From: Lachnospiraceae bacterium | Lineage (GTDB): Bacteria > Bacillota > Clostridia > Lachnospirales > Lachnospiraceae | Length of the DNA: 64,000 nucleotides | Reading direction: 5' to 3' | Assembly (NCBI GenBank): GCA_015056865.1 | Contig: SVFM01000002.1 | Location: 65,791 to 129,790, forward strand | Part shown: one piece after another, positions 1 to 64,000 of the stretch | Position numbering within the stretch: position 1 is the first letter of the stretch | How the letters are laid out: each line of letters opens with the position of its first letter | Translations under genes and position numbers: made by a program | The notes under the pieces: generated by a model | What the model was told of the DNA's origin: nothing | Databases searched by the model: none | The model's input: only the letters and a program-made list of their open reading frames with translations

Positions 1-414
1 CACAGCCCGGGCCACTCCTCCGGCCCCCAGTAGAATCACCGATTCGCCTTCCACACAGACGCCGTCACTGACCATAGCACGATACAACCCGGGCATATCC
101 GTGTTGTATCCCTTATAACCGCCTTCCCTGCGCACCAGTGTGTTGACAGCTCCAATCTGCTCTGCCAATAGATCTATATCCACCAGATAGGGGATCACAT
201 CACTCTTGTAGGGCACTGTTACATTCACCCCCAACAAATTCAGGGCATAAGCCCCCTTCACCGCCTCTTCAATCCTGCCCTGCTCTATCCTGCAAGGTAT
301 GTAAGCCAAATTTATCTGCTTTAGTCCGGCCAGATAATTGTGAATGGCCGGGGATTTCGTATGTTCCACAGGATTTCCGAAAACACAGCATGTTCTGGTT
401 TTTCCATCTATCAT
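1..414 (-). CDS. aroE: shikimate dehydrogenase, N-terminal 138 codons (gene runs off the window start)
   Basis: Not in the ORF track because there is no stop in the window. Hand translation from the ATG at 414-412 gives MIDGKTRTCCVFGNPVEHTKSPAIHN. The window edge reads LGAGGVARAV, a dinucleotide-binding glycine loop. ATGA start/stop overlap with the upstream gene at 411-414. Confidence 0.8.
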   Translation of the reverse strand, partial: MIDGKTRTCCVFGNPVEHTKSPAIHNYLAGLKQINLAYIPCRIEQGRIEEAVKGAYALNLLGVNVTVPYKSDVIPYLVDIDLLAEQIGAVNTLVRREGGYKGYNTDMPGLYRAMVSDGVCVEGESVILLGAGGVARAV

Positions 415-926
415 TTTTTGTTCCTCTGCTTTCTCACATATCTTCTATAAAAGAACAACACAATTTTCTCCCCACAGCGTTTCAGAACAATCTGTATCTC
501 CTCCTTGGGGTGTATGGGTTCCACCAAAAAATTACGGATCCCCGCATTTTTTGCCCCCCAGATATCGGTAAACAGCTGATCTCCAACAAACAACGTATTG
601 GAAGTGTCTGTCCCCATCATCTCCATGGCTCTCTCATAACCTCCACTGCCGGGTTTACCTGCTTTATAAATATACTGTACCTTCACCTGATCATTAAAAG
701 ACTTGACTCTGGGCTCCTTATTGTTGGATAAAAGCACTACCTTATATCCGATCTTCTTTAATCGCTCAAAAAGAGCCAGCGCACGATCATCCGCCGGTGC
801 ACCGTGAGGAACCAGCGTATTGTCAATGTCAAAAATGATTCCACGATACCCTTCGGCATACAACTTTTCATAATCTATCACATAAGCAGACCGCACCTGC
901 TCATCAGGATAAAAACGTTCTAACAT
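411..926 (-). CDS. yqeG: YqeG-family HAD-IIIA phosphatase
   Basis: 171 aa with the DxDxT motif IIFDIDNTLV and GDQLFTDI. GGAGGCG RBS upstream of the ATG at 926. The yqeG/aroE neighbourhood matches Bacillus. Confidence 0.8.
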   Translation of the reverse strand: MLERFYPDEQVRSAYVIDYEKLYAEGYRGIIFDIDNTLVPHGAPADDRALALFERLKKIGYKVVLLSNNKEPRVKSFNDQVKVQYIYKAGKPGSGGYERAMEMMGTDTSNTLFVGDQLFTDIWGAKNAGIRNFLVEPIHPKEEIQIVLKRCGEKIVLFFYRRYVRKQRNKK

Positions 927-952
927 TTACGCCTCCATATTCTATCTTCAAT

Positions 953-977
953 AAGAATTTCGCCTCGCGAAATTCTT
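953..977. repeat. perfect 11-bp stem hairpin between nrdR and yqeG (possible attenuator or terminator, no U-tract)
   Basis: aagaatttcgc-ctc-gcgaaattctt read directly. No T-run on either side. Confidence 0.3.
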
Positions 978-1043
978 CGCCTGGACCAGGTCTGTAAAGT
1001 AACAAACACCCTGCCTGGTCGCAAGGTGCCTTTGTCACTGTTT

Positions 1044-1499
1044 TTACTTTTCTTCCAGAACACTTTTCAACTCGTCCATAAAAGTATTGATATCTTTAAA
1101 TTCACGATATACAGACGCAAAACGCACGTAGGCTACTGCTTCCAGATCCTTCAGCTTATTCATGACCAACTCACCGATCACTCTGCTGGGAATCTCTCGC
1201 TCCTCCATGTTGAAAATCTCTGTTTCCACCTCATCCACCAGTTGGTTGATCTGAGCGGCACTAATGGGACGCTTATGGCATGCCCGCAACACACCTGCCT
1301 CAATCTTAGCCCGGTCATATGTCTCCCTGTTATTATCCTTCTTGATAATGATCAGGGGTATGGTCTCAACCTTCTCATAAGTGGTAAAACGCTTGTCGCA
1401 CTCGTCACAGGCTCTTCTGCGACGGATGGAGTTGTTCTCCTCGGCAGGTCTGGAATCGATCACTCTGGTACTTTCATGACCGCAAAAAGGACATTTCAT
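1044..1499 (-). CDS. nrdR: transcriptional repressor NrdR
   Basis: MKCPFCGHESTRVIDSRP zinc ribbon plus ATP-cone. Start moved from the track start (1577) to the ATG at 1499, preceded by GAGGAGG. Confidence 0.93.
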   Translation of the reverse strand: MKCPFCGHESTRVIDSRPAEENNSIRRRRACDECDKRFTTYEKVETIPLIIIKKDNNRETYDRAKIEAGVLRACHKRPISAAQINQLVDEVETEIFNMEEREIPSRVIGELVMNKLKDLEAVAYVRFASVYREFKDINTFMDELKSVLEEK

Positions 1500-1567
1500 G
1501 TGTTCATCCTCCTCAAAATAACGGTAAAATCCATTTTTATTATAGGGTAGAACTCTCCTTATGTCAA

Positions 1568-1801
1568 CTAAAAGCAAATATCCACCAGAATAATATCCGG
1601 CCCGATCTGCTTAATGTCCCGGTAACAAATCTCATAATCACACTCTGACTTAAAAAAATTACAAAATCCGCCCCCTTTTGGAATGATCACTTTCAAAATA
1701 CATCCATTTTTCTCATCAAACTCCAGATCACAGACCTTTCCCAAACATTTACAGTCCCTGATATTGATAACACTCTTTGATTTCAGCTCGGAAAACAGCA
1801 T
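1568..1801 (-). CDS. ylmC: YlmC/YmxH-family sporulation protein (PRC-barrel)
   Basis: MLFSELKSKSVINIRDCKCLGKVCDLEFD is typical of YlmC/YmxH. ATG at 1801 with a GGAGG 5 nt upstream. Confidence 0.8.
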   Translation of the reverse strand: MLFSELKSKSVINIRDCKCLGKVCDLEFDEKNGCILKVIIPKGGGFCNFFKSECDYEICYRDIKQIGPDIILVDICF

Positions 1802-1873
1802 AATTCCTCCCACAAAACTCCTTATAATATTTTATGCAAGTATCCATAAAAGGTGATGGACTCCGGAAATGCA

Positions 1874-1904
1874 GGCATATTTTTGGAAGGTGCCGTAAAT
1901 ACTA
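1874..1904 (+). promoter_or_regulatory. putative forespore sigma-F/sigma-G type promoter of sigG
   Basis: GGCATA (1874-1879), a 15-nt spacer, then GTAAATACTA (1895-1904). The B. subtilis sigma-F consensus as I recall it is GCATA-N15-GGnRAYAMTW. It lies about 30 nt upstream of the sigG ATG. Confidence 0.45.
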
Positions 1905-1933
1905 TCTCCATATCATCTTACGGAGGCAACCAA

Positions 1934-2713
1934 ATGGCACAAGGAAAAGTTGAAATCTGCGGCGTCAATACATCTAAACTCCCGCTTCTTAATGCAGAAG
2001 AAAAAGAATCCCTGTTTTCACTGATCAAGCAGGGGGATTCCAAGGCCAGACAACAATATATCGAAGGCAATCTGCGGCTGGTCTTAAGCATCATCAAACG
2101 CTTTTCTTCCAGCTGCGAAAATGTGGACGACCTGTTTCAGATCGGCTGCATTGGACTGATCAAGGCCATCGACAACTTTGACACATCCTTAAATGTGAAG
2201 TTTTCCACTTACGCCGTCCCCATGATCATCGGAGAGATCCGGCGCTTCCTTAGGGACAACAATACCATACGCGTATCCCGTTCCCTGAAGGACACTGCCT
2301 ACAAGGCAATCTACACCAAGGAAGCCTTGATGAGAAAAAATGCAAAAGAACCCTCCATTGAAGAAATTGCCGCAGAGATAGGCATCTCAGCAACAGATAT
2401 CACCTATGCCCTGGATGCCATACAAAGCCCCATGAGTCTGTACGAGCCCATTTTTACCGACGGTGGGGACACGCTCTATGTCATGGATCAGATCAGCGAC
2501 AAAAAAAATAAGGAAGAGACCTGGATCGAACATCTCTCCCTTAGTGAAGCAATGAAAAAATTAAATGAGCGGGAACACGAAATCATTACCCTTCGTTTTT
2601 TTGAGGGCAAGACCCAAATGGAAGTGGCACGCATGATCGGAATCTCCCAGGCTCAAGTATCACGCCTGGAAAAAAATGCACTGCAAGTTATGCGCTCTTA
2701 CCTGGCAGGATAA
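1934..2713 (+). CDS. sigG: RNA polymerase sporulation sigma factor SigG
   Basis: KVEICGVNTSKLPLL N-terminus and sigma-70 regions 2-4 (FSTYAVPMIIGEIRRFLRD, ISQAQVSRLEKNAL). ATG at 1934 with a GGAGG 7 nt upstream. The track start at 1853 is a GTG. Confidence 0.9.
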   Translation: MAQGKVEICGVNTSKLPLLNAEEKESLFSLIKQGDSKARQQYIEGNLRLVLSIIKRFSSSCENVDDLFQIGCIGLIKAIDNFDTSLNVKFSTYAVPMIIGEIRRFLRDNNTIRVSRSLKDTAYKAIYTKEALMRKNAKEPSIEEIAAEIGISATDITYALDAIQSPMSLYEPIFTDGGDTLYVMDQISDKKNKEETWIEHLSLSEAMKKLNEREHEIITLRFFEGKTQMEVARMIGISQAQVSRLEKNALQVMRSYLAG

Positions 2714-2970
2714 CCCTTCTCAAACAAAACATCATTCATCCAGGCAACGGCATCTCCCACACCATCCTCATCAAAAGAAAACAGATGACTTGTTTTATCC
2801 GTCTCCGGAGTCGCAAAATAATTGTACGGCTCCGGCCAGACGGTGGCCTTCAACTTGGTTTCCTCTTCCACCGCCAGCTTTTCCAGGCGATACCGCATCC
2901 CCTGATAACTGCCTGTATACTCCGACTTCTTCAAAAACTCCATAGACAAAATATCATCTCTGCTTATCAT
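2698..2970 (-). CDS. hypothetical small protein (90 aa)
   Basis: ATG at 2970 preceded by GGAGGAG at 2980-2986. The longer track ORF (to 3150) reads through a palindrome arm. The 3' end overlaps the sigG 3' end convergently by 16 nt. Confidence 0.5.
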   Translation of the reverse strand: MISRDDILSMEFLKKSEYTGSYQGMRYRLEKLAVEEETKLKATVWPEPYNYFATPETDKTSHLFSFDEDGVGDAVAWMNDVLFEKGYPAR

Positions 2971-2998
2971 TTGCTCTCTCCTCCGATCCAATGACGGC

Positions 2999-3214
2999 TG
3001 CGTGGGACGAAGAAAGGGCGGGGGCATGGAGGCAGGCTGAAGGGGTAGAGCCAATAGGCGGACCCTTGAAAAACGTCGGCACTTGGTTTTTTCAAGCATG
3101 TGCGCAGAAAAAGCCTTAGTACCGCTACGTTTTTCACGGAGTGAAAACACGTCCGCCTATTGGCTCTACCCCTTCAGCCTGCCTCCATGCCCCCGCCCTT
3201 TCTCGTCCCACGCA
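2999..3214. repeat. nested palindromic intergenic element, copy A (about 64-nt arms plus conserved 87-nt core)
   Basis: Arms 2999-3063 and 3151-3214 are complementary apart from one 1-nt bulge (hand alignment). Core 3064-3150 closely resembles 55314-55417 and the reverse complement of 54228-54311. Confidence 0.85.
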
Positions 3215-3225
3215 ACTATCATTTA

Positions 3226-3969
3226 TCACATCATAACCCGACTCATCTCTTTTTTCAATTGTTTCATGATCTTTTTTTCCAGCCTGGAAATATAGGACTG
3301 GGATATTCCCAGCATAGCAGCCACTTCTTTCTGTGTCATCTCCTGCCCGTCCGGCATACCAAGTCCAAATCTCAGACGTACAATGGTCTTTTCCCGATCC
3401 GACAATTTATCCACTGCTTTCATCAAAAGCTTTCTTTCCACCTCATTTTCCAAGTCTCTGTAGATCACGTCCTCTTCCGTTCCCAGAATATCCGAAAGCA
3501 GTAGTTCATTCCCATCCCAGTCTACATTCAAGGGTTCATCGATAGATACCTCCAAACGGGTTTTATTATTTCTGCGTAAATACATCAGGATTTCATTCTC
3601 TATACACCTGGAGGCATAAGTCGCTAGCTTAATGTTTTTGTCAGGTTTAAAGGTATTAATGGACTTGATCAGTCCTATTGTGCCGATAGAGATCAAATCT
3701 TCCACACCCACGCCGGTGTTATCAAATTTTTTGGCTATGTAAACCACCAGCCGCAGATTATGTTCTATCAGGATAGCCTTGGCTTCATCCTCATATTCTG
3801 TTCCCAGATCACCGATAACCTGATTTTCTTTTTCAGATTCCAGCGGCGGTGGAAGCACTTCTGTACCCCCTATGTAATGAATATCGTTTTGTTTCTGCAT
3901 CAGGAGATTTCGCTCCCGCCGTATCATTTTAAATTGTATTCTCCCGGGTATTGCCACTCTTAATATCAT
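3226..3969 (-). CDS. sigE: RNA polymerase sporulation sigma factor SigE (pro-sigma-E)
   Basis: [12 protein letters not shown] pro-sequence junction and sigma-70 regions 2-4. The ATG at 3969 follows a GGAGGA; the in-frame ATG at 3981 is an alternative start. It lies directly downstream of spoIIGA. Confidence 0.92.
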
Positions 3970-3988
3970 TGTATCCTCCATTCTACCG

Positions 3989-4789
3989 TCAGCCCATCAG
4001 CTTTGGGTGCAAAATCATTTCATAATTGTCGCCTGCGGATATTTTGTGTTCCCCCACACCCAGATACACGTGATGCAAGGTACTCAGCACACCCTCTGCC
4101 TCTATCTTCATCTCAGGTATCTCATATCCTTTCAGAATACCGTGGGCACATCCTACACTGTGATATGGTACAGCCCTATAAAACTCCGGCACGCCCTCCG
4201 GCCACAACCGTTCCATCACCTGAGGCGCCACTACTGACACAGGTTTGCCGCTAATCGGTTCTGTCAAATGATTGCCCGTATCCACCAGAGCTGTGATGCA
4301 GACACAGAGATCGTCTTTTACCAAAGTGACTTTACAGAAAGTATGTGGTTCTCTTTTTCTCCTTTCCATCAGATAGGAAAAAAGAAGATAAAGCATCCCG
4401 CCCGCTCCTACGACCGCAGCCGCTCCCGGTATCAGATCTGTAATCCCTTGCAGGTATCGCATTATAAACAGCAAAGCGCCTCCCATCAAAAAGGAATATC
4501 CTATGAGAATTTCCGTGAGCTTAAAGCAAGATTTTATATCCACCGGGCGAAACACCCATTTGACCATACACACTCCTGCAATCCCAGTCCCCATAGCCAA
4601 TTTTAGCAAGGCCGGTACATAGGGCAGAATCAGACTGAAACAATAAAAAAGTGCTCCTATCAATGCCCCGCCCATTAGTCTCCGTCGTGTGGCAGTACGC
4701 CGGACACCTCTGTTCATCAGCATCAACAAGTAAAAATTCATTACAAAATTCACCAGAAACAGGGAATCTATGTAAATTTCATAAGTCAT
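3989..4789 (-). CDS. spoIIGA: sigma-E processing peptidase SpoIIGA
   Basis: 266 aa with multiple N-terminal TM segments, and LVDTGN in the C-terminal domain, which I take as the aspartic protease motif. Position immediately upstream of sigE. Confidence 0.88.
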
Positions 4790-4827
4790 ATCCGGCCCCT
4801 TTCCGGACTTCTGTGCCCTTCACATTG

Positions 4828-4903
4828 ATTATAAAGTCTCCTTGGCAAAGATTTTGTCATTTTTTATAAGGAATCACCTATTTTCTCATGACCGGTTTCG
4901 ACA
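4828..4903 (-). promoter_or_regulatory. putative Spo0A-dependent spoIIG promoter
   Basis: On the minus strand: TGTCGAA (0A-box consensus, 4897-4903), then ATGACA (4855-4860) overlapping a TGACAAA 0A-like box, a 21-nt spacer, then TATAAT (4828-4833). The over-long spacer resembles the B. subtilis spoIIG promoter (22 bp). Confidence 0.45.
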
Positions 4904-4910
4904 CAGCAAT

Positions 4911-4964
4911 AAATATAAAATACCGGGCAGAATGGAAATATAAAGTTTCACATTCTACCCGGTA
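4911..4964 (-). terminator. Rho-independent terminator ending the accessory operon
   Basis: 14-bp stem with one mismatch (4921-4934 and 4951-4964), followed on the minus strand by TTTTATATTT. Confidence 0.6.
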
Positions 4965-4994
4965 TATCTTAGAAATTCTAACAGATCTTGTACT

Positions 4995-6068
4995 CTATGA
5001 AAGCACCTTTTTTAAATAGTTCATTCCAACCTTTCTCAACTCGGATATTTTCTCATCCACCACATCCCAATTCTGCAAAAAACTGATTTGAAATATCTTT
5101 GTCTGGGAATCTTCCTTCCATACTGCCCCCAAGGTATCCAGAAGGTTTTGAATCCTATTGTTACGCTTGGCCAGCTTCTGCAAGGGTTTTATATATAAAT
5201 CTTTGTGGAACAACACTGCAAACACCGTCCCGTGAAAAGAATTGGTATATACCTCTTTTGCATGATAAAAGCAGCTGAGCCATTCCTGTGGGCCACAACC
5301 TCCTGCCTGTGAACTCAGCCCTTGAATACTGAGCATAGAACTGATGCACACCAACTGGCATCCCAAAGCTTTCGCACGCTCCTGTGCGATCTTATACAGC
5401 TGCGAGTCAAACTCCGTCATATAAAGTACCACTGCTTCTTTACTGTCATGCACAAGCTCTGCCCACTCCTTGGCAGTCAAAAGCAACGTGGGATCCGGGC
5501 AAATCTGTGCTTCCCGTCCCAGCAACTCTTGAATAATCCCTGCACCGGATGCCTCTCTCACAGAAATTTGCGCAAAATCCTTTAACTGTTCATAATACCA
5601 CTCTCTGGTCTTCTCCGGCAATTCCTCCATACCAAAACTGGCCGCATAAGAAATCCGTTTTTGAGGCTCTGCAAAATCAAGAAACCAAAACGGATCCGCT
5701 CCTGTAATCTCGAAATTCCATACCTGATCGCTGCCTGCCACAAAGCAGGAAAACTCTTGATTCAGATCCCTTTCCTCTGTCAGATCTGCTTCCGGCAGAT
5801 AATTTTCCACAAACCGCTGAAATTCTTTCTTTCGCAGATCCATGTAGCGCTGCATCATTTTCTTGGCAACCACTGCCACTTTGTCGTATTTCAGATCCGG
5901 TGATACACCTGCTTCCTGCTCTGCGACGGCAGCTTTTGCACGCTTATCACGCACAAAGCAAACCTCTGCACCCAAAGTTTCCAGTGCTCTGCACAAACCA
6001 AAAGCCTGCAATGCGGCCCCATAATTTTCGTGATTATGGAAAGTAACAATTCCAACTCTATTCTTCAT
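4995..6068 (-). CDS. polysaccharide pyruvyl transferase family protein
   Basis: VGIVTFHNHENYGAALQAFGL N-terminus is typical of the PS_pyruv_trans family. 11-nt overlap with the upstream GT2 gene. Confidence 0.75.
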   Translation of the reverse strand: MKNRVGIVTFHNHENYGAALQAFGLCRALETLGAEVCFVRDKRAKAAVAEQEAGVSPDLKYDKVAVVAKKMMQRYMDLRKKEFQRFVENYLPEADLTEERDLNQEFSCFVAGSDQVWNFEITGADPFWFLDFAEPQKRISYAASFGMEELPEKTREWYYEQLKDFAQISVREASGAGIIQELLGREAQICPDPTLLLTAKEWAELVHDSKEAVVLYMTEFDSQLYKIAQERAKALGCQLVCISSMLSIQGLSSQAGGCGPQEWLSCFYHAKEVYTNSFHGTVFAVLFHKDLYIKPLQKLAKRNNRIQNLLDTLGAVWKEDSQTKIFQISFLQNWDVVDEKISELRKVGMNYLKKVLS

Positions 6069-6924
6069 GCTTTTCCTTTCTTTGAAGCGTATTTTTTACA
6101 GCTTGCAGGTACTGCCGACGCAGACACATCCGCTCTCTGTTCCAATACTCTCGTATCATGCGGCTATAAGTTTCCCTATCGCAATTACAGTGAGGCAAAA
6201 TGTCCAACTGCAATTTTTCAAAGCCGTTCACTCGTTCCATCCTTTGGGGAAAGGACACAAAACTCCGGGAATGATTCGCTCCATGGATGCGATAAAAATA
6301 TAATACTTCATCCAGATAACCACACTCCCCCAAGGATAACGGCGGAAGCAGCATCTGCATATTCTGTCCCTGTCTGGACACTGGTATCTGCCTCTGAGGA
6401 TAGCAGGAGAAAAAAGCCTCCGCCCGCACCAGGTAGCAGCCGCAATGGCAGTAGGTTTTGGAAAAGAGCAAATCCTCAAACCGGCATTTTATCTCTTTGT
6501 CACTCTCCTGCGCCAGAGTTTCTTTTTTCCCGTTCTGCATATCAATCTGCATTCCGTCGCAGCGCATGATAACAAACTCCGGATGTTCCTGCAGAAACTG
6601 CACCTTTTTAGCGATATTATTCTCACTCATCCAGTCATCTGCATCCACCCATGCCAAATATTCTCCCGTACAATAAGGCAAAGCAGTATTCATCGCACTG
6701 GCAGCGCCCTGATTACACTCATGCTGAAAAAATAGCACTTCCGTCAATTTACTCTTTAATTCATTCTCATACCTGTAAAAAACACCTGCCGAATCATCTA
6801 TTGAGCCATCATCCACCACCAACAGCTGAATATTAGGATAGGTCTGCGTCAATATCGATTGAAGCATTTCCTCGAAGTATGCTCCTGCATTATAGAGCGG
6901 AATGATCAGAGAAACTTTCTCCAT
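6058..6924 (-). CDS. glycosyltransferase family 2
   Basis: SLIIPLYNAGAYFEEML, VVDDGSIDDS and VDADD motifs (GT-A fold). Start moved to the ATG at 6924; the track start at 7026 lies inside the upstream gene. Confidence 0.85.
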   Translation of the reverse strand: MEKVSLIIPLYNAGAYFEEMLQSILTQTYPNIQLLVVDDGSIDDSAGVFYRYENELKSKLTEVLFFQHECNQGAASAMNTALPYCTGEYLAWVDADDWMSENNIAKKVQFLQEHPEFVIMRCDGMQIDMQNGKKETLAQESDKEIKCRFEDLLFSKTYCHCGCYLVRAEAFFSCYPQRQIPVSRQGQNMQMLLPPLSLGECGYLDEVLYFYRIHGANHSRSFVSFPQRMERVNGFEKLQLDILPHCNCDRETYSRMIREYWNRERMCLRRQYLQAVKNTLQRKEKHEE

Positions 6925-6928
6925 CAGA

Positions 6929-8311
6929 CTACTCCCCCTTCTTTTTCTGCCGAAGGTGCTCCCGCAAAATACGTGCATAGTCCATCTGTTCCTGGCCTCG
7001 CATACGCCTTCCGGTGTTATTTTCATGGATTCGGCGCTCTAACGTAACATATTCGATCCTGCAAGAAGGCAATCCGGTATTTCTGAACTTTAATTGCCAT
7101 GCCACTGTTTCACCGGTTTTCAACTGTAGATCAAATGGCCCTACCTTTCGGAATACTTCCTTGCGGATCAGAGAACATCCCGGCAGGCAACCGCTGTAAG
7201 TTCTTACCTTTCCCTCTTCACCGGCATTGGTGGATCGGCCCGGCAGATCATAAAAATCTCTGGCATAGGAAAACACTGCACTTAAACTGCCATCCTTTTG
7301 TATGGGAGCATACAGTGCTTCAAAGGCCCCTTCCGTCAGCCTGTCATCTGCATCCAAAAAGAAAAGCCAGGAATACTGTGCCATCGTGATCGCCGTATTT
7401 CTGGATGCTGCAGCTCCTCTATGCTCCGCCTTACATACAACTGCTCCGGCCTGCTTTGCCAATTCGGCCGTGTCATCCTCTGATCCGTCATCCACCACAA
7501 TAATTTCAACCGGCAACTCCGTAAACTTTTGTTTTTTTACACTCTCAATGCACTCCACAATAAATTTCTGTGCATTCCAGGCGGGAATTAAAACTGATAT
7601 GCCGTTTTTCTCCATGTTGTTTCTCCTCACTGCACGAATACTTTTGTGTACAATGTCCTTCTGGAACTGCTTGCGCTGCTCTTTGCACTGTTTTGCTCCG
7701 CTACCGGTCAGATTTTTCCCGTGGAGTCTGCGCAGATACAGTTTTTCTTCCATATATGCTCTGGGAATCTTTTGTAGCCAGATTTGATAGGTCCACTCTG
7801 AATCCTCACCTCGCTCCAGGTCTTCGGAAAACAATCCGCATTGATTCAGAATGCTCCTATGAAATAATGCGGTAGGAAGGCAGGCAATATCATGCTCTGC
7901 AAATTGACAACAACGCTTTACCCACTCCTCCTGCGCAGATACAGAAGACTCCAAAAAATTTTCGTACGCGGTAAACACGATCTTGCACTCCGGATGTTCT
8001 TTTAAATACGCCATCTGCAGCCGCAGCTTTTCCGGTTTCCAATAATCATCCGCATCAAGAAAGGCCAGATAATCACCTGTTGCCCTTTTCAGCGCGGTAT
8101 TGCGCGCCGCTGAAACGCCCCTGTGTTCCTGTCTGATATAATTGACCTGCGGAAAATTTGCAACCACTTTTGGGGTATCATCCGTGGAACCATCATCCAC
8201 CACCAGAATTTCCAGTTCCTCACCACAGTCCTGAGCCATCACACTATCGATACATTCTGCAAGAAATCTACCGTAATTGTATGTAACGATCAAAACAGAA
8301 ATTTTACTCAT
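6929..8311 (-). CDS. tandem (two-domain) glycosyltransferase family 2
   Basis: Two GT-A modules in one 460-aa protein: SVLIVTYNYGRF..VVDDGSTDDT..LDADD and SVLIPAWNAQKF..VVDDGSEDDT..LDADD. Confidence 0.85.
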   Translation of the reverse strand: MSKISVLIVTYNYGRFLAECIDSVMAQDCGEELEILVVDDGSTDDTPKVVANFPQVNYIRQEHRGVSAARNTALKRATGDYLAFLDADDYWKPEKLRLQMAYLKEHPECKIVFTAYENFLESSVSAQEEWVKRCCQFAEHDIACLPTALFHRSILNQCGLFSEDLERGEDSEWTYQIWLQKIPRAYMEEKLYLRRLHGKNLTGSGAKQCKEQRKQFQKDIVHKSIRAVRRNNMEKNGISVLIPAWNAQKFIVECIESVKKQKFTELPVEIIVVDDGSEDDTAELAKQAGAVVCKAEHRGAAASRNTAITMAQYSWLFFLDADDRLTEGAFEALYAPIQKDGSLSAVFSYARDFYDLPGRSTNAGEEGKVRTYSGCLPGCSLIRKEVFRKVGPFDLQLKTGETVAWQLKFRNTGLPSCRIEYVTLERRIHENNTGRRMRGQEQMDYARILREHLRQKKKGE

Positions 8312-8735
8312 CCGCTCCCTCTTCCTTCAGAACCGGCCAGCCAAACTCCTCATCAACATCATGCACCGGGTCTGCAGAAATCAGATCAACCAGATCTTCA
8401 TAACTGTCCAGCAGGAACTCTCTTCCTTCCATGAACCACATTTCCTCTGCAACAATCTCCTCATCATAGCAGGCATCTTCATCAGTAAGAATCATTTCAT
8501 AAGCCAACAAATTTGCAACGAAGCTGTCCAGTGCAACCTCTATATCCTCCGGACAGGAAGGGAGCTTTCTCAGCGCCTCTGCAATCTTGCCCACAGGAGC
8601 ACCTGACACCAGCTTCTCAAACACCTTTGAGGCCAGCATATTCATACCGTAATAAACACCACTAGTGGAATCGATCACCACTGCCTGCTCCTCTGCCATA
8701 TCAAAAAACATTTTTTCCTCATTCAACTTATACAT
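8304..8735 (-). CDS. PqqD-family (RRE-like) protein with an acidic C-terminal extension
   Basis: N-terminal ~80 aa (AVVIDSTSGVYYGMNMLASKVFEKL..IAEAL) looks like a PqqD peptide-chaperone fold. ATG at 8735 with AAGGAGA. 8-nt overlaps with both neighbouring genes. Confidence 0.65.
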   Translation of the reverse strand: MYKLNEEKMFFDMAEEQAVVIDSTSGVYYGMNMLASKVFEKLVSGAPVGKIAEALRKLPSCPEDIEVALDSFVANLLAYEMILTDEDACYDEEIVAEEMWFMEGREFLLDSYEDLVDLISADPVHDVDEEFGWPVLKEEGADE

Positions 8736-9774
8736 CTTTCAGTTCTCCTTTTATTAATTTTTTTAATGCATCTGCATTTTTTTTCGTATCTTTGCTGAGA
8801 ATCAGCTCATAAGAGGGGATTTCTTTTACACAATCAAATACCCGGTAAACAAAATTACTACCCTTTATCTGATTTTCCCCGTTCTGCCTTGCAGATGACA
8901 CTGCCATCTGCATCTTTCCCCTTTTGTGTTCATCCGGAACAATTTTAGGATCTTTTACTTCTTCCCCTTTGATCACACGGGGACACACCAGCGCACAGAC
9001 CTCCATACCATCCGCAAACTGTTCCCAATAAGGCAGCAGATCAATGATGGATCTGCCCGGACGATTCGGCACTTCTCCGATCACATGCTCTTTCAGCCCC
9101 GGCAGCATATTCAAGCTGTCTGAATTCAAAATGCCGCAGGAATACAGAGGATAAACTCTTCTGGTCTTCGTGTCCATGATCAAATAATCATCCGATACAT
9201 AGTCCATATTTTCCGTCAATGCACTGAGGGCTGTGGTAGACTTGCCGTTTCCGCCGTTTGCACTGAGCAGAACCCCTCTGCCATCTACCCCTACTGCCGC
9301 GGAATGAAGATATAAATATCCGTTGTTTTGAGCAAAATAATGGAATTCCCTGCGAAAAGGATGCCAGGTAGGGCTATATTCTCTCAAATCTCTTCCGTCA
9401 AAGCAGACATATTGGATATGGGTTGTCATGTCATAAGCCCCAAACCAGCGTCCATACCGATTGGCCCTGATGAAACCGGCCTCTCCTTCATACTCTATTA
9501 CATTGGCCCCCTCACCGACTCCGGGCGGCAGCACATCATCCAGCGCTGTATTCCAAAAACGGATCGCTCCGTTTGCTGCTGCGTCCGAATCCATGTACAC
9601 ATATTTGAGAGAAATTTTATACTCCTCATACAACTCCTGTGTAGGAAAAGAAAGCTCCAACACATGATGGCCAAAACGAATCTTAAAACTTGGAAATCCT
9701 TTTGTCTTCCCTTCCAGCCATGCAAAATAAGACTGCATCTGCGCTTTCGTAGCCTTTATGTGAGTTCTTTTCAT
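8728..9774 (-). CDS. HPr-kinase-related P-loop serine kinase
   Basis: HSAAVGVDGRGVLLSANGGNGKSTTALSAL resembles the HprK C-terminal P-loop. The ATG at 9774 makes an ATGA overlap with the upstream stop; the alternative start is 9837. Confidence 0.65.
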   Translation of the reverse strand: MKRTHIKATKAQMQSYFAWLEGKTKGFPSFKIRFGHHVLELSFPTQELYEEYKISLKYVYMDSDAAANGAIRFWNTALDDVLPPGVGEGANVIEYEGEAGFIRANRYGRWFGAYDMTTHIQYVCFDGRDLREYSPTWHPFRREFHYFAQNNGYLYLHSAAVGVDGRGVLLSANGGNGKSTTALSALTENMDYVSDDYLIMDTKTRRVYPLYSCGILNSDSLNMLPGLKEHVIGEVPNRPGRSIIDLLPYWEQFADGMEVCALVCPRVIKGEEVKDPKIVPDEHKRGKMQMAVSSARQNGENQIKGSNFVYRVFDCVKEIPSYELILSKDTKKNADALKKLIKGELKDV

Positions 9775-10943
9775 GAAAGTTTTCGGCTGTCCACATTCTT
9801 TATTTTCCGGAATATGTACAGAATCCACTCTCTCCATGTCTTACACCCCCACATCTTTTTAATATAATTCGGAAACGTAAACAAATCAATCAATAGACAA
9901 AACTTTTCGCTGACATAACGATGATAATTCCAATGATACTTCAGCATCAGCCAGGCATATCGGAACCGTTTCTTCCTCCGAATTTGTTGGCCCATTCGAT
10001 GGGCGGCAGAACGCTTCAGCATAACAGGGATTTTTTTTACGGTCATGTCAGCCACGTTTATTCTTCCTAATATGTCTTCCGGAACCTTTCCCGGCATAAT
10101 ATCACAGAAGATACCGAGCATTGTTTTTACCTGCAAGCCCAAGCTATACCTCTCACACAAAGCCAAAACCTTATCCCAATCAACCTGATGTTCCTCTAAA
10201 ATGGTATTGATATCGGTAATCCAGCGCATCCATTTTCGCTTCAGGATGGAATCCCCCTCTGCGGCATCCAGAAAAATATTGGTTAAGATCAAGATCAACA
10301 TGGACTCCGGAGCAGGTATAAAAACCTTTTCTCCCTGTATCTCTGTCGAAATCGCATCCTCCCAAAAAACAGCTTCATTGTTCTTATGCAGATTCTCTTT
10401 CAAGAAAAACTGATGGGCCTCCACATAGTATCGCTCTCTTTTTAACACCAAATGCGGCATGGAAACAAAACTTTCGTACTCCGAATTGCTTTGCATCAAC
10501 TTGCACAATCTGTCAAAATCCTCGTAGCGTACCCAGCAGTCCACGTCTCCCATGTAACAAATGCCATTCCTTTTGTAGTAGCCTTTCATGGCCCCGCCCT
10601 TCATGAGCATCACATCTATGCCCTGGCGGTTACATATCTTAAGAAATGCATGAAAGTCCTGCATCTGCCCAAGATTCATCATGCGATAGTACCGGACAAC
10701 ACCTCGCACTCTGGGGTTTAAAGACCTGGGAACCCCTTCATAATGCAGTCTGGTGGACAATTCTGCCAGCGCACAGACATGCTGCCCACTTAAATTTTCA
10801 AAGTCGATCGTTGCATAGTAATCAGCCAATTGCTGCGGCGTGGTATTTTTATCCACACACATTCTGAGAAACTTTATGTCCTCATCCTTCAGATTGAGAT
10901 TGCCAAAACAATGGTCTCTTAGGTACTTCTGCTTATCTCTCAT
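9771..10943 (-). CDS. nucleotidyltransferase family protein (NTP_transf_5-like)
   Basis: MLMKGGAMKGYY..GDVDCWV motif is typical of the uncharacterised nucleotidyltransferase family. The ATG at 10943 makes an ATGA overlap with the upstream stop; the track start at 11126 lies inside the upstream gene. Confidence 0.6.
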   Translation of the reverse strand: MRDKQKYLRDHCFGNLNLKDEDIKFLRMCVDKNTTPQQLADYYATIDFENLSGQHVCALAELSTRLHYEGVPRSLNPRVRGVVRYYRMMNLGQMQDFHAFLKICNRQGIDVMLMKGGAMKGYYKRNGICYMGDVDCWVRYEDFDRLCKLMQSNSEYESFVSMPHLVLKRERYYVEAHQFFLKENLHKNNEAVFWEDAISTEIQGEKVFIPAPESMLILILTNIFLDAAEGDSILKRKWMRWITDINTILEEHQVDWDKVLALCERYSLGLQVKTMLGIFCDIMPGKVPEDILGRINVADMTVKKIPVMLKRSAAHRMGQQIRRKKRFRYAWLMLKYHWNYHRYVSEKFCLLIDLFTFPNYIKKMWGCKTWREWILYIFRKIKNVDSRKLS

Positions 10944-12055
10944 CGCAGTTTGCTTCCTCCGATTGCTCCATATTTCTTCATGAAATCCTCCCAGCACAAC
11001 GTCCTGCAGTCTTTCATAAAAATTGCCCGCAGAGGCGTTTTTTTGATAGGCCCCTGCAATCTGGGCTGCAGTACCTGCTCCCCGGAATATTCCTTCAACA
11101 GACCTTCCTTCTGCAGCTGTCTGCAAAATTCACGTCCCTTTGCTGTATTTCCGATTACCAGCGAAACCCCTCTCTTTAATGCAAATTCCTCATCCTGCAG
11201 CCCGTGGAAATCTCCCAGTGTAATATCTCCCGGTCTGTTTAGAGAAGCGTACTTACACTGATAACAGGATGGTCTGGTGATAAATCCCCTCTGATACCAG
11301 AAGGAATAGCAATTGTTTGCCAATAGCTCGGCCCGCTCTGCACCATCCTCCAGCACCCAGGAGACTGCCCGCCCATACTCTGCACGCTTGTCCCGGAAAC
11401 GAAAGCTTTGCACTTTCTGCTGTTCTTTTTTTTCCAGAGCATTTATATATTTTGACCACACAGCCGGAGAACCCACTCCATTGCACACGATATCTACAAG
11501 CAGCAGATTATCACGCAGATTGCCTGACATCTGCTCTACCGTTTGTCGCAGTCCGTCAACCTGACAGGGTGTCCCGGAAAAAAGCACTTTGCTGCCTTGC
11601 CTTAGTTGCCTAAGCACTTCCCCAATACCGTCCCAAGCTTCACTTTCCACATACTTGGAATTGCGAAGCCGGTACAACTCCTCTTCACTCCTGCAACAGA
11701 TATGTCGAACCGTTTTGTCCTCATCCATAGCCGCGCCGCAGATCAGATTACCGCCAGCCTTCCAGAACATCCCGGCCAAAACCGAAAACGCTCCCCCGGA
11801 AGCACTCTCCCTAAGGAGCTGGGTATCTGTGGTCTGAAATCCATAATACCGCACATCCTCCCCAGCCTCTGGAACTTCTTGTTCAATGGGACACACACTC
11901 GCGCAACCACCGCACTCCACACAAAGCGCTTCATCTATCACCGGATAGACAAAACCTTCTTCATCCCTTTGCATGCGGATTGCATTCTGCGGACATATAT
12001 TTGCGCATGCTGCGCAGCCATAGCATTTTCCTTTGTTATCCATTTGTATTTTCAT
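10940..12055 (-). CDS. FrhB/FdhB-like (coenzyme F420 hydrogenase beta-subunit family) protein with N-terminal 2x[4Fe-4S] ferredoxin
   Basis: CYGCAACANICP and CVECGGCASVCP cluster motifs. This family commonly partners pyruvyl transferases in glycan loci. The start is 12055 or 12043. Confidence 0.7.
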   Translation of the reverse strand: MKIQMDNKGKCYGCAACANICPQNAIRMQRDEEGFVYPVIDEALCVECGGCASVCPIEQEVPEAGEDVRYYGFQTTDTQLLRESASGGAFSVLAGMFWKAGGNLICGAAMDEDKTVRHICCRSEEELYRLRNSKYVESEAWDGIGEVLRQLRQGSKVLFSGTPCQVDGLRQTVEQMSGNLRDNLLLVDIVCNGVGSPAVWSKYINALEKKEQQKVQSFRFRDKRAEYGRAVSWVLEDGAERAELLANNCYSFWYQRGFITRPSCYQCKYASLNRPGDITLGDFHGLQDEEFALKRGVSLVIGNTAKGREFCRQLQKEGLLKEYSGEQVLQPRLQGPIKKTPLRAIFMKDCRTLCWEDFMKKYGAIGGSKLR

Positions 12056-13736
12056 ATATCCAACCTTTTGCTTTTTTGCCACTGATTGCAATTATCTCAT
12101 CACAGATGCCCAAGGCTTCCTGCCTGTGTGTGATAATGACAACTGTTTTCTTTCCTCTCCATTCACCAACCATATCCATGATCTTCTGTTCTGTGGCATA
12201 ATCCAGAGCCGAAGTGGCTTCATCCAGCACCAGCACATCGGCCTGCTTGTAAAAGGCTCTGGCGATACCGATCCTCTGTCTCTGTCCGCCGGACAAACGC
12301 ACGCCCCACTGACCGATATAAGTATCCAGACCATCCGGCAGGCTTTGCACGTATTCTTTTAATTGAGCTGCTTCCAACGCTGCCCAAATACTCTCATCCC
12401 CCAGATGCTCCAGTCCAAACAACACGTTCTCCCGGATCGATCCGTCCAAAAGACTTACATTCTGAGGAATATAAGCGATTTGGGCTGCCCATCTATTCAT
12501 GGCTTCTCTGCTATGGTAAATATTCACACCACCAACCATTACCTCTCCGGACAGTGGCTCCAATAGCCCCAGCATCATGTCTACCAGAGTGGTTTTACCT
12601 GCTCCGGAAAGCCCCGTGATTCCCAACACAGTTCCCGCCTTCACAGTCAGATCCAGTTCCTCCAGCACCAATTCCTCTGTATCCGGATAGCGAAAGCTGA
12701 CCTTGTCCAGCACCAGTTGCCCCCAGGATGCATCAAGTGCGGAAGTAACCTCGCCCTCTGGCTCCCCGTCACCTTCCTGTTTTGCATTTTCTATGCCATC
12801 CAGCACTTCCATGGTGCGCCTTAAGGATATGGCAAGCCAATTTTTACCATTCAGCGCATTGTTGATCCTGGACATGCAGGGAAGCATGCGGATTGCTACA
12901 ACCGCAAATACCGCTAAGCTGCTTAGGGTATCCGAAGTGCCTACACCCATGTTTACGAACAAACTTACTGCCAGAAGCATGCCACAGATCGTCCCCATCT
13001 CCAGAATCATCCTGGGAATAGATCTGATATAAGTGGTTTTCACCTCCATTTTACAGGATTTTTCTACGCTGTCCAACAATTTTCCTGTAAAAAAAGGCTC
13101 CTTCTTTTCCGCCTTGACAATTTTAATACAATTCACTGTCTGAAGCAGCCACTTATTAAAATCGTTGGTCAACAGCCAGGATTTTTCGCTTTCTTTCGCT
13201 AAATAGGGTTTGATAAAAACTTGAATTCCTCCCATCAGCAACAGATAAAACGCAAAAATAATAACCGTTACCATGGGATTGACAACAAACAAAAATGCAC
13301 TGAGCACTGCAACCATCATAAATTCTGAGCACATATGAAGTAACTGGTTCAAAAGATCGAAGGTCCTTCTGATATCTCCATCCATATGCTGAATCAGTTC
13401 CGGCGTACTCATTCTGGCATGATACAGATAAGGACTCCGCAACAGGTTGCCAATAATTACCTTCTGCAGCATCAATCTGTTTTTTCCGGTAAACCAGAGT
13501 TGAAAATACGTTACTGCAGATAAATAGATATTTTTAACACAATACACTCCGCACATCAGAAGCAGTATTCGAATCACTTTATCCGGTTCCGATATACTGG
13601 TTAACGCAGGGATCACTAATGAAAGACCCACACACTCCAGCAAAGATGCAATAAAAAGCAGGATCAGCAGCAGGACACACATCCTCTTTTGTCTGCCTGT
13701 TAAAATTTTTCTGTAAGCCTTAATAATTTCTTTCAT
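12036..13736 (-). CDS. ABC exporter, fused permease/ATPase
   Basis: Six-TM N-terminal half, Walker A GLSGAGKTTL, signature LSGGQRQRI, Walker B VLVLDEATSALD. Confidence 0.9.
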   Translation of the reverse strand: MKEIIKAYRKILTGRQKRMCVLLLILLFIASLLECVGLSLVIPALTSISEPDKVIRILLLMCGVYCVKNIYLSAVTYFQLWFTGKNRLMLQKVIIGNLLRSPYLYHARMSTPELIQHMDGDIRRTFDLLNQLLHMCSEFMMVAVLSAFLFVVNPMVTVIIFAFYLLLMGGIQVFIKPYLAKESEKSWLLTNDFNKWLLQTVNCIKIVKAEKKEPFFTGKLLDSVEKSCKMEVKTTYIRSIPRMILEMGTICGMLLAVSLFVNMGVGTSDTLSSLAVFAVVAIRMLPCMSRINNALNGKNWLAISLRRTMEVLDGIENAKQEGDGEPEGEVTSALDASWGQLVLDKVSFRYPDTEELVLEELDLTVKAGTVLGITGLSGAGKTTLVDMMLGLLEPLSGEVMVGGVNIYHSREAMNRWAAQIAYIPQNVSLLDGSIRENVLFGLEHLGDESIWAALEAAQLKEYVQSLPDGLDTYIGQWGVRLSGGQRQRIGIARAFYKQADVLVLDEATSALDYATEQKIMDMVGEWRGKKTVVIITHRQEALGICDEIIAISGKKAKGWIYENTNG

Positions 13737-13739
13737 CCT

Positions 13740-14426
13740 CTATATCCCTTTATTACTCAGACAATAACCGCCCAGTGCTTTTCTCCAACCGATTTCATTT
13801 CCAATCCAGGCTTCTTCCGATTGCACCACATGGTTATCAAAAAAATATTGATCCAAACAAAGGCCCGGTTCAACTTGGGTATATACCCGCCGGACACCTT
13901 CTGCTCCACTGACATCGTGCACATTGATGAGTGCGATTTCCTTGCCCGGATAAATTTCTGCAAACTGTCTCAGAAAAAGACACAGCTGATCATGGTCCAC
14001 ATTCCACGTACCGATCAATCCAATCTTCTCAGCCTTTCTCAGATGATTTACCATTCTCACATAACGAACCCGCATTACCCGTAAAAAATCTTTTTTTGCC
14101 TCATCCACGCTCTCACTCTTGGGAAAATAGTGCATGCAGTATATGTCATTTTTCATGTCATAGACAATTCTGTGTGGACTTTCCTCAGGCGGAGTTTTCG
14201 TCTTTGACTCCTCAAGCTCCATAAAAAAATCCATAAATCTGGTTTGGAACAAGTGAATCAAAGAGTCCCACTGTTTCATCAACTGCCAGTCCAGAGGTGT
14301 TGCGCAGGTGTACAGATCACATTTCTTCATCCAATACGTGACCTGACAATTAGGACCAATATTTACATAAAAATCCAATTTCTTTTTTCCCTCATCCATT
14401 GTCCTTACCAACCATTCCTTTGTCAC
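13740..14426 (-). CDS. DUF1796-like putative papain-fold cysteine peptidase
   Basis: FYVNIGPNCQVTYWMKK..ATPLDW matches the G-x-N-C ... P-x-D-W pattern I associate with DUF1796. No search was run. Confidence 0.4.
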   Translation of the reverse strand: MTKEWLVRTMDEGKKKLDFYVNIGPNCQVTYWMKKCDLYTCATPLDWQLMKQWDSLIHLFQTRFMDFFMELEESKTKTPPEESPHRIVYDMKNDIYCMHYFPKSESVDEAKKDFLRVMRVRYVRMVNHLRKAEKIGLIGTWNVDHDQLCLFLRQFAEIYPGKEIALINVHDVSGAEGVRRVYTQVEPGLCLDQYFFDNHVVQSEEAWIGNEIGWRKALGGYCLSNKGI

Positions 14427-16269
14427 TTTGCCTCTTTATCGCTTTTCCCACGGCACGAATCATGGCTTCCTGCCTTTTGATCAGTTCCTCATCAATATGA
14501 TAAGTCTTCATATAATGCAATACTTCCCTAAAATGAGGCATATCCTTATGGGCAACAGCATACCTGATATACCACTCTTTGTTCTTATAAAGATCATCCG
14601 TATCAAACACCTCTTTGAAACGCTCCAAATTTCCCAGCGCATAAAGGCCCAAAACCGTTCTCACACACTTTCCGCAGCGGCCACAGTTATGAGCACGGGT
14701 TGCATAAATGCAAGGATGTAATGTATCATGGACCAACGGATAATCAGCCAGTTCCTTTAATTTCTGCATCCTGGGAACTGAGCCGCCGGAGGAATAAAAC
14801 ACCGTACAATCTGTTTGATAATACGCCAGCGGCAAGATTTGATAATAACCGGAATCACCCTCGTCAAAAGTAAATTGGGAAAAATCATAATCGGAAGAGT
14901 TGTAAAATGCACCAAACAATTTTTGAAATACCATTGCCACTGCCGGAAGGCGAAAGGCCTCAACCGCAAGATAGTTGACCTCCTCAAAACTCTGCAGATT
15001 AGAATTTACCCCTATCACCGCAAACCCATTTTTTTCACCAAACAATTTGGCATTTTCCACCATTTTCTCAAGTGTCTGGGCGCTGTCAGCCGCTTGGATG
15101 GCACCGTTGCTGGTTACCAGCAAATGAGTAAGTCTTCTGCTTTTGTGTAAAATATTATCATGTTTCATCAACGTATAACTACAGTCCACTCCACCGGTCC
15201 AACCGGTTCCGACAGCGCCTTCACAAGAAAGTTTGTCATCTGAACAATCTGCTTGAATTTGGATGTACTTCCGCTTGGGAATATGTGTTGCCAATGCGGG
15301 AATCAAATAGTCATTCAGCTGATGCAAAAGCCTTCTACTAACCGGTAATTCGCTTATAATATCCTGGCCCCGTTCCATAGCCATGGTTAGCAATCCTGCT
15401 ACCTGCGCGTCAGCTCTGTCTGTCACAAAATACTGCTCATATTTTTCTTCTGTCTCAAACCATAGAATGCTCTTGTGTGAATCCAATTCCACCGGTGTGC
15501 ACAGTCGACTCATTTTGCCACGCTTTTCTATGTAAGACCTTCCTATCCTGATTCCGGATGTTTTTTCCCGGGGTCGCTTCTGTCCCATACCGGAAAGATA
15601 AAACGTAAGAGAATCTATCGTCATGCAGTCTGCAAGCAACAAATTGCAACCCATCACTTCCCGAAACTGTGGAAACCATTCTTTCGTTTCCTCCAGACAT
15701 GGCATCACAAAAACCTTAAATAATTTTTGTAATGCAAGCACCCCAGCCAGAGTACGTATAAAAAAGCCCCCGGAAACAGACCGCCCCAACACCTCATCTA
15801 TGTTCATATTCAGAAAAACTGTTTTTAATCCCGGAACCTCCGTGTTGTCCGGCCCCAAAACCAGCAGATGACTTAAAGGATATTCACTGTTCTTTACTTC
15901 CTCTACCTGTCCCCAAAACACAGTTCCCACTGCGTGACTTGTCTCTATGTGCCCGGTATACAATGGTGCCTGTATATGCACCTTGCCCCTGTTAGCCGGC
16001 GGGCACAATGCAGGAATCAAATACTGTTCTATCTGATAGTGCAAACGCTCCGTCACCGGATATTCGCACACGATTTCCTCTCCTGTCTCTAAGGCATAAG
16101 AAACAAGAAGAACCACAAAAGCATCTGCACAGTGGATTGATAAATATTCTGCATAGTTCTTATCTGTTTCAAACCATAAACACTCTTGTCTACCATTTCG
16201 TTCAATTCCGGCACATAATCGTATCCGCAAACTATCTTGTTCTGTGTATATCTCTCTAATCTTAATCAT
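14392..16269 (-). CDS. hypothetical 625-aa protein with an internal duplication, a PP-loop-like motif and a C-terminal Cys cluster
   Basis: Residues 31-88 (LWFETDKNYAEY..YLIPAL) align with 269-326 (LWFETEEKYEQY..YLIPAL). TGGVDCSY lies at 358-365. HPC..HNCGRCGKC lies at 518-535. ATG at 16269. Confidence 0.6.
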   Translation of the reverse strand: MIKIREIYTEQDSLRIRLCAGIERNGRQECLWFETDKNYAEYLSIHCADAFVVLLVSYALETGEEIVCEYPVTERLHYQIEQYLIPALCPPANRGKVHIQAPLYTGHIETSHAVGTVFWGQVEEVKNSEYPLSHLLVLGPDNTEVPGLKTVFLNMNIDEVLGRSVSGGFFIRTLAGVLALQKLFKVFVMPCLEETKEWFPQFREVMGCNLLLADCMTIDSLTFYLSGMGQKRPREKTSGIRIGRSYIEKRGKMSRLCTPVELDSHKSILWFETEEKYEQYFVTDRADAQVAGLLTMAMERGQDIISELPVSRRLLHQLNDYLIPALATHIPKRKYIQIQADCSDDKLSCEGAVGTGWTGGVDCSYTLMKHDNILHKSRRLTHLLVTSNGAIQAADSAQTLEKMVENAKLFGEKNGFAVIGVNSNLQSFEEVNYLAVEAFRLPAVAMVFQKLFGAFYNSSDYDFSQFTFDEGDSGYYQILPLAYYQTDCTVFYSSGGSVPRMQKLKELADYPLVHDTLHPCIYATRAHNCGRCGKCVRTVLGLYALGNLERFKEVFDTDDLYKNKEWYIRYAVAHKDMPHFREVLHYMKTYHIDEELIKRQEAMIRAVGKAIKRQSDKGMVGKDNG

Positions 16270-16375
16270 ATCTTCATGCTTTTTCTTTTAAAAAGGGACT
16301 GACTTAAACTGCCAATCCCTTACAAACATTTTTTCACAAATTAGTAAATCCTAAAAACTTCTCCAATTCCAAAGC

Positions 16376-17539
16376 CTATTTTTTCTGCAGGAAATCCGGA
16401 ATCTTCAAGGACTTCTCTTCTACGGAAGAACGGATATCCGCCGGCTTATTGATGCCTGTAAGCGGCTTGGGTGCAGCTGCTGTACCGGAAGGCATAGCCT
16501 GCGGCTTAGGGCTGACCGGCTTGATAGACGGGGTGGGTATATATGTAAATCCACCGCCCAATCTGGTCTGTGCACCGGGCACATTGATCTTGTCCTCCAG
16601 ACCTGTAGCGATCACAGTAATGGTACAAGCATCTGTTCTTGCGCCATCATACATAGCACCGAAGATAATATTCACATCATCTCCTGCCAGTTCCTGTACG
16701 TAGCTTGCAGCATCAGATGCATCTGTCAGGGTAATATCACCGGATACATTGATGATCACATGGGTAGCACCTGTGATCGTAGTCTCCAGAAGAGGACTCT
16801 CCACCGCCATCTTAACAGCTTCCAGAGCCTTGTCGTCTCCCTTGCCGGAACCAATACCAATATGGGCAATACCCTTGTCCTTCATAACCGTCTGCACATC
16901 TGCAAAGTCCAGATTGATCACGGAAGGCACATTGATCAGATCTGTAATACCCTGCACGGCCTGCTGCAGAACTTCATCCGCCTTCTTCAATGCCTCGGGC
17001 ATGGTTGTCCGTCTGTCAACAATTTCAAGCAGCTTATCATTGGGGATAACGATCAGGGTATCCACATGCTCCTTAATCTTCTCAATACCGCTGAGTGCGT
17101 TTACCATACGCGCCTTCGCCTCAAAACGGAAAGGTTTAGTCACAACACCAACAGTCAGAATACCCATATCTTTGGCAATCTTAGCCACTACAGGTGCCGC
17201 ACCGGTACCGGTACCACCACCCATACCGCAGGTAACGAATACCATATCAGCCCCCTGCAATGCAGCCGTAAGCTCCTCAGTGCTTTCCTCAGCAGCCTTC
17301 TCACCGATCTCCGGTCTGGCACCGGCGCCAAGGCCCTTGGTCAGCTTCTCACCAATCTGCAGGAGCTTAGGTGCTTTGCAAAGCTGCAAAGCCTGTTTGT
17401 CGGTGTTCACTCCCACAAATTCCACTCCGTCTATACACTCATCGATCATTCTATTTACAGCATTATTTCCGGCACCGCCAACACCTACAACAATGATTTT
17501 AGCTGCGGATTCTGCTTCGTTTGTCTTTATCTCCAGCAA
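16376..17539 (-). CDS. ftsZ: cell division protein FtsZ
   Basis: [13 protein letters not shown] and [11 protein letters not shown] tubulin motifs. The only start upstream of these motifs is the TTG at 17539, 8 nt after a GGAGG. Confidence 0.97.
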
Positions 17540-17623
17540 AGGTATTTCCTCCTTCTTTTTGCTTAAAATTCTGTATAGGCAAGACCAAATGGCCTAGTCC
17601 TCCCCAGATTATCCATATAATCT

Positions 17624-17652
17624 ATCATATAATTATTTTTGCAATTTATCAA
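17624..17652 (-). promoter_or_regulatory. putative sigma-A promoter of ftsZ
   Basis: On the minus strand: TTGATA (17647-17652), a 17-nt spacer, then TATGAT (17624-17629). Confidence 0.45.
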
Positions 17653-17679
17653 CACTTTTTTTATTTTTTTATTGCAACA

Positions 17680-18477
17680 TCACTTGGCCGGTTCGAAGGT
17701 ATAGATTTTTGTATTCTCACTATAGTTTTTGATATCCAGTGTCCCCTTCATCCCTTCCATTTTGGGCATCAGACTCTGGATCAAAATGATTTTTTCATCC
17801 AACATCTCATTGGTTCCGAATGCCACTCTGATGTCTCCCAGAAAAAGAGTCATCTCCCCTTTTCCGTTAAAATAAATTCTTTCTGCTGTCAGATCATACT
17901 TGTCCAAAGACTGAGTGACAGTCAGCACTTCGTAAAAGACTTCCTTATTCTCCACGGGAAGAGGTTGTCCCACCACTACATGATCGAAGGTAAGGCCTGT
18001 GACCTCCGGAATCCCTGCTGTCCTTACCGAAGAGCTTTCCACTATGATTCCGTCTTTATCGAAATACATATATCTTCCCAGATATTCCACATAACCGGCC
18101 AGAGATTTCTCAAATACCGAAATACGAATACTGTCCGGTGCAAGCACCGTCACATCCATGGCAGCAATGAACGGAATATCTGTGATGCTTTTATTTTTGT
18201 ATCGAAAAGACAGGTACAGAGAGTTATCCCCAAACGGTCCCTCCATAACAAAGTCCATTATTTCCTGTTTGGTATAGTGCAGGTTACCATCCACATATAC
18301 CTTTTCTTCTTTAATCTTGTAATGAGTCAGCAGATAATAGATGCCGCCCAGCAGGGAGGCTATCAATAGTAAAACTACCAATAGCCCGGCCCACCTGCCT
18401 TTTTTTCGTCTCTTTTTGTAATTATACACTGTAAATACGCGCTCCCAACTCCCGAAGATCCCGGCAGATATTTTCAT
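17680..18477 (-). CDS. divIB: cell division protein DivIB/FtsQ-like (POTRA)
   Basis: Basic N-terminus, one TM (LLVVLLLIASLLGGIYYLL) and a POTRA-like segment. The start is uncertain: either the ATG at 18477 or the GTG at 18429, which overlaps the murA stop. Confidence 0.7.
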   Translation of the reverse strand: MKISAGIFGSWERVFTVYNYKKRRKKGRWAGLLVVLLLIASLLGGIYYLLTHYKIKEEKVYVDGNLHYTKQEIMDFVMEGPFGDNSLYLSFRYKNKSITDIPFIAAMDVTVLAPDSIRISVFEKSLAGYVEYLGRYMYFDKDGIIVESSSVRTAGIPEVTGLTFDHVVVGQPLPVENKEVFYEVLTVTQSLDKYDLTAERIYFNGKGEMTLFLGDIRVAFGTNEMLDEKIILIQSLMPKMEGMKGTLDIKNYSENTKIYTFEPAK

Positions 18478-19717
18478 ATCCCCGGTCAATATATTTTTTG
18501 CCCTCCACGATCGTCTCACCAGAGGCACCAAGCCCTGCCACTACCAAGGCCGCTCCACCTCGCAGTTCACCGGCCGTTACCCGGGCTCCCCGCAGGCACT
18601 CCTGACCTTCCACGTAGGCTGTTTTATCCTCTTCCACACGGATTTTGGCACCCATGCGTAAAAGCTCCGGTACCACACGGAAACGATCTTCAAAAATCCG
18701 CTCTTCCACAATACTTTTCCCCATCCCCCCTGCAAGGACTGCCAACAAAGGGGACTGTAAATCCGTGGGAAATCCCGGATATACCGCTGTCCTCACACAG
18801 GGCACAGATTTTACGGTATTCGGTGCCTGCACATAAAGCCCGGTCCCTGTACACTGTAGGCCCGCCCCCAAAGCACGGGCAACCTCCAGCACTGCCTTCA
18901 TTTCTTTTACAGGCGCTCTCTCCAAAAACACACTTCCGCCTGCCGCCAGACAGGCAAACAGATAAGTACCCGCCACAATGCGGTCCGCAGGGATCTCAAA
19001 AGCACTTCCCGTCAGTTCTTTTACTCCCTCAATGCGTATGCAGGCAGTTCCTGCTCCCTCTATATGTGCACCGCACACATTCAGGTAGGCACATAGGGCA
19101 ACGATTTCCGGTTCTGCCGCCGCATTGTGGATGACTGTGCACCCATCTGCCAAAACAGCTGCCAGAATAATGTTTTCCGTAGCACCTACACTGGGACAGG
19201 CCAGATGAATCTCCGCTCCCTTCAGGCCCTCTGTACAGGCATAAAGAATGCTGTCCCCACGAGCAAACTTCACATTCATTTTTTCCAGGGCATCAATATG
19301 CAGATTGATGGGACGACTGCCGATCACACATCCGCCCGGCTGTTCCAGGAATATCTGACCGCATCTTCCCAGCATAGCACCCAGAAGTGTCAGGGAAGAA
19401 CGCATTCCGGTCACCGCTTCCCGAGGCATGCTGCCGGAACAGACTCTGTGCGCGTCCACACGCATTTTATCCCCTTCCCACCTGACCACACATCCCAGAC
19501 TGCGCAGCAACATCTGCATCTGCTCTACATCCGCTATGCGGGGACACCCGGAAAACAAATTGCTGCCTTTCGTCAAAATACTTGCTGCCAAAATCGGCAA
19601 CGCCGCATTCTTGGAACCTTGTATCATTACCTGCCCTTGTAAAGGAATTCCACCATGTATATGAATCGCACCCAATTTCCATGCCCCCACTCGCTTATTA
19701 TGTTCTATTCTATGCAA
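18422..19717 (-). CDS. murA: UDP-N-acetylglucosamine 1-carboxyvinyltransferase
   Basis: GSKNAALPILAAS and QPGGCVIGSRPINLH, which contains the catalytic Cys. Confidence 0.9.
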   Translation of the reverse strand: MHRIEHNKRVGAWKLGAIHIHGGIPLQGQVMIQGSKNAALPILAASILTKGSNLFSGCPRIADVEQMQMLLRSLGCVVRWEGDKMRVDAHRVCSGSMPREAVTGMRSSLTLLGAMLGRCGQIFLEQPGGCVIGSRPINLHIDALEKMNVKFARGDSILYACTEGLKGAEIHLACPSVGATENIILAAVLADGCTVIHNAAAEPEIVALCAYLNVCGAHIEGAGTACIRIEGVKELTGSAFEIPADRIVAGTYLFACLAAGGSVFLERAPVKEMKAVLEVARALGAGLQCTGTGLYVQAPNTVKSVPCVRTAVYPGFPTDLQSPLLAVLAGGMGKSIVEERIFEDRFRVVPELLRMGAKIRVEEDKTAYVEGQECLRGARVTAGELRGGAALVVAGLGASGETIVEGKKYIDRGYENICRDLRELGARIYSV

Positions 19718-19747
19718 AGGCAGAAAAAAGGTATCTTGTACTTGATC

Positions 19748-20899
19748 TTACATTTCCTTCAATTGAATCCGTTTTGCCACATTTAAAACCAGCCCGATCT
19801 CGATCAGCAAAAACATGACTGATGAGCCTCCATAGCTGATAAACGGCAACGAAATACCGGTGTTTGGTATAGTATTGGTCACAACCGCTATATTCAGGAT
19901 GACCTGAATGGCAATATGTCCAAGCACTCCCACCACCAACAATGCCCCGAACAGATCCGGTGCATTGTTGGCGATCACCATCAATCTCCAGATCAGCATG
20001 ATAAACATGAGAATAATAGCCACTGCCCCAAAAAGGCCCAACTCTTCACAGATAATCGAGAAGATCATATCATTCTGGGCCTCCGGGATAAAGCCAAGTT
20101 TCTGCATGCTCTGTCCCAGACCCTTACCCCAGATCCCTCCCGAGCCAATGGCGTATAGGGCCTGTAAAGTTTGAAATCCCTTTCCATCCGCGTAGGCCTC
20201 CGGATCCAACCAGGCAAGAATACGTTCTCCACGGAAATCCAATCCATCCCCGTTTGCCATATTCACGATGACAAAGACTACTACCGCCGCTGCTGCAATG
20301 ACGCCCAGGGCCATAATGATAAACTTCTTATAATCCGGACTTGCCACAAAGAGCATCAGTATGGCAATACCCATAATGATAATGGCAGAACTCATATTGC
20401 TGGTGATCTTCCAGACCATGAGCACCACAGGCAGGGGCATAAGAAGCACAAGCAAAAAGCCCTTTGTGGTACGTATCCCCTTTCCCATCTTACAGACTAC
20501 CACAGCCAGAAACAAGATCATACATAGCTTTGCCACCTCTGCCGGCTGAAGCGAGATTCCCGCAATGATCAGCCACCTTTTGGCACCGTTTGCCTCTTTA
20601 CCAAAAGGTATGATCAGCAGAATCAGCACCATAGCCGCCATGTATCCTACCAGTGCAAACTTTTCCCAAAAGCGATACGGGATATTCGCCACTACGATCA
20701 TCATGATCAGGCCCAAAATCGTAGCAAACAGCTGTTTTTGCAGGAAATAAGTGGAACTTCCATACTCCTGCGCCGCCTCGTAGGAACTGGTGGAATAAAT
20801 CATAACCAAACCGAACCCCAGCAAGAAAAGTACGATAAACAGCAAACTGTAGTCGAAGAAATATTCTGATTGTCCTCTTTTTTTCTTTTTCAGCGCCAC
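19748..20899 (-). CDS. ftsW: FtsW/RodA/SpoVE-family (SEDS) peptidoglycan glycosyltransferase
   Basis: 383-aa polytopic protein with ALYAIGSGGIWGKGLG and ISLPFISYGGSS motifs, in the dcw position. Confidence 0.9.
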   Translation of the reverse strand: MALKKKKRGQSEYFFDYSLLFIVLFLLGFGLVMIYSTSSYEAAQEYGSSTYFLQKQLFATILGLIMMIVVANIPYRFWEKFALVGYMAAMVLILLIIPFGKEANGAKRWLIIAGISLQPAEVAKLCMILFLAVVVCKMGKGIRTTKGFLLVLLMPLPVVLMVWKITSNMSSAIIIMGIAILMLFVASPDYKKFIIMALGVIAAAAVVVFVIVNMANGDGLDFRGERILAWLDPEAYADGKGFQTLQALYAIGSGGIWGKGLGQSMQKLGFIPEAQNDMIFSIICEELGLFGAVAIILMFIMLIWRLMVIANNAPDLFGALLVVGVLGHIAIQVILNIAVVTNTIPNTGISLPFISYGGSSVMFLLIEIGLVLNVAKRIQLKEM

Positions 20900-20900
20900 T

Positions 20901-22268
20901 TTAACTCTCCTTCAAACTGTTTACCATCTCTTTAAACATCCTTCCCCGCACCTCATAATTGGGGAACATCCCCCAACTTGCGCAGGCCGGTGACAACAAC
21001 ACCGCCTCTCCGGGCCGGGCTGTCCTGACGCAAATATCAAAAGCCTCTTCAAAGGTATCCGCCATAACAATATCCGTAAATCCGTGGGCTCTGGCACACT
21101 CTGCAATTTTCTCCCGGGTCTGGCCTATGAGCACCAGGCACTTTACCTTTCCTCCAAATGCCTCTATCCACTCATCATATTCGCTGTGCTTATCATATCC
21201 TCCGCCAATCAGCACCGTAGGACGGTCCATGGCCTTGATACCCTGGATCGCCGCATCCGGATTGGTTCCCTTGGAATCATTATAATAGGTCACACCGTTT
21301 TTCACAGCCACAAACTCTATCCTGTGTTCCACCGCACGAAAGGACTTGATCACCTTCAGAATCGTTTCCATAGGCACTTGCACGCCTTCCCCGATGGCAA
21401 TGGCCGCCATAACGTTCTCCACATTACAAATCCCCACCAGGTTCATATCCTTGTGAATATCCAAAAGCTCTGTCACGCCATTCTTATCTGCCCGGCAGAT
21501 CCTATCCCCTTTTAAAAAATATCCCTCCTGCAGCTCTCTTGCAGAAGAAAACCAGACTGTCCTGGCCGGACATCTTTCTCCAAAGGCTCTGGTATATTCA
21601 TTTTCATAATTTAACACGCACAGCTCTGCCTTGGTCTGATTACACGCGATGGCTTCCTTGGCAGCCAGGTAACCTTCCATGGAATGATGTCTGTCCAGAT
21701 GATCCGGCGTCACATTGAGTATAGCGGATACAGTGGGCCGAAAGGTATGAATCGTCTCCAGCTGAAAACTGCTGATTTCCGCAACAGTAACGGATTTTTC
21801 CGTCGTCTGATCCGCCTCCAATGTGTAAGGATTTCCTATATTTCCCACCACAAAGACCTGCTCAAAGTGCGCCTTCATGATCTCTCCCACCAAAGTAGTG
21901 GTTGTGGTCTTTCCATTGGTACCGGTAATGGCAACCACACGGCCCTTTTCAGCCAGATACCCCAGTTCTATCTCTCCAAGAACAGGTATTTTACGTTTCA
22001 TCAGCTTATTTACAAAAGGGGAATCTACAGGCACGCCGGGACTTAGTACCGCAGCTGCGGCCATTGCCAGAATCTCCTCCGGCAGATCGACCGCATAACA
22101 CTCTGCATCTACGTCCTTAGGCAATTTTGCCTTCAGCAGACCGGCCGTCATTTTTTCATTCTCGTCAAACAGGACCGGCAATGCTCCCATCCTGTAAAGC
22201 AGGCTGACTGCACCGATCCCACTGATACCGGAGCCTACCACCAATACTTTTCTTCCTTGTAACATCAT
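20901..22268 (-). CDS. murD: UDP-N-acetylmuramoylalanine--D-glutamate ligase
   Basis: VVGSGISGIG Rossmann N-terminus and ITGTNGKTTTT P-loop. Confidence 0.95.
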   Translation of the reverse strand: MMLQGRKVLVVGSGISGIGAVSLLYRMGALPVLFDENEKMTAGLLKAKLPKDVDAECYAVDLPEEILAMAAAAVLSPGVPVDSPFVNKLMKRKIPVLGEIELGYLAEKGRVVAITGTNGKTTTTTLVGEIMKAHFEQVFVVGNIGNPYTLEADQTTEKSVTVAEISSFQLETIHTFRPTVSAILNVTPDHLDRHHSMEGYLAAKEAIACNQTKAELCVLNYENEYTRAFGERCPARTVWFSSARELQEGYFLKGDRICRADKNGVTELLDIHKDMNLVGICNVENVMAAIAIGEGVQVPMETILKVIKSFRAVEHRIEFVAVKNGVTYYNDSKGTNPDAAIQGIKAMDRPTVLIGGGYDKHSEYDEWIEAFGGKVKCLVLIGQTREKIAECARAHGFTDIVMADTFEEAFDICVRTARPGEAVLLSPACASWGMFPNYEVRGRMFKEMVNSLKES

Positions 22269-22290
22269 GATACACCTCTGTTTTCATTCT

Positions 22291-23253
22291 TTACAACCCT
22301 TTCAGGGCGATGACGCAAAGCAGCGCTGTCACCGCAGAAAACCCTGCTACAATGCCGGGTTCCGTAAAACCGCAAAGCTCAAAATGATGATGCAGCGGAG
22401 CCATGCGCAGGATACGTCTGCCACCGCTGATCCGAAACCAAGTCACCTGCAGTATGACCGAAACAACCTCTACCACATAAATCAGGCAAATAATCGGCAG
22501 AAATGCCTGCAACTGCATCATATAGGCACTGGCCGCCACAAAGCCGCCCAATGCCAGTGACCCTGTATCTCCCATAAAAACACTGGCCGGATGCACATTA
22601 AAGAGCAAAAAACCCATCAAAGCTCCCACCACAGCACAGGTAACCGGCTCAATACCACTTTCGGTATGCAGTGCCACCACTGTAAAAAAACAGGCAATAA
22701 TCACCGTCACGCTGCTGGCCAGCCCATCCAGACCGTCCGTAAAATTGGCACCATTGGCAGTACCGATCACAACAAAAAACAATACCGGCACATTCCAGAA
22801 TCCCAAATCCAGGTAAAACTCCGGTAAAAAAGGAATCTGCATGGCAAGATTCACCTGACCAGTCTGCACCAGATAAATCGCAAAAACAGCTGTTACCACT
22901 GTCTGGCACAGAAACTTCTGCCAGGGATACAGGCCCATTGATCTGTGCAGTACCACTTTGATATAATCATCCAAAAATCCTATCATCCCAAAACCAAGGG
23001 TCAGGAACAATACAGGAATTATCTTAGGGTATTCTCTCACATAAACCAGGGATCCCGTGAGCACGGCAATCAATATGATGATGCCGCCCATAGTTGGGGT
23101 TCCTGTCTTTTTCAGGTGTGTTTTTGGTCCGTCCTCTCTGACGGTCTGCCCTGCCTTTACCTTCCGCAAAAGCGGAATGATCATCGGTCCGATCAGTATA
23201 CTGACCCCAAACGCGATGATACCCGGCATAAGCACCAGAAACAAACTCTCCAT
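22291..23253 (-). CDS. mraY: phospho-N-acetylmuramoyl-pentapeptide transferase
   Basis: KKTGTPTMGG, NGANFTDGLDGLA and MGDTGSLALGG motifs. Confidence 0.96.
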   Translation of the reverse strand: MESLFLVLMPGIIAFGVSILIGPMIIPLLRKVKAGQTVREDGPKTHLKKTGTPTMGGIIILIAVLTGSLVYVREYPKIIPVLFLTLGFGMIGFLDDYIKVVLHRSMGLYPWQKFLCQTVVTAVFAIYLVQTGQVNLAMQIPFLPEFYLDLGFWNVPVLFFVVIGTANGANFTDGLDGLASSVTVIIACFFTVVALHTESGIEPVTCAVVGALMGFLLFNVHPASVFMGDTGSLALGGFVAASAYMMQLQAFLPIICLIYVVEVVSVILQVTWFRISGGRRILRMAPLHHHFELCGFTEPGIVAGFSAVTALLCVIALKGL

Positions 23254-23307
23254 GGAATCCTATCCTTTCTGCTTCTCATGCTGTGGTGCCGGTAGTCGCA
23301 CACACTC

Positions 23308-25059
23308 TTAAATATTATAATCCATAATTCCCAAATAAGGAAGAATATTTTCAAAAAGCTGTCGTATGATCGGTGCTGCGATCACACCGCCGTAATATTG
23401 GCCTTTGGGATGATTGATAATTGCCAGAGCAATTACCTGCGGATCATCTGCCGGCGCAAATCCTACAAAGGACGAAATGTAGACTCCGCTTCCTCTGGGA
23501 AGGGTCTCACTGGTAGCGGTTTTTCCACCGATACGCACTCCCTCAATGGCTGCATTTTTACCTCCGCCTTCGGATACTACCATTTCCAGAATTTCCCTCA
23601 TGGTAGCGGAGGTTTCCTGGGAAACAACACCTCTTTCCACAGGATATTCCAGTTCTTCCACCAAGTTCCCTTCCTTATCGGTTACTTTTACTCCGAAATG
23701 AGGAGTGATCCGATTGCCTCCATTGATAATGGAGGAGGCCGTGGTGATCAACTGGATGGGCGTGATCTGAAAAGACTGGCCAAAAGACATGGTAGCCAGT
23801 TCTACCGATTCTATATTCTCCTTCTTATGCATGATCGTAGCCGCCTCACCGGGCAGATCTACACCTGTTTTTTTCAGAAGTCCAAACTGCTTAAAATAGT
23901 TATAGTAATTGTCAATCCCTATGCGAAGCCCTACTGTTACAAACACCGGGTTACAGGAATTCATGGTAGCATGGATAAAGTCCTGAGAACCGTGGCCGCC
24001 TGCTTTGTGGCACCGGATGCGCCTATTTTCCACAACCACGTAACCCGGACAGTGAAACGTACTGCCGGTGGTAACTGCCCCGCTTTCCAGGCCTGCGGCT
24101 GCAGTAATGATCTTAAAGGTGGAACCGGGCTCATAGGTATCATTGATGCAACCGTTTCTCCACATCTGATTCAAGGCATCCTGCAGCTGTTCCTGGGTCA
24201 TGGTTTCATTCTCTGTTTCATCGGCTATGGTCTGGGACAGTTCATAGGGATTGTTCAGATCGAACTCCGGCACATTTACCATAGCCAATAGTTCTCCATC
24301 CCTGGGATCCATCACAATAATGGATACACTCTCTGCTTCTTTGGTCTCCAGCGCCTGATAGGCCAACTGGGTGGCATAGCTTTGAATATTTACATCCATG
24401 CTCAGATGTAGGTCCAGGCCGTCTATGGGTTCGATACGGCTTTCACCCGCTTCGTCCACTTCCACACCTCTGGCATCTGTCACCGTCAGGATGGTCCCCG
24501 CTTTCCCCGCCAGGTACTCCTCGTATATGACCTCCAAACCAATGATTCCTTGATTGTCAGCACCGGTAAAACCAAGCATCTTGGAACCCAAAGAATCATA
24601 AGGATAATATCTTTTGTAATCTTCGTCTACCTTAACCCCTGCCAGATCATATTCTCTGATCCGGTCCCCCGTCTCCTTGTCCACATTGCTTTTGATCCGC
24701 TCGATGGAGGAATACTTTTCCACACGCTTTCGCACATACTCTTCCGACAAATCAAGTTCTTTCACCAGCACAGAGATCACTTCTTCCGGCTCTTCTATCT
24801 GGTTATGAATAACTGAAACAGTACAAACCGTCCTGTTGTCTGCAATGACTGTACCGTTTATATCCAATATCCTTCCTCTGGCCGCCTTAATACTCCGCTC
24901 TCTTTCGTGCAGCTGGGTGGCCAGCCCAGAATAGTGTTCTGACCGCCAAATCATCAAATATACCAACCTGCCAAAGAGTGCAACCATCAGGACGCTGCAC
25001 AATACAAACACGGTAACAATCTTCTTTCTGATGTATGTTCTGTTGCTTGTGATTAACAT
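23308..25059 (-). CDS. class B penicillin-binding protein (SpoVD/FtsI-like transpeptidase)
   Basis: N-terminal TM, STFK (GSTFKIITAAAG) and SxN (NSCN) motifs, and a KTA variant (GGKTATS) in place of KTG. Confidence 0.9.
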   Translation of the reverse strand: MLITSNRTYIRKKIVTVFVLCSVLMVALFGRLVYLMIWRSEHYSGLATQLHERERSIKAARGRILDINGTVIADNRTVCTVSVIHNQIEEPEEVISVLVKELDLSEEYVRKRVEKYSSIERIKSNVDKETGDRIREYDLAGVKVDEDYKRYYPYDSLGSKMLGFTGADNQGIIGLEVIYEEYLAGKAGTILTVTDARGVEVDEAGESRIEPIDGLDLHLSMDVNIQSYATQLAYQALETKEAESVSIIVMDPRDGELLAMVNVPEFDLNNPYELSQTIADETENETMTQEQLQDALNQMWRNGCINDTYEPGSTFKIITAAAGLESGAVTTGSTFHCPGYVVVENRRIRCHKAGGHGSQDFIHATMNSCNPVFVTVGLRIGIDNYYNYFKQFGLLKKTGVDLPGEAATIMHKKENIESVELATMSFGQSFQITPIQLITTASSIINGGNRITPHFGVKVTDKEGNLVEELEYPVERGVVSQETSATMREILEMVVSEGGGKNAAIEGVRIGGKTATSETLPRGSGVYISSFVGFAPADDPQVIALAIINHPKGQYYGGVIAAPIIRQLFENILPYLGIMDYNI

Positions 25060-25120
25060 AAAAACCTCATAAAAAGGGTATTACTATACTGTATTCCCTT
25101 GTCTATGAGGTTATGTATTT

Positions 25121-27253
25121 CTATTCGGTGATGGCATCCAGACCTCCGCTGATCACATTTCCTGTATCCGGGTCGATCAGTGCCCCCGTATCCGGGTGCA
25201 CATAATATCCATCCTCATTTTTCTCATAGTTCATCCATTCCGGCTGTGTCTGGGGATCCTGCTGAGGATCTGTCGGTGTATCCGGAGTTTCTGTGGGCTC
25301 CTCCGGGTCCCGGGCTCCATATTTCAATGTATTTTCCAGTTCTCTTTGTGCCAGTTCCAGCTCCTCCTCAGGGGATAATTCCTCAGTCATGTATACCTGC
25401 AGATATGGCAGAATTTCTGACAGGATATTTCTGGCAATCTTTTGTGCAAATCTGGAATTGGCCTGTTCCTCTGCATTGGCTCTGTCAACCACCACATATA
25501 TCGCATACTTGGGATCATCTGCCGGTGCATATCCAAGAAAGGACACCACATACTCGTCATTTCCCCTGGGCAAGGTCTGGGCGGTACCGGTCTTACCACC
25601 GATGGCATAGCCTGCGGGCCGTGCAGATTTACCGGTTCCTTCCGTCACCACTGCATTACAGTATTTGATGATCTGTTCCGATGTGGATTCTGAAATAACC
25701 TGCTTCAGAATACGTGGTTCAATATTTTCCACCACCGCGCCGTTTGTGGTCTCTATCCTGCTGACCATGTGAGGCTCATAATAATAACCGCCGTTGATCA
25801 GGGAGCAAAAACCGGTGATCATCTGAATCATGGTCACATTAAAGTTTTGTCCAAAGGAGTTGGTAGCCAGATCGGAGGACCTCATACTCTCATCAAACAA
25901 AAGACCGGCCGTTCTAGCCTCACCCGCCAAATCAATATTGGTTTTCAGGCCAAAATTGTAGGCACCCTGCTGTTCTGAAAACAGTTCTGCTCCCAACTGT
26001 TCTGCAATCTTCATCATAGAGACATTGCAGGATTTGGCAATCGATTGTTTTAAATTCACAACACCATGACCTATACCGCCATTACAGTGAATATTATGAC
26101 CACCCACAGAAAGCACACCTTTACACTCGTACGAAGCGGATGTACTTATTTCACCACTTTCCAGAGCCATGGCAACTGTAAAAGGCTTATAAGTGGATCC
26201 CGGCTCATAGGTGTCCGAAATACAATAATTTCTCCACAACCCATTTAAAACATCATAATAGCTGTCCGATTCTTTCAATGCCGCTATTGCATCTTCCGTA
26301 TAATATGCGGAAAGGTCATAGGGGTTATTCAGGTCAAAATTAGGATAGCTTGCCATACCCAGAATATTGGCAGTATCCACCTCCATAACGATACAAGCTA
26401 CATTGTTGGCGCCATTACCTTCCCGGTAATTGTCCTTATATTCCTCATTGAACTCCAACAAATATTTTTCAATCACACTCTGGACATTTACGTCTATGGT
26501 GCTGACCAAAGAATACCCGTCCACCGCAGGCTTGGTGGTGCGCTCCAGGTTTAGATCGGTGTTCAGATAACCGTACTCTCTGCCGGTGGTCCCGCTTAGA
26601 ACATCGTTGTAATATTCTTCCAAGCCATACATGCCGTTGTTGTCACTGGTGGTAAAGCCGATCACATCACAGGCCAGACTGCCGTTGGGATAGGTACGCT
26701 TATACTCCTCCTCAAACCACACTCCCTTGATCAGCTTCCTCTCTTCATTGGTCTCATCTGTCTTCAATGCTTCAAAGGCTGTCTTGCGCTCCAAAGCCAA
26801 TTCTTTGAGCGGTACATAATAAGCAGAATTGGAATTTTCCTGCACATATCTTCGGATTTCCTTCATATCCAATTCCGGAAAGGCCTTTGCCAGCGCCTGC
26901 ATGGTTGGCTCAAAATAGACTTCTTTAGATGAAATGACCTTGGCATCAATCACAAGATTGTACACTTTCCCGCTGACCGCAAGGCTGATCCCATTGGCGT
27001 CCACGATACTGCCCCGTTTAAAGGGCAGAGTTTTACTGCTGTATTCCTGCTGGGATAACACCTGTTTTTGATACTCCTGCCTGTTTTCCCGGCTGATCAT
27101 CATGATAGACACACTCAAACCCGCAAAAGCCAGCAGTATCAATACAAATAATACTACCAGCTTCTTTTGCATGTAGAGCTTAAATTGAGGCGCAGGCTTT
27201 TGGGATTCCTGCTTCTTTTTGTTTTTTATCTTATCTGTCCTTTTCACTTTCAC
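25121..27253 (-). CDS. class B penicillin-binding protein with a low-complexity C-terminal tail
   Basis: STYK (GSTYKPFT), SCN and KTGT motifs. 710 aa with a Pro/Thr/Asp/Gln-rich C-terminus. Confidence 0.9.
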   Translation of the reverse strand: MKVKRTDKIKNKKKQESQKPAPQFKLYMQKKLVVLFVLILLAFAGLSVSIMMISRENRQEYQKQVLSQQEYSSKTLPFKRGSIVDANGISLAVSGKVYNLVIDAKVISSKEVYFEPTMQALAKAFPELDMKEIRRYVQENSNSAYYVPLKELALERKTAFEALKTDETNEERKLIKGVWFEEEYKRTYPNGSLACDVIGFTTSDNNGMYGLEEYYNDVLSGTTGREYGYLNTDLNLERTTKPAVDGYSLVSTIDVNVQSVIEKYLLEFNEEYKDNYREGNGANNVACIVMEVDTANILGMASYPNFDLNNPYDLSAYYTEDAIAALKESDSYYDVLNGLWRNYCISDTYEPGSTYKPFTVAMALESGEISTSASYECKGVLSVGGHNIHCNGGIGHGVVNLKQSIAKSCNVSMMKIAEQLGAELFSEQQGAYNFGLKTNIDLAGEARTAGLLFDESMRSSDLATNSFGQNFNVTMIQMITGFCSLINGGYYYEPHMVSRIETTNGAVVENIEPRILKQVISESTSEQIIKYCNAVVTEGTGKSARPAGYAIGGKTGTAQTLPRGNDEYVVSFLGYAPADDPKYAIYVVVDRANAEEQANSRFAQKIARNILSEILPYLQVYMTEELSPEEELELAQRELENTLKYGARDPEEPTETPDTPTDPQQDPQTQPEWMNYEKNEDGYYVHPDTGALIDPDTGNVISGGLDAITE

Positions 27254-27266
27254 CTATACACCCACT

Positions 27267-27725
27267 TTACTTAGGAATATCCGCATACTGTCTGACATAA
27301 TCACTTCCCTCATTGGTGTACGTAATGATCTGTCCCTCAGACGCATAGGTCATTCCCAACTCACCAATGGCAATTCGCTTGATCTCCTCCAGATCAATGT
27401 CTGTAATGATATTGGTGTATGTCTCATCGTTGGTCTGCTTGAGCGTATTCAACTGGCTTTCCAGCTTGGCGATCTGTCCCACATGACTGCTCATGTCAAA
27501 CTGAAGCTGAATGTAGTTGATCAACACATATCCTGCAACCAAAAGCGCTGTGACCAAGAAAAGAACATATCCCACACTCATATGGTTGGCCTTTTCCCGA
27601 TTCTTTCTGGCTACATCACTAAGCCCCTTTCTGGGCTGCTCTTCAATGGCTCTTCTAACGTCAAGCTTTCTGACTGTATTTCCATCTATATAAGTTCTTT
27701 GGTATGTAGTTTGTCGTGATGCCAT
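27267..27725 (-). CDS. ftsL: cell division protein FtsL-like
   Basis: Single TM (VGYVLFLVTALLVAGYVLI) followed by a coiled-coil. It lies between rsmH and the PBP genes. Confidence 0.7.
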   Translation of the reverse strand: MASRQTTYQRTYIDGNTVRKLDVRRAIEEQPRKGLSDVARKNREKANHMSVGYVLFLVTALLVAGYVLINYIQLQFDMSSHVGQIAKLESQLNTLKQTNDETYTNIITDIDLEEIKRIAIGELGMTYASEGQIITYTNEGSDYVRQYADIPK

Positions 27726-27747
27726 GACGTTCTACCTTCTTTCCTGC

Positions 27748-28686
27748 TTATTCCATACTTTTTTCAAATACTCTAAGTTTTGCACTTTTGGAGCGGCTGT
27801 TCTCCTCCAGTTCCTCCTGGGAGGGCAAAATCGGCTTTCTGGTGATCACTGTTCCCTTAGACTTTTTGCCGCAGACACACACTGGAAAATGAGGCGGGCA
27901 GGTGCACGGGCTTTCTGCATCCTTAAAAGCCATTTTCACAATTCGATCCTCCAAAGAATGAAATGTGATGATACAAAGTCTTCCTCCGGGTTGCAGCAAT
28001 TCAATCATATCCTCTAAAGAGTTCTTTAACACCTCAAGCTCATGATTGCACTCGATGCGAATGGCTTGAAAGGTTCTCTTGGACGGATGCCCGTCCTGAC
28101 GCATCTTGGCCGGTATGGCAGCCTTGATGATCTCGGTCAGCTGACCGGTGGTTTCAATGGGCTGTTTTGCTCTGGCCGCTACAATGTGCTTTGCTATGTT
28201 CTTTGCAAACTTGTCCTCGCCGTAATCTCTGATGATGCGAAAAAGTTCCATCTCCGAATACTGGTTCACGATTTCTCTGGCGGTCAATGTCTGGCGCCTA
28301 TCCATCCGCATATCCAAAGCAGTGTCATATTTGTAGGAGAAACCTCTCTCCAAGGTGTCCAGTTGATAGGAGGAAACCCCCAGATCCAACAAAATACCAT
28401 TCACCTTAGATACGCCCTGTTCCTCCATGACTGCTTTCATATTGCAGTAGTTGCTGCGAATAAGCGTTATCTTATCCGTGTATCCGGACAACCTTGCACC
28501 GGCTGCAGCAATGGCAGCATCGTCCTGATCGATCCCATAAAAGCTACCCTTTGCCCCGAGCCTCTTTACCACTTCCAAAGCATGTCCACCACCGCCCAAA
28601 GTGCCGTCCACATAGATGCCGTCAGGCTGAATATTCAGATGTTCCAAAGTCTCACCGAGCATCACGGAATAATGTTTGAATTCCAT
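27748..28686 (-). CDS. rsmH: 16S rRNA (cytosine1402-N4)-methyltransferase
   Basis: [22 protein letters not shown] and ITFHSLEDR motifs. Confidence 0.96.
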
Positions 28687-28699
28687 TTTTCGCCTCTTT

Positions 28700-29131
28700 T
28701 TAAATGATCAGTCCAAGTTCTGTCATATGGGCCGTCACTTCTTCCATATCGTCATAAGTAACGGTTCCTTCGTATCTCTCCTTGCTCCATATTTCCACTC
28801 TGCCACCCACACCGATCAATGTTACATCCTTTTCCAGTGCGGCAAAATCACGAAGCACAGACGGTATCAAAATTCTTCCCTGCTTGTCCACCTCCGCAGT
28901 GGTTGCTCCTGCCAGGAAGAAACGAGTAAACTTACGGGCGTCCGGACTGTTCAGCGGCAATCCCTTCAATTTTTGCTCAAAGGCCTGCCATTCATGGTTG
29001 TCATACACAAACAGGCAGCCATCCAATCCTTTCGTTACCACGAATTCGTCTCCCAGAATTTCGCGGAATTTGGAAGGAATGATCAACCTGCCTTTCGCGT
29101 CTATCGTATGATTGTACTCACCCATGAACAT
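28700..29131 (-). CDS. mraZ: transcriptional regulator MraZ
   Basis: [23 protein letters not shown] plus a second DKQGRILIP repeat. ATG at 29131. Confidence 0.95.
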
Positions 29132-29201
29132 GTCCAATCACCCACCTTCAAAAGTAGCCTGCCACAGAAAATGGTATTCTTGTCACAAGCAGCTGATTTT
29201 T

Positions 29202-29241
29202 CACCACTTTTTACCACTTGTCTCCACTTTCCACCACTTTT
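29202..29241 (-). promoter_or_regulatory. MraZ operator: four direct AAGTGG-type repeats with exact 10-nt phasing
   Basis: ccact occurs on the plus strand at 29204, 29214, 29224 and 29234, which reads AGTGG on the mraZ strand. The array is 70-110 nt upstream of the mraZ ATG. A TATAAA -10-like hexamer lies just upstream on the minus strand. Confidence 0.65.
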
Positions 29242-29289
29242 ACTATGATTTTATACTAAAATAGCCCATATGGCAAGCAAAATCAATAA

Positions 29290-29337
29290 AAAAGTATAAA
29301 AAAAATGCGTCCTGCAAATAGCTTGCAAAACGCATTT
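29290..29337 (-). terminator. Rho-independent terminator downstream of lgt
   Basis: Stem aaatgcg..tgcaa/ttgca..cgcattt (29303-29337), followed on the minus strand by a long T-run (TTTTTTTTATACTTTTTT). Confidence 0.6.
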
Positions 29338-29386
29338 CTATATATTGTAGTTTGCTTTTGGAGTGCCACAATATCTGGATGCAGCT

Positions 29387-30331
29387 CTATTTTTCCTCGG
29401 TAGATTGGCATTCCGTTGCCTCGCCACAGGCATCCTTTTCCATGCTCATTCCGCCAATGTTTAACCCCTTGCGAATCCGCACACGCACAATAATATCTGC
29501 AAGAATCGCTCCTACAAAGCAAAGAATTCCGATCAACTGGGACACAGCAATCTGGGTCCCTGGTATGAGAAGCCGATCCGTGCGGATGCCCTCAATAATA
29601 AATCTTCCCAGTCCATAGCCGCCAAAATAGATCAGGCACACCTCTCCATAGAACTTCTGCCGCTTGCGGTACAAAAACATGATTGCCAAGATCATCACGT
29701 TCCACAAACTCTCATACAAAAAGGTGGGCTGCACCTGAATATAGTTGGTCCCTTCTGTCATGTGGGATGCAATATCCTGGGTGATATCGCTTTTATCACG
29801 CACCGCCGCCTCCGGTATCCGCATGGCAAACAATCCATCGGAATATCCGCCAAACACTTCGCGGTTGATAAAGTTGCCCCAACGGCCGATGATCTGTCCC
29901 AAAATCAATCCATAGGCTCCTGTGTCAGCCATCCGGAAGGGATTCTGTTTCTTGATCCTGCAATAGATTAGCAATGTTATCACAGCACCAATGACCGCTC
30001 CGTAGATCGCCATACCGCCCTGCCGTATATTAAAGACACTGAGCAGATCATCCTTATAGGCATCCCACTGAAAGACCACATAATAAATTCTGGCACCGAT
30101 AATGGAAAAGATCACTGCATACACGGCAAAATCCCAATACACCTCCTGATTCTGCCCGGTCACTTTAGCCATGTGCACTGCCAACAAGATGCCCAGCAGC
30201 ACACCCACGCCTATGATCAATCCGTAATAAGCAATCTCAAAACCAAATACAGAAAAACTCTTCGGCACGTCTTTCAAATAGATTCCCAGATTAGGAAATG
30301 CAATATCCATGCTTCCCATGATATCCTGCAT
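29387..30331 (-). CDS. lgt: prolipoprotein diacylglyceryl transferase
   Basis: Polytopic protein with GRWGNFINREVFG and GLGRFIIEGIRTD motifs. Confidence 0.93.
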   Translation of the reverse strand: MQDIMGSMDIAFPNLGIYLKDVPKSFSVFGFEIAYYGLIIGVGVLLGILLAVHMAKVTGQNQEVYWDFAVYAVIFSIIGARIYYVVFQWDAYKDDLLSVFNIRQGGMAIYGAVIGAVITLLIYCRIKKQNPFRMADTGAYGLILGQIIGRWGNFINREVFGGYSDGLFAMRIPEAAVRDKSDITQDIASHMTEGTNYIQVQPTFLYESLWNVMILAIMFLYRKRQKFYGEVCLIYFGGYGLGRFIIEGIRTDRLLIPGTQIAVSQLIGILCFVGAILADIIVRVRIRKGLNIGGMSMEKDACGEATECQSTEEK

Positions 30332-30374
30332 GCTCCACCATTCCTTTCCGCCTGGTTTCCCCGGCCATAGCCTG

Positions 30375-31472
30375 TTATACGTTAAACCTAAACAGGATCA
30401 CATCCCCATCCTGTACCACATATTCCTTACCTTCCATACGCACCAAACCCTTTTCCCGGGCTGCTGCCAATGATTTCATCTCCAAAAGATCCCGGTAATT
30501 TACCACCTCGGCCTTAATAAACCCACGCTCAAAATCCGAATGAATCTTTCCTGCAGCCTGCGGCGCTTTGGTTCCGATCTTAATGGTCCATGCTCTGGTC
30601 TCATCCTCCCCGGAGGTCAAAAAGCTCATAAGTCCCAGTGTGCTATAGCTGGCCTTGATCAGCTTTTCCAGACCGGACTCACTAAGCCCAAGATCCTCCA
30701 AAAACATAGCCTTTTCATCCTCTTCCAGTTCTGCGATCTCCTGCTCGATCTGGGCACAGATCACAAACGTTTCACTGTTTTCCTCTGCCGCAAAGGCTCT
30801 TACCTTTGCAACGCCTTCATTGGAAACACCGTCATCTGCCAGGTCATCTTCTGCCACATTCGCCGCATAGATCACAGGCTTGTAGGTCAGCAGATTATAG
30901 GATTTGAACCATTCCGCCTCATCCTCATCCTCCACCTCCAGACTCTTAGCCATCTTGCCGCTCTCCAGATGGGCCTGAATACGCTCAAGAAGCGCCAGCT
31001 CCTTGCCTGCAGTCTTGTCCATTCTGGCAGTCTTGCCCACCTTGGCAATTCTTCTTTCCAGAATCTCCAGATCAGAAAAGATCAGTTCCAAATTGATGGT
31101 CTCAATATCCCGCAAAGGATCCACACTGCCGTCCACATGGATCACATTAGAGTCCTCAAAGCAACGCACCACGTGCACAATGGCATCCACCTCCCGGATG
31201 TTGCTCAGGAACTGATTGCCCAAGCCTTCCCCCTTGGATGCGCCTTTTACCAGACCTGCGATATCCACAAACTCGATCACCGCCGGGGTTACTTTCTTGG
31301 ATTGATACAGATCCCCCAGAAGTCTCAATCGCTCGTCAGGTACGGCTACGATGCCAACGTTAGGATCAATGGTGCAGAACGGATAATTGGCCGACTCGGC
31401 ACCCGCCTTGGTCAGGGAATTAAAAAGTGTGCTCTTACCCACGTTGGGCAAGCCTACGATACCTAGTTTCAT
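30375..31472 (-). CDS. ychF: redox-regulated ATPase YchF
   Basis: [15 protein letters not shown] and the C-terminal TGS-like [18 protein letters not shown]. Confidence 0.96.
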
Positions 31473-31663
31473 AATTGATTCTATCTCCTTAAATTTGCTT
31501 TATTCTCTTAAAAGTAACTGTTGTACCAGATTATCACAAAAAAGAGCCTAATACAACTCAATAAGTGTATCATAAACAGGCTCTCTTTTCAATATTTGCC
31601 ATGCTTTTTACGAAGATTTTCTTCTCACATTTTCTCACACGATACAAAAATTCATAAAATCTC

Positions 31664-31692
31664 TTGACGCATACTTAGTTGTCTGTTATACT
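31664..31692 (+). promoter_or_regulatory. sigma-A type promoter for the plus-strand islet genes
   Basis: TTGACG (31664-31669), a 17-nt spacer, then TATACT (31687-31692), about 58 nt upstream of the ATG at 31750. Confidence 0.55.
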
Positions 31693-31749
31693 TTCAGTAA
31701 GCATATTGCGCACGTGCTAATGTTTGCCTAGGGAAGGAAAGAATACAAA

Positions 31750-32259
31750 ATGGATATCATCAAAGAATTAGAAGCTATGCGTAAAAGAATCATTCAAGAG
31801 ATCAATATGGAGATTGATCTTTTGATCGAACGGGCGAAATCCGAGGGGCTGACTATGGACACTCCCATTTTTGAAGAAGCTTATGAAAGCACCTTCCCTC
31901 TGGCAGCCGGGAGCAAAATCTTCAAGGGGACCAAACCTACCAATGTCATTTTTCCGGATGGAACCTGCATCCATGTCTCCACCTGGAAGCAAGTGGTGGA
32001 TGTGATCATGACACAATGCCTCTCTGATCCGATCCACAAAAAACGCCTGTTAGACTTGTGCGGCAACATTTCCGGCAGAAAAAGGGTGCTGCTTTCCAAC
32101 ACCAGCCTTGGCATGAGAAGTCCTCTTCTGCTGTGTGAGCATCTATTCATGGAAACACACTATGACACAGAAACCCTTCTGAACGTGTTGACCTTTCGCA
32201 TCTTAGATGCGATTCAATATGACTATACCGGGATTCAGATTGCCATTCGCAATCGATAA
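31750..32259 (+). CDS. hypothetical protein (169 aa)
   Basis: Clean ORF with a GGGAAGGAAAG RBS. No family recognised by eye. Confidence 0.5.
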   Translation: MDIIKELEAMRKRIIQEINMEIDLLIERAKSEGLTMDTPIFEEAYESTFPLAAGSKIFKGTKPTNVIFPDGTCIHVSTWKQVVDVIMTQCLSDPIHKKRLLDLCGNISGRKRVLLSNTSLGMRSPLLLCEHLFMETHYDTETLLNVLTFRILDAIQYDYTGIQIAIRNR

Positions 32260-32415
32260 GAAATGGGGGAATGAACGTTGGGCAATCACCAAAAGACAAA
32301 GCAGGATCCTATCACCTCACTGCTTGAATCCGATAGTTTCTTGGATCTGGATCCAGCCATTCAAAAACAAATCATATGCTCTATCAATCAGAGCAAGGAT
32401 AAAACAGGAGGCATC

Positions 32416-32628
32416 ATGGGTAAGCTGCTTGGAAATAAGCCTGCCAATCTTGCCATACACGCCATCCTGATTCTCTGTCTCATACTCCTTCTTCTGATCC
32501 TGATCGATAATTTATATGCCTATCGGACCGGTACTGCTATCAACATGGAATTAATAAATATCATTATCCCGGTCATCACCCTGGCCATCGGATATATTAT
32601 CGGAAAAGGAACAAATGATAACTGTTAA
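32416..32628 (+). CDS. small two-TM membrane protein (70 aa)
   Basis: ATG at 32416 preceded by ACAGGAGG. The track start at 32278 is a TTG with no RBS. Two hydrophobic segments. Confidence 0.45.
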   Translation: MGKLLGNKPANLAIHAILILCLILLLLILIDNLYAYRTGTAINMELINIIIPVITLAIGYIIGKGTNDNC

Positions 32629-32630
32629 AA

Positions 32631-32665
32631 ACGAGGACAGCCTTTTCATGATCCGCTGTCCTCGT
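32631..32665. terminator. bidirectional hairpin between convergent genes
   Basis: Perfect 11-bp stem acgaggacagc/gctgtcctcgt with a 13-nt loop. Confidence 0.5.
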
Positions 32666-32670
32666 GTCCG

Positions 32671-33759
32671 TTATCTAATAAATTCTTTCCTCATGACCTC
32701 CAGGTTTTCCTTTGCAAGTTCAGAGAGTCCCTCCTCCTTTGCAATCAGTTCAATCTCCTGCAGCATCAGTTTATAATTCGCCGCCTTAGGCTCGCCGCCA
32801 TAATACCGCATGATGTTCTCTTTATAAAATTTTTTCAGAATATCATCCGGCATAGGCATAGGAGTAAACTCTTCCTCAAACTCGTATATCTTTTCTGTCT
32901 CCTCAAAGAATCCCCGTACTACATGCACCAGCGCATGGGGTTCCTTTTTTTCCACATCCTTGGTGTTGGATCCGATATCCGTTCCGTAGATGATGCGATC
33001 CGCATTTCTAGTCAAAAACTCTCTCCAGATTTCCGGCTTATCCTGAAAATCAAAGTACATGAACAAACTGGGGGTTAAGTCAAAGGAAAGATTCTCATAC
33101 TTATCCAGCCACTGCTGTGCCCAATCCGGATGCCAGGTGATAAAGGCAAAGTGGGCCACCACGATCTTTAATTTGGGGAACTTATCCATCATACTTGTAA
33201 AATCCCGGAACATATCGTGAAGATGCACAGGGCAATCCTTCACATGCCATTTTCTCTGGCTTTCCGGCACATCCTCTATGTTGCCAAAGCAGGCCTCCGG
33301 TCCTCCCAAATGAATGGTGATGGGCATGCCCGTCTCTTCCATGAATGCAAAATACTTGTCATACCTGGGATCTGCCAAAGGAATATAGGGAAATCCCTTC
33401 CGATAACATCCAATGGGATAAAACATTTTGATCCCGTCATAACCGCAGGCATGATAATACTTGGCCTGTTCCAGAAAATAGGTTCCGTCATCATCCACGG
33501 GAAAATCCTTATAGTGCAGGCCGGCGTAAGCATAGACTCTGGGACTGAGCACCTTCTTTAAGTACATAGATTTCAGATTTTCATCCCGCATTGCGCCTCC
33601 GTTTGGATTGTCATGGATGGACATAATGGCTATGGTCTCGTAGCCAAACTCCTCCAGAATCCACTTGTGAAAGGCCACGGTTTCTTCCATAGACTGCTCC
33701 CGCCAAACATGCATGTGACTGTCCCGAATAGGTATCTTCCTGTAATTGTCCTTTTCCAT
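32671..33759 (-). CDS. amidohydrolase-family (TIM-barrel metal-dependent hydrolase) protein
   Basis: IRDSHMHVW metal-binding motif near the N-terminus, ITIHLGG and VVAHFA. Resembles amidohydrolase_2. Confidence 0.65.
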   Translation of the reverse strand: MEKDNYRKIPIRDSHMHVWREQSMEETVAFHKWILEEFGYETIAIMSIHDNPNGGAMRDENLKSMYLKKVLSPRVYAYAGLHYKDFPVDDDGTYFLEQAKYYHACGYDGIKMFYPIGCYRKGFPYIPLADPRYDKYFAFMEETGMPITIHLGGPEACFGNIEDVPESQRKWHVKDCPVHLHDMFRDFTSMMDKFPKLKIVVAHFAFITWHPDWAQQWLDKYENLSFDLTPSLFMYFDFQDKPEIWREFLTRNADRIIYGTDIGSNTKDVEKKEPHALVHVVRGFFEETEKIYEFEEEFTPMPMPDDILKKFYKENIMRYYGGEPKAANYKLMLQEIELIAKEEGLSELAKENLEVMRKEFIR

Positions 33760-33801
33760 TTCGTTTTCCTCCGGATATTCGTTTATCTTTTAAAACTTCG
33801 T

Positions 33802-35022
33802 TCACTGTACGTTTAATATGCCGCCGCTCACATAGATATATTTACCGGCCAGATAGTGCTGCTTGATGGCCCGCATCAGGCTGGTATCCTCCGGCAGGCT
33901 GGCATAATCTTTACATGGCTTTTTGAACACAAATTGAAATACATCATCATATTCACTATACTCATAGGGATATAGCACATAACTTTTTTGAAACTTTGCA
34001 ATATTGGAATCCTCTTTTACCATGCCCATCAGCTGTGAATCCATCAGCCAGGACTGACAGAAAAAGGCCTTATAGGTAAACTCCGGATAACACTCCCGCA
34101 AGATGCGCTTTACTTCCTCATAAGACCCTCGGATTTCTTCCTCATCAAAAGATCCGCCACCCGGTATATGTACACTGATGACCGGATCTCCATGCTCCAA
34201 AAACTTCTCCCAAGTATCCTTGAAAAGTTTTATCTTCTCCTGCCGGATATAACCCCTTTCATCCACCGGATATCCTTCGTAAAACTCCTCTGTTTCCAGC
34301 ACTTCGCAGTAAAATGCCCCTTCTGTATCCGGCAAGCCTTTATAATGGATCCCCACACCGCTGGGATGGGCCGTCATCTTATCTGCAAGTATGCGAATCC
34401 TGCCGGTTTGATCTTTAAAGGCCATGATCCTGCCCAAAAAAGCCTGTCGCATCTCAAAGTTTAATCTGCCCACACGCATGATACTGTTCTGGATACACTG
34501 CAGCATCCAGCAAAAGTATAAGCTGTTATAAGCCGGATACCCCAGACGTTGCTCCATGGTAGTGAGGATACCCTCGTATTGCTTCAGTGCATATTCCAAG
34601 ATTTCTCCGGGCACCTTTCTTTCCTGCATGTTCTCTATAGCCTTGTCTACCAAAGGAAACAGTGCAAACAAGGGTGCAAGATCATAAGCCGGTTTTCCCA
34701 CTCCCTGCTCCATCCGGGGCAGAACCAGATCACTGTAGATCTCATCTGAGCTAAAACGCTGGGCCGCGCAGCTTAACATGCACACAAAAAGAAGAAGGGC
34801 ATCATTCTTTGCCAGCAACTGCCTGGCATGATCGATCTGGGCCACATATTTGTGAAACAAAGCGTGCTTTTGATGAAACGCCTCAAACACCGCCTTCTCA
34901 CAAAAAGGAAAACCCTGCTGATATAAAGCCACTCCTTCTTCATACACCATGGGAAAAACATGGGGTATACTGTCCATCCTTAACTCCGCAAAAAGTTCCT
35001 CAAGACTGAATATTCTTCTCAT
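33802..35022 (-). CDS. hypothetical protein (possibly GNAT-like acyltransferase-domain family)
   Basis: 406-aa ORF. The C-terminal SVHIPGGGSF..ECYPEF..FFCQSWLMD pattern recalls acyltransferase-domain proteins. Function assignment is weak. Confidence 0.35.
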   Translation of the reverse strand: MRRIFSLEELFAELRMDSIPHVFPMVYEEGVALYQQGFPFCEKAVFEAFHQKHALFHKYVAQIDHARQLLAKNDALLLFVCMLSCAAQRFSSDEIYSDLVLPRMEQGVGKPAYDLAPLFALFPLVDKAIENMQERKVPGEILEYALKQYEGILTTMEQRLGYPAYNSLYFCWMLQCIQNSIMRVGRLNFEMRQAFLGRIMAFKDQTGRIRILADKMTAHPSGVGIHYKGLPDTEGAFYCEVLETEEFYEGYPVDERGYIRQEKIKLFKDTWEKFLEHGDPVISVHIPGGGSFDEEEIRGSYEEVKRILRECYPEFTYKAFFCQSWLMDSQLMGMVKEDSNIAKFQKSYVLYPYEYSEYDDVFQFVFKKPCKDYASLPEDTSLMRAIKQHYLAGKYIYVSGGILNVQ

Positions 35023-35052
35023 ACTGCAAATCCTCTTTTCCTGTATGCAATA

Positions 35053-35934
35053 TTAATATTTCTTTTTACTCTTTAGTTCTTCATACAATATTTTATAATT
35101 CTCGTACCTGACAGAACTGATCCTTCCGTCAGCCAAAGCCTCTTTCACACCACACACCGGCTCCCCGATATGAGAGCATCCGCTGAATTGACAATTCTTT
35201 TCATACTCCGCAAATTCCGGATAAAAGGACTGCAACTGCTCTTTCTCCATATCAAACAGAAACAGGGAACTGAATCCCGGTGTGTCCATGATATAGGAAT
35301 TCCCGCCCAAAGCAATCAACTGGGTGTGCCTGGTGGTATGCTTACCCCGCTCAATTTTGCGGCTGATTTCACCAGTTTCCATATATACTCCTGTCTGCAG
35401 CCTATTGACCAAAGAGGACTTTCCTACACCGCTGGGTCCTGCCACCGTAGTAACTTTCCCGCACAGCAATTGCTGCAGATCTGACACCCCTGCATCACTG
35501 GGAGACACCGTACTGGAAAACACCACCTGATAACCACTTCGCTCGTAAACAGACTGTAGCTGCCCACACATTTCCTCCGAAGCCAGATCAGACTTGTTAA
35601 AACAGATAATACAGGGAAGGTTCTGTTGTTCCATCATAACCAAAAACCGATCCAACAGATTTAAGTTTGGACTGGGCTTTACCACAGAAAAAATTACCAG
35701 CGCCTGATCCACATTGGCTACCGCCGGTCGGATCAAAACGCTCCTTCTTGGCAGGATCTCTGTAATATTACCTTCCTTAGGTTCTTCACAGAGCACTTCC
35801 AGACACACATCGTCACCTACCAGAGGCCTGGTATTATCTTTGCGGAAAATTCCTTTGGCCTTACACTCGTAGACCCCTTTTTCCGTATGCACATCATAAC
35901 ATCCTGCAACACCCTTTATGATCTTTCCCTGCAT
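35053..35934 (-). CDS. rsgA: ribosome small subunit-dependent GTPase A
   Basis: Circularly permuted GTPase: NKSDL then GPSGVGKSSLVN, with a C-terminal zinc knuckle CQFSGCSHIGEPVC. Confidence 0.95.
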   Translation of the reverse strand: MQGKIIKGVAGCYDVHTEKGVYECKAKGIFRKDNTRPLVGDDVCLEVLCEEPKEGNITEILPRRSVLIRPAVANVDQALVIFSVVKPSPNLNLLDRFLVMMEQQNLPCIICFNKSDLASEEMCGQLQSVYERSGYQVVFSSTVSPSDAGVSDLQQLLCGKVTTVAGPSGVGKSSLVNRLQTGVYMETGEISRKIERGKHTTRHTQLIALGGNSYIMDTPGFSSLFLFDMEKEQLQSFYPEFAEYEKNCQFSGCSHIGEPVCGVKEALADGRISSVRYENYKILYEELKSKKKY

Positions 35935-35947
35935 AATCGTCTCTTCG

Positions 35948-38089
35948 TTATTCCTTCACAAATTCAATAGTTCTTTCGAATGATTTCTCCACAGGATCTC
36001 CCGGAATGGTCACCTGTTCTCCTGTTTCCGGATCTACCTTGATCTCCGGCTCCGGTGTTACCTCATAGGTAAATAGAATGGTTCCGCCGGAAGACGGTAT
36101 CCCTGTAGCGTTGGCAGACAGTGGAAAGGAACTGGTGATTGTCTCCAATACCAGTTTCCCGGTACTTGTAGTGATAGACACCTTCACAGGTGTGCCTGCC
36201 ACATAATCCGGTGCTTCAGCCATAGTCGGCGCAGCAATGCTGGCGTTTAGTTTGTAAGTGACTAGAGAAGGCCCCATACTCAGTTTCAGGTCCACAGCCG
36301 TTCCCTTTTCCACTTCCACACCGTAACTGTAACTCTGATAACATACCAGACCCTCTTCGATCTGGTCACTGTTCATCTCGCTCACCTTACCCACGGAAAG
36401 TCCCGCTTCAATCAATAAAGCTACTGCTTCATCCTCGGTACGTCCGATCAAATTGGGCATGGTAACTTTCGCTTCACCCAAGCTTACATTTAAAACCACC
36501 GTAGATCCTTCCGGTGCCTTTTCTCCGCCACCGGGGCTCTGATAGATCACATATCCTTTGGCAACCGTGGGGGAATAACTCTCTGTCTTTTCCACTACAA
36601 AGCCTTTCGCTGACAAAGCATTAAAAGCCGCCTCATAAGTCTGGCCTGTTACAGTGGGAATGTCTATGGCACTGGTTCCTGAGCTGACAGTCAGTGTCAC
36701 GATAGAGCCCGGTTGTAGCAAGGTGCCTTGGGACGCACTGGCGCGAATAACAATATCTGTCTCATATTCATCAGATTCTTCATATTCGATCTCCGGCTCC
36801 AGATCCAGTTCCCGCAAAGCATCTACTGCCTCCCGCACAGTCTTTCCCTTTACCGCGATCATAGCTACCGGCTCCTGCTCTGACTGTGAGGGCATTTCAC
36901 TTTCCGGCACCTCACTGGAGGGGGGCAAAACACTTTCTGTCTGGCTCTGCTCCCCATCAATCACCTTATTTCCGCTGTCTCCAAATCGAAACAGACCTGT
37001 AATCTTACCCACCAGAACGATAATCACACAGCAAATAATGATTCCTGCCACGATCGCAAGAATTGCCGTGATCTTCTCCATGCGGGAATCCTCTTCCTCC
37101 TCTTCCTCCTGATAGATTTCCTCATCATTCTGATAACTTTCTTGCCGCTCCACCTCCGAACGAAGACGCAGACCTCCTGCGTGTTTTTTAATCTGACTGA
37201 TCTCCGCATCGGAAATATGCCTGGTGGAGGACTCATCCGTTTCATCATGGAATGCTACAAATGTCCTGTCCGGATTGATCAAAGACTGCTTCAGATCATC
37301 AATCAACTGTGACATGGATTGATATCTTCTGTCAGGACTCTTCTGACAACACTTCAGCACAATCTCTTCCACACTCTGGGGGATCTCAGGTACATATTCC
37401 CTGGGCGTAGGAAGTTCTTCCTGAATGTGCTTGATGGCGATGGCCACTGTGGTTTCTCCGTTAAAAGGCACCCTGCCTGTAAGCATCTCATACATCGTGA
37501 TGCCCAGAGAATACACATCGCTCTTTTCATCACTGTATCCACCCCTTGCCTGCTCCGGGGACGTATAGTGTACCGACCCCATCACATTGGAGGTTATGGT
37601 ATTGCTGGTGGCAGCCTTGGCTATGCCAAAATCTGTTACTTTTACCTTGCCTTCCTTGGAGATAATGATATTTTGAGGCTTAATATCTCTGTGTATGATC
37701 TTGTTTCTATGGGCTGCCTCGATTCCCATAGATACCTGTATTGCAATGCTGACTGCCTCTTTGTAAGACAATCTGGCCTTCTTTTCAATATATTTTTTTA
37801 AGGTAATACCTTCAACCAGTTCCATGACAATGTAGTAGATTCCATTCTCCTCTCCTACATCGTACACATTCACAATATTCGGATGCATCAACCCTGCTGC
37901 CGCTTGTGCTTCAATCCGAAACTTAGACACAAAATTGGCATTCTCAGAAAACTCCTGTTTCAAAACCTTGACTGCTACAAAACGATTCAGCTTATGACAC
38001 TTTGCTTTATATACATCGGACATGCCTCCGGTACCAATCTTTTCCAGTATCTCATAACGCTCGCCTATCATCATTCCAATTTTTATCAT
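35948..38089 (-). CDS. prkC: Ser/Thr protein kinase with three PASTA domains
   Basis: Hanks kinase motifs (GTGGMSDVYKA, HRDIKPQN, DFGIA), one TM, three PASTA repeats and a C-terminal Ig-like region. Confidence 0.95.
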   Translation of the reverse strand: MIKIGMMIGERYEILEKIGTGGMSDVYKAKCHKLNRFVAVKVLKQEFSENANFVSKFRIEAQAAAGLMHPNIVNVYDVGEENGIYYIVMELVEGITLKKYIEKKARLSYKEAVSIAIQVSMGIEAAHRNKIIHRDIKPQNIIISKEGKVKVTDFGIAKAATSNTITSNVMGSVHYTSPEQARGGYSDEKSDVYSLGITMYEMLTGRVPFNGETTVAIAIKHIQEELPTPREYVPEIPQSVEEIVLKCCQKSPDRRYQSMSQLIDDLKQSLINPDRTFVAFHDETDESSTRHISDAEISQIKKHAGGLRLRSEVERQESYQNDEEIYQEEEEEEDSRMEKITAILAIVAGIIICCVIIVLVGKITGLFRFGDSGNKVIDGEQSQTESVLPPSSEVPESEMPSQSEQEPVAMIAVKGKTVREAVDALRELDLEPEIEYEESDEYETDIVIRASASQGTLLQPGSIVTLTVSSGTSAIDIPTVTGQTYEAAFNALSAKGFVVEKTESYSPTVAKGYVIYQSPGGGEKAPEGSTVVLNVSLGEAKVTMPNLIGRTEDEAVALLIEAGLSVGKVSEMNSDQIEEGLVCYQSYSYGVEVEKGTAVDLKLSMGPSLVTYKLNASIAAPTMAEAPDYVAGTPVKVSITTSTGKLVLETITSSFPLSANATGIPSSGGTILFTYEVTPEPEIKVDPETGEQVTIPGDPVEKSFERTIEFVKE

Positions 38090-38100
38090 ACTCTGCTCCT

Positions 38101-38835
38101 TTAACCTTCCGCAAACGGCTCAATCAATATCACAGCTATATTGTCACTGCCGCCGTTATTGTTAGCTGCTTTAACCAATTCTTCTGCTTTTTCTCTGATG
38201 TCCTTTGGTCCGCTCAAAATCTGGCGGATCTCTTCATCCTCAAGCATATTGGTCAAACCGTCAGAGCACATCAACACAATATCCTCCGGTTTCAACTCTA
38301 CATGAAAAAAATCCACATCTACTGTATTGCATGCGCCAATCGCCCTGGTAATAATATTGCGATCCGGATGCTTTCTTGCGGAGGCTCTGTCAAGCCCTCC
38401 CATCTGAATCATCTCCTCCACCAGGGAATGATCTATGGTTATTTGCTTTATCTTATCATTTACTACATAAAGACGACTGTCTCCCACGTTGGCTACCTGA
38501 AGATAACTTCCCGTCAGGGTGGCTGCTACCACCGTAGTACCCATGCCCTTAAGTTCTGCATCCTCCGCACTCTTTTGTCTGATATGTTCATTGGCCGTCT
38601 GGATCGCCTTGCCAAGGATCGTTACAGGATCCTTTTCAAAAGAACCTGCAATCTCCGAAACGATGGTCTCCACTGTATATTTGGAGGCATAATCCCCCGC
38701 ATTGTGTCCTCCCATTCCGTCCGCCACAATAAACACATTGGCCAGGTTTCCCAACTGCTGCTCCGATGCGTATACATAATCCTGATTCAGTTTTCTCTTT
38801 TTACCTATGTCTGTAATGGAAAACGTCTTTAGCAC
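38101..38835 (-). CDS. stp: PP2C-family Ser/Thr phosphatase
   Basis: NQDY, VADGMGGH and GGSDNIAVI motifs. Adjacent to prkC. Confidence 0.93.
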   Translation of the reverse strand: MLKTFSITDIGKKRKLNQDYVYASEQQLGNLANVFIVADGMGGHNAGDYASKYTVETIVSEIAGSFEKDPVTILGKAIQTANEHIRQKSAEDAELKGMGTTVVAATLTGSYLQVANVGDSRLYVVNDKIKQITIDHSLVEEMIQMGGLDRASARKHPDRNIITRAIGACNTVDVDFFHVELKPEDIVLMCSDGLTNMLEDEEIRQILSGPKDIREKAEELVKAANNNGGSDNIAVILIEPFAEG

Positions 38836-38853
38836 CGCGCCGCCTCCTCTTTC

Positions 38854-39909
38854 TTAAGTCATGTGTCTCCGGCGGAGCTGACCACATGCTCCGTCAATAT
38901 CCCGACCCATTTCCCTTCTTATAGTAACATTTATTTTATTTTTTTCAAGTTTATTTTTAAATGCCTGTATCTGCCGAGCCTCTGACTGCACAAAACTGCG
39001 CTCTTTGATGGGATTGACCGGGATCAGATTGATATGGCACCCCAAGGGCCCGGCCAACCCGGCCAGCCTTTGGGCATCTTCCTGGGTATCATTGACGCCT
39101 CCCACCAAACTGTACTCAAAAGATACTCTTCTGCCTGTCTTTGCAAAATAAAAAGCACAGGCCTCCATCAACTCACTGATACTGTATCTCTTGGCAATGG
39201 GCATTAACTCCTGCCGCTTTTCATCTGTGGAAGCATGTAAAGACAACGCCAGGGTAATCTGCAGTTTTTCCTCTGCCAGCCTGTAAATACCCGGCACAAT
39301 CCCACAGGTGGATACGGTTATATTTCTCTGGCTGATATGCAGGCCGTTTTCATCTGTCAGCATCCGGATAAATCTCAGCAGGTTATCGTAATTATCCAAA
39401 GGTTCTCCAGTTCCCATGACAACCACATTGGATACTCTCTGCCCGGTCTGCCTGGTGATCACATAAATCTGATCCAACATCTCTGATGGCGTAAGATTGC
39501 GCTCCAGCCCATCCAACGTGGAGGCACAAAAACGGCAGCCCATACGACACCCTACCTGAGAGGATATACACACGGAATTGCCATGCTTGTATTGCATCCA
39601 AACACTTTCCACCAGATTGCCGTCCTCCAGCCGAAACAGAAACTTCTTGGTACCGTCTATCCGGGACTCCTGCACCTGTACCGTCTCCAACGCTGTGTAA
39701 GTATACCGTTCCTTCAACTTACGCCGTAGCCCCTCCGATAGATTGGTCATTTCACTAAAATCTCTGGCCAACTTCACATGCATCCAGTCATAAATCTGTC
39801 CGGCCCTGAATTTTTTCTCTCCCATCTCCTCCATTTCCCCCCTCAACTCCTCCGGGCTCATGGATTTGATATCCTTATCTATCATTTTTCCTTTATCTCC
39901 TGTTAGCAC
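38854..39909 (-). CDS. rlmN: 23S rRNA (adenine2503-C2)-methyltransferase (radical SAM)
   Basis: SSQVGCRMGCRFCAS radical-SAM motif and MGTGEPLDN. The start may be an internal ATG. Confidence 0.93.
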   Translation of the reverse strand: MLTGDKGKMIDKDIKSMSPEELRGEMEEMGEKKFRAGQIYDWMHVKLARDFSEMTNLSEGLRRKLKERYTYTALETVQVQESRIDGTKKFLFRLEDGNLVESVWMQYKHGNSVCISSQVGCRMGCRFCASTLDGLERNLTPSEMLDQIYVITRQTGQRVSNVVVMGTGEPLDNYDNLLRFIRMLTDENGLHISQRNITVSTCGIVPGIYRLAEEKLQITLALSLHASTDEKRQELMPIAKRYSISELMEACAFYFAKTGRRVSFEYSLVGGVNDTQEDAQRLAGLAGPLGCHINLIPVNPIKERSFVQSEARQIQAFKNKLEKNKINVTIRREMGRDIDGACGQLRRRHMT

Positions 39910-41285
39910 CGGTCACTACCTCTGACCGCTTTTTTTCTAAGCCTGGCAAAAAAGAAGCCATCGCTGTCATGTACACCGGGTAATAGCTGCAACATGCCGC
40001 TTTTCACACTTTCCTCTTCTATGTCCCTTGGCAAAAATGTGGACATATCCTCCGGCTGAAAAGAAAACTCCCGGCAGATCCATTGTACCATTTCCTGGTT
40101 TTCCTGCTTATTGATCGTGCAGGTGCTGTACAGCAAGATACCATTTTCCCTTACATAGGAAACCGCCTGCTTCAAAATGGCTTTCTGCAGCTTTTCCAGC
40201 TCTCCCAGCTGTTCTTTACTTACACGATACTTTATGTCTTTCTTTCTGCCGATGACCCCTAATCCGGAGCAGGGCACATCCGCCAGCACCACATCCGCTT
40301 TGCCTTTCAAACTCTCATCCGGCAGGGTGGCATCCCGTACCTCCACCTTTACATGATGCAGGTCCATACGCTCCAGATTTTCCCGTAGCAGGTCCACCTT
40401 GCTTTCTGACACATCCCGGGCTGTAACCCTACCATCCGGCATCACTTTTTCAGCCGCAAGCATGGTCTTACCCCCGGGAGCAGCACACACATCCAGCACA
40501 AAATCCCCCGGCTTTACGCCTGCTGCCTCTACTGCCAGCATGGAACTCACATCCTGCACGGCAAAGTTTCCTTCTTGATAGCCCGGCAGAGATCCAATGC
40601 CTTCAGCCCCTTCCAGCTCTGCTGCATAGGGTAAGTACGGATGGGACCTTACTTTTACCCCTAGGTCCCGTACTTGCTGTTTCCAATCTTCCCTCTGGGA
40701 TTCTGTCATCCCACCGGCAAACCGAATGGTTACCGGCCTTGCCTGTAACATCCCTTCCAATATTCGCTCTGTATTCTCTCTACCGTAATCTTCCAACCAC
40801 TTTTCCACCAGCCATACCGGCATAGAATAGCGTACAGACAGATATGCAGTCATATCCTGACCTGGATCCGGATACACCTGTGCCTCTTTCTGCTTTGCCG
40901 CACTGCGCAGCACGCCATTGACAAAGCCCTTCAGATTCTGAAACTTTCTCTTGCCGGCCAGTTTTACCGCCTCGCTGACCGCTGCGGCATCCGGCACACT
41001 GTCCATATATAATATCTGATACACAGACATGCGAAGCAGGCTGCGAATCAAGGGTTTCATTTTGTGCACCGGCACACTGGAAACCTGCTCCAGCCTGTAA
41101 TCCAACTCTATTTGTCTCTCGATCGTCCCCTCGGCCAGGCGCTTGATAAATCCCTTCTCCTGCCCGCTGAGGTAATTATATTTGTTTAGCACGTCCCGAA
41201 TCAATCTGTGGGAAAACACAGCCCCTTTTTCCCACTCCAGAAGCAGATCCAGCACGATCTCACGCGTATTGATACTCTTAGTCAT
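39903..41285 (-). CDS. rsmB: 16S rRNA (cytosine967-C5)-methyltransferase
   Basis: NusB-like N-terminus, DVCAAPGGKT, DVPCSGLG and YSTCT motifs. Confidence 0.93.
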   Translation of the reverse strand: MTKSINTREIVLDLLLEWEKGAVFSHRLIRDVLNKYNYLSGQEKGFIKRLAEGTIERQIELDYRLEQVSSVPVHKMKPLIRSLLRMSVYQILYMDSVPDAAAVSEAVKLAGKRKFQNLKGFVNGVLRSAAKQKEAQVYPDPGQDMTAYLSVRYSMPVWLVEKWLEDYGRENTERILEGMLQARPVTIRFAGGMTESQREDWKQQVRDLGVKVRSHPYLPYAAELEGAEGIGSLPGYQEGNFAVQDVSSMLAVEAAGVKPGDFVLDVCAAPGGKTMLAAEKVMPDGRVTARDVSESKVDLLRENLERMDLHHVKVEVRDATLPDESLKGKADVVLADVPCSGLGVIGRKKDIKYRVSKEQLGELEKLQKAILKQAVSYVRENGILLYSTCTINKQENQEMVQWICREFSFQPEDMSTFLPRDIEEESVKSGMLQLLPGVHDSDGFFFARLRKKAVRGSDRC

Positions 41286-41994
41286 CCCTTCGTCTGCCTC
41301 CGAACAACATTACCAGTCTGAGCAACTGCAACACCGCCGCAGCTGTAGCCGCCACGTAGGTCCAGGCCGCAGCCTTTAATACTTTTTGACCGCTGTCCTT
41401 TTCCGCCTCAGTCAGGATACCATACTGGGTCACAGTCTGCATCGCACGCCTGGATGCATTAAATTCCACAGGCAAGGTAATAAGCTGAAACAGTACGCCC
41501 AGAGAAAATGCCCAAATTCCGATTTCTATAAACAGCTGATTCCAGCCCAGGATCACACCCAGAATAATAATGGGAAATCCTAAATTGCTGGCAATACTGG
41601 CAACCGGTGCAAGGGACGAGCGCAATTTTAAAAATCCGTATTCCTGATGGTGCTGGGCCGCATGTCCGCATTCATGGGCTGCCACTGCCACCGCCGTCAC
41701 ACTGGCAGAATTATAATTTTCATAGGACAGCCTGACCTTTCTGGACCTTGGATCGTAATGATCCCCCTGGCCCTGGTGCAGACATTCCACCTGCACATCT
41801 GTGATGCCCTGATACTGCAGGATCCGCGCGGCTGCCTCGGCTCCGGTCATTCCGCTGTAATTTTTCACCTTGTGATACTTGTTCATGGCGCTGTTTACCC
41901 GCGCACTGGCCCACATACACAAAATAGCACCTGCCAGCACCAATATATATGTGGGATCAAAATAAAATCCATAAAATCCAAATGGCATATTCAT
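41278..41994 (-). CDS. zinc metallopeptidase (membrane, HExxH)
   Basis: VAAHECGHAAQH motif flanked by TM segments. Confidence 0.8.
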   Translation of the reverse strand: MNMPFGFYGFYFDPTYILVLAGAILCMWASARVNSAMNKYHKVKNYSGMTGAEAAARILQYQGITDVQVECLHQGQGDHYDPRSRKVRLSYENYNSASVTAVAVAAHECGHAAQHHQEYGFLKLRSSLAPVASIASNLGFPIIILGVILGWNQLFIEIGIWAFSLGVLFQLITLPVEFNASRRAMQTVTQYGILTEAEKDSGQKVLKAAAWTYVAATAAAVLQLLRLVMLFGGRRRDD

Positions 41995-42009
41995 TCCTCC
42001 GCTATACGA

Positions 42010-42954
42010 TTACCCGAAAACCTCGCCGCACTCCACCTTGTAGCCCAGCAAAAAATCATGAGCGGACATTCTCTTCTTCCCTTCCGGCTGTAGAGATAAG
42101 ATCCTCAGACCGCCACTGCCGGTCTGTACCATAATACTCTCCTTATCCACGCTGACCACCGTGCCGGGTTCCTTAGACCCGCAATCCTCGCCGGGATCAG
42201 CGGCCACATCCGCATCCCAGATTTTGATCTGCCTGCCCTTCAAAAAAGTATAGGCACTGGGCCAGGAATTTAAGCCTCGCACCAGCCTCTCGATCACCAC
42301 TGCACTCTGGCTCCAGTCGATCAATCCCTGGGATTTTTGAATCATCTTCACATGAGTAGCACAGCTTTCATCTTGAGGAATGGGTTGCACCTCACCCCCC
42401 TCAATTAAGGGCAAAACTTCCACAATGGCCTGTGCACCAAGATCCGCCAGCTTATCAAACAGGGAAGCTCCCGTCTCTTTGGGATCCAGCAAGATTTCCT
42501 TCTGATATAGAATATCCCCCGTATCCACTCCTTCATTCATCTGCTGAATAGTAATACCGGTTTTTTCTTCTCCATCGATCACTGCCTGTTGTATCGGACT
42601 GGCCCCCCGATATTTAGGCAACAGGGAAGCATGGATATTGATGCATCCATACTTTGGAATATCCAGGATCTCCTTGGACAAAATCTGCCCAAAAGCTGCC
42701 ACCACATAAATGTCAGCTTCATATTCTTTCAAAACAGCCACCTCATGGGGCTGCCTGATCTTTACCGGCTGAAAAACCGGGATACCATGCTTTAGCGCAC
42801 ATTCTTTTACCGGCGAATACTTAAGGGCCCCGCTTCTGCCCTTGGGTTTATCCGGCTGGGTCACTGCCAGAACAATCTCATGCCCGGCCCGGATCAAAGC
42901 CTCCATTGCACCCACAGAAAAATCCGGGGTTCCCATATACACTATCTTCATCAA
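42010..42954 (-). CDS. fmt: methionyl-tRNA formyltransferase
   Basis: KIVYMGTPDF, INIHASLLPKYRGASPIQ. Confidence 0.96.
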   Translation of the reverse strand: MMKIVYMGTPDFSVGAMEALIRAGHEIVLAVTQPDKPKGRSGALKYSPVKECALKHGIPVFQPVKIRQPHEVAVLKEYEADIYVVAAFGQILSKEILDIPKYGCINIHASLLPKYRGASPIQQAVIDGEEKTGITIQQMNEGVDTGDILYQKEILLDPKETGASLFDKLADLGAQAIVEVLPLIEGGEVQPIPQDESCATHVKMIQKSQGLIDWSQSAVVIERLVRGLNSWPSAYTFLKGRQIKIWDADVAADPGEDCGSKEPGTVVSVDKESIMVQTGSGGLRILSLQPEGKKRMSAHDFLLGYKVECGEVFG

Positions 42955-42956
42955 AA

Positions 42957-43436
42957 TTAATCCTCGTCTTCGTCATTCATAACATCCACCAAAGGACCTT
43001 CCACCTTCTCCACATACAGATGGCCGTCCAGGTGGTCCAATTCGTGGCAGATCGCTCTTGCCAACAGTTCCGTTCCCTCCAGCTCAATAGGCTCCATGTT
43101 TTCATTCAGCGCCACAGCCTTTACATAGTTGGGCCTTGTTACCTCGCCGCTTTTACCGGGCACGGATAAACAACCTTCATAGCCGGTCTGCTCTCCACTG
43201 GTCTCCACGATCCTGGGATTGATCAGCACATAGGGATCCTCCCCGGTCACATCGATCACCACGATCCTTTTTAACACGCCCACCTGTGGTGCTGCCAGGC
43301 CTACGCCGCAGGCCTCGTACATCGTATCCAGCATATCCTCGATCAACGCCTGTATACGGGGTGTCATCTCCGTTACTTCTTTACATTTTTTTGTCAGGAC
43401 TGCATCTCCCATTTCCCGAATATTTCTGATAGCCAT
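42957..43436 (-). CDS. def: peptide deformylase
   Basis: GVGLAAPQ, EGCLS and HELDH motifs. Start moved to the ATG at 43436 (MAIRNIR); the track start lies inside priA. Confidence 0.95.
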   Translation of the reverse strand: MAIRNIREMGDAVLTKKCKEVTEMTPRIQALIEDMLDTMYEACGVGLAAPQVGVLKRIVVIDVTGEDPYVLINPRIVETSGEQTGYEGCLSVPGKSGEVTRPNYVKAVALNENMEPIELEGTELLARAICHELDHLDGHLYVEKVEGPLVDVMNDEDED

Positions 43437-43455
43437 TTTATGAACCACACCTTTC

Positions 43456-45699
43456 TCAAAATGTATGCATGGGGTCAAAGTCAAACTGTACCGTGACATG
43501 CATCTTTTGTATTTCTTCTTCCAAAATTTCTTTGGTTTCAATCAGTTTATCATATTTTCTGCATTTTACATAGAATACAAATCTAAAAATATCATTAATT
43601 CTGCCGATGGACGCTGGAGCCGGACCTATCACCGTAAAATCACCTGGCTTTTCCTTTTCTGCCAAGGCCCTGACCAAGCCTCCCAGCCGCTCTGCCGTTT
43701 GCTGTCCGGACTCTTCTTCTTTGTCAAAAATCTGGACTGCCATCATATGTGCGGCGGGCGGATATCTGAGCATCTCCCGGTACAATATTTCCTCCTCATA
43801 AAAGGAATGGTAATCCTGCTTCGCCGCATGCACCACACTATAATGGTCCGGCTGATAGGTCTGTATCACAACCTCTCCGGGTTTTTCGCCCCTGCCGGCC
43901 CTGCCGGCGGCCTGGGTCAGTAGCTGAAAGGTTCTCTCAGCCGCCCGATAATCATTTACAGCTAAGGACATGTCCGCAGCCAAAACGCCTACCAAGGTTA
44001 CATTGGGAAAATCATGTCCCTTTACGATCATCTGTGTCCCGATCAGTACCTGGGCCTCTTTATTGGCAAAGGCAGACAGGATCTCTTCATAACTGTCCTT
44101 CTTTTTGGTGGTATCAGCGTCCATGCGAAGCACCTTCACCCCGGGATACATGGAAAGCAGTTTCTCCTCAATCTGCTGGGTTCCGGCCCGGAAACCGGAA
44201 ATATACTTAGATCCGCAGGACGGGCACTTATTTACTGCCGGCTGCTCATATCCGCAATAGTGACAGACCAGACGCCCGCCCTTGTGTTCCGACAAAGACA
44301 CATCACAATGGGGACATTTCATCACGTGACCGCACTCTCTGCAGGAAATAAAACCTGCATATCCCCTGCGGTTTAAAAACAGCATGATCTGCTCCCCCTT
44401 TTCCAGTCTGTCCTTCATCAATTCCTGAAGTTTCAAGCTGAAAATGGAACGATTGCCACATTTCAATTCCTGGCGCAGATCTGCAATGTAAACTCTGGGA
44501 AGGGTCCCGCCTGTAAGCCTTTCCGTCAATTGAAACAACCTATATTCTCCCTGCTGTGCCCGAAAATAGGCTTCCATAGAAGGCGTTGCCGAGCCAAGTA
44601 CCAGGCTGGCACCTGCGCACCGGGCAATCTCAAGGGCGGTCTCCCTGGCATGGTATTTTGGTGTTGTCTCACTTTTATAAGTGGCCTCATGCTCCTCATC
44701 TATGACGATCAGCCCCAGATTGGGAAAGGGTGTAAACAGTGCGGACCTGGGTCCAATGATCACATCGATCTCTCCCTCTTTGGCTCTTTTGCACTGATCA
44801 TATCGCTCCCCTGCCGATAAGGCGGAATTCATGACGGATACCCGCTCTCCGAATCTTTTATAAAAGCGCACTACGGTCTGATAGGTCAGGGCGATCTCCG
44901 GAATCAACACGATGGCCTGCCTGCCGCGCCGGATCACCTCCCCGATCAGTTCCATGTAAACTTCTGTTTTACCGCTCCCGGTGATACCGTGGATCAGATA
45001 AGTTCCATGACGCTCCTGGTCATATTCTCTCATGATCTCATCCACAATATTACGCTGCCCCTGACTCAGTTGCTTCCCCGGCTGCATAATGCCCTGCAGC
45101 TTTACCGGATTTCTATAATATGCTTGTGTTTCAATCTTTACAATTCCTTGATTTTCCAAGGTCTTTATCACCGCAGCTGAGACATTCAGCTTTGCCGTGA
45201 TCAAGGAATAGGGCAGGCGCTCCATCTCCAAAAGTTCTTTCAGCAACCTGGCCTGAGCTGATCTTCCTTTGCGCACACATTGGGCATAATACTCCTGGGT
45301 TTCTGCCCTTGACCATCTCAGAAACACCGTCTTTTCTTCCAGTTTTTTCACAGCTTTTTGGGGCGCAAGTACCGTCTTTAACGCCTGGATCATAGTGCCC
45401 CCATACTGCCTGCGCATCCAGGCTGCCAGCCTGACCAACCTATCCTCGCTGGTAATACTCCCAAGCTCCATACTGTGTATGGTTTTCAGTTTGGCCGGAT
45501 CATATTCCGGCCTATCCGAAATCCTTGTAACATACCCCTTTCTCAAGGTATTTCCTTTGCCAAAAGGTACACTCACACCGGTACCAATCTCCAAATACCC
45601 TGTCATAGAATGAGGAATCCGATACTGAAAAGGACGGTCTACTTTTTCATGTACAATATCTATGATGACGTCCGCATAAAGTTCCTTATTGTCCTGCAT
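43456..45699 (-). CDS. priA: primosomal replication protein N' (PriA helicase)
   Basis: GITGSGKTEVY, DEEH and a Cys-rich zinc-binding insert (CRECGHVMKCPHCD..CHYCGY..CPSCGS). ATG at 45699 after GAGGAGGAAGA. Confidence 0.95.
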   Translation of the reverse strand: MQDNKELYADVIIDIVHEKVDRPFQYRIPHSMTGYLEIGTGVSVPFGKGNTLRKGYVTRISDRPEYDPAKLKTIHSMELGSITSEDRLVRLAAWMRRQYGGTMIQALKTVLAPQKAVKKLEEKTVFLRWSRAETQEYYAQCVRKGRSAQARLLKELLEMERLPYSLITAKLNVSAAVIKTLENQGIVKIETQAYYRNPVKLQGIMQPGKQLSQGQRNIVDEIMREYDQERHGTYLIHGITGSGKTEVYMELIGEVIRRGRQAIVLIPEIALTYQTVVRFYKRFGERVSVMNSALSAGERYDQCKRAKEGEIDVIIGPRSALFTPFPNLGLIVIDEEHEATYKSETTPKYHARETALEIARCAGASLVLGSATPSMEAYFRAQQGEYRLFQLTERLTGGTLPRVYIADLRQELKCGNRSIFSLKLQELMKDRLEKGEQIMLFLNRRGYAGFISCRECGHVMKCPHCDVSLSEHKGGRLVCHYCGYEQPAVNKCPSCGSKYISGFRAGTQQIEEKLLSMYPGVKVLRMDADTTKKKDSYEEILSAFANKEAQVLIGTQMIVKGHDFPNVTLVGVLAADMSLAVNDYRAAERTFQLLTQAAGRAGRGEKPGEVVIQTYQPDHYSVVHAAKQDYHSFYEEEILYREMLRYPPAAHMMAVQIFDKEEESGQQTAERLGGLVRALAEKEKPGDFTVIGPAPASIGRINDIFRFVFYVKCRKYDKLIETKEILEEEIQKMHVTVQFDFDPMHTF

Positions 45700-45748
45700 C
45701 TCTTCCTCCTCTCTTGTTTTGTTTACATCCACTTCTTGGACCAAAGCT

Positions 45749-47221
45749 CTACCTGCCGGCCAAAATATCTGCGATCAGTATCCTCTCATCCATGGGATAC
45801 TTGACCCCTTTGATCTCCTGATAGTCCTCATGCCCTTTTCCCGCCAGAACCACAATATCTCCCGGCTGCCCATGGGCAATGGCATAGGCAATGGCCTCCT
45901 TACGATCTGGGATTTCCACAAATTTTCCATCTGTCTTTGCCATACCGATTTTGATATCGTCTATGATATCCTGAGGCTCTTCAAACCGTGGATTATCTGA
46001 AGTAATAATAGTCAGATCCGCTAATCTGCCGCTAACCTCTCCCATCTCATATCGGCGAAGTTTGGAGCGATTTCCGCCACAGCCAAACAGACAGACCAGA
46101 CGTCCCGGATCATATTCCCTAAGGGACCTTAGAAGGCTCTCCAGGGACATTGCATTATGTGCATAATCAATCAACAGCGTAAACTCATCAGAAACCTTTA
46201 CAGGCTCAATCCTGCCTCTTACTTTGATACCCAAAAGTGCCTTCCGGATGTCTTTAGGCGCCACCCCAAAATGCCTGCAGATGGCTATGGCAGTCAGCCC
46301 ATTGTACACACTGAATTTTCCCGGAGCTGCAACCTCTACCTCCATATTGATGAGACCGGACACGTTAAAGCGTACTCCAAGCTTTCCGGCCTCCTTGGCC
46401 AGTTTTATATCTTTTGCCTGCAGATCGGCACCTTCTTTCAGCCCGTAGGTCTCCAAATCACAGGTATGCCCTGCAAGCACCGTCTGCCAATGGCTGTCAT
46501 CACTGTTGACAATCCCTACCCTGCACTGCCGGAACAAAAGCCCCTTACAAGCCATATATTCCTCAAAACTGCTATGTTCGCCCGGTGCAATGTGATCCGG
46601 TTCCATATTGGTAAAAATACCGTAGTCGAAAAGAAATCCCTGGGTCCTGTGCTGCATCAGTGCCTGGGAGGAAACCTCCATTACCACCGTATCGCAGCCC
46701 GTCTCTACCATGCGGCTGAAATATTCCTGCAGCAGATAGGATTCCGGGGTCGTATTGGCAGCAGGGATATGTTCCTTACCAATGATCACTTCCACAGTTC
46801 CCACCAATCCCACCTTGCGTCCTGCATTTTCCAAAATAGATTTTACCATATAAGTGGTGGTGGTCTTACCCTTGGTACCTGTGATACCGATCACCTGCAT
46901 TTTCTCAGCCGGATATCCAAAATAGGCCGCTGAAATAAAGGCCATGGCATATCTGGTGTCCTTTACCCGGATCACTGTCACTCTGTTTCCTTGTTCCTCC
47001 GACAGTTCCACATCCTTTTGTACCACCAGAACCCCGGCACCTTTCTCTGCTACCTGAGCTGCATAATCATGTCCATCAAAGGAAGCCCCCACAATACAAA
47101 TAAAAAGGGTCCCTTCACCGATCTTCTTCCTGGAATCATACACCACATCCGTTACCTGCGTCTGTACGCTTCCACAAACACACTCATACTCCAACTTCTC
47201 CAACAATTTCTCCAGCAGCAT
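45749..47221 (-). CDS. murE: UDP-N-acetylmuramoyl-tripeptide synthetase (meso-DAP-adding type)
   Basis: GITGTKGKTTTT, and a DNPR motif (TSDNPRFE) that is associated with meso-DAP specificity. The ATG at 47221 follows a GGAGGG; the alternative ATG is at 47233. Confidence 0.93.
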   Translation of the reverse strand: MLLEKLLEKLEYECVCGSVQTQVTDVVYDSRKKIGEGTLFICIVGASFDGHDYAAQVAEKGAGVLVVQKDVELSEEQGNRVTVIRVKDTRYAMAFISAAYFGYPAEKMQVIGITGTKGKTTTTYMVKSILENAGRKVGLVGTVEVIIGKEHIPAANTTPESYLLQEYFSRMVETGCDTVVMEVSSQALMQHRTQGFLFDYGIFTNMEPDHIAPGEHSSFEEYMACKGLLFRQCRVGIVNSDDSHWQTVLAGHTCDLETYGLKEGADLQAKDIKLAKEAGKLGVRFNVSGLINMEVEVAAPGKFSVYNGLTAIAICRHFGVAPKDIRKALLGIKVRGRIEPVKVSDEFTLLIDYAHNAMSLESLLRSLREYDPGRLVCLFGCGGNRSKLRRYEMGEVSGRLADLTIITSDNPRFEEPQDIIDDIKIGMAKTDGKFVEIPDRKEAIAYAIAHGQPGDIVVLAGKGHEDYQEIKGVKYPMDERILIADILAGR

Positions 47222-47248
47222 AGAACCCTCCATTTATATTACTCTTTT

Positions 47249-47338
47249 AGGAACGGAAAAGCGGAGTGTCAGAGTCCAAAGGGCCTGAAAGATTGGTGAA
47301 AGGCCCTTTGGACTCTGACACTCCGCTTTTCCGTTCCT
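47249..47338. repeat. perfect 38-bp-stem palindrome, copy D (no conserved core)
   Basis: 47249-47286 is exactly complementary to 47301-47338, with a 14-nt loop. The arm carries gcggagtg, which resembles the cacggagtg of the A/B/C cores. Confidence 0.85.
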
Positions 47339-47383
47339 TACAGTTCTATTCTACTCTATTTTCTACTACTTTGCCACACTAAT

Positions 47384-47419
47384 TTTAAAATGCAAAAAGC
47401 CCGGGGAAACCCGAGCTTT
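47384..47419 (-). terminator. Rho-independent terminator of the ECF sigma gene
   Basis: On the minus strand: AAAGCTCGGG-TTTC-CCCGGGCTTT (10-bp stem with one GU pair), then TTGCATTTTAAAA. Confidence 0.6.
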
Positions 47420-47559
47420 CGCATTTTCTTATGAGGGGGGGAGATAGTGAATTCATCAACTATCTGTAATTCACTATACCTTCTAAATGTGTCTTTTCTG
47501 TGTTCAAATTATAAGGAAAAAATTAATTCCCCATTAAGAAATTGTAACTTGATCCCACC

Positions 47560-48066
47560 TCATCTTGCCCCACTTATTTCCAGACAAATCCCTTCCAGAA
47601 CTTTCTTTCTATATCTATGCATCCTGACCTTCAGGCAGTTCTCCGTAATCCCCAGCTGCATTGCAAGTTCACTACCGGTACATCCCAACACATAATACTG
47701 CCAAAAAATTTTTGCCTCTTCTTTTCCCAAAAGCCTGCACAATGTCATTTTCCACTCCGCTTCACCATACAGATTGTCGCAACCTCCAAATTCCTGCACT
47801 CCATCCAGATCCACACTTGCCTTCTTGAATTTTCTTGTGTAATTACGCAGTTTATAAACCGCTGTTTTATACAACCAACCTTTTACATTGTCATGTTGTA
47901 GTAAAATATCACACTGCATAAGCGCCTCAAAAAAAGTTTCCTGAAGTACATCCTCTGCCATATCACTATTTCTGCATATACTGGTAATATACCGCAAAAG
48001 ACCTTCATAAGTTTCCATGTACAGCTGTTGAATAAAGCAATCATTAAACACGTCCATAACCTCCAT
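47560..48066 (-). CDS. ECF-type sigma-70 family RNA polymerase sigma factor
   Basis: 168 aa. Region 2 (AEDVLQETFFEAL..WLYKTAVYKLRNY) and a region 4 HTH (SELAMQLGITENCLKVRMHRYRKK). Confidence 0.8.
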   Translation of the reverse strand: MEVMDVFNDCFIQQLYMETYEGLLRYITSICRNSDMAEDVLQETFFEALMQCDILLQHDNVKGWLYKTAVYKLRNYTRKFKKASVDLDGVQEFGGCDNLYGEAEWKMTLCRLLGKEEAKIFWQYYVLGCTGSELAMQLGITENCLKVRMHRYRKKVLEGICLEISGAR

Positions 48067-48222
48067 TTCTTATGGATTTTATCCTTTGTATTTCACACTG
48101 CTTATTGTGTGCTCCAGTATCCAGCCGCCCCTCTCACCTCCTCCTGAATACTTACACCTATATATCCCTGTTTTTTTATAAAAAGTAACAAAAAGAAAGA
48201 AATTTTTATTTTTTATAATCTA

Positions 48223-48276
48223 TTGACAATCCGCATATACTATGCTTACATATACATATGAACAATTATTCATTTG
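48223..48276 (+). promoter_or_regulatory. promoter plus ArsR/SmtB-type operator upstream of the metal ATPase
   Basis: TTGACA at 48223-48228, with weak -10 candidates 17-18 nt downstream. An imperfect inverted repeat CATATGAACAA|TTATTCATTTG (48255-48276, 9 of 11 positions paired) has a TGAA..TTCA core like known SmtB-family operators. Confidence 0.45.
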
Positions 48277-48295
48277 TCAGGAAGGGATACTCCAT

Positions 48296-50506
48296 ATGAA
48301 CATAGAATCACATCACCATCACACAGAACACTGTTGTTGTGAACACGAGCATCATCATGAACATCATCACGCCGAAAAGCAAACTCCGGATACTACTTGT
48401 CCCAAGCACCTCTACCTACTGAAAAACCTGGGCTGTGCAAACTGCGCTGCCAAAATGGAAAAACGCATCAGCGAACTGCCGGGCGTAGAATATGCAGCTA
48501 TCACATTTACTACCCGACAGCTTTGTTTGGCCACAAAACACCCGGAGGAACTATTACCGGAAATTCAGGCGATCTGCTCCTCCATCGAGTCCCAGGTGAT
48601 CGTAACCCCTCTGAAAAAGCGCCCCGCTGCCGTTACTCATAACCACCATCACGAGGAACATGAGTCTCCTCACAGAGATCTGATCTGTATCATCGCAGGA
48701 GTCATCTTCTTCGCAGCCGGTCTATTGACAGAAAATCCATTGCCGCTATTATCCGTCTGCTGTTTTGTTCTGGCCTATTTGATTCTTGGTTTGGAGATTT
48801 TATGGTCTGCTGTAAAGAATTTAAAGAACGGAAACCTTTTTGATGAGAATTTTCTTATGGGAATTGCCACCATCGGCGCCTTTGCAATTGCACAGTATGA
48901 GGAAGCAGTGGGTGTCATGCTCTTTTATAGGATCGGCGAGTGGTTTGAACACAAGGCTGTGGCACGAAGCCGCAGTCAGATCATGGAGGCGCTGGATCTG
49001 CGCCCGGAAACAGTACAGCTGCAGACCGGCAACACCCTCCGCACCATTCCCGCAGAGGAAGCTGCTGTAGGCGACATTCTGCTGGTACGTCCTGGCGACC
49101 GCATTCCTCTGGATGGGGTTGTGACCGAAGGCGAAAGCCGCATCGATACTTCTCCCATCACAGGCGAACCCGTGCCGGTGACAGTATCTGTGGGAAGTCC
49201 TGTGACCTCCGGTTGTTTAAACACTTCCGGATTGCTTCATATAAAGGTAGAAAAACCACTGGAGGAATCCATGGTCTCCCGCATTTTGGACTCTGTGGAA
49301 AATGCCGCTGCAAGCAAACCTAAAATCGACCGCTTTATCACTCGTTTTTCCAGAATTTATACACCTATTGTTGTAGTCCTGGCACTGTGTACCGCCATTT
49401 TACCCTCACTGTTTACGGGCGACTGGGGAAAATGGATTTACACTGCCCTTACTTTCCTGGTTATCAGCTGTCCCTGTGCACTGGTTCTCAGCGTGCCTCT
49501 GGCATTTTTCTCGGGCATCGGTGCAGGATCCAAGCAAAAGATTCTGTTTAAAGGCGGCACCTCCATCGAGGCTTTGAAAAACATAAAAAATGTTGTTATG
49601 GATAAAACCGGCACCATCACAAAGGGAAACTTTGTCTTACAACAGATTGCAGGCATCCTGCCCGAAGATACACTGCTTTCTCTGGCCGCCTCCTGTGAAA
49701 GTGCCTCCACACATCCTATTGCGATCAGCATCCTGCAGGCCGCTGGGAAGCGAGACCTCACTTGGGACACACCCATTGAGTTGTCCGAAATATCCGGGCG
49801 GGGCATCCTGGCAAAAACCCCAAAAGGTACGCTGCTCTGCGGCAGCGCCAAGCTGCTGGAAGAACAGGGACTCTCCGTTGTCGATTACCATCTGCCAGAC
49901 TACGGAACCCAGATACTGTTGGCGCTTGACGGTCTTCACATCGGTACACTGATCATCTCAGATACCATAAAGAAAGATGCTGTGTCCGCTATTGTTAAAT
50001 TAAAACATAAAAAAATAGCCACCGCAATTTTGACCGGTGACTCCCTGACCAACGCAAGATCTGTAGCCAAGCAGGTAGGTATTGCCGAAGCCAATGTCCA
50101 CGCCCAGCTGCTCCCTGATGAAAAAGTACACCAATTACAAAAAATTCGCCAGTCCCATGGCAGTGTCATGTTCGTAGGCGATGGTATCAATGACGCACCT
50201 GTTCTTGCCGGTGCCGATGTAGGCGCCGCCATGGGCAGTGGCGCAGATGCTGCAATTGAAGCTGCTGATGTGGTATTTATGACCTCCGATATGGAAGCTA
50301 TCCCACGCGCCATTCAGATTGCCAAAACCACAGGTCGCATTGCCATGCAAAACGTCATCTTTGCCCTGAGCATCAAGGCAGCGGTCATGGTCCTTGGCCT
50401 GATGGGCTATGCTTCTATGTGGTTTGCAGTCTTTGCAGACAGTGGCGTGGCTGTGCTATGTGTGCTGAATTCCATAAGGATTCTGTATCAGAAAAAAATA
50501 AGATGA
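48296..50506 (+). CDS. heavy-metal (Zn/Cd/Co-type) P1B ATPase
   Basis: His/Cys-rich N-terminus (HHHHTEHCCCEHEHHHEHHH), an HMA domain with GCANCAAK, a CPC in the TM helix (SCPCALV), DKTGT and GDGINDAP. ATG at 48296; the track start at 48242 lies inside the promoter. Confidence 0.92.
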   Translation: MNIESHHHHTEHCCCEHEHHHEHHHAEKQTPDTTCPKHLYLLKNLGCANCAAKMEKRISELPGVEYAAITFTTRQLCLATKHPEELLPEIQAICSSIESQVIVTPLKKRPAAVTHNHHHEEHESPHRDLICIIAGVIFFAAGLLTENPLPLLSVCCFVLAYLILGLEILWSAVKNLKNGNLFDENFLMGIATIGAFAIAQYEEAVGVMLFYRIGEWFEHKAVARSRSQIMEALDLRPETVQLQTGNTLRTIPAEEAAVGDILLVRPGDRIPLDGVVTEGESRIDTSPITGEPVPVTVSVGSPVTSGCLNTSGLLHIKVEKPLEESMVSRILDSVENAAASKPKIDRFITRFSRIYTPIVVVLALCTAILPSLFTGDWGKWIYTALTFLVISCPCALVLSVPLAFFSGIGAGSKQKILFKGGTSIEALKNIKNVVMDKTGTITKGNFVLQQIAGILPEDTLLSLAASCESASTHPIAISILQAAGKRDLTWDTPIELSEISGRGILAKTPKGTLLCGSAKLLEEQGLSVVDYHLPDYGTQILLALDGLHIGTLIISDTIKKDAVSAIVKLKHKKIATAILTGDSLTNARSVAKQVGIAEANVHAQLLPDEKVHQLQKIRQSHGSVMFVGDGINDAPVLAGADVGAAMGSGADAAIEAADVVFMTSDMEAIPRAIQIAKTTGRIAMQNVIFALSIKAAVMVLGLMGYASMWFAVFADSGVAVLCVLNSIRILYQKKIR

Positions 50507-50509
50507 TCA

Positions 50510-50549
50510 AAGGCGCTGCGTTAAGAATAAACTCTTAATTCAGCGCCTT
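50510..50549. terminator. hairpin between the convergent ATPase and ArsR genes
   Basis: 9-bp stem aaggcgctg/cagcgcctt with an inner ttaaga/tcttaa stem. No clear U-tract. Confidence 0.4.
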
Positions 50550-50552
50550 AAA

Positions 50553-50903
50553 TCATTCTTCGATATGATCCAGTCCCTGGCTGAGGATGGTCACAATGTG
50601 ACTGTCTGCCAGGGAATAAAATATGGTCTTTCCCTCCCGCCGGTTTTTTACCAGATCCATCTGCTTCAACACCCGAAGCTGATGAGAAATAGCCGACTGG
50701 GTCATCCCTAAAATCTGCGCGATATCCAGCACACACATTTCCGAACAGAGAAGTACATACAAAATTTTCAATCTGGTTGCATCCCCAAAAACCTTGTAGA
50801 AGTCTGCCAGGTCCTGCATCTCTTCCTCGGGAGGCATGGTTTCATTGACTTTCTGTTCCAATTCTTTACTTACATACAAAAAACCGTTTTGTTCTTCACC
50901 CAT
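50553..50903 (-). CDS. ArsR/SmtB-family metalloregulator
   Basis: Winged-helix core FKVFGDATRLKILYVLLCSEMCVLDIAQILGMTQSAISHQLRVLK. The Cys pair sits in the alpha-3 position. Confidence 0.85.
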   Translation of the reverse strand: MGEEQNGFLYVSKELEQKVNETMPPEEEMQDLADFYKVFGDATRLKILYVLLCSEMCVLDIAQILGMTQSAISHQLRVLKQMDLVKNRREGKTIFYSLADSHIVTILSQGLDHIEE

Positions 50904-50911
50904 AAATTCTC

Positions 50912-51661
50912 TTATTTGTAGTTAACGATCTTACCAAACTCTTCCTTCAGGGAAGCGCCGCCTACCAAACCACCGTCGATGTCGGGCTTTGCAAACAGTT
51001 CTGCCGCATTGGCTGCATTTACAGAACCGCCGTACTGGATGCGGATCTCATCAGCTGTAGCCTGATCATAAACCTCGGCGATGCAGGCACGAATGGCACC
51101 GCATACTTCCTGAGCCTGATCAGATGTAGCAGTCTTACCGGTTCCGATAGCCCAGATAGGCTCGTAAGCGATCACAGCCTTCTTCGCCTGATCTGCGGTT
51201 ACATTCTGGAAAGCGATCTTAATCTGCTGACGGATCCAGTCGATAGTGATGCCCTGCTCTCTCTGGGTCAGAGACTCGCCGCAGCAAATGATGGGAGTCA
51301 GGTCGTGCTCAAATGCTTTCAATACTTTCTTATTTACGGTCTCATCTGTCTCAGCAAAATACTCTCTTCTCTCAGAGTGGCCGATGATAACGTATTTCAC
51401 GCCTGCATCAGTCAGCATAGCGGGAGCAATCTCACCTGTGTAAGCCCCCTTCTCCTCGAAGTACATATTTTCTGCACCGATCTGAATGTTGCTGCCCTCT
51501 ACAGCTGCTACTGCAGGAATGATATCGATGGCGGGTACACAGAATACTACATCCACATCCTCACTTGCCACCAAAGGCTTCAGGGTATCAATCAATTTTA
51601 CTGCCTGGCTGGGAGTCATATTCATCTTCCAGTTGCCGGCTACAATTTTTCTTCTTGCCAT
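50912..51661 (-). CDS. tpiA: triose-phosphate isomerase
   Basis: [27 protein letters not shown]. Confidence 0.97.
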
Positions 51662-51686
51662 TTTCTTATCCTCTTTTCTACTTATC

Positions 51687-52910
51687 TTATTTGTCGTCAG
51701 CTGCCTCTACACCGGGAAGTGCCTTGCCCTCAAGGAACTCCAGGGAAGCACCGCCACCTGTTGAGATGTGGGACATCTTATCACCAAAGCCCAGCTGGTT
51801 TACTGCTGCTGCAGAATCACCGCCGCCAATAATGGTAGTTGCCTCGGTCTCAGCCAGAGCCTTTGCCACTGCGATGGTTCCTGCTGCCAGAGTAGGATTC
51901 TCAAATACGCCCATAGGTCCGTTCCAAACAACGGTCTTTGCACTCTTTACAGCCTCTGCATACATAGCTGCAGTCTTAGGTCCGATATCACAGCCCTCTC
52001 TGTCGGCGGGCATATTGGTCACATCATAAACCTCTACCTCTACAGGTGCATCGATAGGGTTAGGGAAATCAGCAATGGTAACAGAGTCAACAGGAAGCAA
52101 CAACTTCTTGCCCAGTTCCTGTGCCTTCTGAAGCATTTCTTTACAATAGTCAAGCTTGGTCTCATCCAGAAGAGACTTACCAACCTCGTAACCCTGTGCT
52201 TTCAGGAAGGTATAAGCCATACCGCCGCCAATGATCAGGGTATCACACTTCTCCAACAGATTGGAGATAACGTTCAGCTTATCAGCAACCTTGGCACCGC
52301 CCAGGATCGCTACAAAAGGTCTAACGGGATTCTCTACTGCGTTGCCCAAGAAGTCGATTTCTTTCTGCATCAGATAACCAACTACGTTCTCGCCGCCCTT
52401 TGCGGTAATAAACTGGGTCACGCCTGCAACGGAAGCATGTGCTCTGTGAGAAGAACCGAATGCATCACATACATACAGATCAGCCAGGTCAGCCAGCTCT
52501 TTGCTGAATGCTTCGCCGTTCTTGGTCTCCTCGGAGCCGCGGAAACGAGTATTCTGAAGCAGAACTACGTCTCCCTCCTTCATGTTCGCCACTGCATTGG
52601 TAGCTTCCTCGCCGGTTACGTTGTAATCTGCAACGAAGACAACCTCTTTGCCCAGCTTCTCGGACAGTCTCTTTGCAACAGGTGCCAGGGACTCTCCCTC
52701 ATTGGGGCCATTCTTAACCTTGCCCAGATGAGAGCAAAGAATCACTTTACCGCCATCATTTAACAATTTCTGAATGGTAGGAAGCGCAGCCACGATACGT
52801 GTTTCATCGGTGATCTCACCGTTCTTCAAAGGTACATTGAAGTCACATCTTACAAGCACTCTCTTGCCTTTTGCGTTGATATCATCTACTGATTTTTTAT
52901 TCAAACCCAT
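51687..52910 (-). CDS. pgk: phosphoglycerate kinase
   Basis: [12 protein letters not shown], and GGGDSAAAV near the C-terminus. Start moved to the ATG at 52910. Confidence 0.97.
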
Positions 52911-52996
52911 TTTCAAATCTCCTTTTTGGTTAATCATATAAAAGAAGGTCCGGTCCAAGAGACCGGACCTTCGATAGGTCTTTGTTATCCTCAGGC

Positions 52997-54010
52997 TTAT
53001 GCAAGCTCAGAGAAGTACTTGATGGTACGAACCATCTGGCTGGTGTAGCTGTTCTCGTTGTCATACCAAGAAACAACCTGTACCTGAGTGTTGCCATCTT
53101 CCATGGGAATAACCATGGTCTGAGTAGCATCGAAGATAGAACCGTAGGTGCTGCCGATCACGTCAGAAGATACGATCTCATCAGTATTGTAACCGAAGGA
53201 CTCGGTAGAAGCTGCCTTCATAGCTGCATTGATCTCATCCTTGGTAACTGCACCCTTAACAACTGCAACCAGGATAGTGGTAGAGCCTGTAGGGGTAGGA
53301 ACACGCTGTGCGGAACCGATCAGCTTGCCGTTCAGCTCAGGGATTACCAGACCGATAGCCTTAGCTGCACCGGTGGAGTTGGGAACGATATTGCAAGCGC
53401 CTGCACGGCTTCTTCTCAGGTCACCCTTTCTCTGAGGACCATCCAGGATCATCTGATCGCCTGTGTATGCATGTACGGTAGTCATGATACCGCTCATGAT
53501 AGGTCTGCAATCGTTCAGAGCCTTAGCCATAGGTGCCAGACAGTTGGTTGTGCAGGAAGCTGCGGAAATAACAGTATCCTCGGGCTTTAAGGTCTCATGG
53601 TTAACATTGTATACGATGGTGGGCAGATCGTTTCCTGCAGGAGCAGAGATAACAACCTTACGAGCACCAGCGGTGATGTGAGCCTCAGCCTTAGCCTTGG
53701 AGGTGTAGAAACCGGTACACTCCAGAACTACGTCAACCTTCAGCTCGCCCCAAGGAAGCTTGCTTGCATCAGCCTCTTTATAGATAGTGATGGTCTTACC
53801 GTTTACAGTGATGTTGTCCTCACCTGCAACTACGGTATCTGCATATTTGTATTTACCCTGTGAAGAATCATACTTCAGAAGATGAGCCAACATAGCGGGA
53901 CTTGTCAAGTCATTGATTGCTACTACCTCATATCCTTCAGCATCAAACATCTGTCTGAATGCAAGACGACCAATACGGCCAAAACCATTAATTGCTACTC
54001 TTACTGCCAT
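52997..54010 (-). CDS. gap: type I glyceraldehyde-3-phosphate dehydrogenase
   Basis: INGFGRIGR, and SCTTNCLAP, which contains the catalytic Cys. Confidence 0.97.
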
Positions 54011-54148
54011 TTTGTTTTCCTCCTAAAAATAATTTATACTTTTTTGCAACCATGGAAATGATTGTCAAAATTTTATCATCGTTCCTATTTTACATAATCT
54101 GTTACAAGAATTCAAGATGTAAATCGAAAAATATTTTAAAAACTACTT

Positions 54149-54387
54149 TTTTTTTACCTTTCCTTGTATTAGACTGAAAGTGGGTGTCAAAACTGAGTGG
54201 CCCGGAAGGTGCCGGCTAAAGTCCGGCTCAGGCACGCTTTCGCTCCGTGAAAAACGTAACAGTACTAAGCTTTTTTGGCGCGGTAACCGCTTGGTTTTTC
54301 AAGGTCCTTACGCCGGACTTTAGCCGGCACCTTCCGGGCCACCCGGTTTCAACAACACTTGAATCTATTACAAGGAAAGGTAAAAAA
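54149..54387. repeat. nested palindromic intergenic element, copy B (core in reverse orientation)
   Basis: Perfect 31-bp arms 54197-54227 and 54312-54342. Imperfect outer arms extend to identical 19-nt ends (ttttttacctttccttgta and its complement). The core at 54228-54311 is the reverse complement of part of the A/C core. Confidence 0.85.
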
Positions 54388-54388
54388 G

Positions 54389-55210
54389 ATGCCTATTACT
54401 GCTGATTTTCATTTACATACCGCTCATTCCGCTGACAGCCAGGCTCCCATGGAGTCCATGATAGAAAGTGCCATTGCTAAGGGCTTAACCCACATGTGCA
54501 TCACAGAACATATGGACCCGGATTTCCCCCCCAGCCAGGACATCCCCAATGCAGACTTTTGGGTTGTCAACACAGATGCTTATCTCTATGACCTGATCTG
54601 CTGCCGGGAAAAGTATGCCTCACAGATTTCCATCTCCTTCGGCATTGAACTGGGTCTACAGCCAAGTATTGCCAAAAAGCTGGCGGCTTATGCCAAATCC
54701 TATGATTTTGACTTTATCATCGGCTCCACCCATGTGGCAGACGATATGGATCCCTATCACTGTTCCTTTTTTGAAGGACGCACTGAGGAGGAAGGTTATC
54801 GCTCCTATTTCCAGACCACCGTCGACAACATCAAATCCTTTTCCAACTTTGATGTTTACGGACATCTGGATTACGTGGTCCGCTACGGCCCCAATATGGA
54901 CCGGGATTATTCCTATGAAAAATATAAAGATCTGTTTGATCAGATGCTGATGCTTTTGCTGGAAAAAGAAAAAGGCATTGAGATCAATACCGGTGGTCTA
55001 CGCAAAGGCTTAAGAGAAGCCAATCCCTGCATGGATGTGCTGAAACGCTATAGACAGCTGGGCGGTGAGATCATCACCGTAGGCTCCGACGCCCACAAAC
55101 CAGAACAGGTGGCCGAGCACTTCCACCGGGCGGCAGATATGCTGCTGGAGTGTGGATTCCAATATTACACGATCTACCAAAACCGCACCCCGGAATTCCT
55201 GCGGCTGTGA
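54389..55210 (+). CDS. PHP-family histidinol-phosphatase-like hydrolase
   Basis: ITADFHLHTAHSADS, ITEHMD and GSDAH metal-ligand motifs. ATG at 54389. Confidence 0.85.
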   Translation: MPITADFHLHTAHSADSQAPMESMIESAIAKGLTHMCITEHMDPDFPPSQDIPNADFWVVNTDAYLYDLICCREKYASQISISFGIELGLQPSIAKKLAAYAKSYDFDFIIGSTHVADDMDPYHCSFFEGRTEEEGYRSYFQTTVDNIKSFSNFDVYGHLDYVVRYGPNMDRDYSYEKYKDLFDQMLMLLLEKEKGIEINTGGLRKGLREANPCMDVLKRYRQLGGEIITVGSDAHKPEQVAEHFHRAADMLLECGFQYYTIYQNRTPEFLRL

Positions 55211-55233
55211 TATTGCCTTTTTCATTATTATAT

Positions 55234-55494
55234 CTTATAATGAATTACGGCTCGCAGACAAGCCTTAGACAGTGTCGGGGAGGGCAAGTCGGAAAGAGAT
55301 ATAAGGTTTCCGGCATAAGGCCCTTAAAAAACGTCAGTACTTAGATTTTTCAAGCAATTGTGCGCCGAAAAATCTTTAGTACTGCTACGCTTTTTACGGA
55401 GTGAAAACGTGCCTGTTCCGGAAACCTTATACCTCTTTCCGACTTGCCCTCCCCGACACTGTCTAAGGCCTGCCTGCAAACCGTAACTATAATG
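55234..55494. repeat. nested palindromic intergenic element, copy C
   Basis: Arms 55254-55313 and 55418-55477 are complementary with 3 mismatches. Weaker outer pairing extends to about 55234 and 55494. The core at 55314-55417 is roughly four-fifths identical to the copy A core by eye. Confidence 0.85.
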
Positions 55495-55503
55495 GAGAAT
55501 CCT

Positions 55504-56556
55504 ATGAATATAACTGTTGTTTTACCTTCTTTGAATCCTGACGAAAAACTGAATCTGGTCATAAACGGCCTGTTAAAGGAAGGCTTTACAGACATCATTC
55601 TCGTCAATGACGGCAGTGATGCGGCTCATATGCAGCCCTTTGAGCAGGCAGCCACACATCCGGAAGTCACGCTTCTTACACACGAATGCAACAAAGGAAA
55701 AGGACGTGCACTGAAAACCGCATTTTCCTATGTTTTGGAAAACCGTAAAGATACAGCCGGAGTGGTCACTGTAGACGGGGATAATCAGCACACTTCTCAC
55801 GATATCAAAGCCTGTGCTCTTCGATTGCTGTCTGAGAAGGACAAGGTGATTTTAGGCTGCCGCGATTTTCACGGGCCGGATGTTCCCTTCAAAAGCAAGT
55901 TTGGCAACCTGTGCACCGGCACGGTATTTCGGCTTTTCTGCGGTATGAAGATTTCCGACACCCAAACGGGACTGCGCGGTATCCCCTTTACCCATCTGCC
56001 CCTTATGTGTCAGACAAAGGGGGAGCGTTTTGAATATGAAACAGAAATGCTGCTTACTTGCAAAAGAAACAATATTGGCTTCTCGGAAGTTCAAATAGAG
56101 ACGGTATACATAGAAGATAATGCCACATCCCATTTTCATCCCATTCGGGATTCCTTAAAAATATATCGGATGATCCTGAAGTTCGCCTTCAGTTCCATTG
56201 CCTCTTTTTTGATCGACTACGGTTTATTCACCCTGATCCTGTTTTTACTGGGAAACGATACAGACCGTAACATCCGTCTTTTGATAGCCACTTTTGGAGC
56301 CAGAGCAGTTTCTTCCTTTTTCAATTTCTGTGTGAATAAGAAGATGGTCTTTTGCTCCCAGGCAAGCACACTGAAATCTTTGGTCAGATACTATCTGCTT
56401 TGTGTGGTGCAGGCTACTGCATCCTATGGCCTTTTGTATCTGCTTAGCAGTCTGCTGAGTGCAGGTTCCGGGCTTGAAGCTATTTTAAAGCTGGTGGTTG
56501 ATATTTTGTTATTCTTTGTCAGCTTCCGAATTCAGCAAGGTTGGGTGTTCACATAA
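55504..56556 (+). CDS. bifunctional glycosyltransferase family 2 / GtrA-family membrane protein
   Basis: VVLPSLNPDEKL, VNDGSD and VDGDNQH GT-A motifs, followed by four TM helices of GtrA type. The ATG at 55504 follows a GGAGA; the alternative ATG is at 55492. Confidence 0.85.
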   Translation: MNITVVLPSLNPDEKLNLVINGLLKEGFTDIILVNDGSDAAHMQPFEQAATHPEVTLLTHECNKGKGRALKTAFSYVLENRKDTAGVVTVDGDNQHTSHDIKACALRLLSEKDKVILGCRDFHGPDVPFKSKFGNLCTGTVFRLFCGMKISDTQTGLRGIPFTHLPLMCQTKGERFEYETEMLLTCKRNNIGFSEVQIETVYIEDNATSHFHPIRDSLKIYRMILKFAFSSIASFLIDYGLFTLILFLLGNDTDRNIRLLIATFGARAVSSFFNFCVNKKMVFCSQASTLKSLVRYYLLCVVQATASYGLLYLLSSLLSAGSGLEAILKLVVDILLFFVSFRIQQGWVFT

Positions 56557-56569
56557 CATCGGAGGTATT

Positions 56570-57649
56570 ATGAAAAAATTTAAAAAAATACTTTTACGTA
56601 CCTTATTGGTACTGTTCACCTTTATCGCCCTTACTTTTATAGGAGCTTATTCCACATTGTGGCTCATATGTCACGGTCCCAGTCAGACTGCCAGAGATCT
56701 GTTTGTCTCCACTATTATGGAAACGGGACAGATGAAATTCCTGGCCTCCTGGTATTTCAGCGAGGAAGAAATTCTGGAGATCACAGGCCGCAACGGTATG
56801 GTCCATAACAAAGAAGATGTAAACCCGGATCTTATCGTAACTCCTACTCCGGATCAGGATCCAGACACAGAAACGGATTTCGACATCAATGGCATAGAGA
56901 TTGTGGAAATTTCCGGGCGCTCCTTCTTTGGCAAATTGATGATCATCAACGATCCCTCCAGAGTCAAACTGACCACCATCTATCCCTGGTCCGAGGATCC
57001 GGAGGGCAAAAAAGGCCAGACGCTGAAGGAATTGGTGGAAAATGGTAACTATCTGGGCGGCGTCAACGGCGGGGAATACTTTTCTTCCGGTAACTGGGGT
57101 GGTAAACCCAAGGGCCTGGTGGTCTGCGACGGCCAGATTCAATACAATGTACCCCAGCGCGGGGACGTGATGATCGGCTTTAATGAGGACAATATCCTGA
57201 TGATCATGGAAATTGGTTCTCTCTCCGCTAAGCAAGTGGAGGAATTGGTCGCTGATAACCACATTCGGGATGCAGTCAGCTTCAAAGACATTGATGACGG
57301 GGACGATAACCATTTTACCAAGCTGATCATCAACGGTGAAGCAACCCAGATCAGCGGCAATGGCAGCGGAGCCAATCCCCGTACAGCCATCGGCCAAAAG
57401 GCTGACGGTACCGTACTCTTACTGGTTACCGATGGCCGAGGGGCTGCAGGACATTTAGGAGCCACTGCCAGGGATCTGATCTCCATCATGCAAGAATATG
57501 GGGCTGTCAATGCCGCCAATCTGGACGGCGGCAGTTCCTCCGCCATGTACTATGACGGAGCTTATGAGATGTCCAGTGTCACCTTATATTACGCTACCTC
57601 CTCATGGAGACTGCCCACAGCCTTTGTGGTAGAAAAAAGGGAGGACTAA
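56570..57649 (+). CDS. phosphodiester glycosidase (NAGPA/DUF2233) family protein
   Basis: N-terminal signal/TM anchor, PRTAIGQ and NLDGGSSS motifs. ATG at 56570 after a GGAGG. Confidence 0.75.
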   Translation: MKKFKKILLRTLLVLFTFIALTFIGAYSTLWLICHGPSQTARDLFVSTIMETGQMKFLASWYFSEEEILEITGRNGMVHNKEDVNPDLIVTPTPDQDPDTETDFDINGIEIVEISGRSFFGKLMIINDPSRVKLTTIYPWSEDPEGKKGQTLKELVENGNYLGGVNGGEYFSSGNWGGKPKGLVVCDGQIQYNVPQRGDVMIGFNEDNILMIMEIGSLSAKQVEELVADNHIRDAVSFKDIDDGDDNHFTKLIINGEATQISGNGSGANPRTAIGQKADGTVLLLVTDGRGAAGHLGATARDLISIMQEYGAVNAANLDGGSSSAMYYDGAYEMSSVTLYYATSSWRLPTAFVVEKRED

Positions 57650-57652
57650 GCT

Positions 57653-58771
57653 ATGACAGAGACAAAAAAGAAAAAACTACCTATATTTTGGATCCTATAT
57701 ATACTCTTTGGCCTGCTGTTGATCGGCTTTTGGATTTATGTGCTCTCGTATGTAAATCGGTGTCTGATCGCCTATGAGAGTTCTCAGCCCGAACATGTCA
57801 TCCAGGCCTTTGTAAAACGCCTGGAAAACGGGGAAGTCGAAGAACTGTTCAGTTTCTCCTCTACCCAAAACCGTTTTGAGGACATTGATCTGGCCAAGAA
57901 ACGTTATATTGATGGCCTTTCAGGTTCGGATATTACCTATGAAAAGGCACCCGGTAATTATAATGCACAGGAGCCTTCCTATGACTTGTATGTAAAAGAT
58001 GACCACATTGCAACCGTTACTTTGCAGGAAACTGCTTCCACGCCGCTGATGTTTATCCTGGCTGCTCAGGAGTGGGATGTACTCTCCGCTGTACCCATTC
58101 TGGAAGTACCCCAAAACAGCATTACTGTTTGTATTCCTGACACTTATACCCTGACTGTAAATGGCATCCCTGCGGATCAGCGGGAACTTACCGGCCGGGA
58201 ATGGGATATGGAGCAATTCCAGTATTCCGCAGAGTATGTGACTGTACCGAAACTGGTGGAATATCGGATCACTGATCTGTTTGACACCCCTGAGGTTGAA
58301 ATCCGGGATGCTTACGGCAATAACATGGCCTATACAGAAGAAAATGGCGTGATCCAAGTTTCTGACTTTGCCTCCATGCAGATGGATGCAGAGCTGGCCG
58401 ACTATGTACTGCAAAACGCCATAGACTACTCCAACTTCTTCTCCCGGGATCTGGAAGGCTGCCGGGCCAGCGTAGAACCGATCAGTCATATGTTCCCTGA
58501 GAATTCCTACTACTTGGAGCTTGCAGACAACTACCGCAAGCATGATATGTGGATGTACAGCTCACACCATGCACCGGCTTTCTCCAATGAAAAAGTGTCT
58601 GACTATGTCAGATACTCTGAGGATCTCTTTTCCTGCAGTGTCTATTTTGAAAAAAACATGGTGCTGATCTCCACCGGTGCAAAACGTGTGGATGTTACAA
58701 ACACCAGATTTTACTACGCCAAACTGGATGACCGCTGGGTCATCGTAGATATGCAGACTATATTGGAGTAA
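57653..58771 (+). CDS. hypothetical membrane-anchored protein (372 aa)
   Basis: One N-terminal TM (IFWILYILFGLLLIGFWIYVL). The start is 4 nt after the upstream stop. Confidence 0.55.
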   Translation: MTETKKKKLPIFWILYILFGLLLIGFWIYVLSYVNRCLIAYESSQPEHVIQAFVKRLENGEVEELFSFSSTQNRFEDIDLAKKRYIDGLSGSDITYEKAPGNYNAQEPSYDLYVKDDHIATVTLQETASTPLMFILAAQEWDVLSAVPILEVPQNSITVCIPDTYTLTVNGIPADQRELTGREWDMEQFQYSAEYVTVPKLVEYRITDLFDTPEVEIRDAYGNNMAYTEENGVIQVSDFASMQMDAELADYVLQNAIDYSNFFSRDLEGCRASVEPISHMFPENSYYLELADNYRKHDMWMYSSHHAPAFSNEKVSDYVRYSEDLFSCSVYFEKNMVLISTGAKRVDVTNTRFYYAKLDDRWVIVDMQTILE

Positions 58772-58788
58772 AGAAAGGTATCCAAATA

Positions 58789-58992
58789 ATGTTAGCACCT
58801 ATCGTAATTACAGTTCTTCTGATATTATATTTTGTTGTTTATTTTGGTATTTTATTTGCCATACTTGACGGTATATGGAAGTTTGTTTTCGGAATTATAC
58901 CACTAGGATTATCGGCATTGATCATCAAAGTTTGCATAGAAAGAATAAAAGAAATAAGAAAGGGTGAAGAAGATGATATTAGTAAATACTGA
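58789..58992 (+). CDS. small two-TM membrane protein (67 aa)
   Basis: Hydrophobic ORF with an AAGAAAGG RBS. It overlaps the following gene by 20 nt. Confidence 0.45.
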   Translation: MLAPIVITVLLILYFVVYFGILFAILDGIWKFVFGIIPLGLSALIIKVCIERIKEIRKGEEDDISKY

Positions 58993-59284
58993 TTACATTA
59001 CCGGTAAAGAATTGGAAATGTTATCCATTGTCAAAGGAAGTACCATTCAGTCAAAGCATCTGGGGAAGGACATTGCTCAAAGCTTTAAAACATTAGTCGG
59101 TGGAGAACTGACTTCCTACAATGAGATGATGAATGAGGCCCGAGCTATTGCAACCAAGAGAATGGTTGCCGAAGCAGAGGCACTGGGAGCAGATGCCATA
59201 GTAAATATTCGCTATGCTTCTTCAGCCGTTATGCAGGGTGCCGCAGAGATTATTACTTACGGTACTGCAGTAAAATTCAAGTAA
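58973..59284 (+). CDS. YbjQ-family (UPF0145) protein
   Basis: MILVNTDYITGKE..GGELTSY..EARAIATKRM..GADAIVNIRY..YGTAVKF is typical of YbjQ. Confidence 0.85.
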   Translation: MILVNTDYITGKELEMLSIVKGSTIQSKHLGKDIAQSFKTLVGGELTSYNEMMNEARAIATKRMVAEAEALGADAIVNIRYASSAVMQGAAEIITYGTAVKFK

Positions 59285-59320
59285 GACATGTTCTCCCGCT
59301 ATAAAGAAGAATTTTAAAAA

Positions 59321-59350
59321 TAGGCTCATCTCCATACCGGGATGAGCCTA
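59321..59350 (-). terminator. terminator hairpin between convergent genes
   Basis: 10-bp stem taggctcatc/gatgagccta. A T-run follows on the minus strand (TATTTTTAAAATTC). Confidence 0.55.
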
Positions 59351-59390
59351 AAACTTTCTATTATAGAATTACAATTCCTTAGGGGGAATT

Positions 59391-59909
59391 TTAAAGATTG
59401 CAGAGAACCACCACTAACTGCGGCGTTGTCTGGGCCGGAATGCTTCTGGTGGTTCTGTCATATACCACCATCAGATATCGATTGGCAGGATTGCCTGAGA
59501 AGTTCTGATTGTTTACCGTCCGCACAGGCACATTGTCATCCAGATTCAACTGCAATCTGCCATCCGAAGACACCAGGTTCCGATTAAAGAAGGATACTGC
59601 AACACTCTGACCGGGAAATACCTGAGCGACCGCTACTGCCTGATACTGAGGCGGGTAAATCAATATCATGGGAGCGTCTGCATCATAAAAGAACATAACT
59701 TCCATACCCACATACAGATTTTCAAAGTTGAGCACGTACGTATCCGCCGACACAATGAAGTTTACAATGCCTCCATCCTCCTGCTCCAGAGTGACAAATT
59801 GTGCGCACCCTCCTCTGCCGCTGCCTGCTGCCGCCTGAATATCGGTGATCGTCCCCTGTATCATCATGAAATTTTTTCTGAAGTTTCGATTTCTGAATCC
59901 AAAATCCAT
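59391..59909 (-). CDS. hypothetical protein (172 aa)
   Basis: Clean ORF between a terminator and mnmA. No family recognised. The start is uncertain. Confidence 0.45.
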   Translation of the reverse strand: MDFGFRNRNFRKNFMMIQGTITDIQAAAGSGRGGCAQFVTLEQEDGGIVNFIVSADTYVLNFENLYVGMEVMFFYDADAPMILIYPPQYQAVAVAQVFPGQSVAVSFFNRNLVSSDGRLQLNLDDNVPVRTVNNQNFSGNPANRYLMVVYDRTTRSIPAQTTPQLVVVLCNL

Positions 59910-59969
59910 ATTTCCTCAACCACATACAAACTTTCTTTACATTAGTCTATGCGGGCCAAATAAATCGGT

Positions 59970-61046
59970 TTACAGAATCGTTCCCCCTCCCAGAACATAT
60001 TCTCCTCGGTAAAACACAATCGCCTGTCCCGGCGTAGAGGCACGCACAGGCTCATCAAACAGACAGGCTACGGTTCCATCCTCCCGCTCCTCTATGGTAC
60101 ATGCCGCACCTTGATGGCTGTACCTGATCTTGGCCATCACCCGCTCCGGTCCTGTCAATCCGGCAACCGCCATATAATTTACCTTGTTGCAGAGAATTTC
60201 CCTGGTAAACGTGTCTTCATTCTCACCAATGACCACTTCATTTGTCTCCAGGCGGATCCTGCACACAAAAGCCCGGCGGCCCAAGGCAATCCCAAGTCCT
60301 TTTCGCTGACCGATGGTATAATGGGTGATTCCCTGATGCCGACCCAGCACATTTCCATCCAGATCCACAAAATTGCCGGGCCTGGGCGTCCTTCCACCGG
60401 CCTTACGCTCCACAAATGCCGCGTAATCTCCGTCCGGTACAAAACAGATATCCTGGCTGTCCGGTTTGCCGGCAACAAAAAGCCCCGCCTGCTCGGCCAT
60501 CTGACGGATCTCCTCCTTGGTATAACCCCCTATGGGCATAAGGGTTCTGGCAAGCTGCTCCTGGGTCAGATTGTAAAGCGCATAGGTTTGATCCTTTGAA
60601 GCAGTCACCGAGTTGCGCACTGCATATCTGCCATTAGAAAGCTTATCTATTCTGGCATAATGGCCGGTGGCAATATAATCCGCACCCATAGCCAGGCTGC
60701 GCTGTAACAGAGCCTCCCATTTCACAGACCGATTGCATACGATACAGGGGTTAGGCGTCCTTCCCTGCAAATACTCTTCCGCAAAATAGTCGATTACCTG
60801 TTCCTTAAATTCTCTCTCAAAATTAATTACATAGTGAGGAATATCCAGCTGCCCAGCCACCCTTGCAGCATCCTCTGCCGCTGAAAAACCACAGCAACCT
60901 CCATTTTCTTCCTGGGTTTCTTTCTGTTCCTGCCACATCTGCATAGTTACACCGATCACGTCATATCCTTGCTCTTTTAACAACAAAGCCGCAACCGAAG
61001 AATCCACTCCCCCGGACATTCCCACCACCACTTTTTTCTTCATCAT
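59970..61046 (-). CDS. mnmA: tRNA 2-thiouridine(34) synthase
   Basis: VVGMSGGVDSSVAA PP-loop. The ATG at 61046 makes an ATGA overlap with the nth stop. Confidence 0.96.
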   Translation of the reverse strand: MMKKKVVVGMSGGVDSSVAALLLKEQGYDVIGVTMQMWQEQKETQEENGGCCGFSAAEDAARVAGQLDIPHYVINFEREFKEQVIDYFAEEYLQGRTPNPCIVCNRSVKWEALLQRSLAMGADYIATGHYARIDKLSNGRYAVRNSVTASKDQTYALYNLTQEQLARTLMPIGGYTKEEIRQMAEQAGLFVAGKPDSQDICFVPDGDYAAFVERKAGGRTPRPGNFVDLDGNVLGRHQGITHYTIGQRKGLGIALGRRAFVCRIRLETNEVVIGENEDTFTREILCNKVNYMAVAGLTGPERVMAKIRYSHQGAACTIEEREDGTVACLFDEPVRASTPGQAIVFYRGEYVLGGGTIL

Positions 61047-61684
61047 TCCTCCACACCTGTCTTTCTGCAAATATCCGCCAGGCAACACTTTTCACAATAG
61101 GGTCTGGTTCTGGCTGTACAAACCGCCCTGCCGTGATCCACCAGTCTGTGGCAAAAATCATTTCCCTCCTCCGGGGGAATCAACTTCCACAGTTCCTTCT
61201 CCACCTTACCGGGTTCCTTGATCCCGTCCACCAGTCCCATACGGTTGACCAAGCGGATACAATGGGTGTCCGTCACAATAGCCGGCTTACCAAACACATC
61301 TCCAAGCACCAGATTGGCACTCTTACGCCCTACCCCCGGCAATGCCAGCAACGCATCCATCTGATCCGGCACCCGGCCCTCATATTGCTCTAACAGAACT
61401 TTCATGCAGGCACTGATATCCCTTGCCTTACTATGACCCAATCCACAGGGTTTCACTATGGCCTCAATCTCCTCCACCGGTGCCTGGGCCAAGGACTCCA
61501 GCGTAGGAAATTTGGCATAAAGATCCTGCACAACCACATTTACCCTGGCGTCTGTGCATTGGGCCGCCAACCGCACACTGACCAACAACTTCCAGGCCTC
61601 ATTATATTCCAACGTACAATCTGTCTGGGGATATTCTTCCTTTAATCGCCGGATGATCTCCAGCGCAAGCTCTTTCTTCGTCAT
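61043..61684 (-). CDS. nth: endonuclease III
   Basis: HhH motif LPGVGRKSANLVL and a C-terminal Cys cluster CTARTRPYCEKCCLADIC. Start moved to the ATG at 61684. Confidence 0.93.
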   Translation of the reverse strand: MTKKELALEIIRRLKEEYPQTDCTLEYNEAWKLLVSVRLAAQCTDARVNVVVQDLYAKFPTLESLAQAPVEEIEAIVKPCGLGHSKARDISACMKVLLEQYEGRVPDQMDALLALPGVGRKSANLVLGDVFGKPAIVTDTHCIRLVNRMGLVDGIKEPGKVEKELWKLIPPEEGNDFCHRLVDHGRAVCTARTRPYCEKCCLADICRKTGVEE

Positions 61685-61756
61685 ACTCTTATCTTCTTTC
61701 TTCCTTTGTTTTTGCATATAATGAATAAAGTTCTCTGGCAAATACGGGAGTTCTCC

Positions 61757-63115
61757 ATGAAAAAGACGCATCCTCTCGTTCTGGGCACCCTTGTTCTGAC
61801 CATCACCGGAATGATCAGCCGACTGATCGGCTTTTTTTACCGTATCTATCTTTCGAAATTATTTGGCGAGGAGGGCATGGGCATCTATCAGCTGCTGGGC
61901 CCTGTCATGGCGCTCACTTTCTCTATATCGGCCGCCGGTCTCCAAACTGCCATTTCAAAGCATGTAGCTGTTGAAACCTCCACGGGCAATTATCGGGCCT
62001 CCGCCCGGGTGGTAACCGTTGGTCTGTGTACTTCCATCCTACTTTCCGGCATCTGCACCTGGTTCATTCTGGAATACTCCGACTGGATCGCTGTTCGTTT
62101 CCTGCTGGAGGAGCGCACAGCCTCCATGCTGCGCATTGTGGCACTTTCCATCCCGTTAGGTGCGGTACACTCCTGCATCAATGGATATTTTTACGGTATC
62201 AAAAAAACCGGCACTCCATCCGCAACCCAACTGGCTGAACAAGTCTGCCGTGTTGCCTGTGTATATTTTGCCGCCCGCACAGCAGATGAATTGGGTGTCA
62301 CCCCTACCATCAACGTGGCTGTCATAGGTTTAGTGATCGGAGAAGGTTTCGCCATGCTGATCTCAATCGGGGCCATCCTGCTGCGCTTTTACCGCCTGTC
62401 ACACAACCAGGCTTACAAGGGTCACATGTTGCCTGCCTCTCCCAGCACAGCAACTGTAGGACGCACCCTGCAGGCTTTGCTTGCAATGGCAATCCCATTA
62501 TCTGCCACCCGCATTGTGATCAATCTGCTGCAGAGCGTGGAAGCCATTTTCATTCCAAACAGACTTCAGGCCTTCGGCTACGATGCAACCACTGCACTTA
62601 GTGTCTACGGTGTACTGACCGGCATGGCCCTGCCCTTGATCTTTTTCCCCTCTGCTGTTACCAATTCTATCTGTGTTCTGCTGCTGCCTATTATTTCGGA
62701 GGCACAGGAAAGCCAGAACCATACAAACATTAAGCGGGCCACCAAAACCGCTATTCTGTTCAGTACCATATTCGGCGGTGCCTGCACTCTGCTGTTTCTA
62801 ACCTGTGGCAAGCTTGCCGGCAATCTCCTGTTTGACAGCGCTCTTGCGGGGCACTTTATCATGACTCTAAGCTTTATCTGTCCCTTTTTGTACCTGTCAG
62901 CCACCATGTCAAGCATTTTGCACGGCCTTGGAAAAACCGCTGTCACATTCGTACTGAACGTTGCCGCACTGGGCATCCGGCTGCTCTTTGTCTTCCTGCT
63001 GATCCCCCACTACGGTATCGAGGGCTATCTATGGGGGCTGCTGCTCAGCCATCTTTCCACCACCTGGCTGGAAGTGGCCGCTGTGAAATATTACACCAAA
63101 AAAATATGTTGCTAA
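61757..63115 (+). CDS. spoVB: MOP-superfamily flippase, stage V sporulation protein B-like
   Basis: About 14 TM segments. The N-terminus LTITGMISRLIGFFYRIYLSKLFGEEGMGIYQL resembles SpoVB/MurJ-type proteins. Confidence 0.7.
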   Translation: MKKTHPLVLGTLVLTITGMISRLIGFFYRIYLSKLFGEEGMGIYQLLGPVMALTFSISAAGLQTAISKHVAVETSTGNYRASARVVTVGLCTSILLSGICTWFILEYSDWIAVRFLLEERTASMLRIVALSIPLGAVHSCINGYFYGIKKTGTPSATQLAEQVCRVACVYFAARTADELGVTPTINVAVIGLVIGEGFAMLISIGAILLRFYRLSHNQAYKGHMLPASPSTATVGRTLQALLAMAIPLSATRIVINLLQSVEAIFIPNRLQAFGYDATTALSVYGVLTGMALPLIFFPSAVTNSICVLLLPIISEAQESQNHTNIKRATKTAILFSTIFGGACTLLFLTCGKLAGNLLFDSALAGHFIMTLSFICPFLYLSATMSSILHGLGKTAVTFVLNVAALGIRLLFVFLLIPHYGIEGYLWGLLLSHLSTTWLEVAAVKYYTKKICC

Positions 63116-63546
63116 ATGCTGTCATGATCCTCTCCCTGGCGTTGCCATTCCACCAACTGCGCCAGGGTAATGCCGTCCACCACATCATTTACTGCCTTAT
63201 CGATCTGTTCCCAAATCCGCACGGTCACACACTTATCTCTCCTGTCGCATGGTACTGCCTCTGCACCCACACAACTGACCGGTGCCAGATCCCCTTCCGT
63301 CAGTCTGAGGATCATCCCCACAGTATATTCTTCCGGCCGTCTGGTCAAAAGATATCCCCCCTGTGCCCCTCGGATACTTCTCACAAACCCTGCCTTATTT
63401 AAAATGGATATGATCTGCTCAGAATATTTGTCTGAAATCTGTTGCCTTTTAGCCGTATCCCGCAAGCTCACAGGCTCACCTGTATCATAAGCCGCCAGAT
63501 CCAACATCAAGCGCAGAGCATATCTTCCTTTTGTAGATATTTTCAT
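63112..63546 (-). CDS. Rrf2-family transcriptional regulator (CymR/IscR-like)
   Basis: MKISTKGRYALRLMLDLA, IRGAQGGY. ATG at 63546 after a GGAGGAC. It lies downstream of cysK. Confidence 0.9.
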   Translation of the reverse strand: MKISTKGRYALRLMLDLAAYDTGEPVSLRDTAKRQQISDKYSEQIISILNKAGFVRSIRGAQGGYLLTRRPEEYTVGMILRLTEGDLAPVSCVGAEAVPCDRRDKCVTVRIWEQIDKAVNDVVDGITLAQLVEWQRQGEDHDSI

Positions 63547-63559
63547 TCTTGTCCTCCGC

Positions 63560-64000
63560 TTATTGAAACATGGGCGTTGACAAATATCTGTCACCTGAAT
63601 CCGGAAGCAGTACCACGATGGTCTTTCCCTGATTTTCCGGTCTGGCTGCCAATATGCCTGCTGCCTTCAGCGCAGCCCCGGAGGATATTCCTACCAAAAG
63701 TCCCTCGCTGACTGCAAAAGCCTTTCCCTGGTCATAAGCGTCCTGATCCTCCACCCGAATGATCTCATCATAAGCCTGTATATTCAGCACCTCCGGCACA
63801 AAACCGGCGCCAATGCCCTGGATCTTATGGTCTCCCGGCTGTCCTCCGGAAAGAACAGGACTTGCAGCAGGTTCTACCGCCACCACCCTGATCTTCGGAT
63901 TCTTCTTTTTCAGATACTCTCCCACACCGGTGATGGTACCGCCTGTGCCAACACAGGCCACAAAAATATCTATTTTTCCGTCTGTCTGTTCCCATATCTC
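63560..64000 (-). CDS. cysK: cysteine synthase A, C-terminal part (gene runs off the window end)
   Basis: [28 protein letters not shown]. The reading frame stays open to the window edge. Confidence 0.9.

Follow-up and report, generated by a model that had tools for sequence, protein, structure and literature searches.

The stretch of Lachnospiraceae DNA analysed here (64 kb, referred to as the window) holds three intact copies, A, B and C, and one core-less remnant, D, of a MITE-like family of gut Clostridia that had not been described before and consists of small, palindromic, mobile repeats. The copies are built around a core of about 87-105 nt, an asymmetric three-helix module conserved across genera, and in this organism the core is multi-copy while the arms that enclose it are single-copy. 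We consider it fairly probable that these elements are non-autonomous DNA transposons (MITE-like palindromic repeats), the arms of which drift and yet are recopied.

Copy A (2999-3214) has the + orientation of the core model, with the left arm at 2999..3063, the core at 3064..3150 and the right arm at 3151..3214, all on the + strand. Its arms are 100% complementary over 53 nt (3011-3063/3151-3203) with a spacer of 87 nt between them; if one bulge is allowed the repeat reaches 2999/3214, from where it extends weakly to 2990/3223. This recomputed inverted repeat agrees with an earlier sequence-only reading of the same DNA, which had described arms of 64/65 nt with a single bulge around an 87-nt core. 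As single-stranded DNA copy A folds with -114.8 kcal/mol (z = -20.6), and as RNA, in the sigE-sense strand, with -191.1 kcal/mol (z = -23.7).

Copy B (54150-54387) carries its core on the - strand (54228..54311). One of its arms (54150..54227, -) is made up of an inner part (54185-54227) and an outer part (54150-54178), involving the inverted repeats I4 and I6, and the outer part of the other arm (54312..54387, -) includes the ribosome-binding site of the gene encoding a PHP phosphatase (ATG at 54389). Copy C (55244-55487, +) consists of a left arm (55244..55313, +), which starts with TTACGG and has a terminus resembling the GTWAC ends of Butyrivibrio copies, a core (55314..55417, +) and a right arm (55418..55487, +) that ends with CCGTAAC; its arms are 93% complementary over 69 nt. 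The remnant D (47244..47343, +) has 43-nt arms and a 14-nt loop. All six long inverted repeats of the 64-kb window belong to loci A-D. A 26-nt degenerate core pattern was found in three places only (3116-3141 and 55376-55401 on the + strand, 54243-54268 on the - strand) where the chance expectation is 0, the three core matches obtained nhmmer E-values of 4e-25, 2e-24 and 4e-16, and a covariance model scored the cores of A (hit at 3051-3169), C and B with 103, 107 and 52 bits, respectively. These matches confirm that the core of copy A recurs in the same direction in copy C and reversed in copy B, as had been noticed, and the shortened half of the reversed copy corresponds to 17-18 nt missing from the 5' half of its core.

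Copy A is placed between two genes of the - strand, with sigE (3226..3981) upstream and a conserved ORF of 90 aa (2698..2970) downstream, its core being antisense to sigE. The product of sigE has the Pfam domains Sigma70_r2/r4 and its gene is preceded by that of the SpoIIGA peptidase U4; in other assemblies it is called as 247 aa. Read on the minus strand, the sigE stop (3226-3228) is 11-12 nt from the arm end at 3214 and the ATG of the small ORF (2970-2968) is 28 nt from the arm start at 2999, and the gene distances given before were therefore accurate. Copies are also found in this genome in the 5' regions of two further genes. According to a promoter scan copies A and C are just downstream of promoter-like sites. 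All copies of the family are intergenic and they occur in every kind of gene arrangement. A terminator scan gave no site of this type in copies A, B and C and no T-run is present after the arms of copies A and C, and the elements therefore do not have the make-up of intrinsic terminators (a short GC-rich stem with a loop of 3-8 nt and a T-tract behind it).

Comparative analysis of the copies resolved the core into P2, which is an irregular helix, P3, a variable apical hairpin, and P4, a one-sided mini-hairpin of the form G[C/T]-GNRA-[G/A]C. In copy A the 5' and 3' strands of P2 are located at 3064-3082 and 3119-3139, P3 at 3085-3115 and P4, with the sequence GTGAAAAC, at 3141-3148. The loop of P4 is always G/A-N-R-A (GAAA, GAGA, GCAA, GGGA, GCGA, AAAA or AAGA). 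The small hairpins that had been pointed out within the core do exist, but the comparative fold is the one formed by P2, P3 and P4, and the ttttcac/gtgaaaa pairing is not conserved in other copies whereas the GNRA mini-hairpin is. Covariation is strong in P1, P2, P3 and P4, with 96.8% of the alignment cells paired and changes on both sides in 21 of 32 pairs. It is Watson-Crick only and G-U intermediates are almost absent, as illustrated by the pair 32/182 (GC 47, AU 32, other 1). The variable length of P3 and this covariation pattern exclude a conserved reading frame in the element.

The core pattern was matched by 88 genomic stretches, all of them from Butyrivibrio, Blautia, Acetatifactor, [Clostridium] symbiosum, Ca. 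Fimimorpha or unclassified Lachnospiraceae, and with the covariance model at least 27 Lachnospiraceae-type genomes yielded 81 full copies, distributed over 70 stretches. The sequence-only reading had considered that the core might match an annotated repeat or ncRNA family; no such family was found in Rfam or by a literature sequence search. For the window Rfam gave nothing at the gathering score, at E-values up to 10 (window and single core) it gave just generic long-hairpin (plant miRNA precursor) or chance matches, and the literal element sequence had 0 matches in papers. A BLAST search with copy A in collections of phages and plasmids returned no match and the core pattern had 0 matches in viral contigs; with phage and plasmid matches nil, a role of the arms as guides against foreign DNA is unsupported. 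Known ribozyme cores were also discarded (the hammerhead CUGAUGA motif is absent), as were retron RNA and IS110 bridge RNA (neither a reverse transcriptase nor a recombinase is encoded in the vicinity, and the internal loops are of insufficient size).

Mobility is indicated by the ends of the elements, their flanks and their number. In Butyrivibrio RUI181, in RGIG4572 and in Fimimorpha the arms are common to the copies within the genome and the ends are defined. The ends are GTTACAATTCAG.../...CTGAATTGTAAC in RUI181, GTAACAG.../...CTGCTAC in L048 and TTACGG.../...CCGTAA in copy C of the window, and those of RGIG4572 differ (CAATGKCAT). The consensus ends in other genomes are GTWAC, beside 8-bp target-site duplications. 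Perfect 8-bp duplications were found in L048, L055 and L007, and longer ones in L054 (10 bp) and L017 (9 bp). Copy C has a direct duplication matching at 7 of 8 positions outside its arms (TATAATG at 55235..55241 and at 55488..55494). The left TATAATG doubles as the -10 hexamer in a promoter-like site (55213-55241). Copies A and B have no recognisable target duplication, and in a crude scan, in which the control was similar except for long matches, such a duplication was missing at 46 of 61 copies.

Site A is empty in the relative L114, where the sigE stop is followed by 30 nt with nothing like the arms and then directly by the start of the 90-aa ORF, and site B is empty in L100. In the isolate run X13 the element had a depth of 650-1070 compared with 13-16 for the flank, which corresponds to ~50-70 copies, and ~20 contigs of one MAG terminate inside the core. 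The unit measures ~140-310 nt, and up to ~460 nt in one lineage. The family consequently presents the features of a MITE: it is small and non-coding, has inverted ends and a direct duplication, and occurs as many dispersed copies that are polymorphic for presence and absence. A search of ~0.7 Mb by terminal motif for an autonomous element with matching ends returned only solo or truncated termini, and over ~44 kb of sister contig no sister-specific insertion was found except D.

The arms of different window copies have an identity of 0.50-0.62, which is like that of shuffled sequence (shuffle means 0.50-0.60), and no significant local similarity to 80 other arms was detected, while the self-complementarity of each arm pair is 90-100%. 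The observation that the arms are unrelated between copies and self-complementary within each of them has thus been reproduced. Arm lengths in the family are 43-70 nt, and up to 150 nt. In metagenomes the depth was ~2x for arm A, 1x for arm B and 30-480 (summed) for the core; the depth of arm B stayed single-copy even at 80% likeness, and since the depth of arm A is about twice that of the flank, arm A is single-copy as well. The sequence-only reading had seen in the conserved centre and the copy-specific arms the opposite of a MITE. This description holds in the present genome, but several other genomes have copies with common arms, defined ends and 8-bp duplications, as in an ordinary MITE, and the condition that the reading had named for its own refutation is thereby in part satisfied. 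It seems to us rather likely that the copies in this organism are old residents, each with its own arms, and that the genomes with shared arms are those of a recent burst.

Orthologous loci allowed the history of individual copies to be followed. The close relatives for this comparison came from a protein-index search; a metagenome scan with the PHP protein gave only relatives of 66% identity or less, without cores. Between the window and the sister genome L117 site A is conserved in its flanks and in the outer 12 nt of its arms, and the arms are ~65% identical (~35% differing) with ~10 indels. In each of two sister genomes site A is a palindrome of 63-65 nt with one imperfection, the changes in one arm being mirrored in the other. 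As the arms of A can be aligned over their full length with indels, in-situ divergence is indicated rather than replacement. Moreover, the core of site A is inverted between the window and L117, and in P3 two compensated pairs have changed. The third-codon divergence near site A is only 4-14%. In the light of this divergence an arm hypermutation far above the neutral rate was rejected: locus B (13%) is about neutral and only locus A is clearly faster, with an excess rich in indels. The arms of locus B have ~10% mismatch and look like independently decaying repeats, and the evidence for arm copying in a resident copy comes mainly from one locus, A. Sharp boundaries between conserved and hypervariable arm segments, seen in LOHA14 and at site B, fit repeated insertion into older palindromes and drift equally.

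Several of these loci show decay. Compared with the sister genome copy B lacks 17 nt, locus C carries a 162-nt deletion, at short direct repeats, in the sister genome, and copy D has lost its core here by a 112-nt deletion between the direct repeats AGGCCCTT, the full element being present in the sister genome. In three of four loci the core is thus lost or damaged in one of two close relatives. It is only the complementarity of the arms that is maintained, most likely through templated copying from arm to arm.

We propose that the whole unit, arms included, would be inserted by a transposase acting in trans, giving rise to the 8-bp direct duplications beside the GTWAC ends (9-10 bp in one lineage). 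The arms would be under no constraint on their sequence and would drift fast and with many indels, one arm being occasionally recopied from the other by intramolecular template switching or hairpin-templated repair, and because of this periodic recopying the palindrome would stay near-perfect. Recombination between the arms may flip the core, and slippage between short direct repeats may lead to the loss of central parts. The core would be retained for propagation in cis, for example as a structure bound by a mobilising or host protein. Template switching at quasipalindromes can give mirrored multi-base changes, create perfect stems in one event, homogenise arms, enlarge the repeat and invert the spacer (PMC8794818). 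PMC8604942 and PMC13100816 likewise describe stem creation, homogenisation and spacer inversion, and the process is also treated in PMC7202029. Records of this process concern short repeats in E. coli, yeast and RNA genes, whereas here it is proposed, from sequence comparison, for arms of 60-70 nt.

An unlikely alternative takes the core for a structured non-coding RNA (cis-regulator or small RNA) with a three-way junction, a GNRA loop and a k-turn-like G-A tandem, which was spread by duplication and whose closing stem, the arms, is kept by selection on RNA folding, e.g. as an RNase III site or a stabiliser. The strong covariation of P1-P4 and the invariable type of P4 loop would be expected from such an RNA. 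In addition, the GNRA-type loop and the tandem G-A motifs give the core an RNA-like look that counts against a purely DNA-level reading, and P2 is invariant between the orthologous A copies, which a purely selfish element leaves unexplained. Copies A and C, from their position downstream of promoter-like sites, are predicted to be transcribed, and Butyrivibrio element fragments are found in three rumen metatranscriptomes, although this coverage consists of few low-depth contig fragments; among the RNA runs searched none contains the sequence of the window. However, Rfam gives no real match even at E = 10, the covariation is nearly devoid of G-U pairs, and the arm mismatches (GT 105, AC 79, other 247) show no G-U excess. 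The two strands fold equally well (sense more stable 32-35, antisense 22-26), the orientation among co-directional neighbours shows a weak bias (20 sense, 11 antisense) that is not significant, and many copies are located between convergent or divergent genes. The missing G-U, strand and orientation bias, together with the Watson-Crick-only covariation, argues for palindrome dynamics at the DNA level rather than for a strand-specific RNA. The flip of the core between sister genomes at one locus and its loss or damage at three of four loci also speak against an RNA function, and a mobile element is recognisable from the target duplications and the 50-70 copies per genome. A long RNA stem as the object of selection, which was one of the two explanations first offered for the arms, therefore finds no support in G-U preference, strand folding, orientation or the direction of the core, which is inverted between sister genomes.

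It is also conceivable, if improbable, that the mobile unit comprises essentially the core and short inner arms and integrates by preference into the loops of existing hairpins (intrinsic terminators or core-less remnants of earlier copies), so that the arms grow by repeated cycles of central deletion and re-insertion (palindrome accretion) and are old local sequence, the core being the newest part. In L054 and L017 the element lies within the loop of a small terminator-like host hairpin and the duplicated target is the loop, and in RGIG4572 and LOHA14 an inner element is shared and the outer stems are copy-specific and complementary (scores of 16-70 versus 8-22 in controls). At site B the window and L103 agree in the outer 25 nt and in the core but differ in mid-arm, site A has conserved outer 12 nt around an inside that is different and flipped in orientation, and the remnant D represents a re-usable core-less palindrome. 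Nevertheless, the empty site A of L114 has no hairpin, and in copy C and the Butyrivibrio copies the duplication is outside the full arms, hence whole palindromes move. The A arms of the sister genomes remain alignable throughout, the LOHA14 junctions are continuous inverted repeats with no internal duplications, outer stems with 20-35 perfect base pairs exceed the length of natural terminators, and the flanks in RUI181 and Fimimorpha are not complementary.

The core has fixed irregularities, namely a T-C mismatch, a 2-nt bulge, a C-A mismatch and the GNRA-type mini-hairpin. As a tentative and rather doubtful extension, it might act with these irregularities as a structure-specific recognition module, in the form of a folded single strand or an extruded cruciform, serving a mobilisation or replication in which hairpin-primed or snap-back synthesis rebuilds the second arm from the first, perhaps with homing to hairpin loops. 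If this were true, the family would represent a class of mobile element whose defining part is the centre and not the terminal repeats, and the hypervariable yet perfect arms would be a by-product of the propagation mechanism itself.

The other explanation first offered, that insertion of the core triggers an inverted duplication of adjacent flanking DNA which gives the arms, is very improbable: although in the outer arm of copy B the ribosome-binding site native to the PHP gene faces an inverted copy of itself on the opposite side, the 30 nt of the empty site A in L114 bear no resemblance to the 64-nt arms, no duplication is seen of either gene end, each arm occurs only once besides its partner, whole elements, copy C among them, are flanked by direct and not inverted duplications, and in other genomes arms are common to several loci, so that for copies A and C this origin is largely refuted.

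Non-autonomous transposition with drifting and recopied arms, which is the explanation we favour, brings the family close to Correia (Neisseria), ERIC (enterobacteria) and RUP/BOX/SPRITE (pneumococcus) elements, which are likewise small, non-coding, intergenic, multi-copy and palindromic, with a directly duplicated target, and mobilised in trans. Head-to-head pairs occur in the present family as in known palindromic MITEs. A conserved central inverted repeat is reportedly present in ERIC, as Hulton et al. are said to have described in 1991. Unlike all these families, with which no sequence similarity was found, the present family keeps an asymmetric 90-nt centre with compensatory changes across genera, and its long arms (43-70 nt and up to 150 nt) cannot be aligned between lineages or, here, even between copies. 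Correia elements can invert and, when transcribed, are cut by RNase III at their paired repeats, and known palindromic elements insert near or into one another (PMC10969869); in this 2024 review Clostridia or Firmicutes have 0 occurrences.

In REP/REPIN and IS200/IS605-derived elements the stem differs in sequence from genome to genome but retains its structure, recognition is believed to be structure-dependent, and some insertion sequences target the loops of REP-type hairpins (PMC3337134, PMC12288879). These elements have stems of 20-40 nt, a GTAG-type tetranucleotide, no target duplication and a link to Y1 (HUH) transposases. The present family differs from them in its 8-bp duplications, GTWAC ends and arms of 43-70 nt, and no Y1 gene was seen linked to it; membership in REP/REPIN or IS200/IS605 was for these reasons rejected. 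Eukaryotic foldback transposons have very long and internally variable inverted arms around a central loop, and integron attC sites are recognised by their fold and not by their sequence. Neither foldback elements nor attC sites are known to have a conserved structured centre. Moreover, attC sites are single-strand recombination sites without duplications and are found in cassette arrays, in contrast to the present family.

If confirmed, these elements would constitute a new and widespread repeat family for the Lachnospiraceae, a dominant group of the gut and rumen in which small mobile repeats are essentially undescribed. The interest of the family resides in the inversion of the usual MITE logic, as the conservation of a 90-nt centre while the arms are free raises the question of its reader, be it a transposase, a host protein or an RNA partner. 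On the practical side, the element breaks metagenome assemblies. The orthologous loci, with their rewritten yet perfect arms, their flipping centre and their deletions at microhomologies, offer a natural system for the study of palindrome evolution, with a bearing on how bacteria tolerate and remodel long inverted repeats. For the organism itself, the copies may affect the expression of sporulation and envelope genes.

Copy A of the element carries a perfect inverted repeat of 53 nt (3011-3063 and 3151-3203) with an 87-nt spacer between; its full arms, with one bulge, span 2999-3214, with a weak extension to 2990/3223. This geometry, described in the sequence-only reading as 64/65-nt arms with a single bulge around an 87-nt core, is borne out by inverted-repeat analysis. 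When copy A is folded by itself, DNA gives -114.8 kcal/mol (z = -20.6), and RNA of the sigE-sense strand gives -191.1 kcal/mol (z = -23.7). The core was also said to recur in copy C (55314-55417, same strand) and, shorter, in copy B (54228-54311, opposite strand, 17-18 nt missing), and two methods agree with this: a 26-nt degenerate core pattern has exactly three matches in the window (A, B and C) against none expected, and nhmmer gave E = 4e-25 to 4e-16 for the window cores. A fourth copy, D (47244-47343; 43-nt arms, 14-nt loop), has lost its core. The window has six long inverted repeats, and every one is part of this family. On the minus strand, copy A falls within the transcription unit spoIIGA-sigE-(element)-90-aa ORF, where a promoter-like TTGAAA-17-TATGAT (3258-3230, minus strand) within the 3' end of sigE faces the element and the 90-aa ORF. 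Another promoter-like sequence, TTGCCT-17-TATAAT, is found at 55213-55241; its -10 hexamer is the left target duplication of element C, which would thus be transcribed as the 5' leader of a glycosyltransferase gene.

The core pattern was found in 88 stretches from at least 27 genomes in a scan with one genome per species, the hosts being Butyrivibrio, Blautia, Acetatifactor, [Clostridium] symbiosum, Ca. Fimimorpha and unclassified Lachnospiraceae MAGs from gut and rumen. With a covariance model made from 24 diverse copies, 81 full copies were identified across 70 stretches, often with a second one less than 8 kb away; in the window the model finds only A, B and C. No match to the element was found in the phage and plasmid sequence collections or in the literature searched, and the core pattern was found in none of the 2.9 million viral contigs scanned. 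About 20 Fimimorpha MAG contigs (DVJD01; L001, L004, L005, L015, L019, L026, L029, L034 and others) begin or end inside the core, and several metagenome contigs of the window organism stop at element A, which indicates that the repeat breaks short-read assemblies. Head-to-head pairs, 100-400 nt apart and with own arms for each member, occur in four genomes (L047 602-985; L059 1863-2587; L079 5825-6313; L010 25-369).

The centre of the family is conserved, structured and asymmetric, the opposite strand scoring ~27 bits against ~100. In the orientation of the pattern TTAGTACYGYTACGYTTTTYACGGAG, the arms (P1) enclose P2, in which CCTTGAAAAACGT-CRGYAC pairs with GTACYG-YT-ACGTTTTTCACGG. This helix has irregularities that stay fixed, namely a T-C mismatch, a YT bulge and, in most copies, a C-A mismatch. 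P2 is followed by an internal loop TTRG/TTAG, by the apical hairpin P3, free in sequence and length (23 to ~117 nt) and constant in pairing, and by the mini-hairpin P4, G[C/T]-GNRA-[G/A]C. The core covaries strongly: among 80 distinct copies 96.8% of cells are paired, a share that falls to 41-50% if the partners are slid; both sides have changed in 21 of 32 pairs, and covariation scores 0.464, compared with 0.153 for shuffles. An Rfam search gave no real match to the element, which belongs to none of its families. The RGIG3866 copies (L006, L050, L058, L059, L078) have an extra ~60-nt hairpin within P3 and arms of ~150 nt, and P3 of L007 and L055 (RUI181) contains tandem partial duplications. 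In Fimimorpha (L010, L032, L035, L037, L042, L072, L079) the P3 apex varies by fully compensated changes (GCTCTTCAAGAGC, GCCGGACACGGC, GCCCTTCGGGC, GCTCCTTAGGAGC) between copies otherwise nearly identical, which is the arm phenomenon in miniature.

This palindromic, non-coding, multi-copy family with target duplications is a mobile element. Copies within Butyrivibrio RUI181, RGIG4572 and Fimimorpha have their arms in common, and their ends are sharp and shared. Perfect 8-bp direct duplications were observed in L048 (agccaaaa; ends GTAACAG.../...CTGCTAC), L055 (ttctatga) and L007 (ctaaacgg), and TATAATG flanks window copy C left and right (ends TTACGG...CCGTAA(C)). The RGIG4572 lineage has different ends (CAATGKCAT) and duplications of 10 bp (L054) and 9 bp (L017), and in both cases the duplicated target is the loop of a small host hairpin that resembles a terminator. 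Read depth in an isolate run was 650-1070 for the element and 13-16 for the flanks, which corresponds to ~50-70 copies per genome. Solo RUI181-type termini (GTTACAATTCAG...) with no core nearby, at L053:888 and L086:1529, are probably truncated copies.

The arms differ between lineages and, in the window organism, also between copies. As had been proposed, those of different window copies are unrelated, their likeness being no greater than in shuffles, and they match none of 80 other arms. In four faecal metagenomes that carry this organism at ~5x depth, the perfect part of arm A has a depth of 9.6-12.2, that of two collapsed arms, and the copy B arms 3-7, even at 80% likeness; the depth of the core's conserved half sums to 30-480, and the sequences running on beyond the core disagree with each other. 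The arms of the window organism are truly copy-specific. The pattern opposite to that of MITEs suggested by the sequence-only reading therefore holds for this organism, whereas it fails for RUI181, RGIG4572 and Fimimorpha, whose copies share arms. The 5' arms tend to be G-rich, and sharp boundaries between conserved and hypervariable arm segments are seen in LOHA14 and at site B.

Orthologous loci show arms with mirrored changes, an inverted centre and deletions by slippage. DNA identity to the sister genome GCA_052848995.1 is 90-95%, with 4-14% divergence at third codon positions; a more distant relative is 71% identical in PHP and 69% in SpoIIGA. Site A is occupied in the sister genome, where the flanks are conserved and so are the outermost 12 nt of the arms; the remaining arm sequence is ~65% identical with ~10 indels, and the arms are near-perfect in both (63 nt with one mismatch in the sister, 64/65 in the window). 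The core is inverted between the two and differs at 10 of 87 nt, six of them in P3 (two compensated pairs included), two at the junction and one each in the bulge and the P4 loop, and every paired P2 position is unchanged; copies B, C and D decay. At site B the sister has a full core and the window copy a 17-nt deletion, the arms are ~13% different and 5 of ~15 changed pairs are altered on both sides. The distant relative L103 has the core at the same place and orientation, sharing with the window the outer 25 nt of the arms and not the middle; relative L100 has no element there. Site C of the sister has lost 162 nt internally at the microhomology CCTTA, and site D of the window has a 112-nt deletion between AGGCCCTT repeats. 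In ~44 kb of the sister contig there is no further copy. A ~3.5-kb segment of the window (31493-35020), with two minus-strand ORFs (32671-33759 and 33802-35022), is absent from the sister, where its flanks are directly joined.

In its size, its terminal repeats and target duplication, its copy number and its presence/absence polymorphism, the family has the features of a MITE. It resembles Correia and ERIC elements in whole-length hairpin potential and inversion, and ERIC also in its conserved centre, but this centre is a 90-nt covarying module common to several genera, and the arms, termini included, differ between lineages. REP/REPIN, IS200/IS605-type elements and intrinsic terminators do not describe it.

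We suggest that a DDE-type transposase mobilises the element in trans; the 8-bp duplication is compatible with several IS families, and none with matching ends was found in the DNA searched. One arm would be recopied from the other, whether through hairpin-templated repair or through template switching within the molecule; no other simple mechanism would keep ~20 substitutions and indels per lineage perfectly mirrored. Such recopying would also explain why covariation is Watson-Crick only and why the spacer has become inverted (PMC8794818), and the core may be retained because propagation needs it in cis.

A structure-guided mobile element defined by its centre is an unlikely alternative, and that the element has an RNA function appears equally doubtful; the untouched P2, the sharp arm-segment boundaries, the hairpin-loop insertions and the G-rich 5' arms keep both alive. 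The RNA reading is further sustained by the GNRA-type loop of P4, and in DNA, too, d(GCGAAAGC) forms a classic mini-hairpin of very high stability. Our tests fit DNA-level palindrome maintenance better than strand-specific RNA. Covariation is almost wholly Watson-Crick (pair 32/182: 47 GC, 32 AU, one other, no G-U), arm mismatches (105 GT, 79 AC, 247 other) show no extra tolerance of G-U, and predicted RNA stability is alike on both strands for P3 (sense better in 35, antisense in 22) and for the core (32 and 26). Every copy is intergenic, with co-directional neighbours in 20 sense and 11 antisense cases, 16 convergent and 14 divergent. The Butyrivibrio element appeared in three rumen metatranscriptomes as a few low-depth fragments only, and the window organism in none of the RNA runs searched. 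Selection for a long RNA stem, which the earlier reading had offered, is not supported, given the lack of G-U preference, the like folding of the strands and the mixed orientation to genes. Its other proposal, arms as inverted duplications of flanking DNA, is argued against by site A, which is empty in the distant relative (sigE stop, 30 nt, ORF start) and has no arm-like sequence there; the element thus brought its arms along, and the flank was not their source.

With mobilisation in trans and arm recopying, the window copies would be long-standing residents with arms that, free of constraint, have diverged from copy to copy, arm-to-arm copying keeping every drifted copy palindromic, and this would explain the inverse MITE pattern. 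Should the elements generally favour hairpin loops as insertion sites, as in L054 and L017, accretion on older palindromes could be a further way for arms to lengthen.

Follow-up and report, generated by a model that had tools for sequence, protein, structure and literature searches.

Three adjoining genes in the window, a 64,000-nucleotide stretch of a Lachnospiraceae bacterium contig (SVFM01000002.1), encode a PqqD-like protein of the RRE type, an HPr-kinase-like (HprK-like) P-loop protein and an NTP_transf_5 (NT5) nucleotidyltransferase-fold protein. We see about an even chance that this trio forms the heart of a conserved but uncharacterised cassette for cell-surface glycan assembly, not lasso-peptide maturation. 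The reading that fits best is a phospho-glycosyl module directed at assembling or decorating a glycan. The data reported here establish the cassette's gene content, its conservation across phyla, its gene fusions and glycan neighbourhoods, the retention of catalytic motifs, the fold of the RRE, and the lack of lasso and precursor genes.

Operon organization

The trio lies in a ten-gene operon on the minus strand, running from 16269 to 4995 and flanked by ftsZ and spoIIGA/sigE (Table 1). Gene starts match the gene calls of identical or near-identical contigs; that of the third GT2 is consistent with the calls of loci L001 and L002. A preliminary description, made from the sequence, had reported three consecutive coupled genes, and ORF and junction reading confirmed the overlaps. 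The HprK-like stop codon (8728-8730) and the PqqD-like start codon (8733-8735) define an 8-nt overlap, and plus-strand 'tcat' at 9771-9774 and 10940-10943 corresponds to ATGA overlaps on the minus strand. Inspected one by one, all junctions from 16269 to 4995 proved to be overlaps or gaps of at most 4 nt, as had been claimed. The terminator-like hairpin beyond the last gene (TACCGGGTAGAATG / CATTCTGCCCGGTA, then TTTTATATTTATT) is not in the output of a consensus scan.

Table 1. Features of the operon in transcriptional order, with the junction to the following gene
Feature	Coordinates	Strand	Basis	Junction to next gene
625-aa protein, tandem uncharacterised PP-loop-like domains	14392..16269	-	motifs, homologues, AF2	overlap
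DUF1796 putative papain-like cysteine peptidase, 228 aa	13740..14426	-	Pfam PF08795, 39.1 bits (cut-off 23)	gap 3 nt
Half-size ABC exporter, PglK/MsbA/HepA type, 566 aa	12036..13736	-	ABC_membrane + ABC_tran	overlap
FrhB/FdhB-like Fe-S protein, 371 aa	10940..12055	-	FrhB_FdhB_C, 80.9 bits, + 4Fe-4S domains	overlap 4 nt
NTP_transf_5 (NT5) nucleotidyltransferase-fold protein, 390 aa	9771..10943	-	Pfam PF14907, 82.9 bits (cut-off 31.2)	overlap 4 nt
HPr-kinase-like P-loop protein, 348 aa	8728..9774	-	profile matches below cut-off	overlap 8 nt
PqqD-like RRE protein, 143 aa	8304..8735	-	Pfam PqqD + AF2/Foldseek	overlap 8 nt
PqqD-like C-terminal tail motif FLLDSYEDLVDLISADPVHDVDEEFGWP, aa 109-134	8334..8411	-	conserved across phyla	
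Double GT2 glycosyltransferase, 460 aa	6929..8311	-	two Glycos_transf_2 domains, 225.6 bits	gap 4 nt
Third GT2 glycosyltransferase, 288 aa	6058..6924	-	Pfam PF00535, 100 bits	overlap 11 nt
Polysaccharide pyruvyl transferase, 357 aa	4995..6068	-	Pfam PF04230, 84 bits	
Terminator-like hairpin + T-run	4908..4964	-	3' of the operon's last gene; read from sequence	

The three domain families named earlier hold at the domain level, with NT5 above its Pfam cut-off, PqqD and Hpr_kinase_C below theirs, and the PqqD-like fold that of lasso B1 proteins. Both motifs reported, GGNGKST and KGG...GDVDCWV, are present. The NT5 nucleotidyltransferase motif KGG...GDVD spans residues 115-135 (DNA 10530-10601), and the Walker A motif NGGNGKSTT of the HprK-like protein spans residues 173-181 (DNA 9232-9258). 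Hpr_kinase_C matched the latter protein at 21.5 bits (cut-off 33.3), covering only the P-loop core; the NCBIfam matches, TIGR04352 at 34.1 bits (best) and ScmC TIGR04249 at 25.7 bits, were also below cut-off, and the precomputed Pfam match was PF27840 (ScmC). A profile of its family matched the HprK/P structures 1ko7 and 1jb1 over the P-loop (E 4e-5). Among 85 relatives, H157, G175, G177, K178, S179 and T181 show no variation, and D195/D196 are retained in 80-81. On these sequence matches, the protein belongs to a large, separate, uncurated family (1,745 clusters at E<=1e-30), on which a literature search found no paper.

The PqqD-like protein scored 22.6 bits on Pfam PqqD, just under the cut-off of 23.4, and its orthologues from other phyla scored 40.8-55.3 bits. 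Foldseek searches with its AF2 model (pLDDT 82.7) returned the lasso B1 proteins TbiB1 (5v1v/5v1u) and 6jx3 as top matches (TM 0.82-0.84). The protein has a C-terminal tail with the consensus P.LekY.DMQdLLLlDP[IV]H[DE]VDE.GWP, which hardly varies among 69 proteins from many phyla. In the model, a strand (109-112) and a helix (115-121) of this tail are confident, and DPVH..GWP has a pLDDT below 50. The alignment of the 69 tails contains no invariant Ser, Thr or Tyr; its aromatic site is Y or F. From this single-chain AF2 model, we infer that the tail may dock a partner enzyme.

The remaining genes encode further enzymes and an exporter. Each half of the double GT2 matches a separate GT2 gene of locus L095, and the protein is a fusion of the two GT2s of about 230 aa found in the canonical cassette. 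The pyruvyl transferase is kept in Clostridial relatives (L008, L015, L095 and L098), and the FrhB/FdhB-like protein, paired with it in L008, L095 and L098, is its usual partner. The best NCBIfam match of the ABC exporter is PglK at 242 bits, far under the cut-off of 1000; the NHLP bacteriocin and peptide cleavage/export ABC families match it in part. Among the loci examined, DUF1796 is an accessory confined to the lineage of the window, matched only in L007, a relative at 89-91% identity. The 625-aa protein combines a degenerate N-terminal copy with a C-terminal copy that retains TGGVDCS (DNA 15178-15198) and a Cys4 cluster (DNA 14665-14712). Its 94 homologues are mainly unnamed Clostridial proteins of about 385 aa, some of which carry a GT2 fusion, and the L095 paralogues have the canonical SGGVDS. 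Its AF2 model has a pLDDT of 93.5, and Foldseek gave only weak matches (NAD synthetase, E 4.5e-3; LarE, probability 0.92).

A cassette conserved across phyla

We compared 80 species-level loci from many phyla, anchored on the HprK-like gene, with an 8-kb range for partners. A PqqD-like gene occurs within 8 kb in 69 loci (adjoining in 51) and an NT5 orthologue within 8 kb in 59, with short flanks in 17 of the 21 absences. GT2 genes are present in 75, the other five being on short contigs, and in 62 loci a GT2 adjoins the HprK-like gene or forms one protein with it. In its canonical arrangement, the cassette starts with the gene for the PqqD-like RRE, followed by those for the HprK-like P-loop enzyme, two small soluble GT2s and NTP_transf_5. 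The trio is thus not an orphan, as the preliminary description had termed it. That description had rightly placed it in a glycosyltransferase operon, but the GT2s are more than its surroundings: they are conserved, integral partners, fused in some loci, which makes the unit a cassette of five or more genes.

The fusions link the kinase-like and glycosyltransferase genes in both orders. HprK::GT2 fusions occur in five loci (Pfam-confirmed in L022), GT2::HprK and HprK::GT2::GT2 fusions were seen in library representatives, and L061 has a GT2::NT5 fusion. In two CPR genomes, NT5 is fused to Polysacc_synt, a Wzx flippase. An MsbA/PglK-type ABC exporter or a Wzx flippase often accompanies the cassette (MsbA-type in 27/80 loci); ABC/Wzx exporters recur among its neighbours. 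Among 302 further same-strand ORFs within or close to cassettes, Pfam identified chiefly GT4 enzymes, sugar epimerases/dehydratases, sulfotransferases, SDRs and methyltransferases, and closer relatives have Wzy_C, LytR_cpsA_psr, Bac_transf and Polysacc_synt genes as neighbours. Of the 80 loci, 68 have a single copy of the tail motif. Twelve loci, mostly from Chloroflexota, have neither a PqqD-like gene nor the motif; the absence of the gene is certain in nine of these, which have enough upstream flank. The gene maps of these nine still show HprK-like, GT2 and NT5 genes.

Absence of lasso and RiPP genes

The earlier statements that the operon lacks an Asn-synthetase-type cyclase, a transglutaminase-type B2 protease and a short precursor ORF were upheld: Pfam searches gave no Asn_synthase or transglutaminase match in the operon, and its two flanking intergenic regions contain no precursor-type ORF of at least 20 aa. 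That inventory had overlooked the PP-loop-like 625-aa protein and the papain-like DUF1796 protein, which share only broad enzyme types with lasso C and B2 and are not their homologues. Nor is the absence a local peculiarity, as had been supposed; it is the rule over the 80 loci. Asn synthase was found in one locus, as a true GATase-bearing AsnB, and no transglutaminase-like protein among 98 small ORFs of cassette loci. Upstream of the PqqD-like gene, the 69 loci compared share no conserved small ORF, and the 80 neighbourhoods have no recurrent protease, cyclase or other core enzyme of RiPP pathways.

Comparison with known systems

In paeninodin and pseudomycoidin, a hydroxyl is phosphorylated and a hexose is then added on the phosphate, a background that had been recounted accurately. 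The lasso tailoring set (B1 RRE, PadeK/PsmK, PsmN and exporter D) shares its three domain families and an ABC exporter with the window's operon. However, neither the operon nor the 80 related loci have a precursor, an Asn-synthetase-like cyclase or a B2 protease. GT2s are obligatory members of the cassette, in some cases as one protein with the kinase; the fusion partner of NT5 is a Wzx flippase or a GT2 and not B2; the RRE bears an extra conserved C-terminal tail; and the neighbours are glycan genes.

The 'HPr-rel-A system' (HprK-related kinase A, TIGR04352), of unknown function, likewise has a PqqD-like protein and an HprK-like P-loop protein. The likeness drawn to it earlier did not survive profile searches: cassette kinases score 24-40 bits on TIGR04352 (34 bits in the window) against a cut-off of 200, and the HPr-rel-A PqqD models returned no match in the NCBIfam search. 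In SynChlorMet systems, the HprK-like ScmC is accompanied by a PqqD-like protein. The cassette kinase resembles ScmC in its PF27840 match and in having such a partner, but its TIGR04249 score is weak (25.7 bits, cut-off 125), and the defining radical-SAM/SPASM partners are missing from the operon and appear in just 2 of 204 larger neighbouring ORFs. NTase-fold enzymes of the LicD and fukutin/FKRP type can attach phosphodiester-linked groups to glycans, and the operon has a PS_pyruv_trans enzyme, as do pyruvylated cell-wall glycan pathways (CsaB/PS_pyruv_trans), and a PglK/MsbA-like exporter. The likeness to LicD and CsaB lies only in a possible mode of action (CsaB TIGR03609, 26 bits; cut-off 213).

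Alternative readings

The cassette could instead direct phospho-glycosylation of a peptide or protein, whether RiPP-like or as protein glycosylation, in a pseudomycoidin-type tailoring minus the lasso fold. The RRE would then present either a precursor, peptide or protein, encoded at an unlinked site, or the conserved C-terminal tail of the PqqD-like protein itself. Whatever is presented would be modified by the HprK-like kinase, NT5 and GT2s, and the phospho-glycosylated product would leave through the ABC transporter. We regard this as possible though rather doubtful. To our knowledge, all characterised RRE/PqqD domains bind peptide, which counts against a glycan acceptor, as does the resemblance of the PqqD-like fold to lasso B1 proteins that were solved with leader peptides bound. 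The sole characterised HprK-like/NTP_transf_5 pair modifies a peptide Ser in lasso peptides, and rumen Butyrivibrio lasso clusters also include GT2 genes. A near-invariant tail that is disordered in isolation is what one would expect of a presented peptide segment, and ABC half-transporters of the same type also export peptides; the exporter here has the partial NHLP and peptide-export matches given above. Against a peptide target stand the 69 loci with no conserved small ORF beside the cassette, the lack of any recurrent RiPP core enzyme, the fusion of NT5 to a flippase for lipid-linked oligosaccharides, the 12 loci missing both RRE and tail, and a tail with no invariant hydroxyl residue (Ser, Thr or Tyr).

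It is improbable that the HprK-like protein and a PqqD-like adaptor phosphorylate and control the glycosyltransferases or exporter, as BY-kinases control capsule synthesis or HprK controls HPr, and take no part in making the product. HprK/P is known as a protein kinase with a regulatory role, the family conserves its P-loop, His and DD residues, and HprK-like::GT2 fusions in both orders are compatible with regulation in cis. Yet so strict a pairing with NT5 and with two dedicated GT2s points to a catalytic pathway, the analysis revealed no conserved phospho-acceptor, and a purely regulatory role leaves the RRE unexplained. Far less credible still is a cryptic, non-canonical lasso-like or macrolactam RiPP pathway confined to the Clostridial operon, with its precursor encoded elsewhere. 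Lasso cyclases use a PP-loop adenylation domain, and the operon offers each broad type: the 625-aa protein in place of the cyclase, DUF1796 in place of B2, the PqqD-like protein as B1 and the ABC exporter as D. But the PP-loop fold match is weak, members of the 625-aa family are fused to GT2, and in L098 they stand beside GT2, pyruvyl transferase, FrhB-like and ABC genes with no RRE, kinase or NT5. The restriction of DUF1796 to one close relative, the lack of Asn_synthase and transglutaminase Pfam matches and the missing precursor in the flanking regions also argue against it.

Proposed mechanism and significance

The suggestion that the trio is a phospho-glycosylation module, possibly with a non-peptide acceptor, is reasonable; the NT5::Wzx fusions and glycan neighbours tilt the acceptor towards a glycan. 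For our preferred glycan-directed module, we infer its chemistry, the sequence of steps and a (lipid-linked) glycan as acceptor. The HprK-like enzyme would phosphorylate an acceptor hydroxyl with ATP; NT5, by analogy with PsmK/PsmN of pseudomycoidin, would then place a sugar or phospho-linked group on the phosphate; and the GT2s would prime or lengthen the sugar chain. The PqqD-like protein would serve as an adaptor, docking a partner enzyme by means of its conserved, intrinsically unstructured motif at the C-terminus; the persistence of HprK-like, GT2 and NT5 genes in PqqD-less loci fits an adaptor and not an acceptor. In the Clostridial operon, the pyruvyl transferase and its FrhB-like partner would pyruvylate the product, the PP-loop-like enzyme may also act on it, and the ABC transporter would flip or export it. 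A lipid-linked route is not self-evident in the window, since Pfam and NCBIfam profile searches found no initiating phosphoglycosyl transferase, Wzx or Wzy in the operon.

Genes of the lasso tailoring type are thus, in this bacterium, part of a widespread and unstudied cassette in operons for surface sugar polymers. With no peptide gene near the cassette and with its setting in glycan operons, a role in modifying a surface glycan is likelier than one in making a peptide antibiotic.

An HprK-like kinase cassette embedded in a ten-gene operon

The preliminary description presented three coupled minus-strand genes, encoding a PqqD-like protein (the RRE fold of ribosomal-peptide pathways), an HprK-like kinase and an NTP_transf_5 nucleotidyltransferase (NT5), as an orphan trio. 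A sequence check bore out its gene overlaps (8 nt at 8728-8735; ATGA at 9771-9774 and 10940-10943), and inspection of all gene junctions between 16269 and 4995 found an overlap or a gap of at most 4 nt at each, as it had reported. The trio forms the middle of a tightly coupled 10-gene operon running from 16269 down to 4995, which encodes, in transcription order, a 625-aa unknown protein, a DUF1796 protein, an ABC exporter, an FrhB-like Fe-S protein, NT5, the HprK-like protein, the PqqD-like protein, a double GT2 glycosyltransferase, a further GT2 and a polysaccharide pyruvyl transferase. The start codons chosen are those of the gene calls on identical or near-identical contigs. This 11-kb operon is placed between ftsZ and spoIIGA-sigE, and both the arrangement and the placement are shared with a relative, L007 (GCA_052848995.1), at 89-91% protein identity. 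The GC profile of the region is not anomalous and shows no island signature. By eye, hairpins with T-runs lie just after ftsZ, about 25 nt ahead of the first operon gene, and 3' of the last operon gene. A promoter/terminator consensus scan gave counts not above those of shuffled controls; neither hairpin was among its output, and it yielded no operon promoter.

Positions of features in the window
Feature	Position	Strand	Length
ftsZ	16376-17539		
Hairpin and T-run after ftsZ	16296-16320	-	
625-aa protein	14392-16269	-	625 aa
DUF1796 protein	13740-14426	-	
NTP_transf_5 (NT5)	9771-10943	-	390 aa
HPr-kinase-like	8728-9774	-	348 aa
PqqD-like	8304-8735	-	143 aa
Hairpin and T-run 3' of the last operon gene	4908-4964	-	
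spoIIGA	3989-4789		
sigE	3226-3981		

The cassette recurs with glycosyltransferases across phyla

Using one genome per species, our survey returned 80 loci, in which ORFs were called by a simple longest-ORF heuristic. These loci come from Nitrospirota, Planctomycetota, Chloroflexota, Patescibacteria, Chlamydiota, Cyanobacteria, Acidobacteriota, Bacteroidota, Desulfobacterota, Proteobacteria and Actinomycetota. The canonical gene order is PqqD-like (~145 aa), HprK-like (~360 aa), GT2 (~235 aa), GT2 (~235 aa) and NT5 (~390 aa), frequently accompanied by an MsbA-type ABC exporter, which occurs with the HprK-like gene in 27 of the 80 loci. A PqqD-like gene lies within 8 kb of the HprK-like gene in 69/80 loci, including 51 in which the two adjoin. 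GT2 genes are adjacent or fused to the HprK-like gene in 62/80 loci and within 8 kb in 75/80, the other five being on short contigs; NT5 is within 8 kb in 59/80, and of the 21 loci without it, 17 have short flanks.

The same partners are joined in single proteins. The 460-aa double GT2 of the window combines the two small GT2s of the cassette in one chain, and HprK::GT2 fusions occur in five genome loci (confirmed by Pfam for L022). Library representatives include GT2::HprK (573-587 aa) and HprK::GT2::GT2 (833 aa) proteins. Two CPR (Patescibacteria) genomes encode NT5 joined to a Polysacc_synt (Wzx-type) flippase (L031:11244-13859 and L067:11342-13789), and a locus labelled uncultured Paraperlucidibaca sp. 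encodes NT5 joined to a GT2 (L061:3822-6875). According to the literature, lasso clusters contain fusions of NT5 to the leader peptidase B2; none of the long NT5 proteins found here carries a B2/transglutaminase domain.

Neighbouring genes of the closer relatives encode Wzy_C, LytR_cpsA_psr, Bac_transf and Polysacc_synt proteins. When 302 further same-strand ORFs within or close to the 80 cassettes were put through a Pfam census, GT4 glycosyltransferases, sugar epimerases/dehydratases, sulfotransferases, SDRs, methyltransferases and ABC-2 transporters predominated. Radical_SAM and SPASM domains were seen in 2 of 204 larger neighbour ORFs (among loci L060-L094).

Kinase and nucleotidyltransferase retain catalytic motifs

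The window kinase scored 21.5 bits against Hpr_kinase_C (PF07475), below the gathering threshold of 33.3, and the match was confined to the P-loop core (profile positions 8-57 of 171). Its NCBIfam matches (TIGR04352, TIGR04355, ScmC TIGR04249 and HprK) all fell far under their cut-offs, and precomputed annotation places it in PF27840 'ScmC', a newer Pfam family. Searched with a profile built from the kinase family, solved HprK/P structures matched over LH..G.GVL..G..G.GKS....L......DD, where the segment LHSAAVGVDGRGVLLSANGGNGKSTTALSALTENMDYVSDDY aligns with 1ko7 and 1jb1. The HprK/P core features are present: the Walker A loop, the upstream His and the downstream DD. In 85 kinase relatives, H157, G175, G177, K178, S179 and T181 are invariant and D195/D196 nearly so. 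Because these P-loop, His and DD residues are kept, the HprK-like protein is likely to be an active NTP-dependent enzyme.

A word-indexed database contained few close homologues of the kinase (9 matches). An HMM search covering 1.84 billion representatives in full recovered 10,424 proteins at E<=1e-3 and, at E<=1e-30, 1,745 clusters. Members of the family occur in CPR bacteria, Chlamydiota, Planctomycetota, Chloroflexota, Cyanobacteria, Proteobacteria and Clostridia. NT5 falls clearly within PF14907 (82.9 bits versus a cut-off of 31.2), with the nucleotidyltransferase G[GS]...DxD motif present as KGG...GDVD; a sequence search of solved structures with NT5 returned nothing useful.

The RRE protein carries a conserved C-terminal tail

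The window PqqD-like protein scored 22.6 bits against PqqD (PF05402), for which the gathering threshold is 23.4, and its orthologues scored 40.8, 51.5 and 55.3 bits. The best fold matches of its AF2 model (pLDDT 82.7) were the lasso RRE (B1) protein TbiB1 (5v1v/5v1u) and 6jx3, with TM 0.82-0.84 and probability 1.0. NCBIfam lasso_PqqD models gave only 21-33 bits against cut-offs of 70-80 for the window, L036 and L053 proteins; the other NCBIfam match, PQQ_PqqD in the L036 protein only, was also below cut-off.

In cassette PqqD-like proteins, the RRE fold is followed by a hypervariable linker and a near-invariant C-terminal segment with the consensus P.LekY.DMQdLLLlDP[IV]H[DE]VDE.GWP. This previously unreported motif was found exactly once per locus in 68 of the 80 loci. 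In the AF2 model the first part of the tail (strand 109-112, helix 115-121) is placed with confidence against the domain. For DPVHDVDEEFGWP, where conservation is highest, pLDDT is below 50, which would suit a motif that takes up its fold on binding a partner.

No lasso precursor, cyclase or B2 gene in the operon or related loci

The preliminary description had found no precursor gene, and this held on closer inspection: neither of the two intergenic regions flanking the operon contains a plausible ORF of at least 20 aa, all internal junctions are 4 nt or less, and in 69 related loci the region upstream of the PqqD-like gene holds no small ORF that is conserved. We looked for the lasso cyclase (C) and B2 with Pfam/NCBIfam in the operon, a PP-loop motif search and the Pfam census of neighbour ORFs. 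Both were absent from the operon and the neighbour ORFs, apart from one true, GATase-bearing AsnB, the only Asn synthase in the 80 related loci. None of the 10 operon proteins matched Asn_synthase, and transglutaminase had no match in the operon or among 98 small neighbour ORFs. Because the neighbourhoods of the related loci likewise lack the lasso cyclase, B2 and a conserved small ORF, the orphan state is normal for this family. The trio is thus an orphan in having no lasso cyclase, B2 or precursor gene, but not in standing alone, as it is part of a larger, widespread cassette.

The cassette has the domain families of the lasso tailoring set, yet three of the four defining features of a lasso cluster (precursor, cyclase and B2 protease) are missing, the B1 RRE being the only one found. 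The suggested kinship with the HPr-rel-A system did not survive: against a TIGR04352 cut-off of 200, the kinases of the window, L036 and L053 scored 34.1, 24.1 and 40.5 bits, and the three PqqD-like proteins gave no match to the system-specific PqqD model. The SynChlorMet cassette was also rejected, with 25.7 bits against 125 for ScmC TIGR04249 and no radical SAM protein in the operon. The operon resembles a lipid-linked surface polysaccharide locus in its three GT2 genes, pyruvyl transferase and PglK/MsbA/HepA-like ABC exporter, and its relatives carry Wzy_C, Polysacc_synt and ABC-2 genes. An initiating phosphoglycosyl transferase of the Bac_transf or WecA type is absent from the 10 operon proteins and present in some relatives (L011/L012); such an enzyme, like an unlinked precursor, may be encoded elsewhere in the genome. 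Our searches of the literature on the cassette, PF14907, HprK-related kinases and ScmC found no characterization or description of the cassette, and neither the kinase nor the nucleotidyltransferase is mentioned in the RRE-Finder papers.

The 625-aa protein and other operon genes

The 625-aa protein is a tandem duplication of an unnamed ~300-385-aa domain. Its N-terminal copy is degenerate; the C-terminal one still has a PP-loop-like TGGVDCS motif and a Cys4 cluster (HPC...NCGRCGKC). The 94 homologues of the protein are mostly ~385-aa Clostridial proteins without a name or Pfam domain, and two of them are GT2 fusions; [ST]GGVDS and the Cys4 cluster are conserved across the family. Three tandem paralogues occur in L095, one with a canonical SGGVDS. 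Foldseek searches with the AF2 model (pLDDT 93.5) gave only weak matches, to the PP-loop enzymes NAD synthetase and LarE, so we call the protein PP-loop-like tentatively; PDB sequence searches with the protein and its profile returned nothing. Since L098 has this family with two GT2s, pyruvyl transferase, FrhB-like and ABC genes and no RRE, kinase or NT5, the 625-aa protein belongs to a separate glycan module.

The combination of PS_pyruv_trans, FrhB-like Fe-S protein and MsbA-type ABC exporter recurs in Clostridial loci, whether or not these also have the RRE/kinase cassette (L095:10668-14473; L098:11755-15751; window 4995-6068 and 10940-13736). In Bacillus songklensis (L097:7243-9209), a single-domain homologue of the 625-aa protein adjoins a YheC/D-type ATP-grasp gene, with spore-related genes nearby (Tlp, a Hydrolase_2-domain cell-wall hydrolase and Amidase_3). 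The DUF1796 gene encodes a putative papain-like cysteine peptidase (39 bits) and was seen only in the window operon and L007.

A proposed model of glycan assembly or decoration

The observations described here concern which genes the cassette contains, how they are conserved and fused, what surrounds them, which catalytic residues they keep and which fold is present. On that basis we read the cassette as a glycan-directed assembly or decoration module, a reading to which we give an even chance; its chemistry and acceptor we infer. The HprK-like enzyme would phosphorylate an acceptor hydroxyl, and NT5 would then attach a sugar or phospho-linked group, a step modelled on PsmK/PsmN, the kinase and nucleotidyltransferase of pseudomycoidin. 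The GT2s would build or extend the chain, and the RRE protein would dock the enzymes through its tail. In the window operon, the product may in addition be pyruvylated before the PglK/MsbA-like ABC transporter exports it.

A peptide or protein acceptor, which could be the tail of the RRE protein itself, is a serious alternative that we nevertheless consider unlikely. No Ser, Thr or Tyr is invariant in the tail. RRE and tail motif are both missing in 12 of the 80 loci, mostly Chloroflexota, nine of which have an upstream flank long enough to confirm that the PqqD-like gene is absent. Because the tail has no such invariant residue and the RRE-less loci with gene maps retain the other cassette genes, the RRE protein is more likely to be an adaptor than an acceptor. 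Loci without the PqqD-like gene and tail include L040, L041, L042, L045, L049, L050, L057, L066, L087 and L092; gene maps of seven RRE-less loci keep HprK-like, GT2 and NT5 genes, often beside sulfotransferase genes. A regulatory role for the kinase, which shares the HprK/P core and lies mostly adjacent or fused to GT2s, seems quite improbable to us. A non-canonical lasso-like pathway could use the PP-loop-like and DUF1796 proteins. Their presence qualifies the earlier statement that the operon has no cyclase and no protease, which stands in the sense that it encodes no homologue of C or B2: DUF1796 is a papain-like family other than the transglutaminase-type B2, and neither protein is homologous to C or B2. 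We regard such a pathway as very remote.

It is conceivable, if rather doubtful, that an RRE protein has been recruited outside ribosomal-peptide biosynthesis. In one version, the tail (DP[IV]H[DE]VD..GWP) would be a built-in 'leader' bringing the kinase/glycosyltransferase/nucleotidyltransferase assembly to a glycan. In a bolder version, the RRE tail or linker would prime a phosphate-linked glycan before export, as in protein-primed synthesis. Either, if true, would be a new, phylum-spanning class of RRE-dependent glycan pathway.

Implications

What is new here is a conserved, precursor-less, glycan-associated arrangement of known parts. RRE/PqqD domains serve as class-independent markers in RiPP genome mining, and HprK-like/NTP_transf_5 pairs are taken to be lasso tailoring genes. 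The large family described here joins RRE, HprK-like and NT5 proteins with GT2s in glycan loci that lack a precursor, and in RiPP mining such loci will probably count as false positives. Tests can start from the domain fusions, from the conserved tail motif and from the invariant kinase residues. The family may be an unstudied route to phosphate-linked glycan decoration, and it suggests where the 'K' (kinase) and 'N' (nucleotidyltransferase) tailoring enzymes of lasso peptides may have been recruited from.

Follow-up and report, generated by a model that had tools for sequence, protein, structure and literature searches.

To our knowledge, work on the combination of a PqqD-like protein, an HprK-related kinase, and a nucleotidyltransferase has so far been confined to the tailoring of lasso peptides. 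When this trio is found in a cassette that also carries two further genes upstream of an ABC exporter, the question arises whether those two genes stand in for the missing parts of the lasso machinery. The initial annotation of the 64-kb window (the whole stretch of DNA that was analyzed) proposed such a correspondence, with a 625-aa PP-loop-like protein and a 228-aa DUF1796 protein completing a set of one candidate for each lasso function. Both open reading frames do lie upstream of the 566-aa exporter, and all three are on the minus strand. Overall, however, a different answer is favored here, with a probability of roughly 60%: both genes would serve to tailor the product of a self-contained cassette for an exported glycoconjugate, conserved in gut and rumen Clostridia, rather than being lasso stand-ins. 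The genes of the cassette are listed below.

14392-16269, minus strand: 625-aa predicted PP-loop protein, two fused copies of an unannotated ~385-aa family
13740..14426, minus strand: 228-aa DUF1796 protein (Pfam E 8.9e-10, AF2 model)
12036..13736, minus strand: 566-aa ABC exporter, a half-transporter without a peptidase domain (ABC_membrane + ABC_tran)
10940..12091, minus strand: FrhB/FdhB-like protein with a 2x[4Fe-4S] domain (Pfam FrhB_FdhB_C E 1.2e-22, Fer4_7)
9771..11126, minus strand: NTP_transf_5 nucleotidyltransferase (Pfam E 4.9e-23)
8728..9837, minus strand: HprK-related (ScmC-type) kinase (Hpr_kinase_C, NCBIfam HprK_rel_A/HprK_rel_B below threshold)
8304..8735, minus strand: PqqD/RRE-like protein with a conserved ~50-aa C-terminal tail (Pfam PqqD E 1.4e-4, residues 18-82)
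6929..8311, minus strand: 460-aa protein with two GT2 domains (Pfam Glycos_transf_2 E 4.7e-67, two stretches)
6058..7026, minus strand: GT2 glycosyltransferase (Pfam E 1.7e-28)
4995..6068, minus strand: polysaccharide pyruvyl transferase, the last gene of the cassette (Pfam PS_pyruv_trans E 2.3e-23)

The 625-aa protein and its relation to PP-loop enzymes

The 625-aa protein contains an internal repeat in which residues 8-137 align with residues 246-385 at 35% identity (E 8e-22). The features of its two copies are as follows.

15538..16269, minus strand: degenerate N-terminal copy, residues 1-244 (family profile, internal repeat)
14392..15537, minus strand: C-terminal copy, residues 245-625 (AF2 model, Foldseek, family invariants)
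15175-15198, minus strand: PP-loop motif TGGVDCSY, residues 358-365 (family consensus [SW][ST]GG[VI]D[SC])
14665..14718, minus strand: QueC-type Cys knuckle HPC-x8-C-x2-C-x2-C, with C520, C529, C532, and C535

Both the PP-loop motif and the C-terminal Cys cluster (residues 518-535, HPCIYATRAHNCGRCGKC) are located exactly where they had first been reported, and both are confined to the second copy. This copy keeps all of the family invariants and is organized as an N-terminal domain of ~105 aa, a PP-loop domain, the four-Cys knuckle, and a helical tail of ~90 aa. In alignments of homologues, G360 and D362 of the TGGVDCS motif are invariant, as are C520, N528, C529, C532, K534, and C535 in the knuckle region, and distant family members show the canonical form SGG(V/I)DS. 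This conservation marks the motifs as more than chance. The N-terminal copy matches the family profile only over positions 2-104 and 163-252, carries AVGTVFWGQV at the expected PP-loop site, and has no Cys knuckle. It is truncated and, judging from its sequence, probably non-catalytic.

In Pfam and NCBIfam, the 625-aa protein has no match above threshold, and its one hit, to DUF6395, is sub-threshold. The AF2 model of residues 245-625 (pLDDT 92.1, pTM 0.90) positions TGGVDCSY between a strand (108-112) and a helix (117-126) in the numbering of the C-terminal copy model. Foldseek searches with this model returned MnmA (probability 0.99) and QueC (probability 0.98, TM-score 0.55 normalized on QueC), as well as TilS, ThiI, NcsA, LarE, NAD synthetase, and GMPS, with a few unrelated low-probability folds among them. 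The E-values for the PP-loop enzymes are ~0.01-0.2, and thus the structural match of the C-terminal copy is a distant one. Similarly, a profile built from 42 diverse family members and searched against the PDB matched only NAD synthetase, MnmA, and GMPS, all aligned at SGGxDS. Because these matches are individually non-significant (HMM E 0.5-2.5, best Foldseek E ~0.01), the fold call leans on the consistency of the hit list in combination with the motif. A model that matches mainly PP-loop ATPases supports the ATP-pyrophosphatase call as well as the QueC-like reading of the cysteines, and the initial impression of a PP-loop enzyme is therefore borne out, albeit through distant relatives.

The likeness of the Cys cluster to that of QueC also gained support from a homologue (L070) that passes the Pfam QueC threshold over exactly the knuckle region (profile positions 157-201, 23 bits versus a gathering score of 22). 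Pfam QueC matches three of the 42 family members, and the one inspected, L070, matches over the knuckle only. The spacing C-x8-C-x2-C-x2-C is presumably that of the structural zinc site of QueC. The QueC HMM (PF06508) does not match the 625-aa protein of the window, and an hhalign comparison with E. coli QueC is limited to the 18-residue PP-loop. As the motifs and the predicted structure together indicate, the 625-aa protein is a member of a previously undescribed PP-loop ATP pyrophosphatase family. Its 94 homologues are mostly single copies of 380-395 aa, and no named or characterized member is found among them; all carry the database name 'hypothetical protein'.

The DUF1796 protein and its associations

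Proteins of DUF1796 carry the Pfam name 'putative papain-like cysteine peptidase', and the 228-aa protein was first read as the counterpart of the lasso protease. Its assignment to this family holds, since its 39.1 bits over residues 20-166 clear the PF08795 gathering score of 23, and the search of Pfam and NCBIfam returned only DUF1796, with no match to Transglut_core3. Homologues begin at residue ~10-17 of the annotated protein, and from this alignment the true start is probably Met10. There are 339 relatives at E <= 1e-3, and among 50 homologues the residues C27, D46, W47, D90, H99, and W214 are invariant. The G-x-N-C...P-x-D-W pattern that first drew attention to the protein (GPNC starting at residue 24 and PLDW at residue 44) survives in part: C27, D46, and W47 are always present, whereas the Asn is variable and the consensus reads GxxCRPA.

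The proposed papain fold gained no support from structural comparison. The AF2 model has high confidence (pLDDT 93.6), and the Foldseek matches listed for it include no solved papain, NlpC/P60, or transglutaminase structure. The best probability against solved structures is <= 0.35, and none of the weak neighbors listed (sirtuin, nucleoside deoxyribosyltransferase, G-domain) resembles papain. Models of giant-virus DUF1796 proteins do match that of the 228-aa protein (E 1.8e-10). These model comparisons advise caution with the name 'papain-like peptidase', which is spread over many bacterial and giant-virus proteins.

The distribution of DUF1796 likewise points away from peptide maturation. Of 80 loci with the PP-loop gene, only two include a DUF1796 gene, and in one of them, L034, it has a different position and the opposite strand. 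Elsewhere, DUF1796 is fused to GT10, to GT8 and GT1, or to GT2, GT8, and a TupA ATP-grasp domain, and its neighboring genes encode GT1 and GT2 enzymes, a methyltransferase, and an epimerase. A module of DUF1796, ABC, and FrhB-like genes recurs in two other loci (L081 and L082), and the ABC exporter of the window is 48% identical to the one that follows the DUF1796 gene of L081. In four other cassettes, the equivalent slot after the PP-loop genes is filled by DUF1919 (PF08942) proteins, whose Cys and His motifs can be aligned with those of DUF1796, though weakly (hhalign E 0.03). The 228-aa protein might best be viewed as an accessory glycan-tailoring enzyme whose gene keeps company with those of the ABC exporter and the FrhB-like protein, and not as a leader peptidase. 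In such an enzyme, the invariant Cys27, His99, and Asp46/Asp90 would be presented on a fold that has no solved relative.

Gene neighborhoods of the PP-loop family and of the trio

A scan of species-representative genomes for the PP-loop family yielded at least 217 matching stretches. The 79 PP-loop loci that were examined come from Firmicutes, Bacteroidota, Spirochaetes, Vibrio, Nitrospira, and archaea, and the gene lies within polysaccharide loci, with the trio absent in 57 of the 79 genomes. In 22 close loci, it is found among genes for GT2 enzymes (two to four), PS_pyruv_trans, an FrhB-like protein, and ABC components. In the 57 distant loci, the flanking genes encode Wzx-type Polysacc_synt (11+5), GT2, GT1/GT4, ATPgrasp_ST, PS_pyruv_trans, LicD, Acyl_transf_3, and PGA_cap. 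For example, the PP-loop gene of Vibrio inusitatus lies between GT1, GT2, and pyruvyl-transferase genes, beside a Kdo transferase, and that of Bacillus yapensis is flanked by GT4 genes and an acyltransferase. In addition, two proteins (P0076 and P0081) are fusions of the PP-loop enzyme with a GT2 domain. The pyruvyl transferase accompanies the family in 22 of 23 close cassette loci versus at least seven of the 57 distant loci. FrhB-like genes stand beside pyruvyl transferases in the examined loci regardless of the PP-loop gene.

The PP-loop family and the trio occur together only in one Clostridia clade, in a cassette that comprises the trio, GT2 enzymes, one to four PP-loop paralogues, a pyruvyl transferase, an FrhB-like protein (19 of 23 loci), and an ABC exporter. 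Within these 23 loci, PqqD is present in 17, the kinase in 15, and NTP_transf_5 in 19. The co-occurrence with the trio on which the initial annotation made its reading depend is thus seen for the PP-loop gene, within a single clade, and not for DUF1796. Two cassettes without the trio (L010 and L017) keep the PP-loop, GT2, pyruvyl-transferase, and FrhB-like genes, with a strong ABC match in L010.

The best NCBIfam similarities of the ABC exporter are to PglK, LssB, HepA, and MsbA, all under the cut-offs. A kinase orthologue matches PF27840 ScmC, and an orthologue of the NTP_transf_5 gene (L084) is called at 390 aa. No other small protein of the cassette is as well conserved as the PqqD protein, whose tail carries the motif ADPVHDVDxExGWP and which has 262 homologues (44-65% identical; the best 120 are all 136-149 aa). 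By Pfam and gene content, the cassette includes no priming phosphoglycosyl transferase, Wzx, or Wzy, and so a purely lipid-linked polysaccharide route would leave three conserved trio genes unexplained.

Alternative explanations and the proposed role

If the cassette encoded a convergent lasso-like RiPP pathway, the PP-loop enzyme would be responsible for a lactam or some other peptide linkage, the DUF1796 protein would remove the leader, PqqD would serve as the RRE, and export would fall to the ABC protein. It is true that the fold class to which the catalytic domain of lasso cyclases belongs is represented, that DUF1796 has an invariant Cys and His, and that the trio and exporter are adjacent, but we consider this explanation very improbable. 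No ORF of 20-99 aa within 10 kb on either side is common to three or more of the 23 cassette loci, although a very short or unlinked precursor would escape such a search. In the window, the cassette genes follow one another closely, and neither flanking gap (106 and 205 nt) contains a plausible candidate for a precursor. Searches of Pfam and NCBIfam gave no Asn_synthase (PF00733) match for the 625-aa protein. The 64-kb window contains no AsnB-like ORF with an SGGxDS motif, the sole other SGGxDS protein being MnmA-like. The two to four intact PP-loop paralogues of other cassettes would be superfluous for a single macrolactam step. Together with the rarity and glycosyltransferase fusions of DUF1796, its model without a papain-like match, its lack of a Transglut_core3 match, and the mostly trio-less polysaccharide neighborhoods and GT2 fusions of the PP-loop family, these findings speak against the 625-aa and 228-aa proteins as a convergent cyclase and protease, and the notion of one candidate per lasso function is not supported.

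A hybrid peptide-glycan pathway deserves more weight, although it too seems unlikely. PqqD/RRE would recruit a peptide or protein, possibly encoded elsewhere or possibly PqqD's own conserved acidic tail, after which the kinase would phosphorylate it and NTP_transf_5 would add the first sugar to the phosphate, so that the trio would stand in for the missing lipid-priming enzyme. From there, the GT2 enzymes and the pyruvyl transferase would build out and decorate the glycan, with the PP-loop paralogues amidating carboxylates of the glycan or the peptide, and the ABC protein would secrete the product. The model for the first sugar comes from pseudomycoidin, on which PsmK phosphorylates the C-terminal Ser and PsmN is needed for adding hexoses onto the phosphate, in keeping with the action of trio-type proteins on the peptide in lasso pathways (PMC6993621). 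Furthermore, kinase, nucleotidyltransferase, and GT2 genes are often found together in lasso clusters of rumen Firmicutes (PMC7533575). PsmN and the NTP_transf_5 protein of the window share an annotation as uncharacterized nucleotidyltransferases. The tight retention of the trio with glycan genes, the strong conservation of PqqD, and the absence of a priming enzyme and Wzx-type flippase from the cassette are all consistent with such a pathway. Its difficulties are that the search of the 23 loci revealed no conserved peptide gene, that neither Ser nor Thr is conserved in the PqqD tail, that the module persists trio-free in L010 and L017, and that the PP-loop family otherwise resides in ordinary polysaccharide loci. 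The more specific version is somewhat more doubtful still: here the trio would replace the lipid carrier as the site of glycan priming by a phosphorylated peptide or protein, perhaps even the invariant tail of PqqD, and one to four PP-loop paralogues would amidate or ligate carboxylates before export. If it were true, a single ribosomal-peptide-anchored phosphoglycan system would unite the trio known from lasso tailoring with a new family of ATP pyrophosphatases. Sulfur insertion, in the manner of TtuA, NcsA, LarE, or MnmA, would require the four-Cys site to bind an Fe-S cluster and the adjacent FrhB-like 2x[4Fe-4S] protein to give electrons or sulfur, yielding a thio-sugar or thioamide. This has little chance of being correct: sulfurtransferases (MnmA, ThiI, NcsA with [4Fe-4S], LarE) are among the top structural neighbors and the Fe-S protein is present in most close loci, but the Cys spacing and Pfam match point to the zinc site of QueC, the cassette has no cysteine desulfurase or sulfur-carrier gene, and the FrhB-like genes accompany pyruvyl transferases irrespective of the PP-loop gene.

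We return to the exported-glycoconjugate reading. The analysis shows the fold class, the conserved motifs, the duplication, and the gene neighborhoods, whereas the type of substrate on which the 625-aa protein acts and the chemistry it performs are inferred from its company and its relatives. By analogy, its most likely role is an ATP-dependent, amidation-type tailoring of the glycoconjugate. The second copy would be the catalyst, and the first, which has neither ATP loop nor knuckle, would probably be a scaffold or partner. As in other PP-loop enzymes, the protein might bind ATP and adenylate a substrate oxygen (of a carboxylate or an amide carbonyl), whereupon pyrophosphate would leave and a nitrogen nucleophile, or less likely sulfur, would displace AMP. 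Given the polysaccharide-biosynthesis genes that surround the family, the substrate is most likely a sugar of the glycan that the neighboring GT2 and pyruvyl-transferase enzymes make. It could be modified at a pyruvate-ketal carboxylate, a uronic-acid carboxylate, or an acetamido group, which would give an amide or amidine.

These findings bring to light a ~385-aa PP-loop family that has no Pfam or NCBIfam model and is nearly always located in surface-glycan loci. With its reaction defined, polysaccharide chemistry would gain an ATP-dependent tailoring step. The ~11-kb cassette also offers a tractable system for trio function without a lasso core.

There are several known systems with which the cassette can be compared. 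It resembles paeninodin- and pseudomycoidin-type clusters in having PqqD/RRE, HprK-like kinase, NTP_transf_5, and ABC exporter genes nearby, and it differs from lasso clusters by the lack of a precursor gene, by a DUF1796 gene that is not conserved among cassettes, and by multiple PP-loop paralogues per locus. The AsnB-like lasso cyclase has a catalytic domain of the same broad PP-loop superfamily, whereas its N-terminal domain is glutaminase-like and unlike the ~105-aa unit of the 625-aa protein. In QueC (7-cyano-7-deazaguanine synthase), too, a four-Cys knuckle comes after a Rossmann-like PP-loop domain. The new family adds its ~105-aa N-terminal and ~90-aa helical C-terminal domains, and its context is one of glycan biosynthesis rather than of queuosine genes. 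WbpG/PseA/WbuX (TIGR03573) and WbpS are N-acetyl-sugar or uronic-acid amidotransferases of O-antigen and flagellin-glycan loci, and these ATP-dependent PP-loop enzymes convert a sugar carbonyl or carboxyl to an amidine or amide. Their domain architecture is unlike that of the 625-aa protein, which no NCBIfam model, including TIGR03573, matches at E <= 0.1. In terms of proposed role, these sugar amidotransferases would nevertheless be the closest functional analogy to the new family.

Layout and insertion site of the cassette

The best-supported reading of the 625-aa and 228-aa proteins is that both tailor a glycan. Their genes open a minus-strand cassette of ten tightly packed or overlapping genes, which runs from 16269 down to 4995 directly after ftsZ (16376-17539) in the following order.

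14392-16269 (-): 625-aa PP-loop protein
13740-14426 (-): 228-aa DUF1796 protein
third gene (-): ABC exporter
fourth gene (-): FrhB-like Fe-S protein
9771-11126 (-): NTP_transf_5 nucleotidyltransferase
8728-9837 (-): HprK-related kinase
8304-8735 (-): PqqD-like protein
eighth gene (-): double-GT2 protein
ninth gene (-): GT2 protein
tenth gene, ending the cassette at 4995 (-): polysaccharide pyruvyl transferase

Past the pyruvyl transferase come spoIIGA and sigE. Because these lie on one side and ftsZ on the other, the cassette is an insertion into the ftsZ-spoIIGA junction; the interval 3226-17539 holds all of it, together with ftsZ and these two sporulation genes. An identical layout is found in L084, a locus of a genome (GCA_052848995.1) whose copy of the 625-aa protein is 91% identical. 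A tie of the cassette to sporulation or to spore-surface glycans is conceivable.

The mechanically called starts of the ORFs at 13740-14426, 9771-11126, and 8728-9837 are probably too far upstream. Homologues of the DUF1796 protein start near Met10 of the 228-aa ORF, and gene calls in the 91% orthologous locus are shorter for both the nucleotidyltransferase (390 aa, against 451 aa in the window) and the kinase (348 aa, against 369 aa).

Fold, duplication, and neighborhoods of the PP-loop family

The 625-aa protein belongs to no curated family, the sole trace of one being DUF6395, which matches its C-terminus below threshold. None of its 94 homologues carries an informative name, and most are 380-395 aa long and span just the C-terminal 60% of the query. 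The first 240 residues repeat the C-terminal unit in diverged form (35% identity, E 8e-22) and have neither the ATP loop nor the cysteine cluster, which establishes the protein as a fused pair with one intact copy (residues 245-625). Other genomes carry two to four separate intact paralogues at the same locus, of FSGGVDS and WTGGVDS types. The fused degenerate form is present in the window and in two cassette loci of other genomes (L010 and L020), and a related fusion in a third (L021) keeps just the N-terminal domain.

The initial annotation had read a PP-loop and a QueC-type cysteine motif in this protein, and several lines of evidence bear it out. The motifs it reported, here and in the 228-aa protein, lie at the residues and nucleotides it gave. 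Among 42 diverse members of the family, the loop Gly and Asp, a Lys, and the C-x8-C-x2-C-x2-C cluster with its neighboring Asn and Lys are invariant, and distant members have the textbook SGG(V/I)DS. A confident AlphaFold model of residues 245-625 (pLDDT 92, pTM 0.90) contains an alpha/beta domain in which the loop motif follows the first strand and precedes the first helix. Its Foldseek matches in the PDB are mainly PP-loop enzymes, besides a few unrelated low-probability folds: MnmA (probability 0.99), QueC (0.98, with TM 0.55 on QueC), TilS, ThiI, NcsA, LarE, and the NAD and GMP synthetases, at E-values no better than 0.01-0.2. Sequence searches of the PDB with the protein itself and with a first, 49-sequence profile gave nothing meaningful. 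Only the more diverse 42-member profile reached PP-loop enzymes, weakly (E 0.5-2.5), and its hits were just NAD synthetase, MnmA, and GMP synthetase, each aligned at the loop. Over the cysteine knuckle, one member of the family scores above the Pfam threshold for QueC.

Membership in QueC was considered for the 625-aa protein and rejected, as an hhalign comparison of the family profile with E. coli QueC aligns the PP-loop alone and is too weak. The sole other SGGxDS-type motif in the 64-kb window is the canonical VVVGMSGGVDSS loop of a 373-aa MnmA-like ORF (tRNA 2-thiouridylase; 59973-61091 (-)).

A scan of species-representative genomes gave at least 217 matching stretches, of which 79 loci were examined from Firmicutes, Bacteroidota, Spirochaetes, Kiritimatiellota, Ignavibacteriota, Nitrospira, Vibrio, and archaea. 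Of these, 22 form with the window a close clade of gut and rumen Clostridia, mostly at 40% identity or more. Their cassette comprises NTP_transf_5 (often two copies), kinase, PqqD, GT2, PP-loop paralogues, two further GT2 genes, pyruvyl transferase, FrhB-like protein, and ABC exporter. Profile searches of these 23 loci found the trio known from lasso-peptide tailoring as PqqD in 17, kinase in 15, and nucleotidyltransferase in 19, and several loci counted as missing trio genes are truncated contigs. Two loci with ample flanks (L010 and L017) have no trio and retain the glycan module.

The trio is absent from the 57 distant loci, save weak single-gene profile matches in three. In these loci the family is flanked by Wzx-type flippases, GT1, GT2, and GT4 glycosyltransferases, sugar-associated ATP-grasp proteins, pyruvyl transferases, LicD, and acyltransferases, and fusions of the PP-loop protein with GT2 exist. 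Genes for sugar-transfer-associated ATP-grasp (PF14397), YheC/D ATP-grasp, and octopine/nopaline-dehydrogenase-like proteins recur beside distant members (L025-L079), which suggests amino-acid or opine-type decorations in these glycan loci.

Relatives of the DUF1796 protein

The assignment of the 228-aa protein to DUF1796 in the initial annotation holds: its Pfam match, at E 8.9e-10, is above the threshold. A word-indexed search returned two relatives, and an exhaustive HMMER search was required to reach 339. Cys27, Asp46, Trp47, Asp90, His99, and Trp214 are invariant in 50 of them. In the confident model (pLDDT 93.6), strands alternate with helices. Its matches to solved structures do not exceed probability 0.35, and those listed include nothing papain-like. 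PDB searches with the sequence and with the profile yielded nothing beyond helical matches to SNF2 and PDCD10, which were rejected as spurious. The model does match giant-virus proteins that bear the Pfam-derived name, as well as one protein with a glycosyltransferase annotation. The giant-virus homologues are called "papain-like cysteine peptidase" purely from the Pfam name, and this label for the family may mislead.

Gene context ties the family to glycans. Its neighbors are glycosyltransferases, methyltransferases, and epimerases, and domain fusions (P0161, P0192, and P0226) join it to a GT10 fucosyltransferase, to GT8 plus GT1, and to GT2, GT8, and TupA-type ATP-grasp modules. Among 80 PP-loop loci, DUF1796 is present in two, the window and L034, where it has another position on the opposite strand. 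The DUF1796-ABC exporter-FrhB-like module recurs with the window's order and gene overlap in two further contigs (L081 8001-11202 and L082 745-3970), with DUF1796 33% and the exporter 48% identical to the window. The glycan locus around it there differs from that of the window and has no PP-loop gene ahead of the module, immediately after which both contigs stop. In L081, the 741-aa protein encoded upstream of DUF1796 was tested as a PP-loop relative and proved unrelated.

DUF1919 proteins (Pfam E 1e-36), possible analogues of the DUF1796 protein, directly follow PP-loop paralogues in four cassettes (L003, at 11110-11802, L006, L009, and L012), with which L008 and L017 were also grouped. An hhalign comparison of DUF1919 with DUF1796 is weak (E 0.03), with Cys-containing and His-containing motifs aligned. 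This profile alignment hints at a distant kinship between the two families, which both carry the label "unknown function" and belong to EPS and capsule loci. Literature searches on DUF1796, DUF1919, DUF6395, and PF14907 yielded almost nothing functional, and one on giant viruses was likewise uninformative.

Peptide search and comparison with lasso pathways

On a lasso peptide, the related kinase phosphorylates a C-terminal Ser, and the nucleotidyltransferase is required for adding hexoses onto that phosphate (PMC6993621); GT2 genes are often added in lasso clusters of rumen Firmicutes (PMC7533575). The initial annotation had tentatively cast the two proteins as non-canonical counterparts of the lasso lactam synthetase and Cys protease, an interpretation that is partly supported. 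The PP-loop and DUF1796 classes it proposed stand, whereas the pathway analogy fails because DUF1796 is poorly conserved beside the PP-loop family, no precursor was found in the cassette loci, and the wider contexts of both families speak against it. Across the 23 cassette loci, small ORFs of 20-99 aa are never shared by three or more loci, and the window cassette has no internal gaps and nothing convincing in its flanking gaps. A basic 24-aa ORF between the pyruvyl transferase and spoIIGA (4786-4860 (-); L084 21413-21487) was considered as a precursor. It was dismissed, as probably no gene, because it is conserved in the 91%-identical genome alone (22 of 24 residues, uninformative at such distance) and overlaps the spoIIGA start.

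The glycan module to which the lasso-type trio is tightly tied includes no lipid-priming enzyme. A phosphoglycan primed on a peptide or protein is therefore conceivable, a possibility that we consider rather unlikely. The PqqD-like proteins (window, L001-L021, and L034) are unusually conserved, and all have a C-terminal tail of about 50 aa with a near-invariant end motif, DLI(L)ADP(V/I)H(D/E)VDxExGWP(I/V), and no conserved Ser or Thr. The best 120 of 262 homologues are all 136-149 aa, and just one of these has a source name, "hypothetical protein". The tail may serve for docking in cis, bind a partner, or itself be a substrate.

The analyses show the fold class, the duplication, and the gene neighborhoods. 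For glycan tailoring by the two proteins, we infer a substrate and chemistry: a carboxylate or amide oxygen of a sugar would be adenylated by the second half of the 625-aa protein and then replaced by a nitrogen nucleophile. The dead first half may substitute for the separate paralogue found in other genomes, and DUF1796 would contribute an accessory Cys/His activity tied to the exporter. Overall, we conclude that the 625-aa protein represents an undescribed family and is not QueC, an asparagine-synthetase-type lasso cyclase, or a known sugar amidotransferase; the family and its cassette are a novel family and a cassette variant within known kinds.
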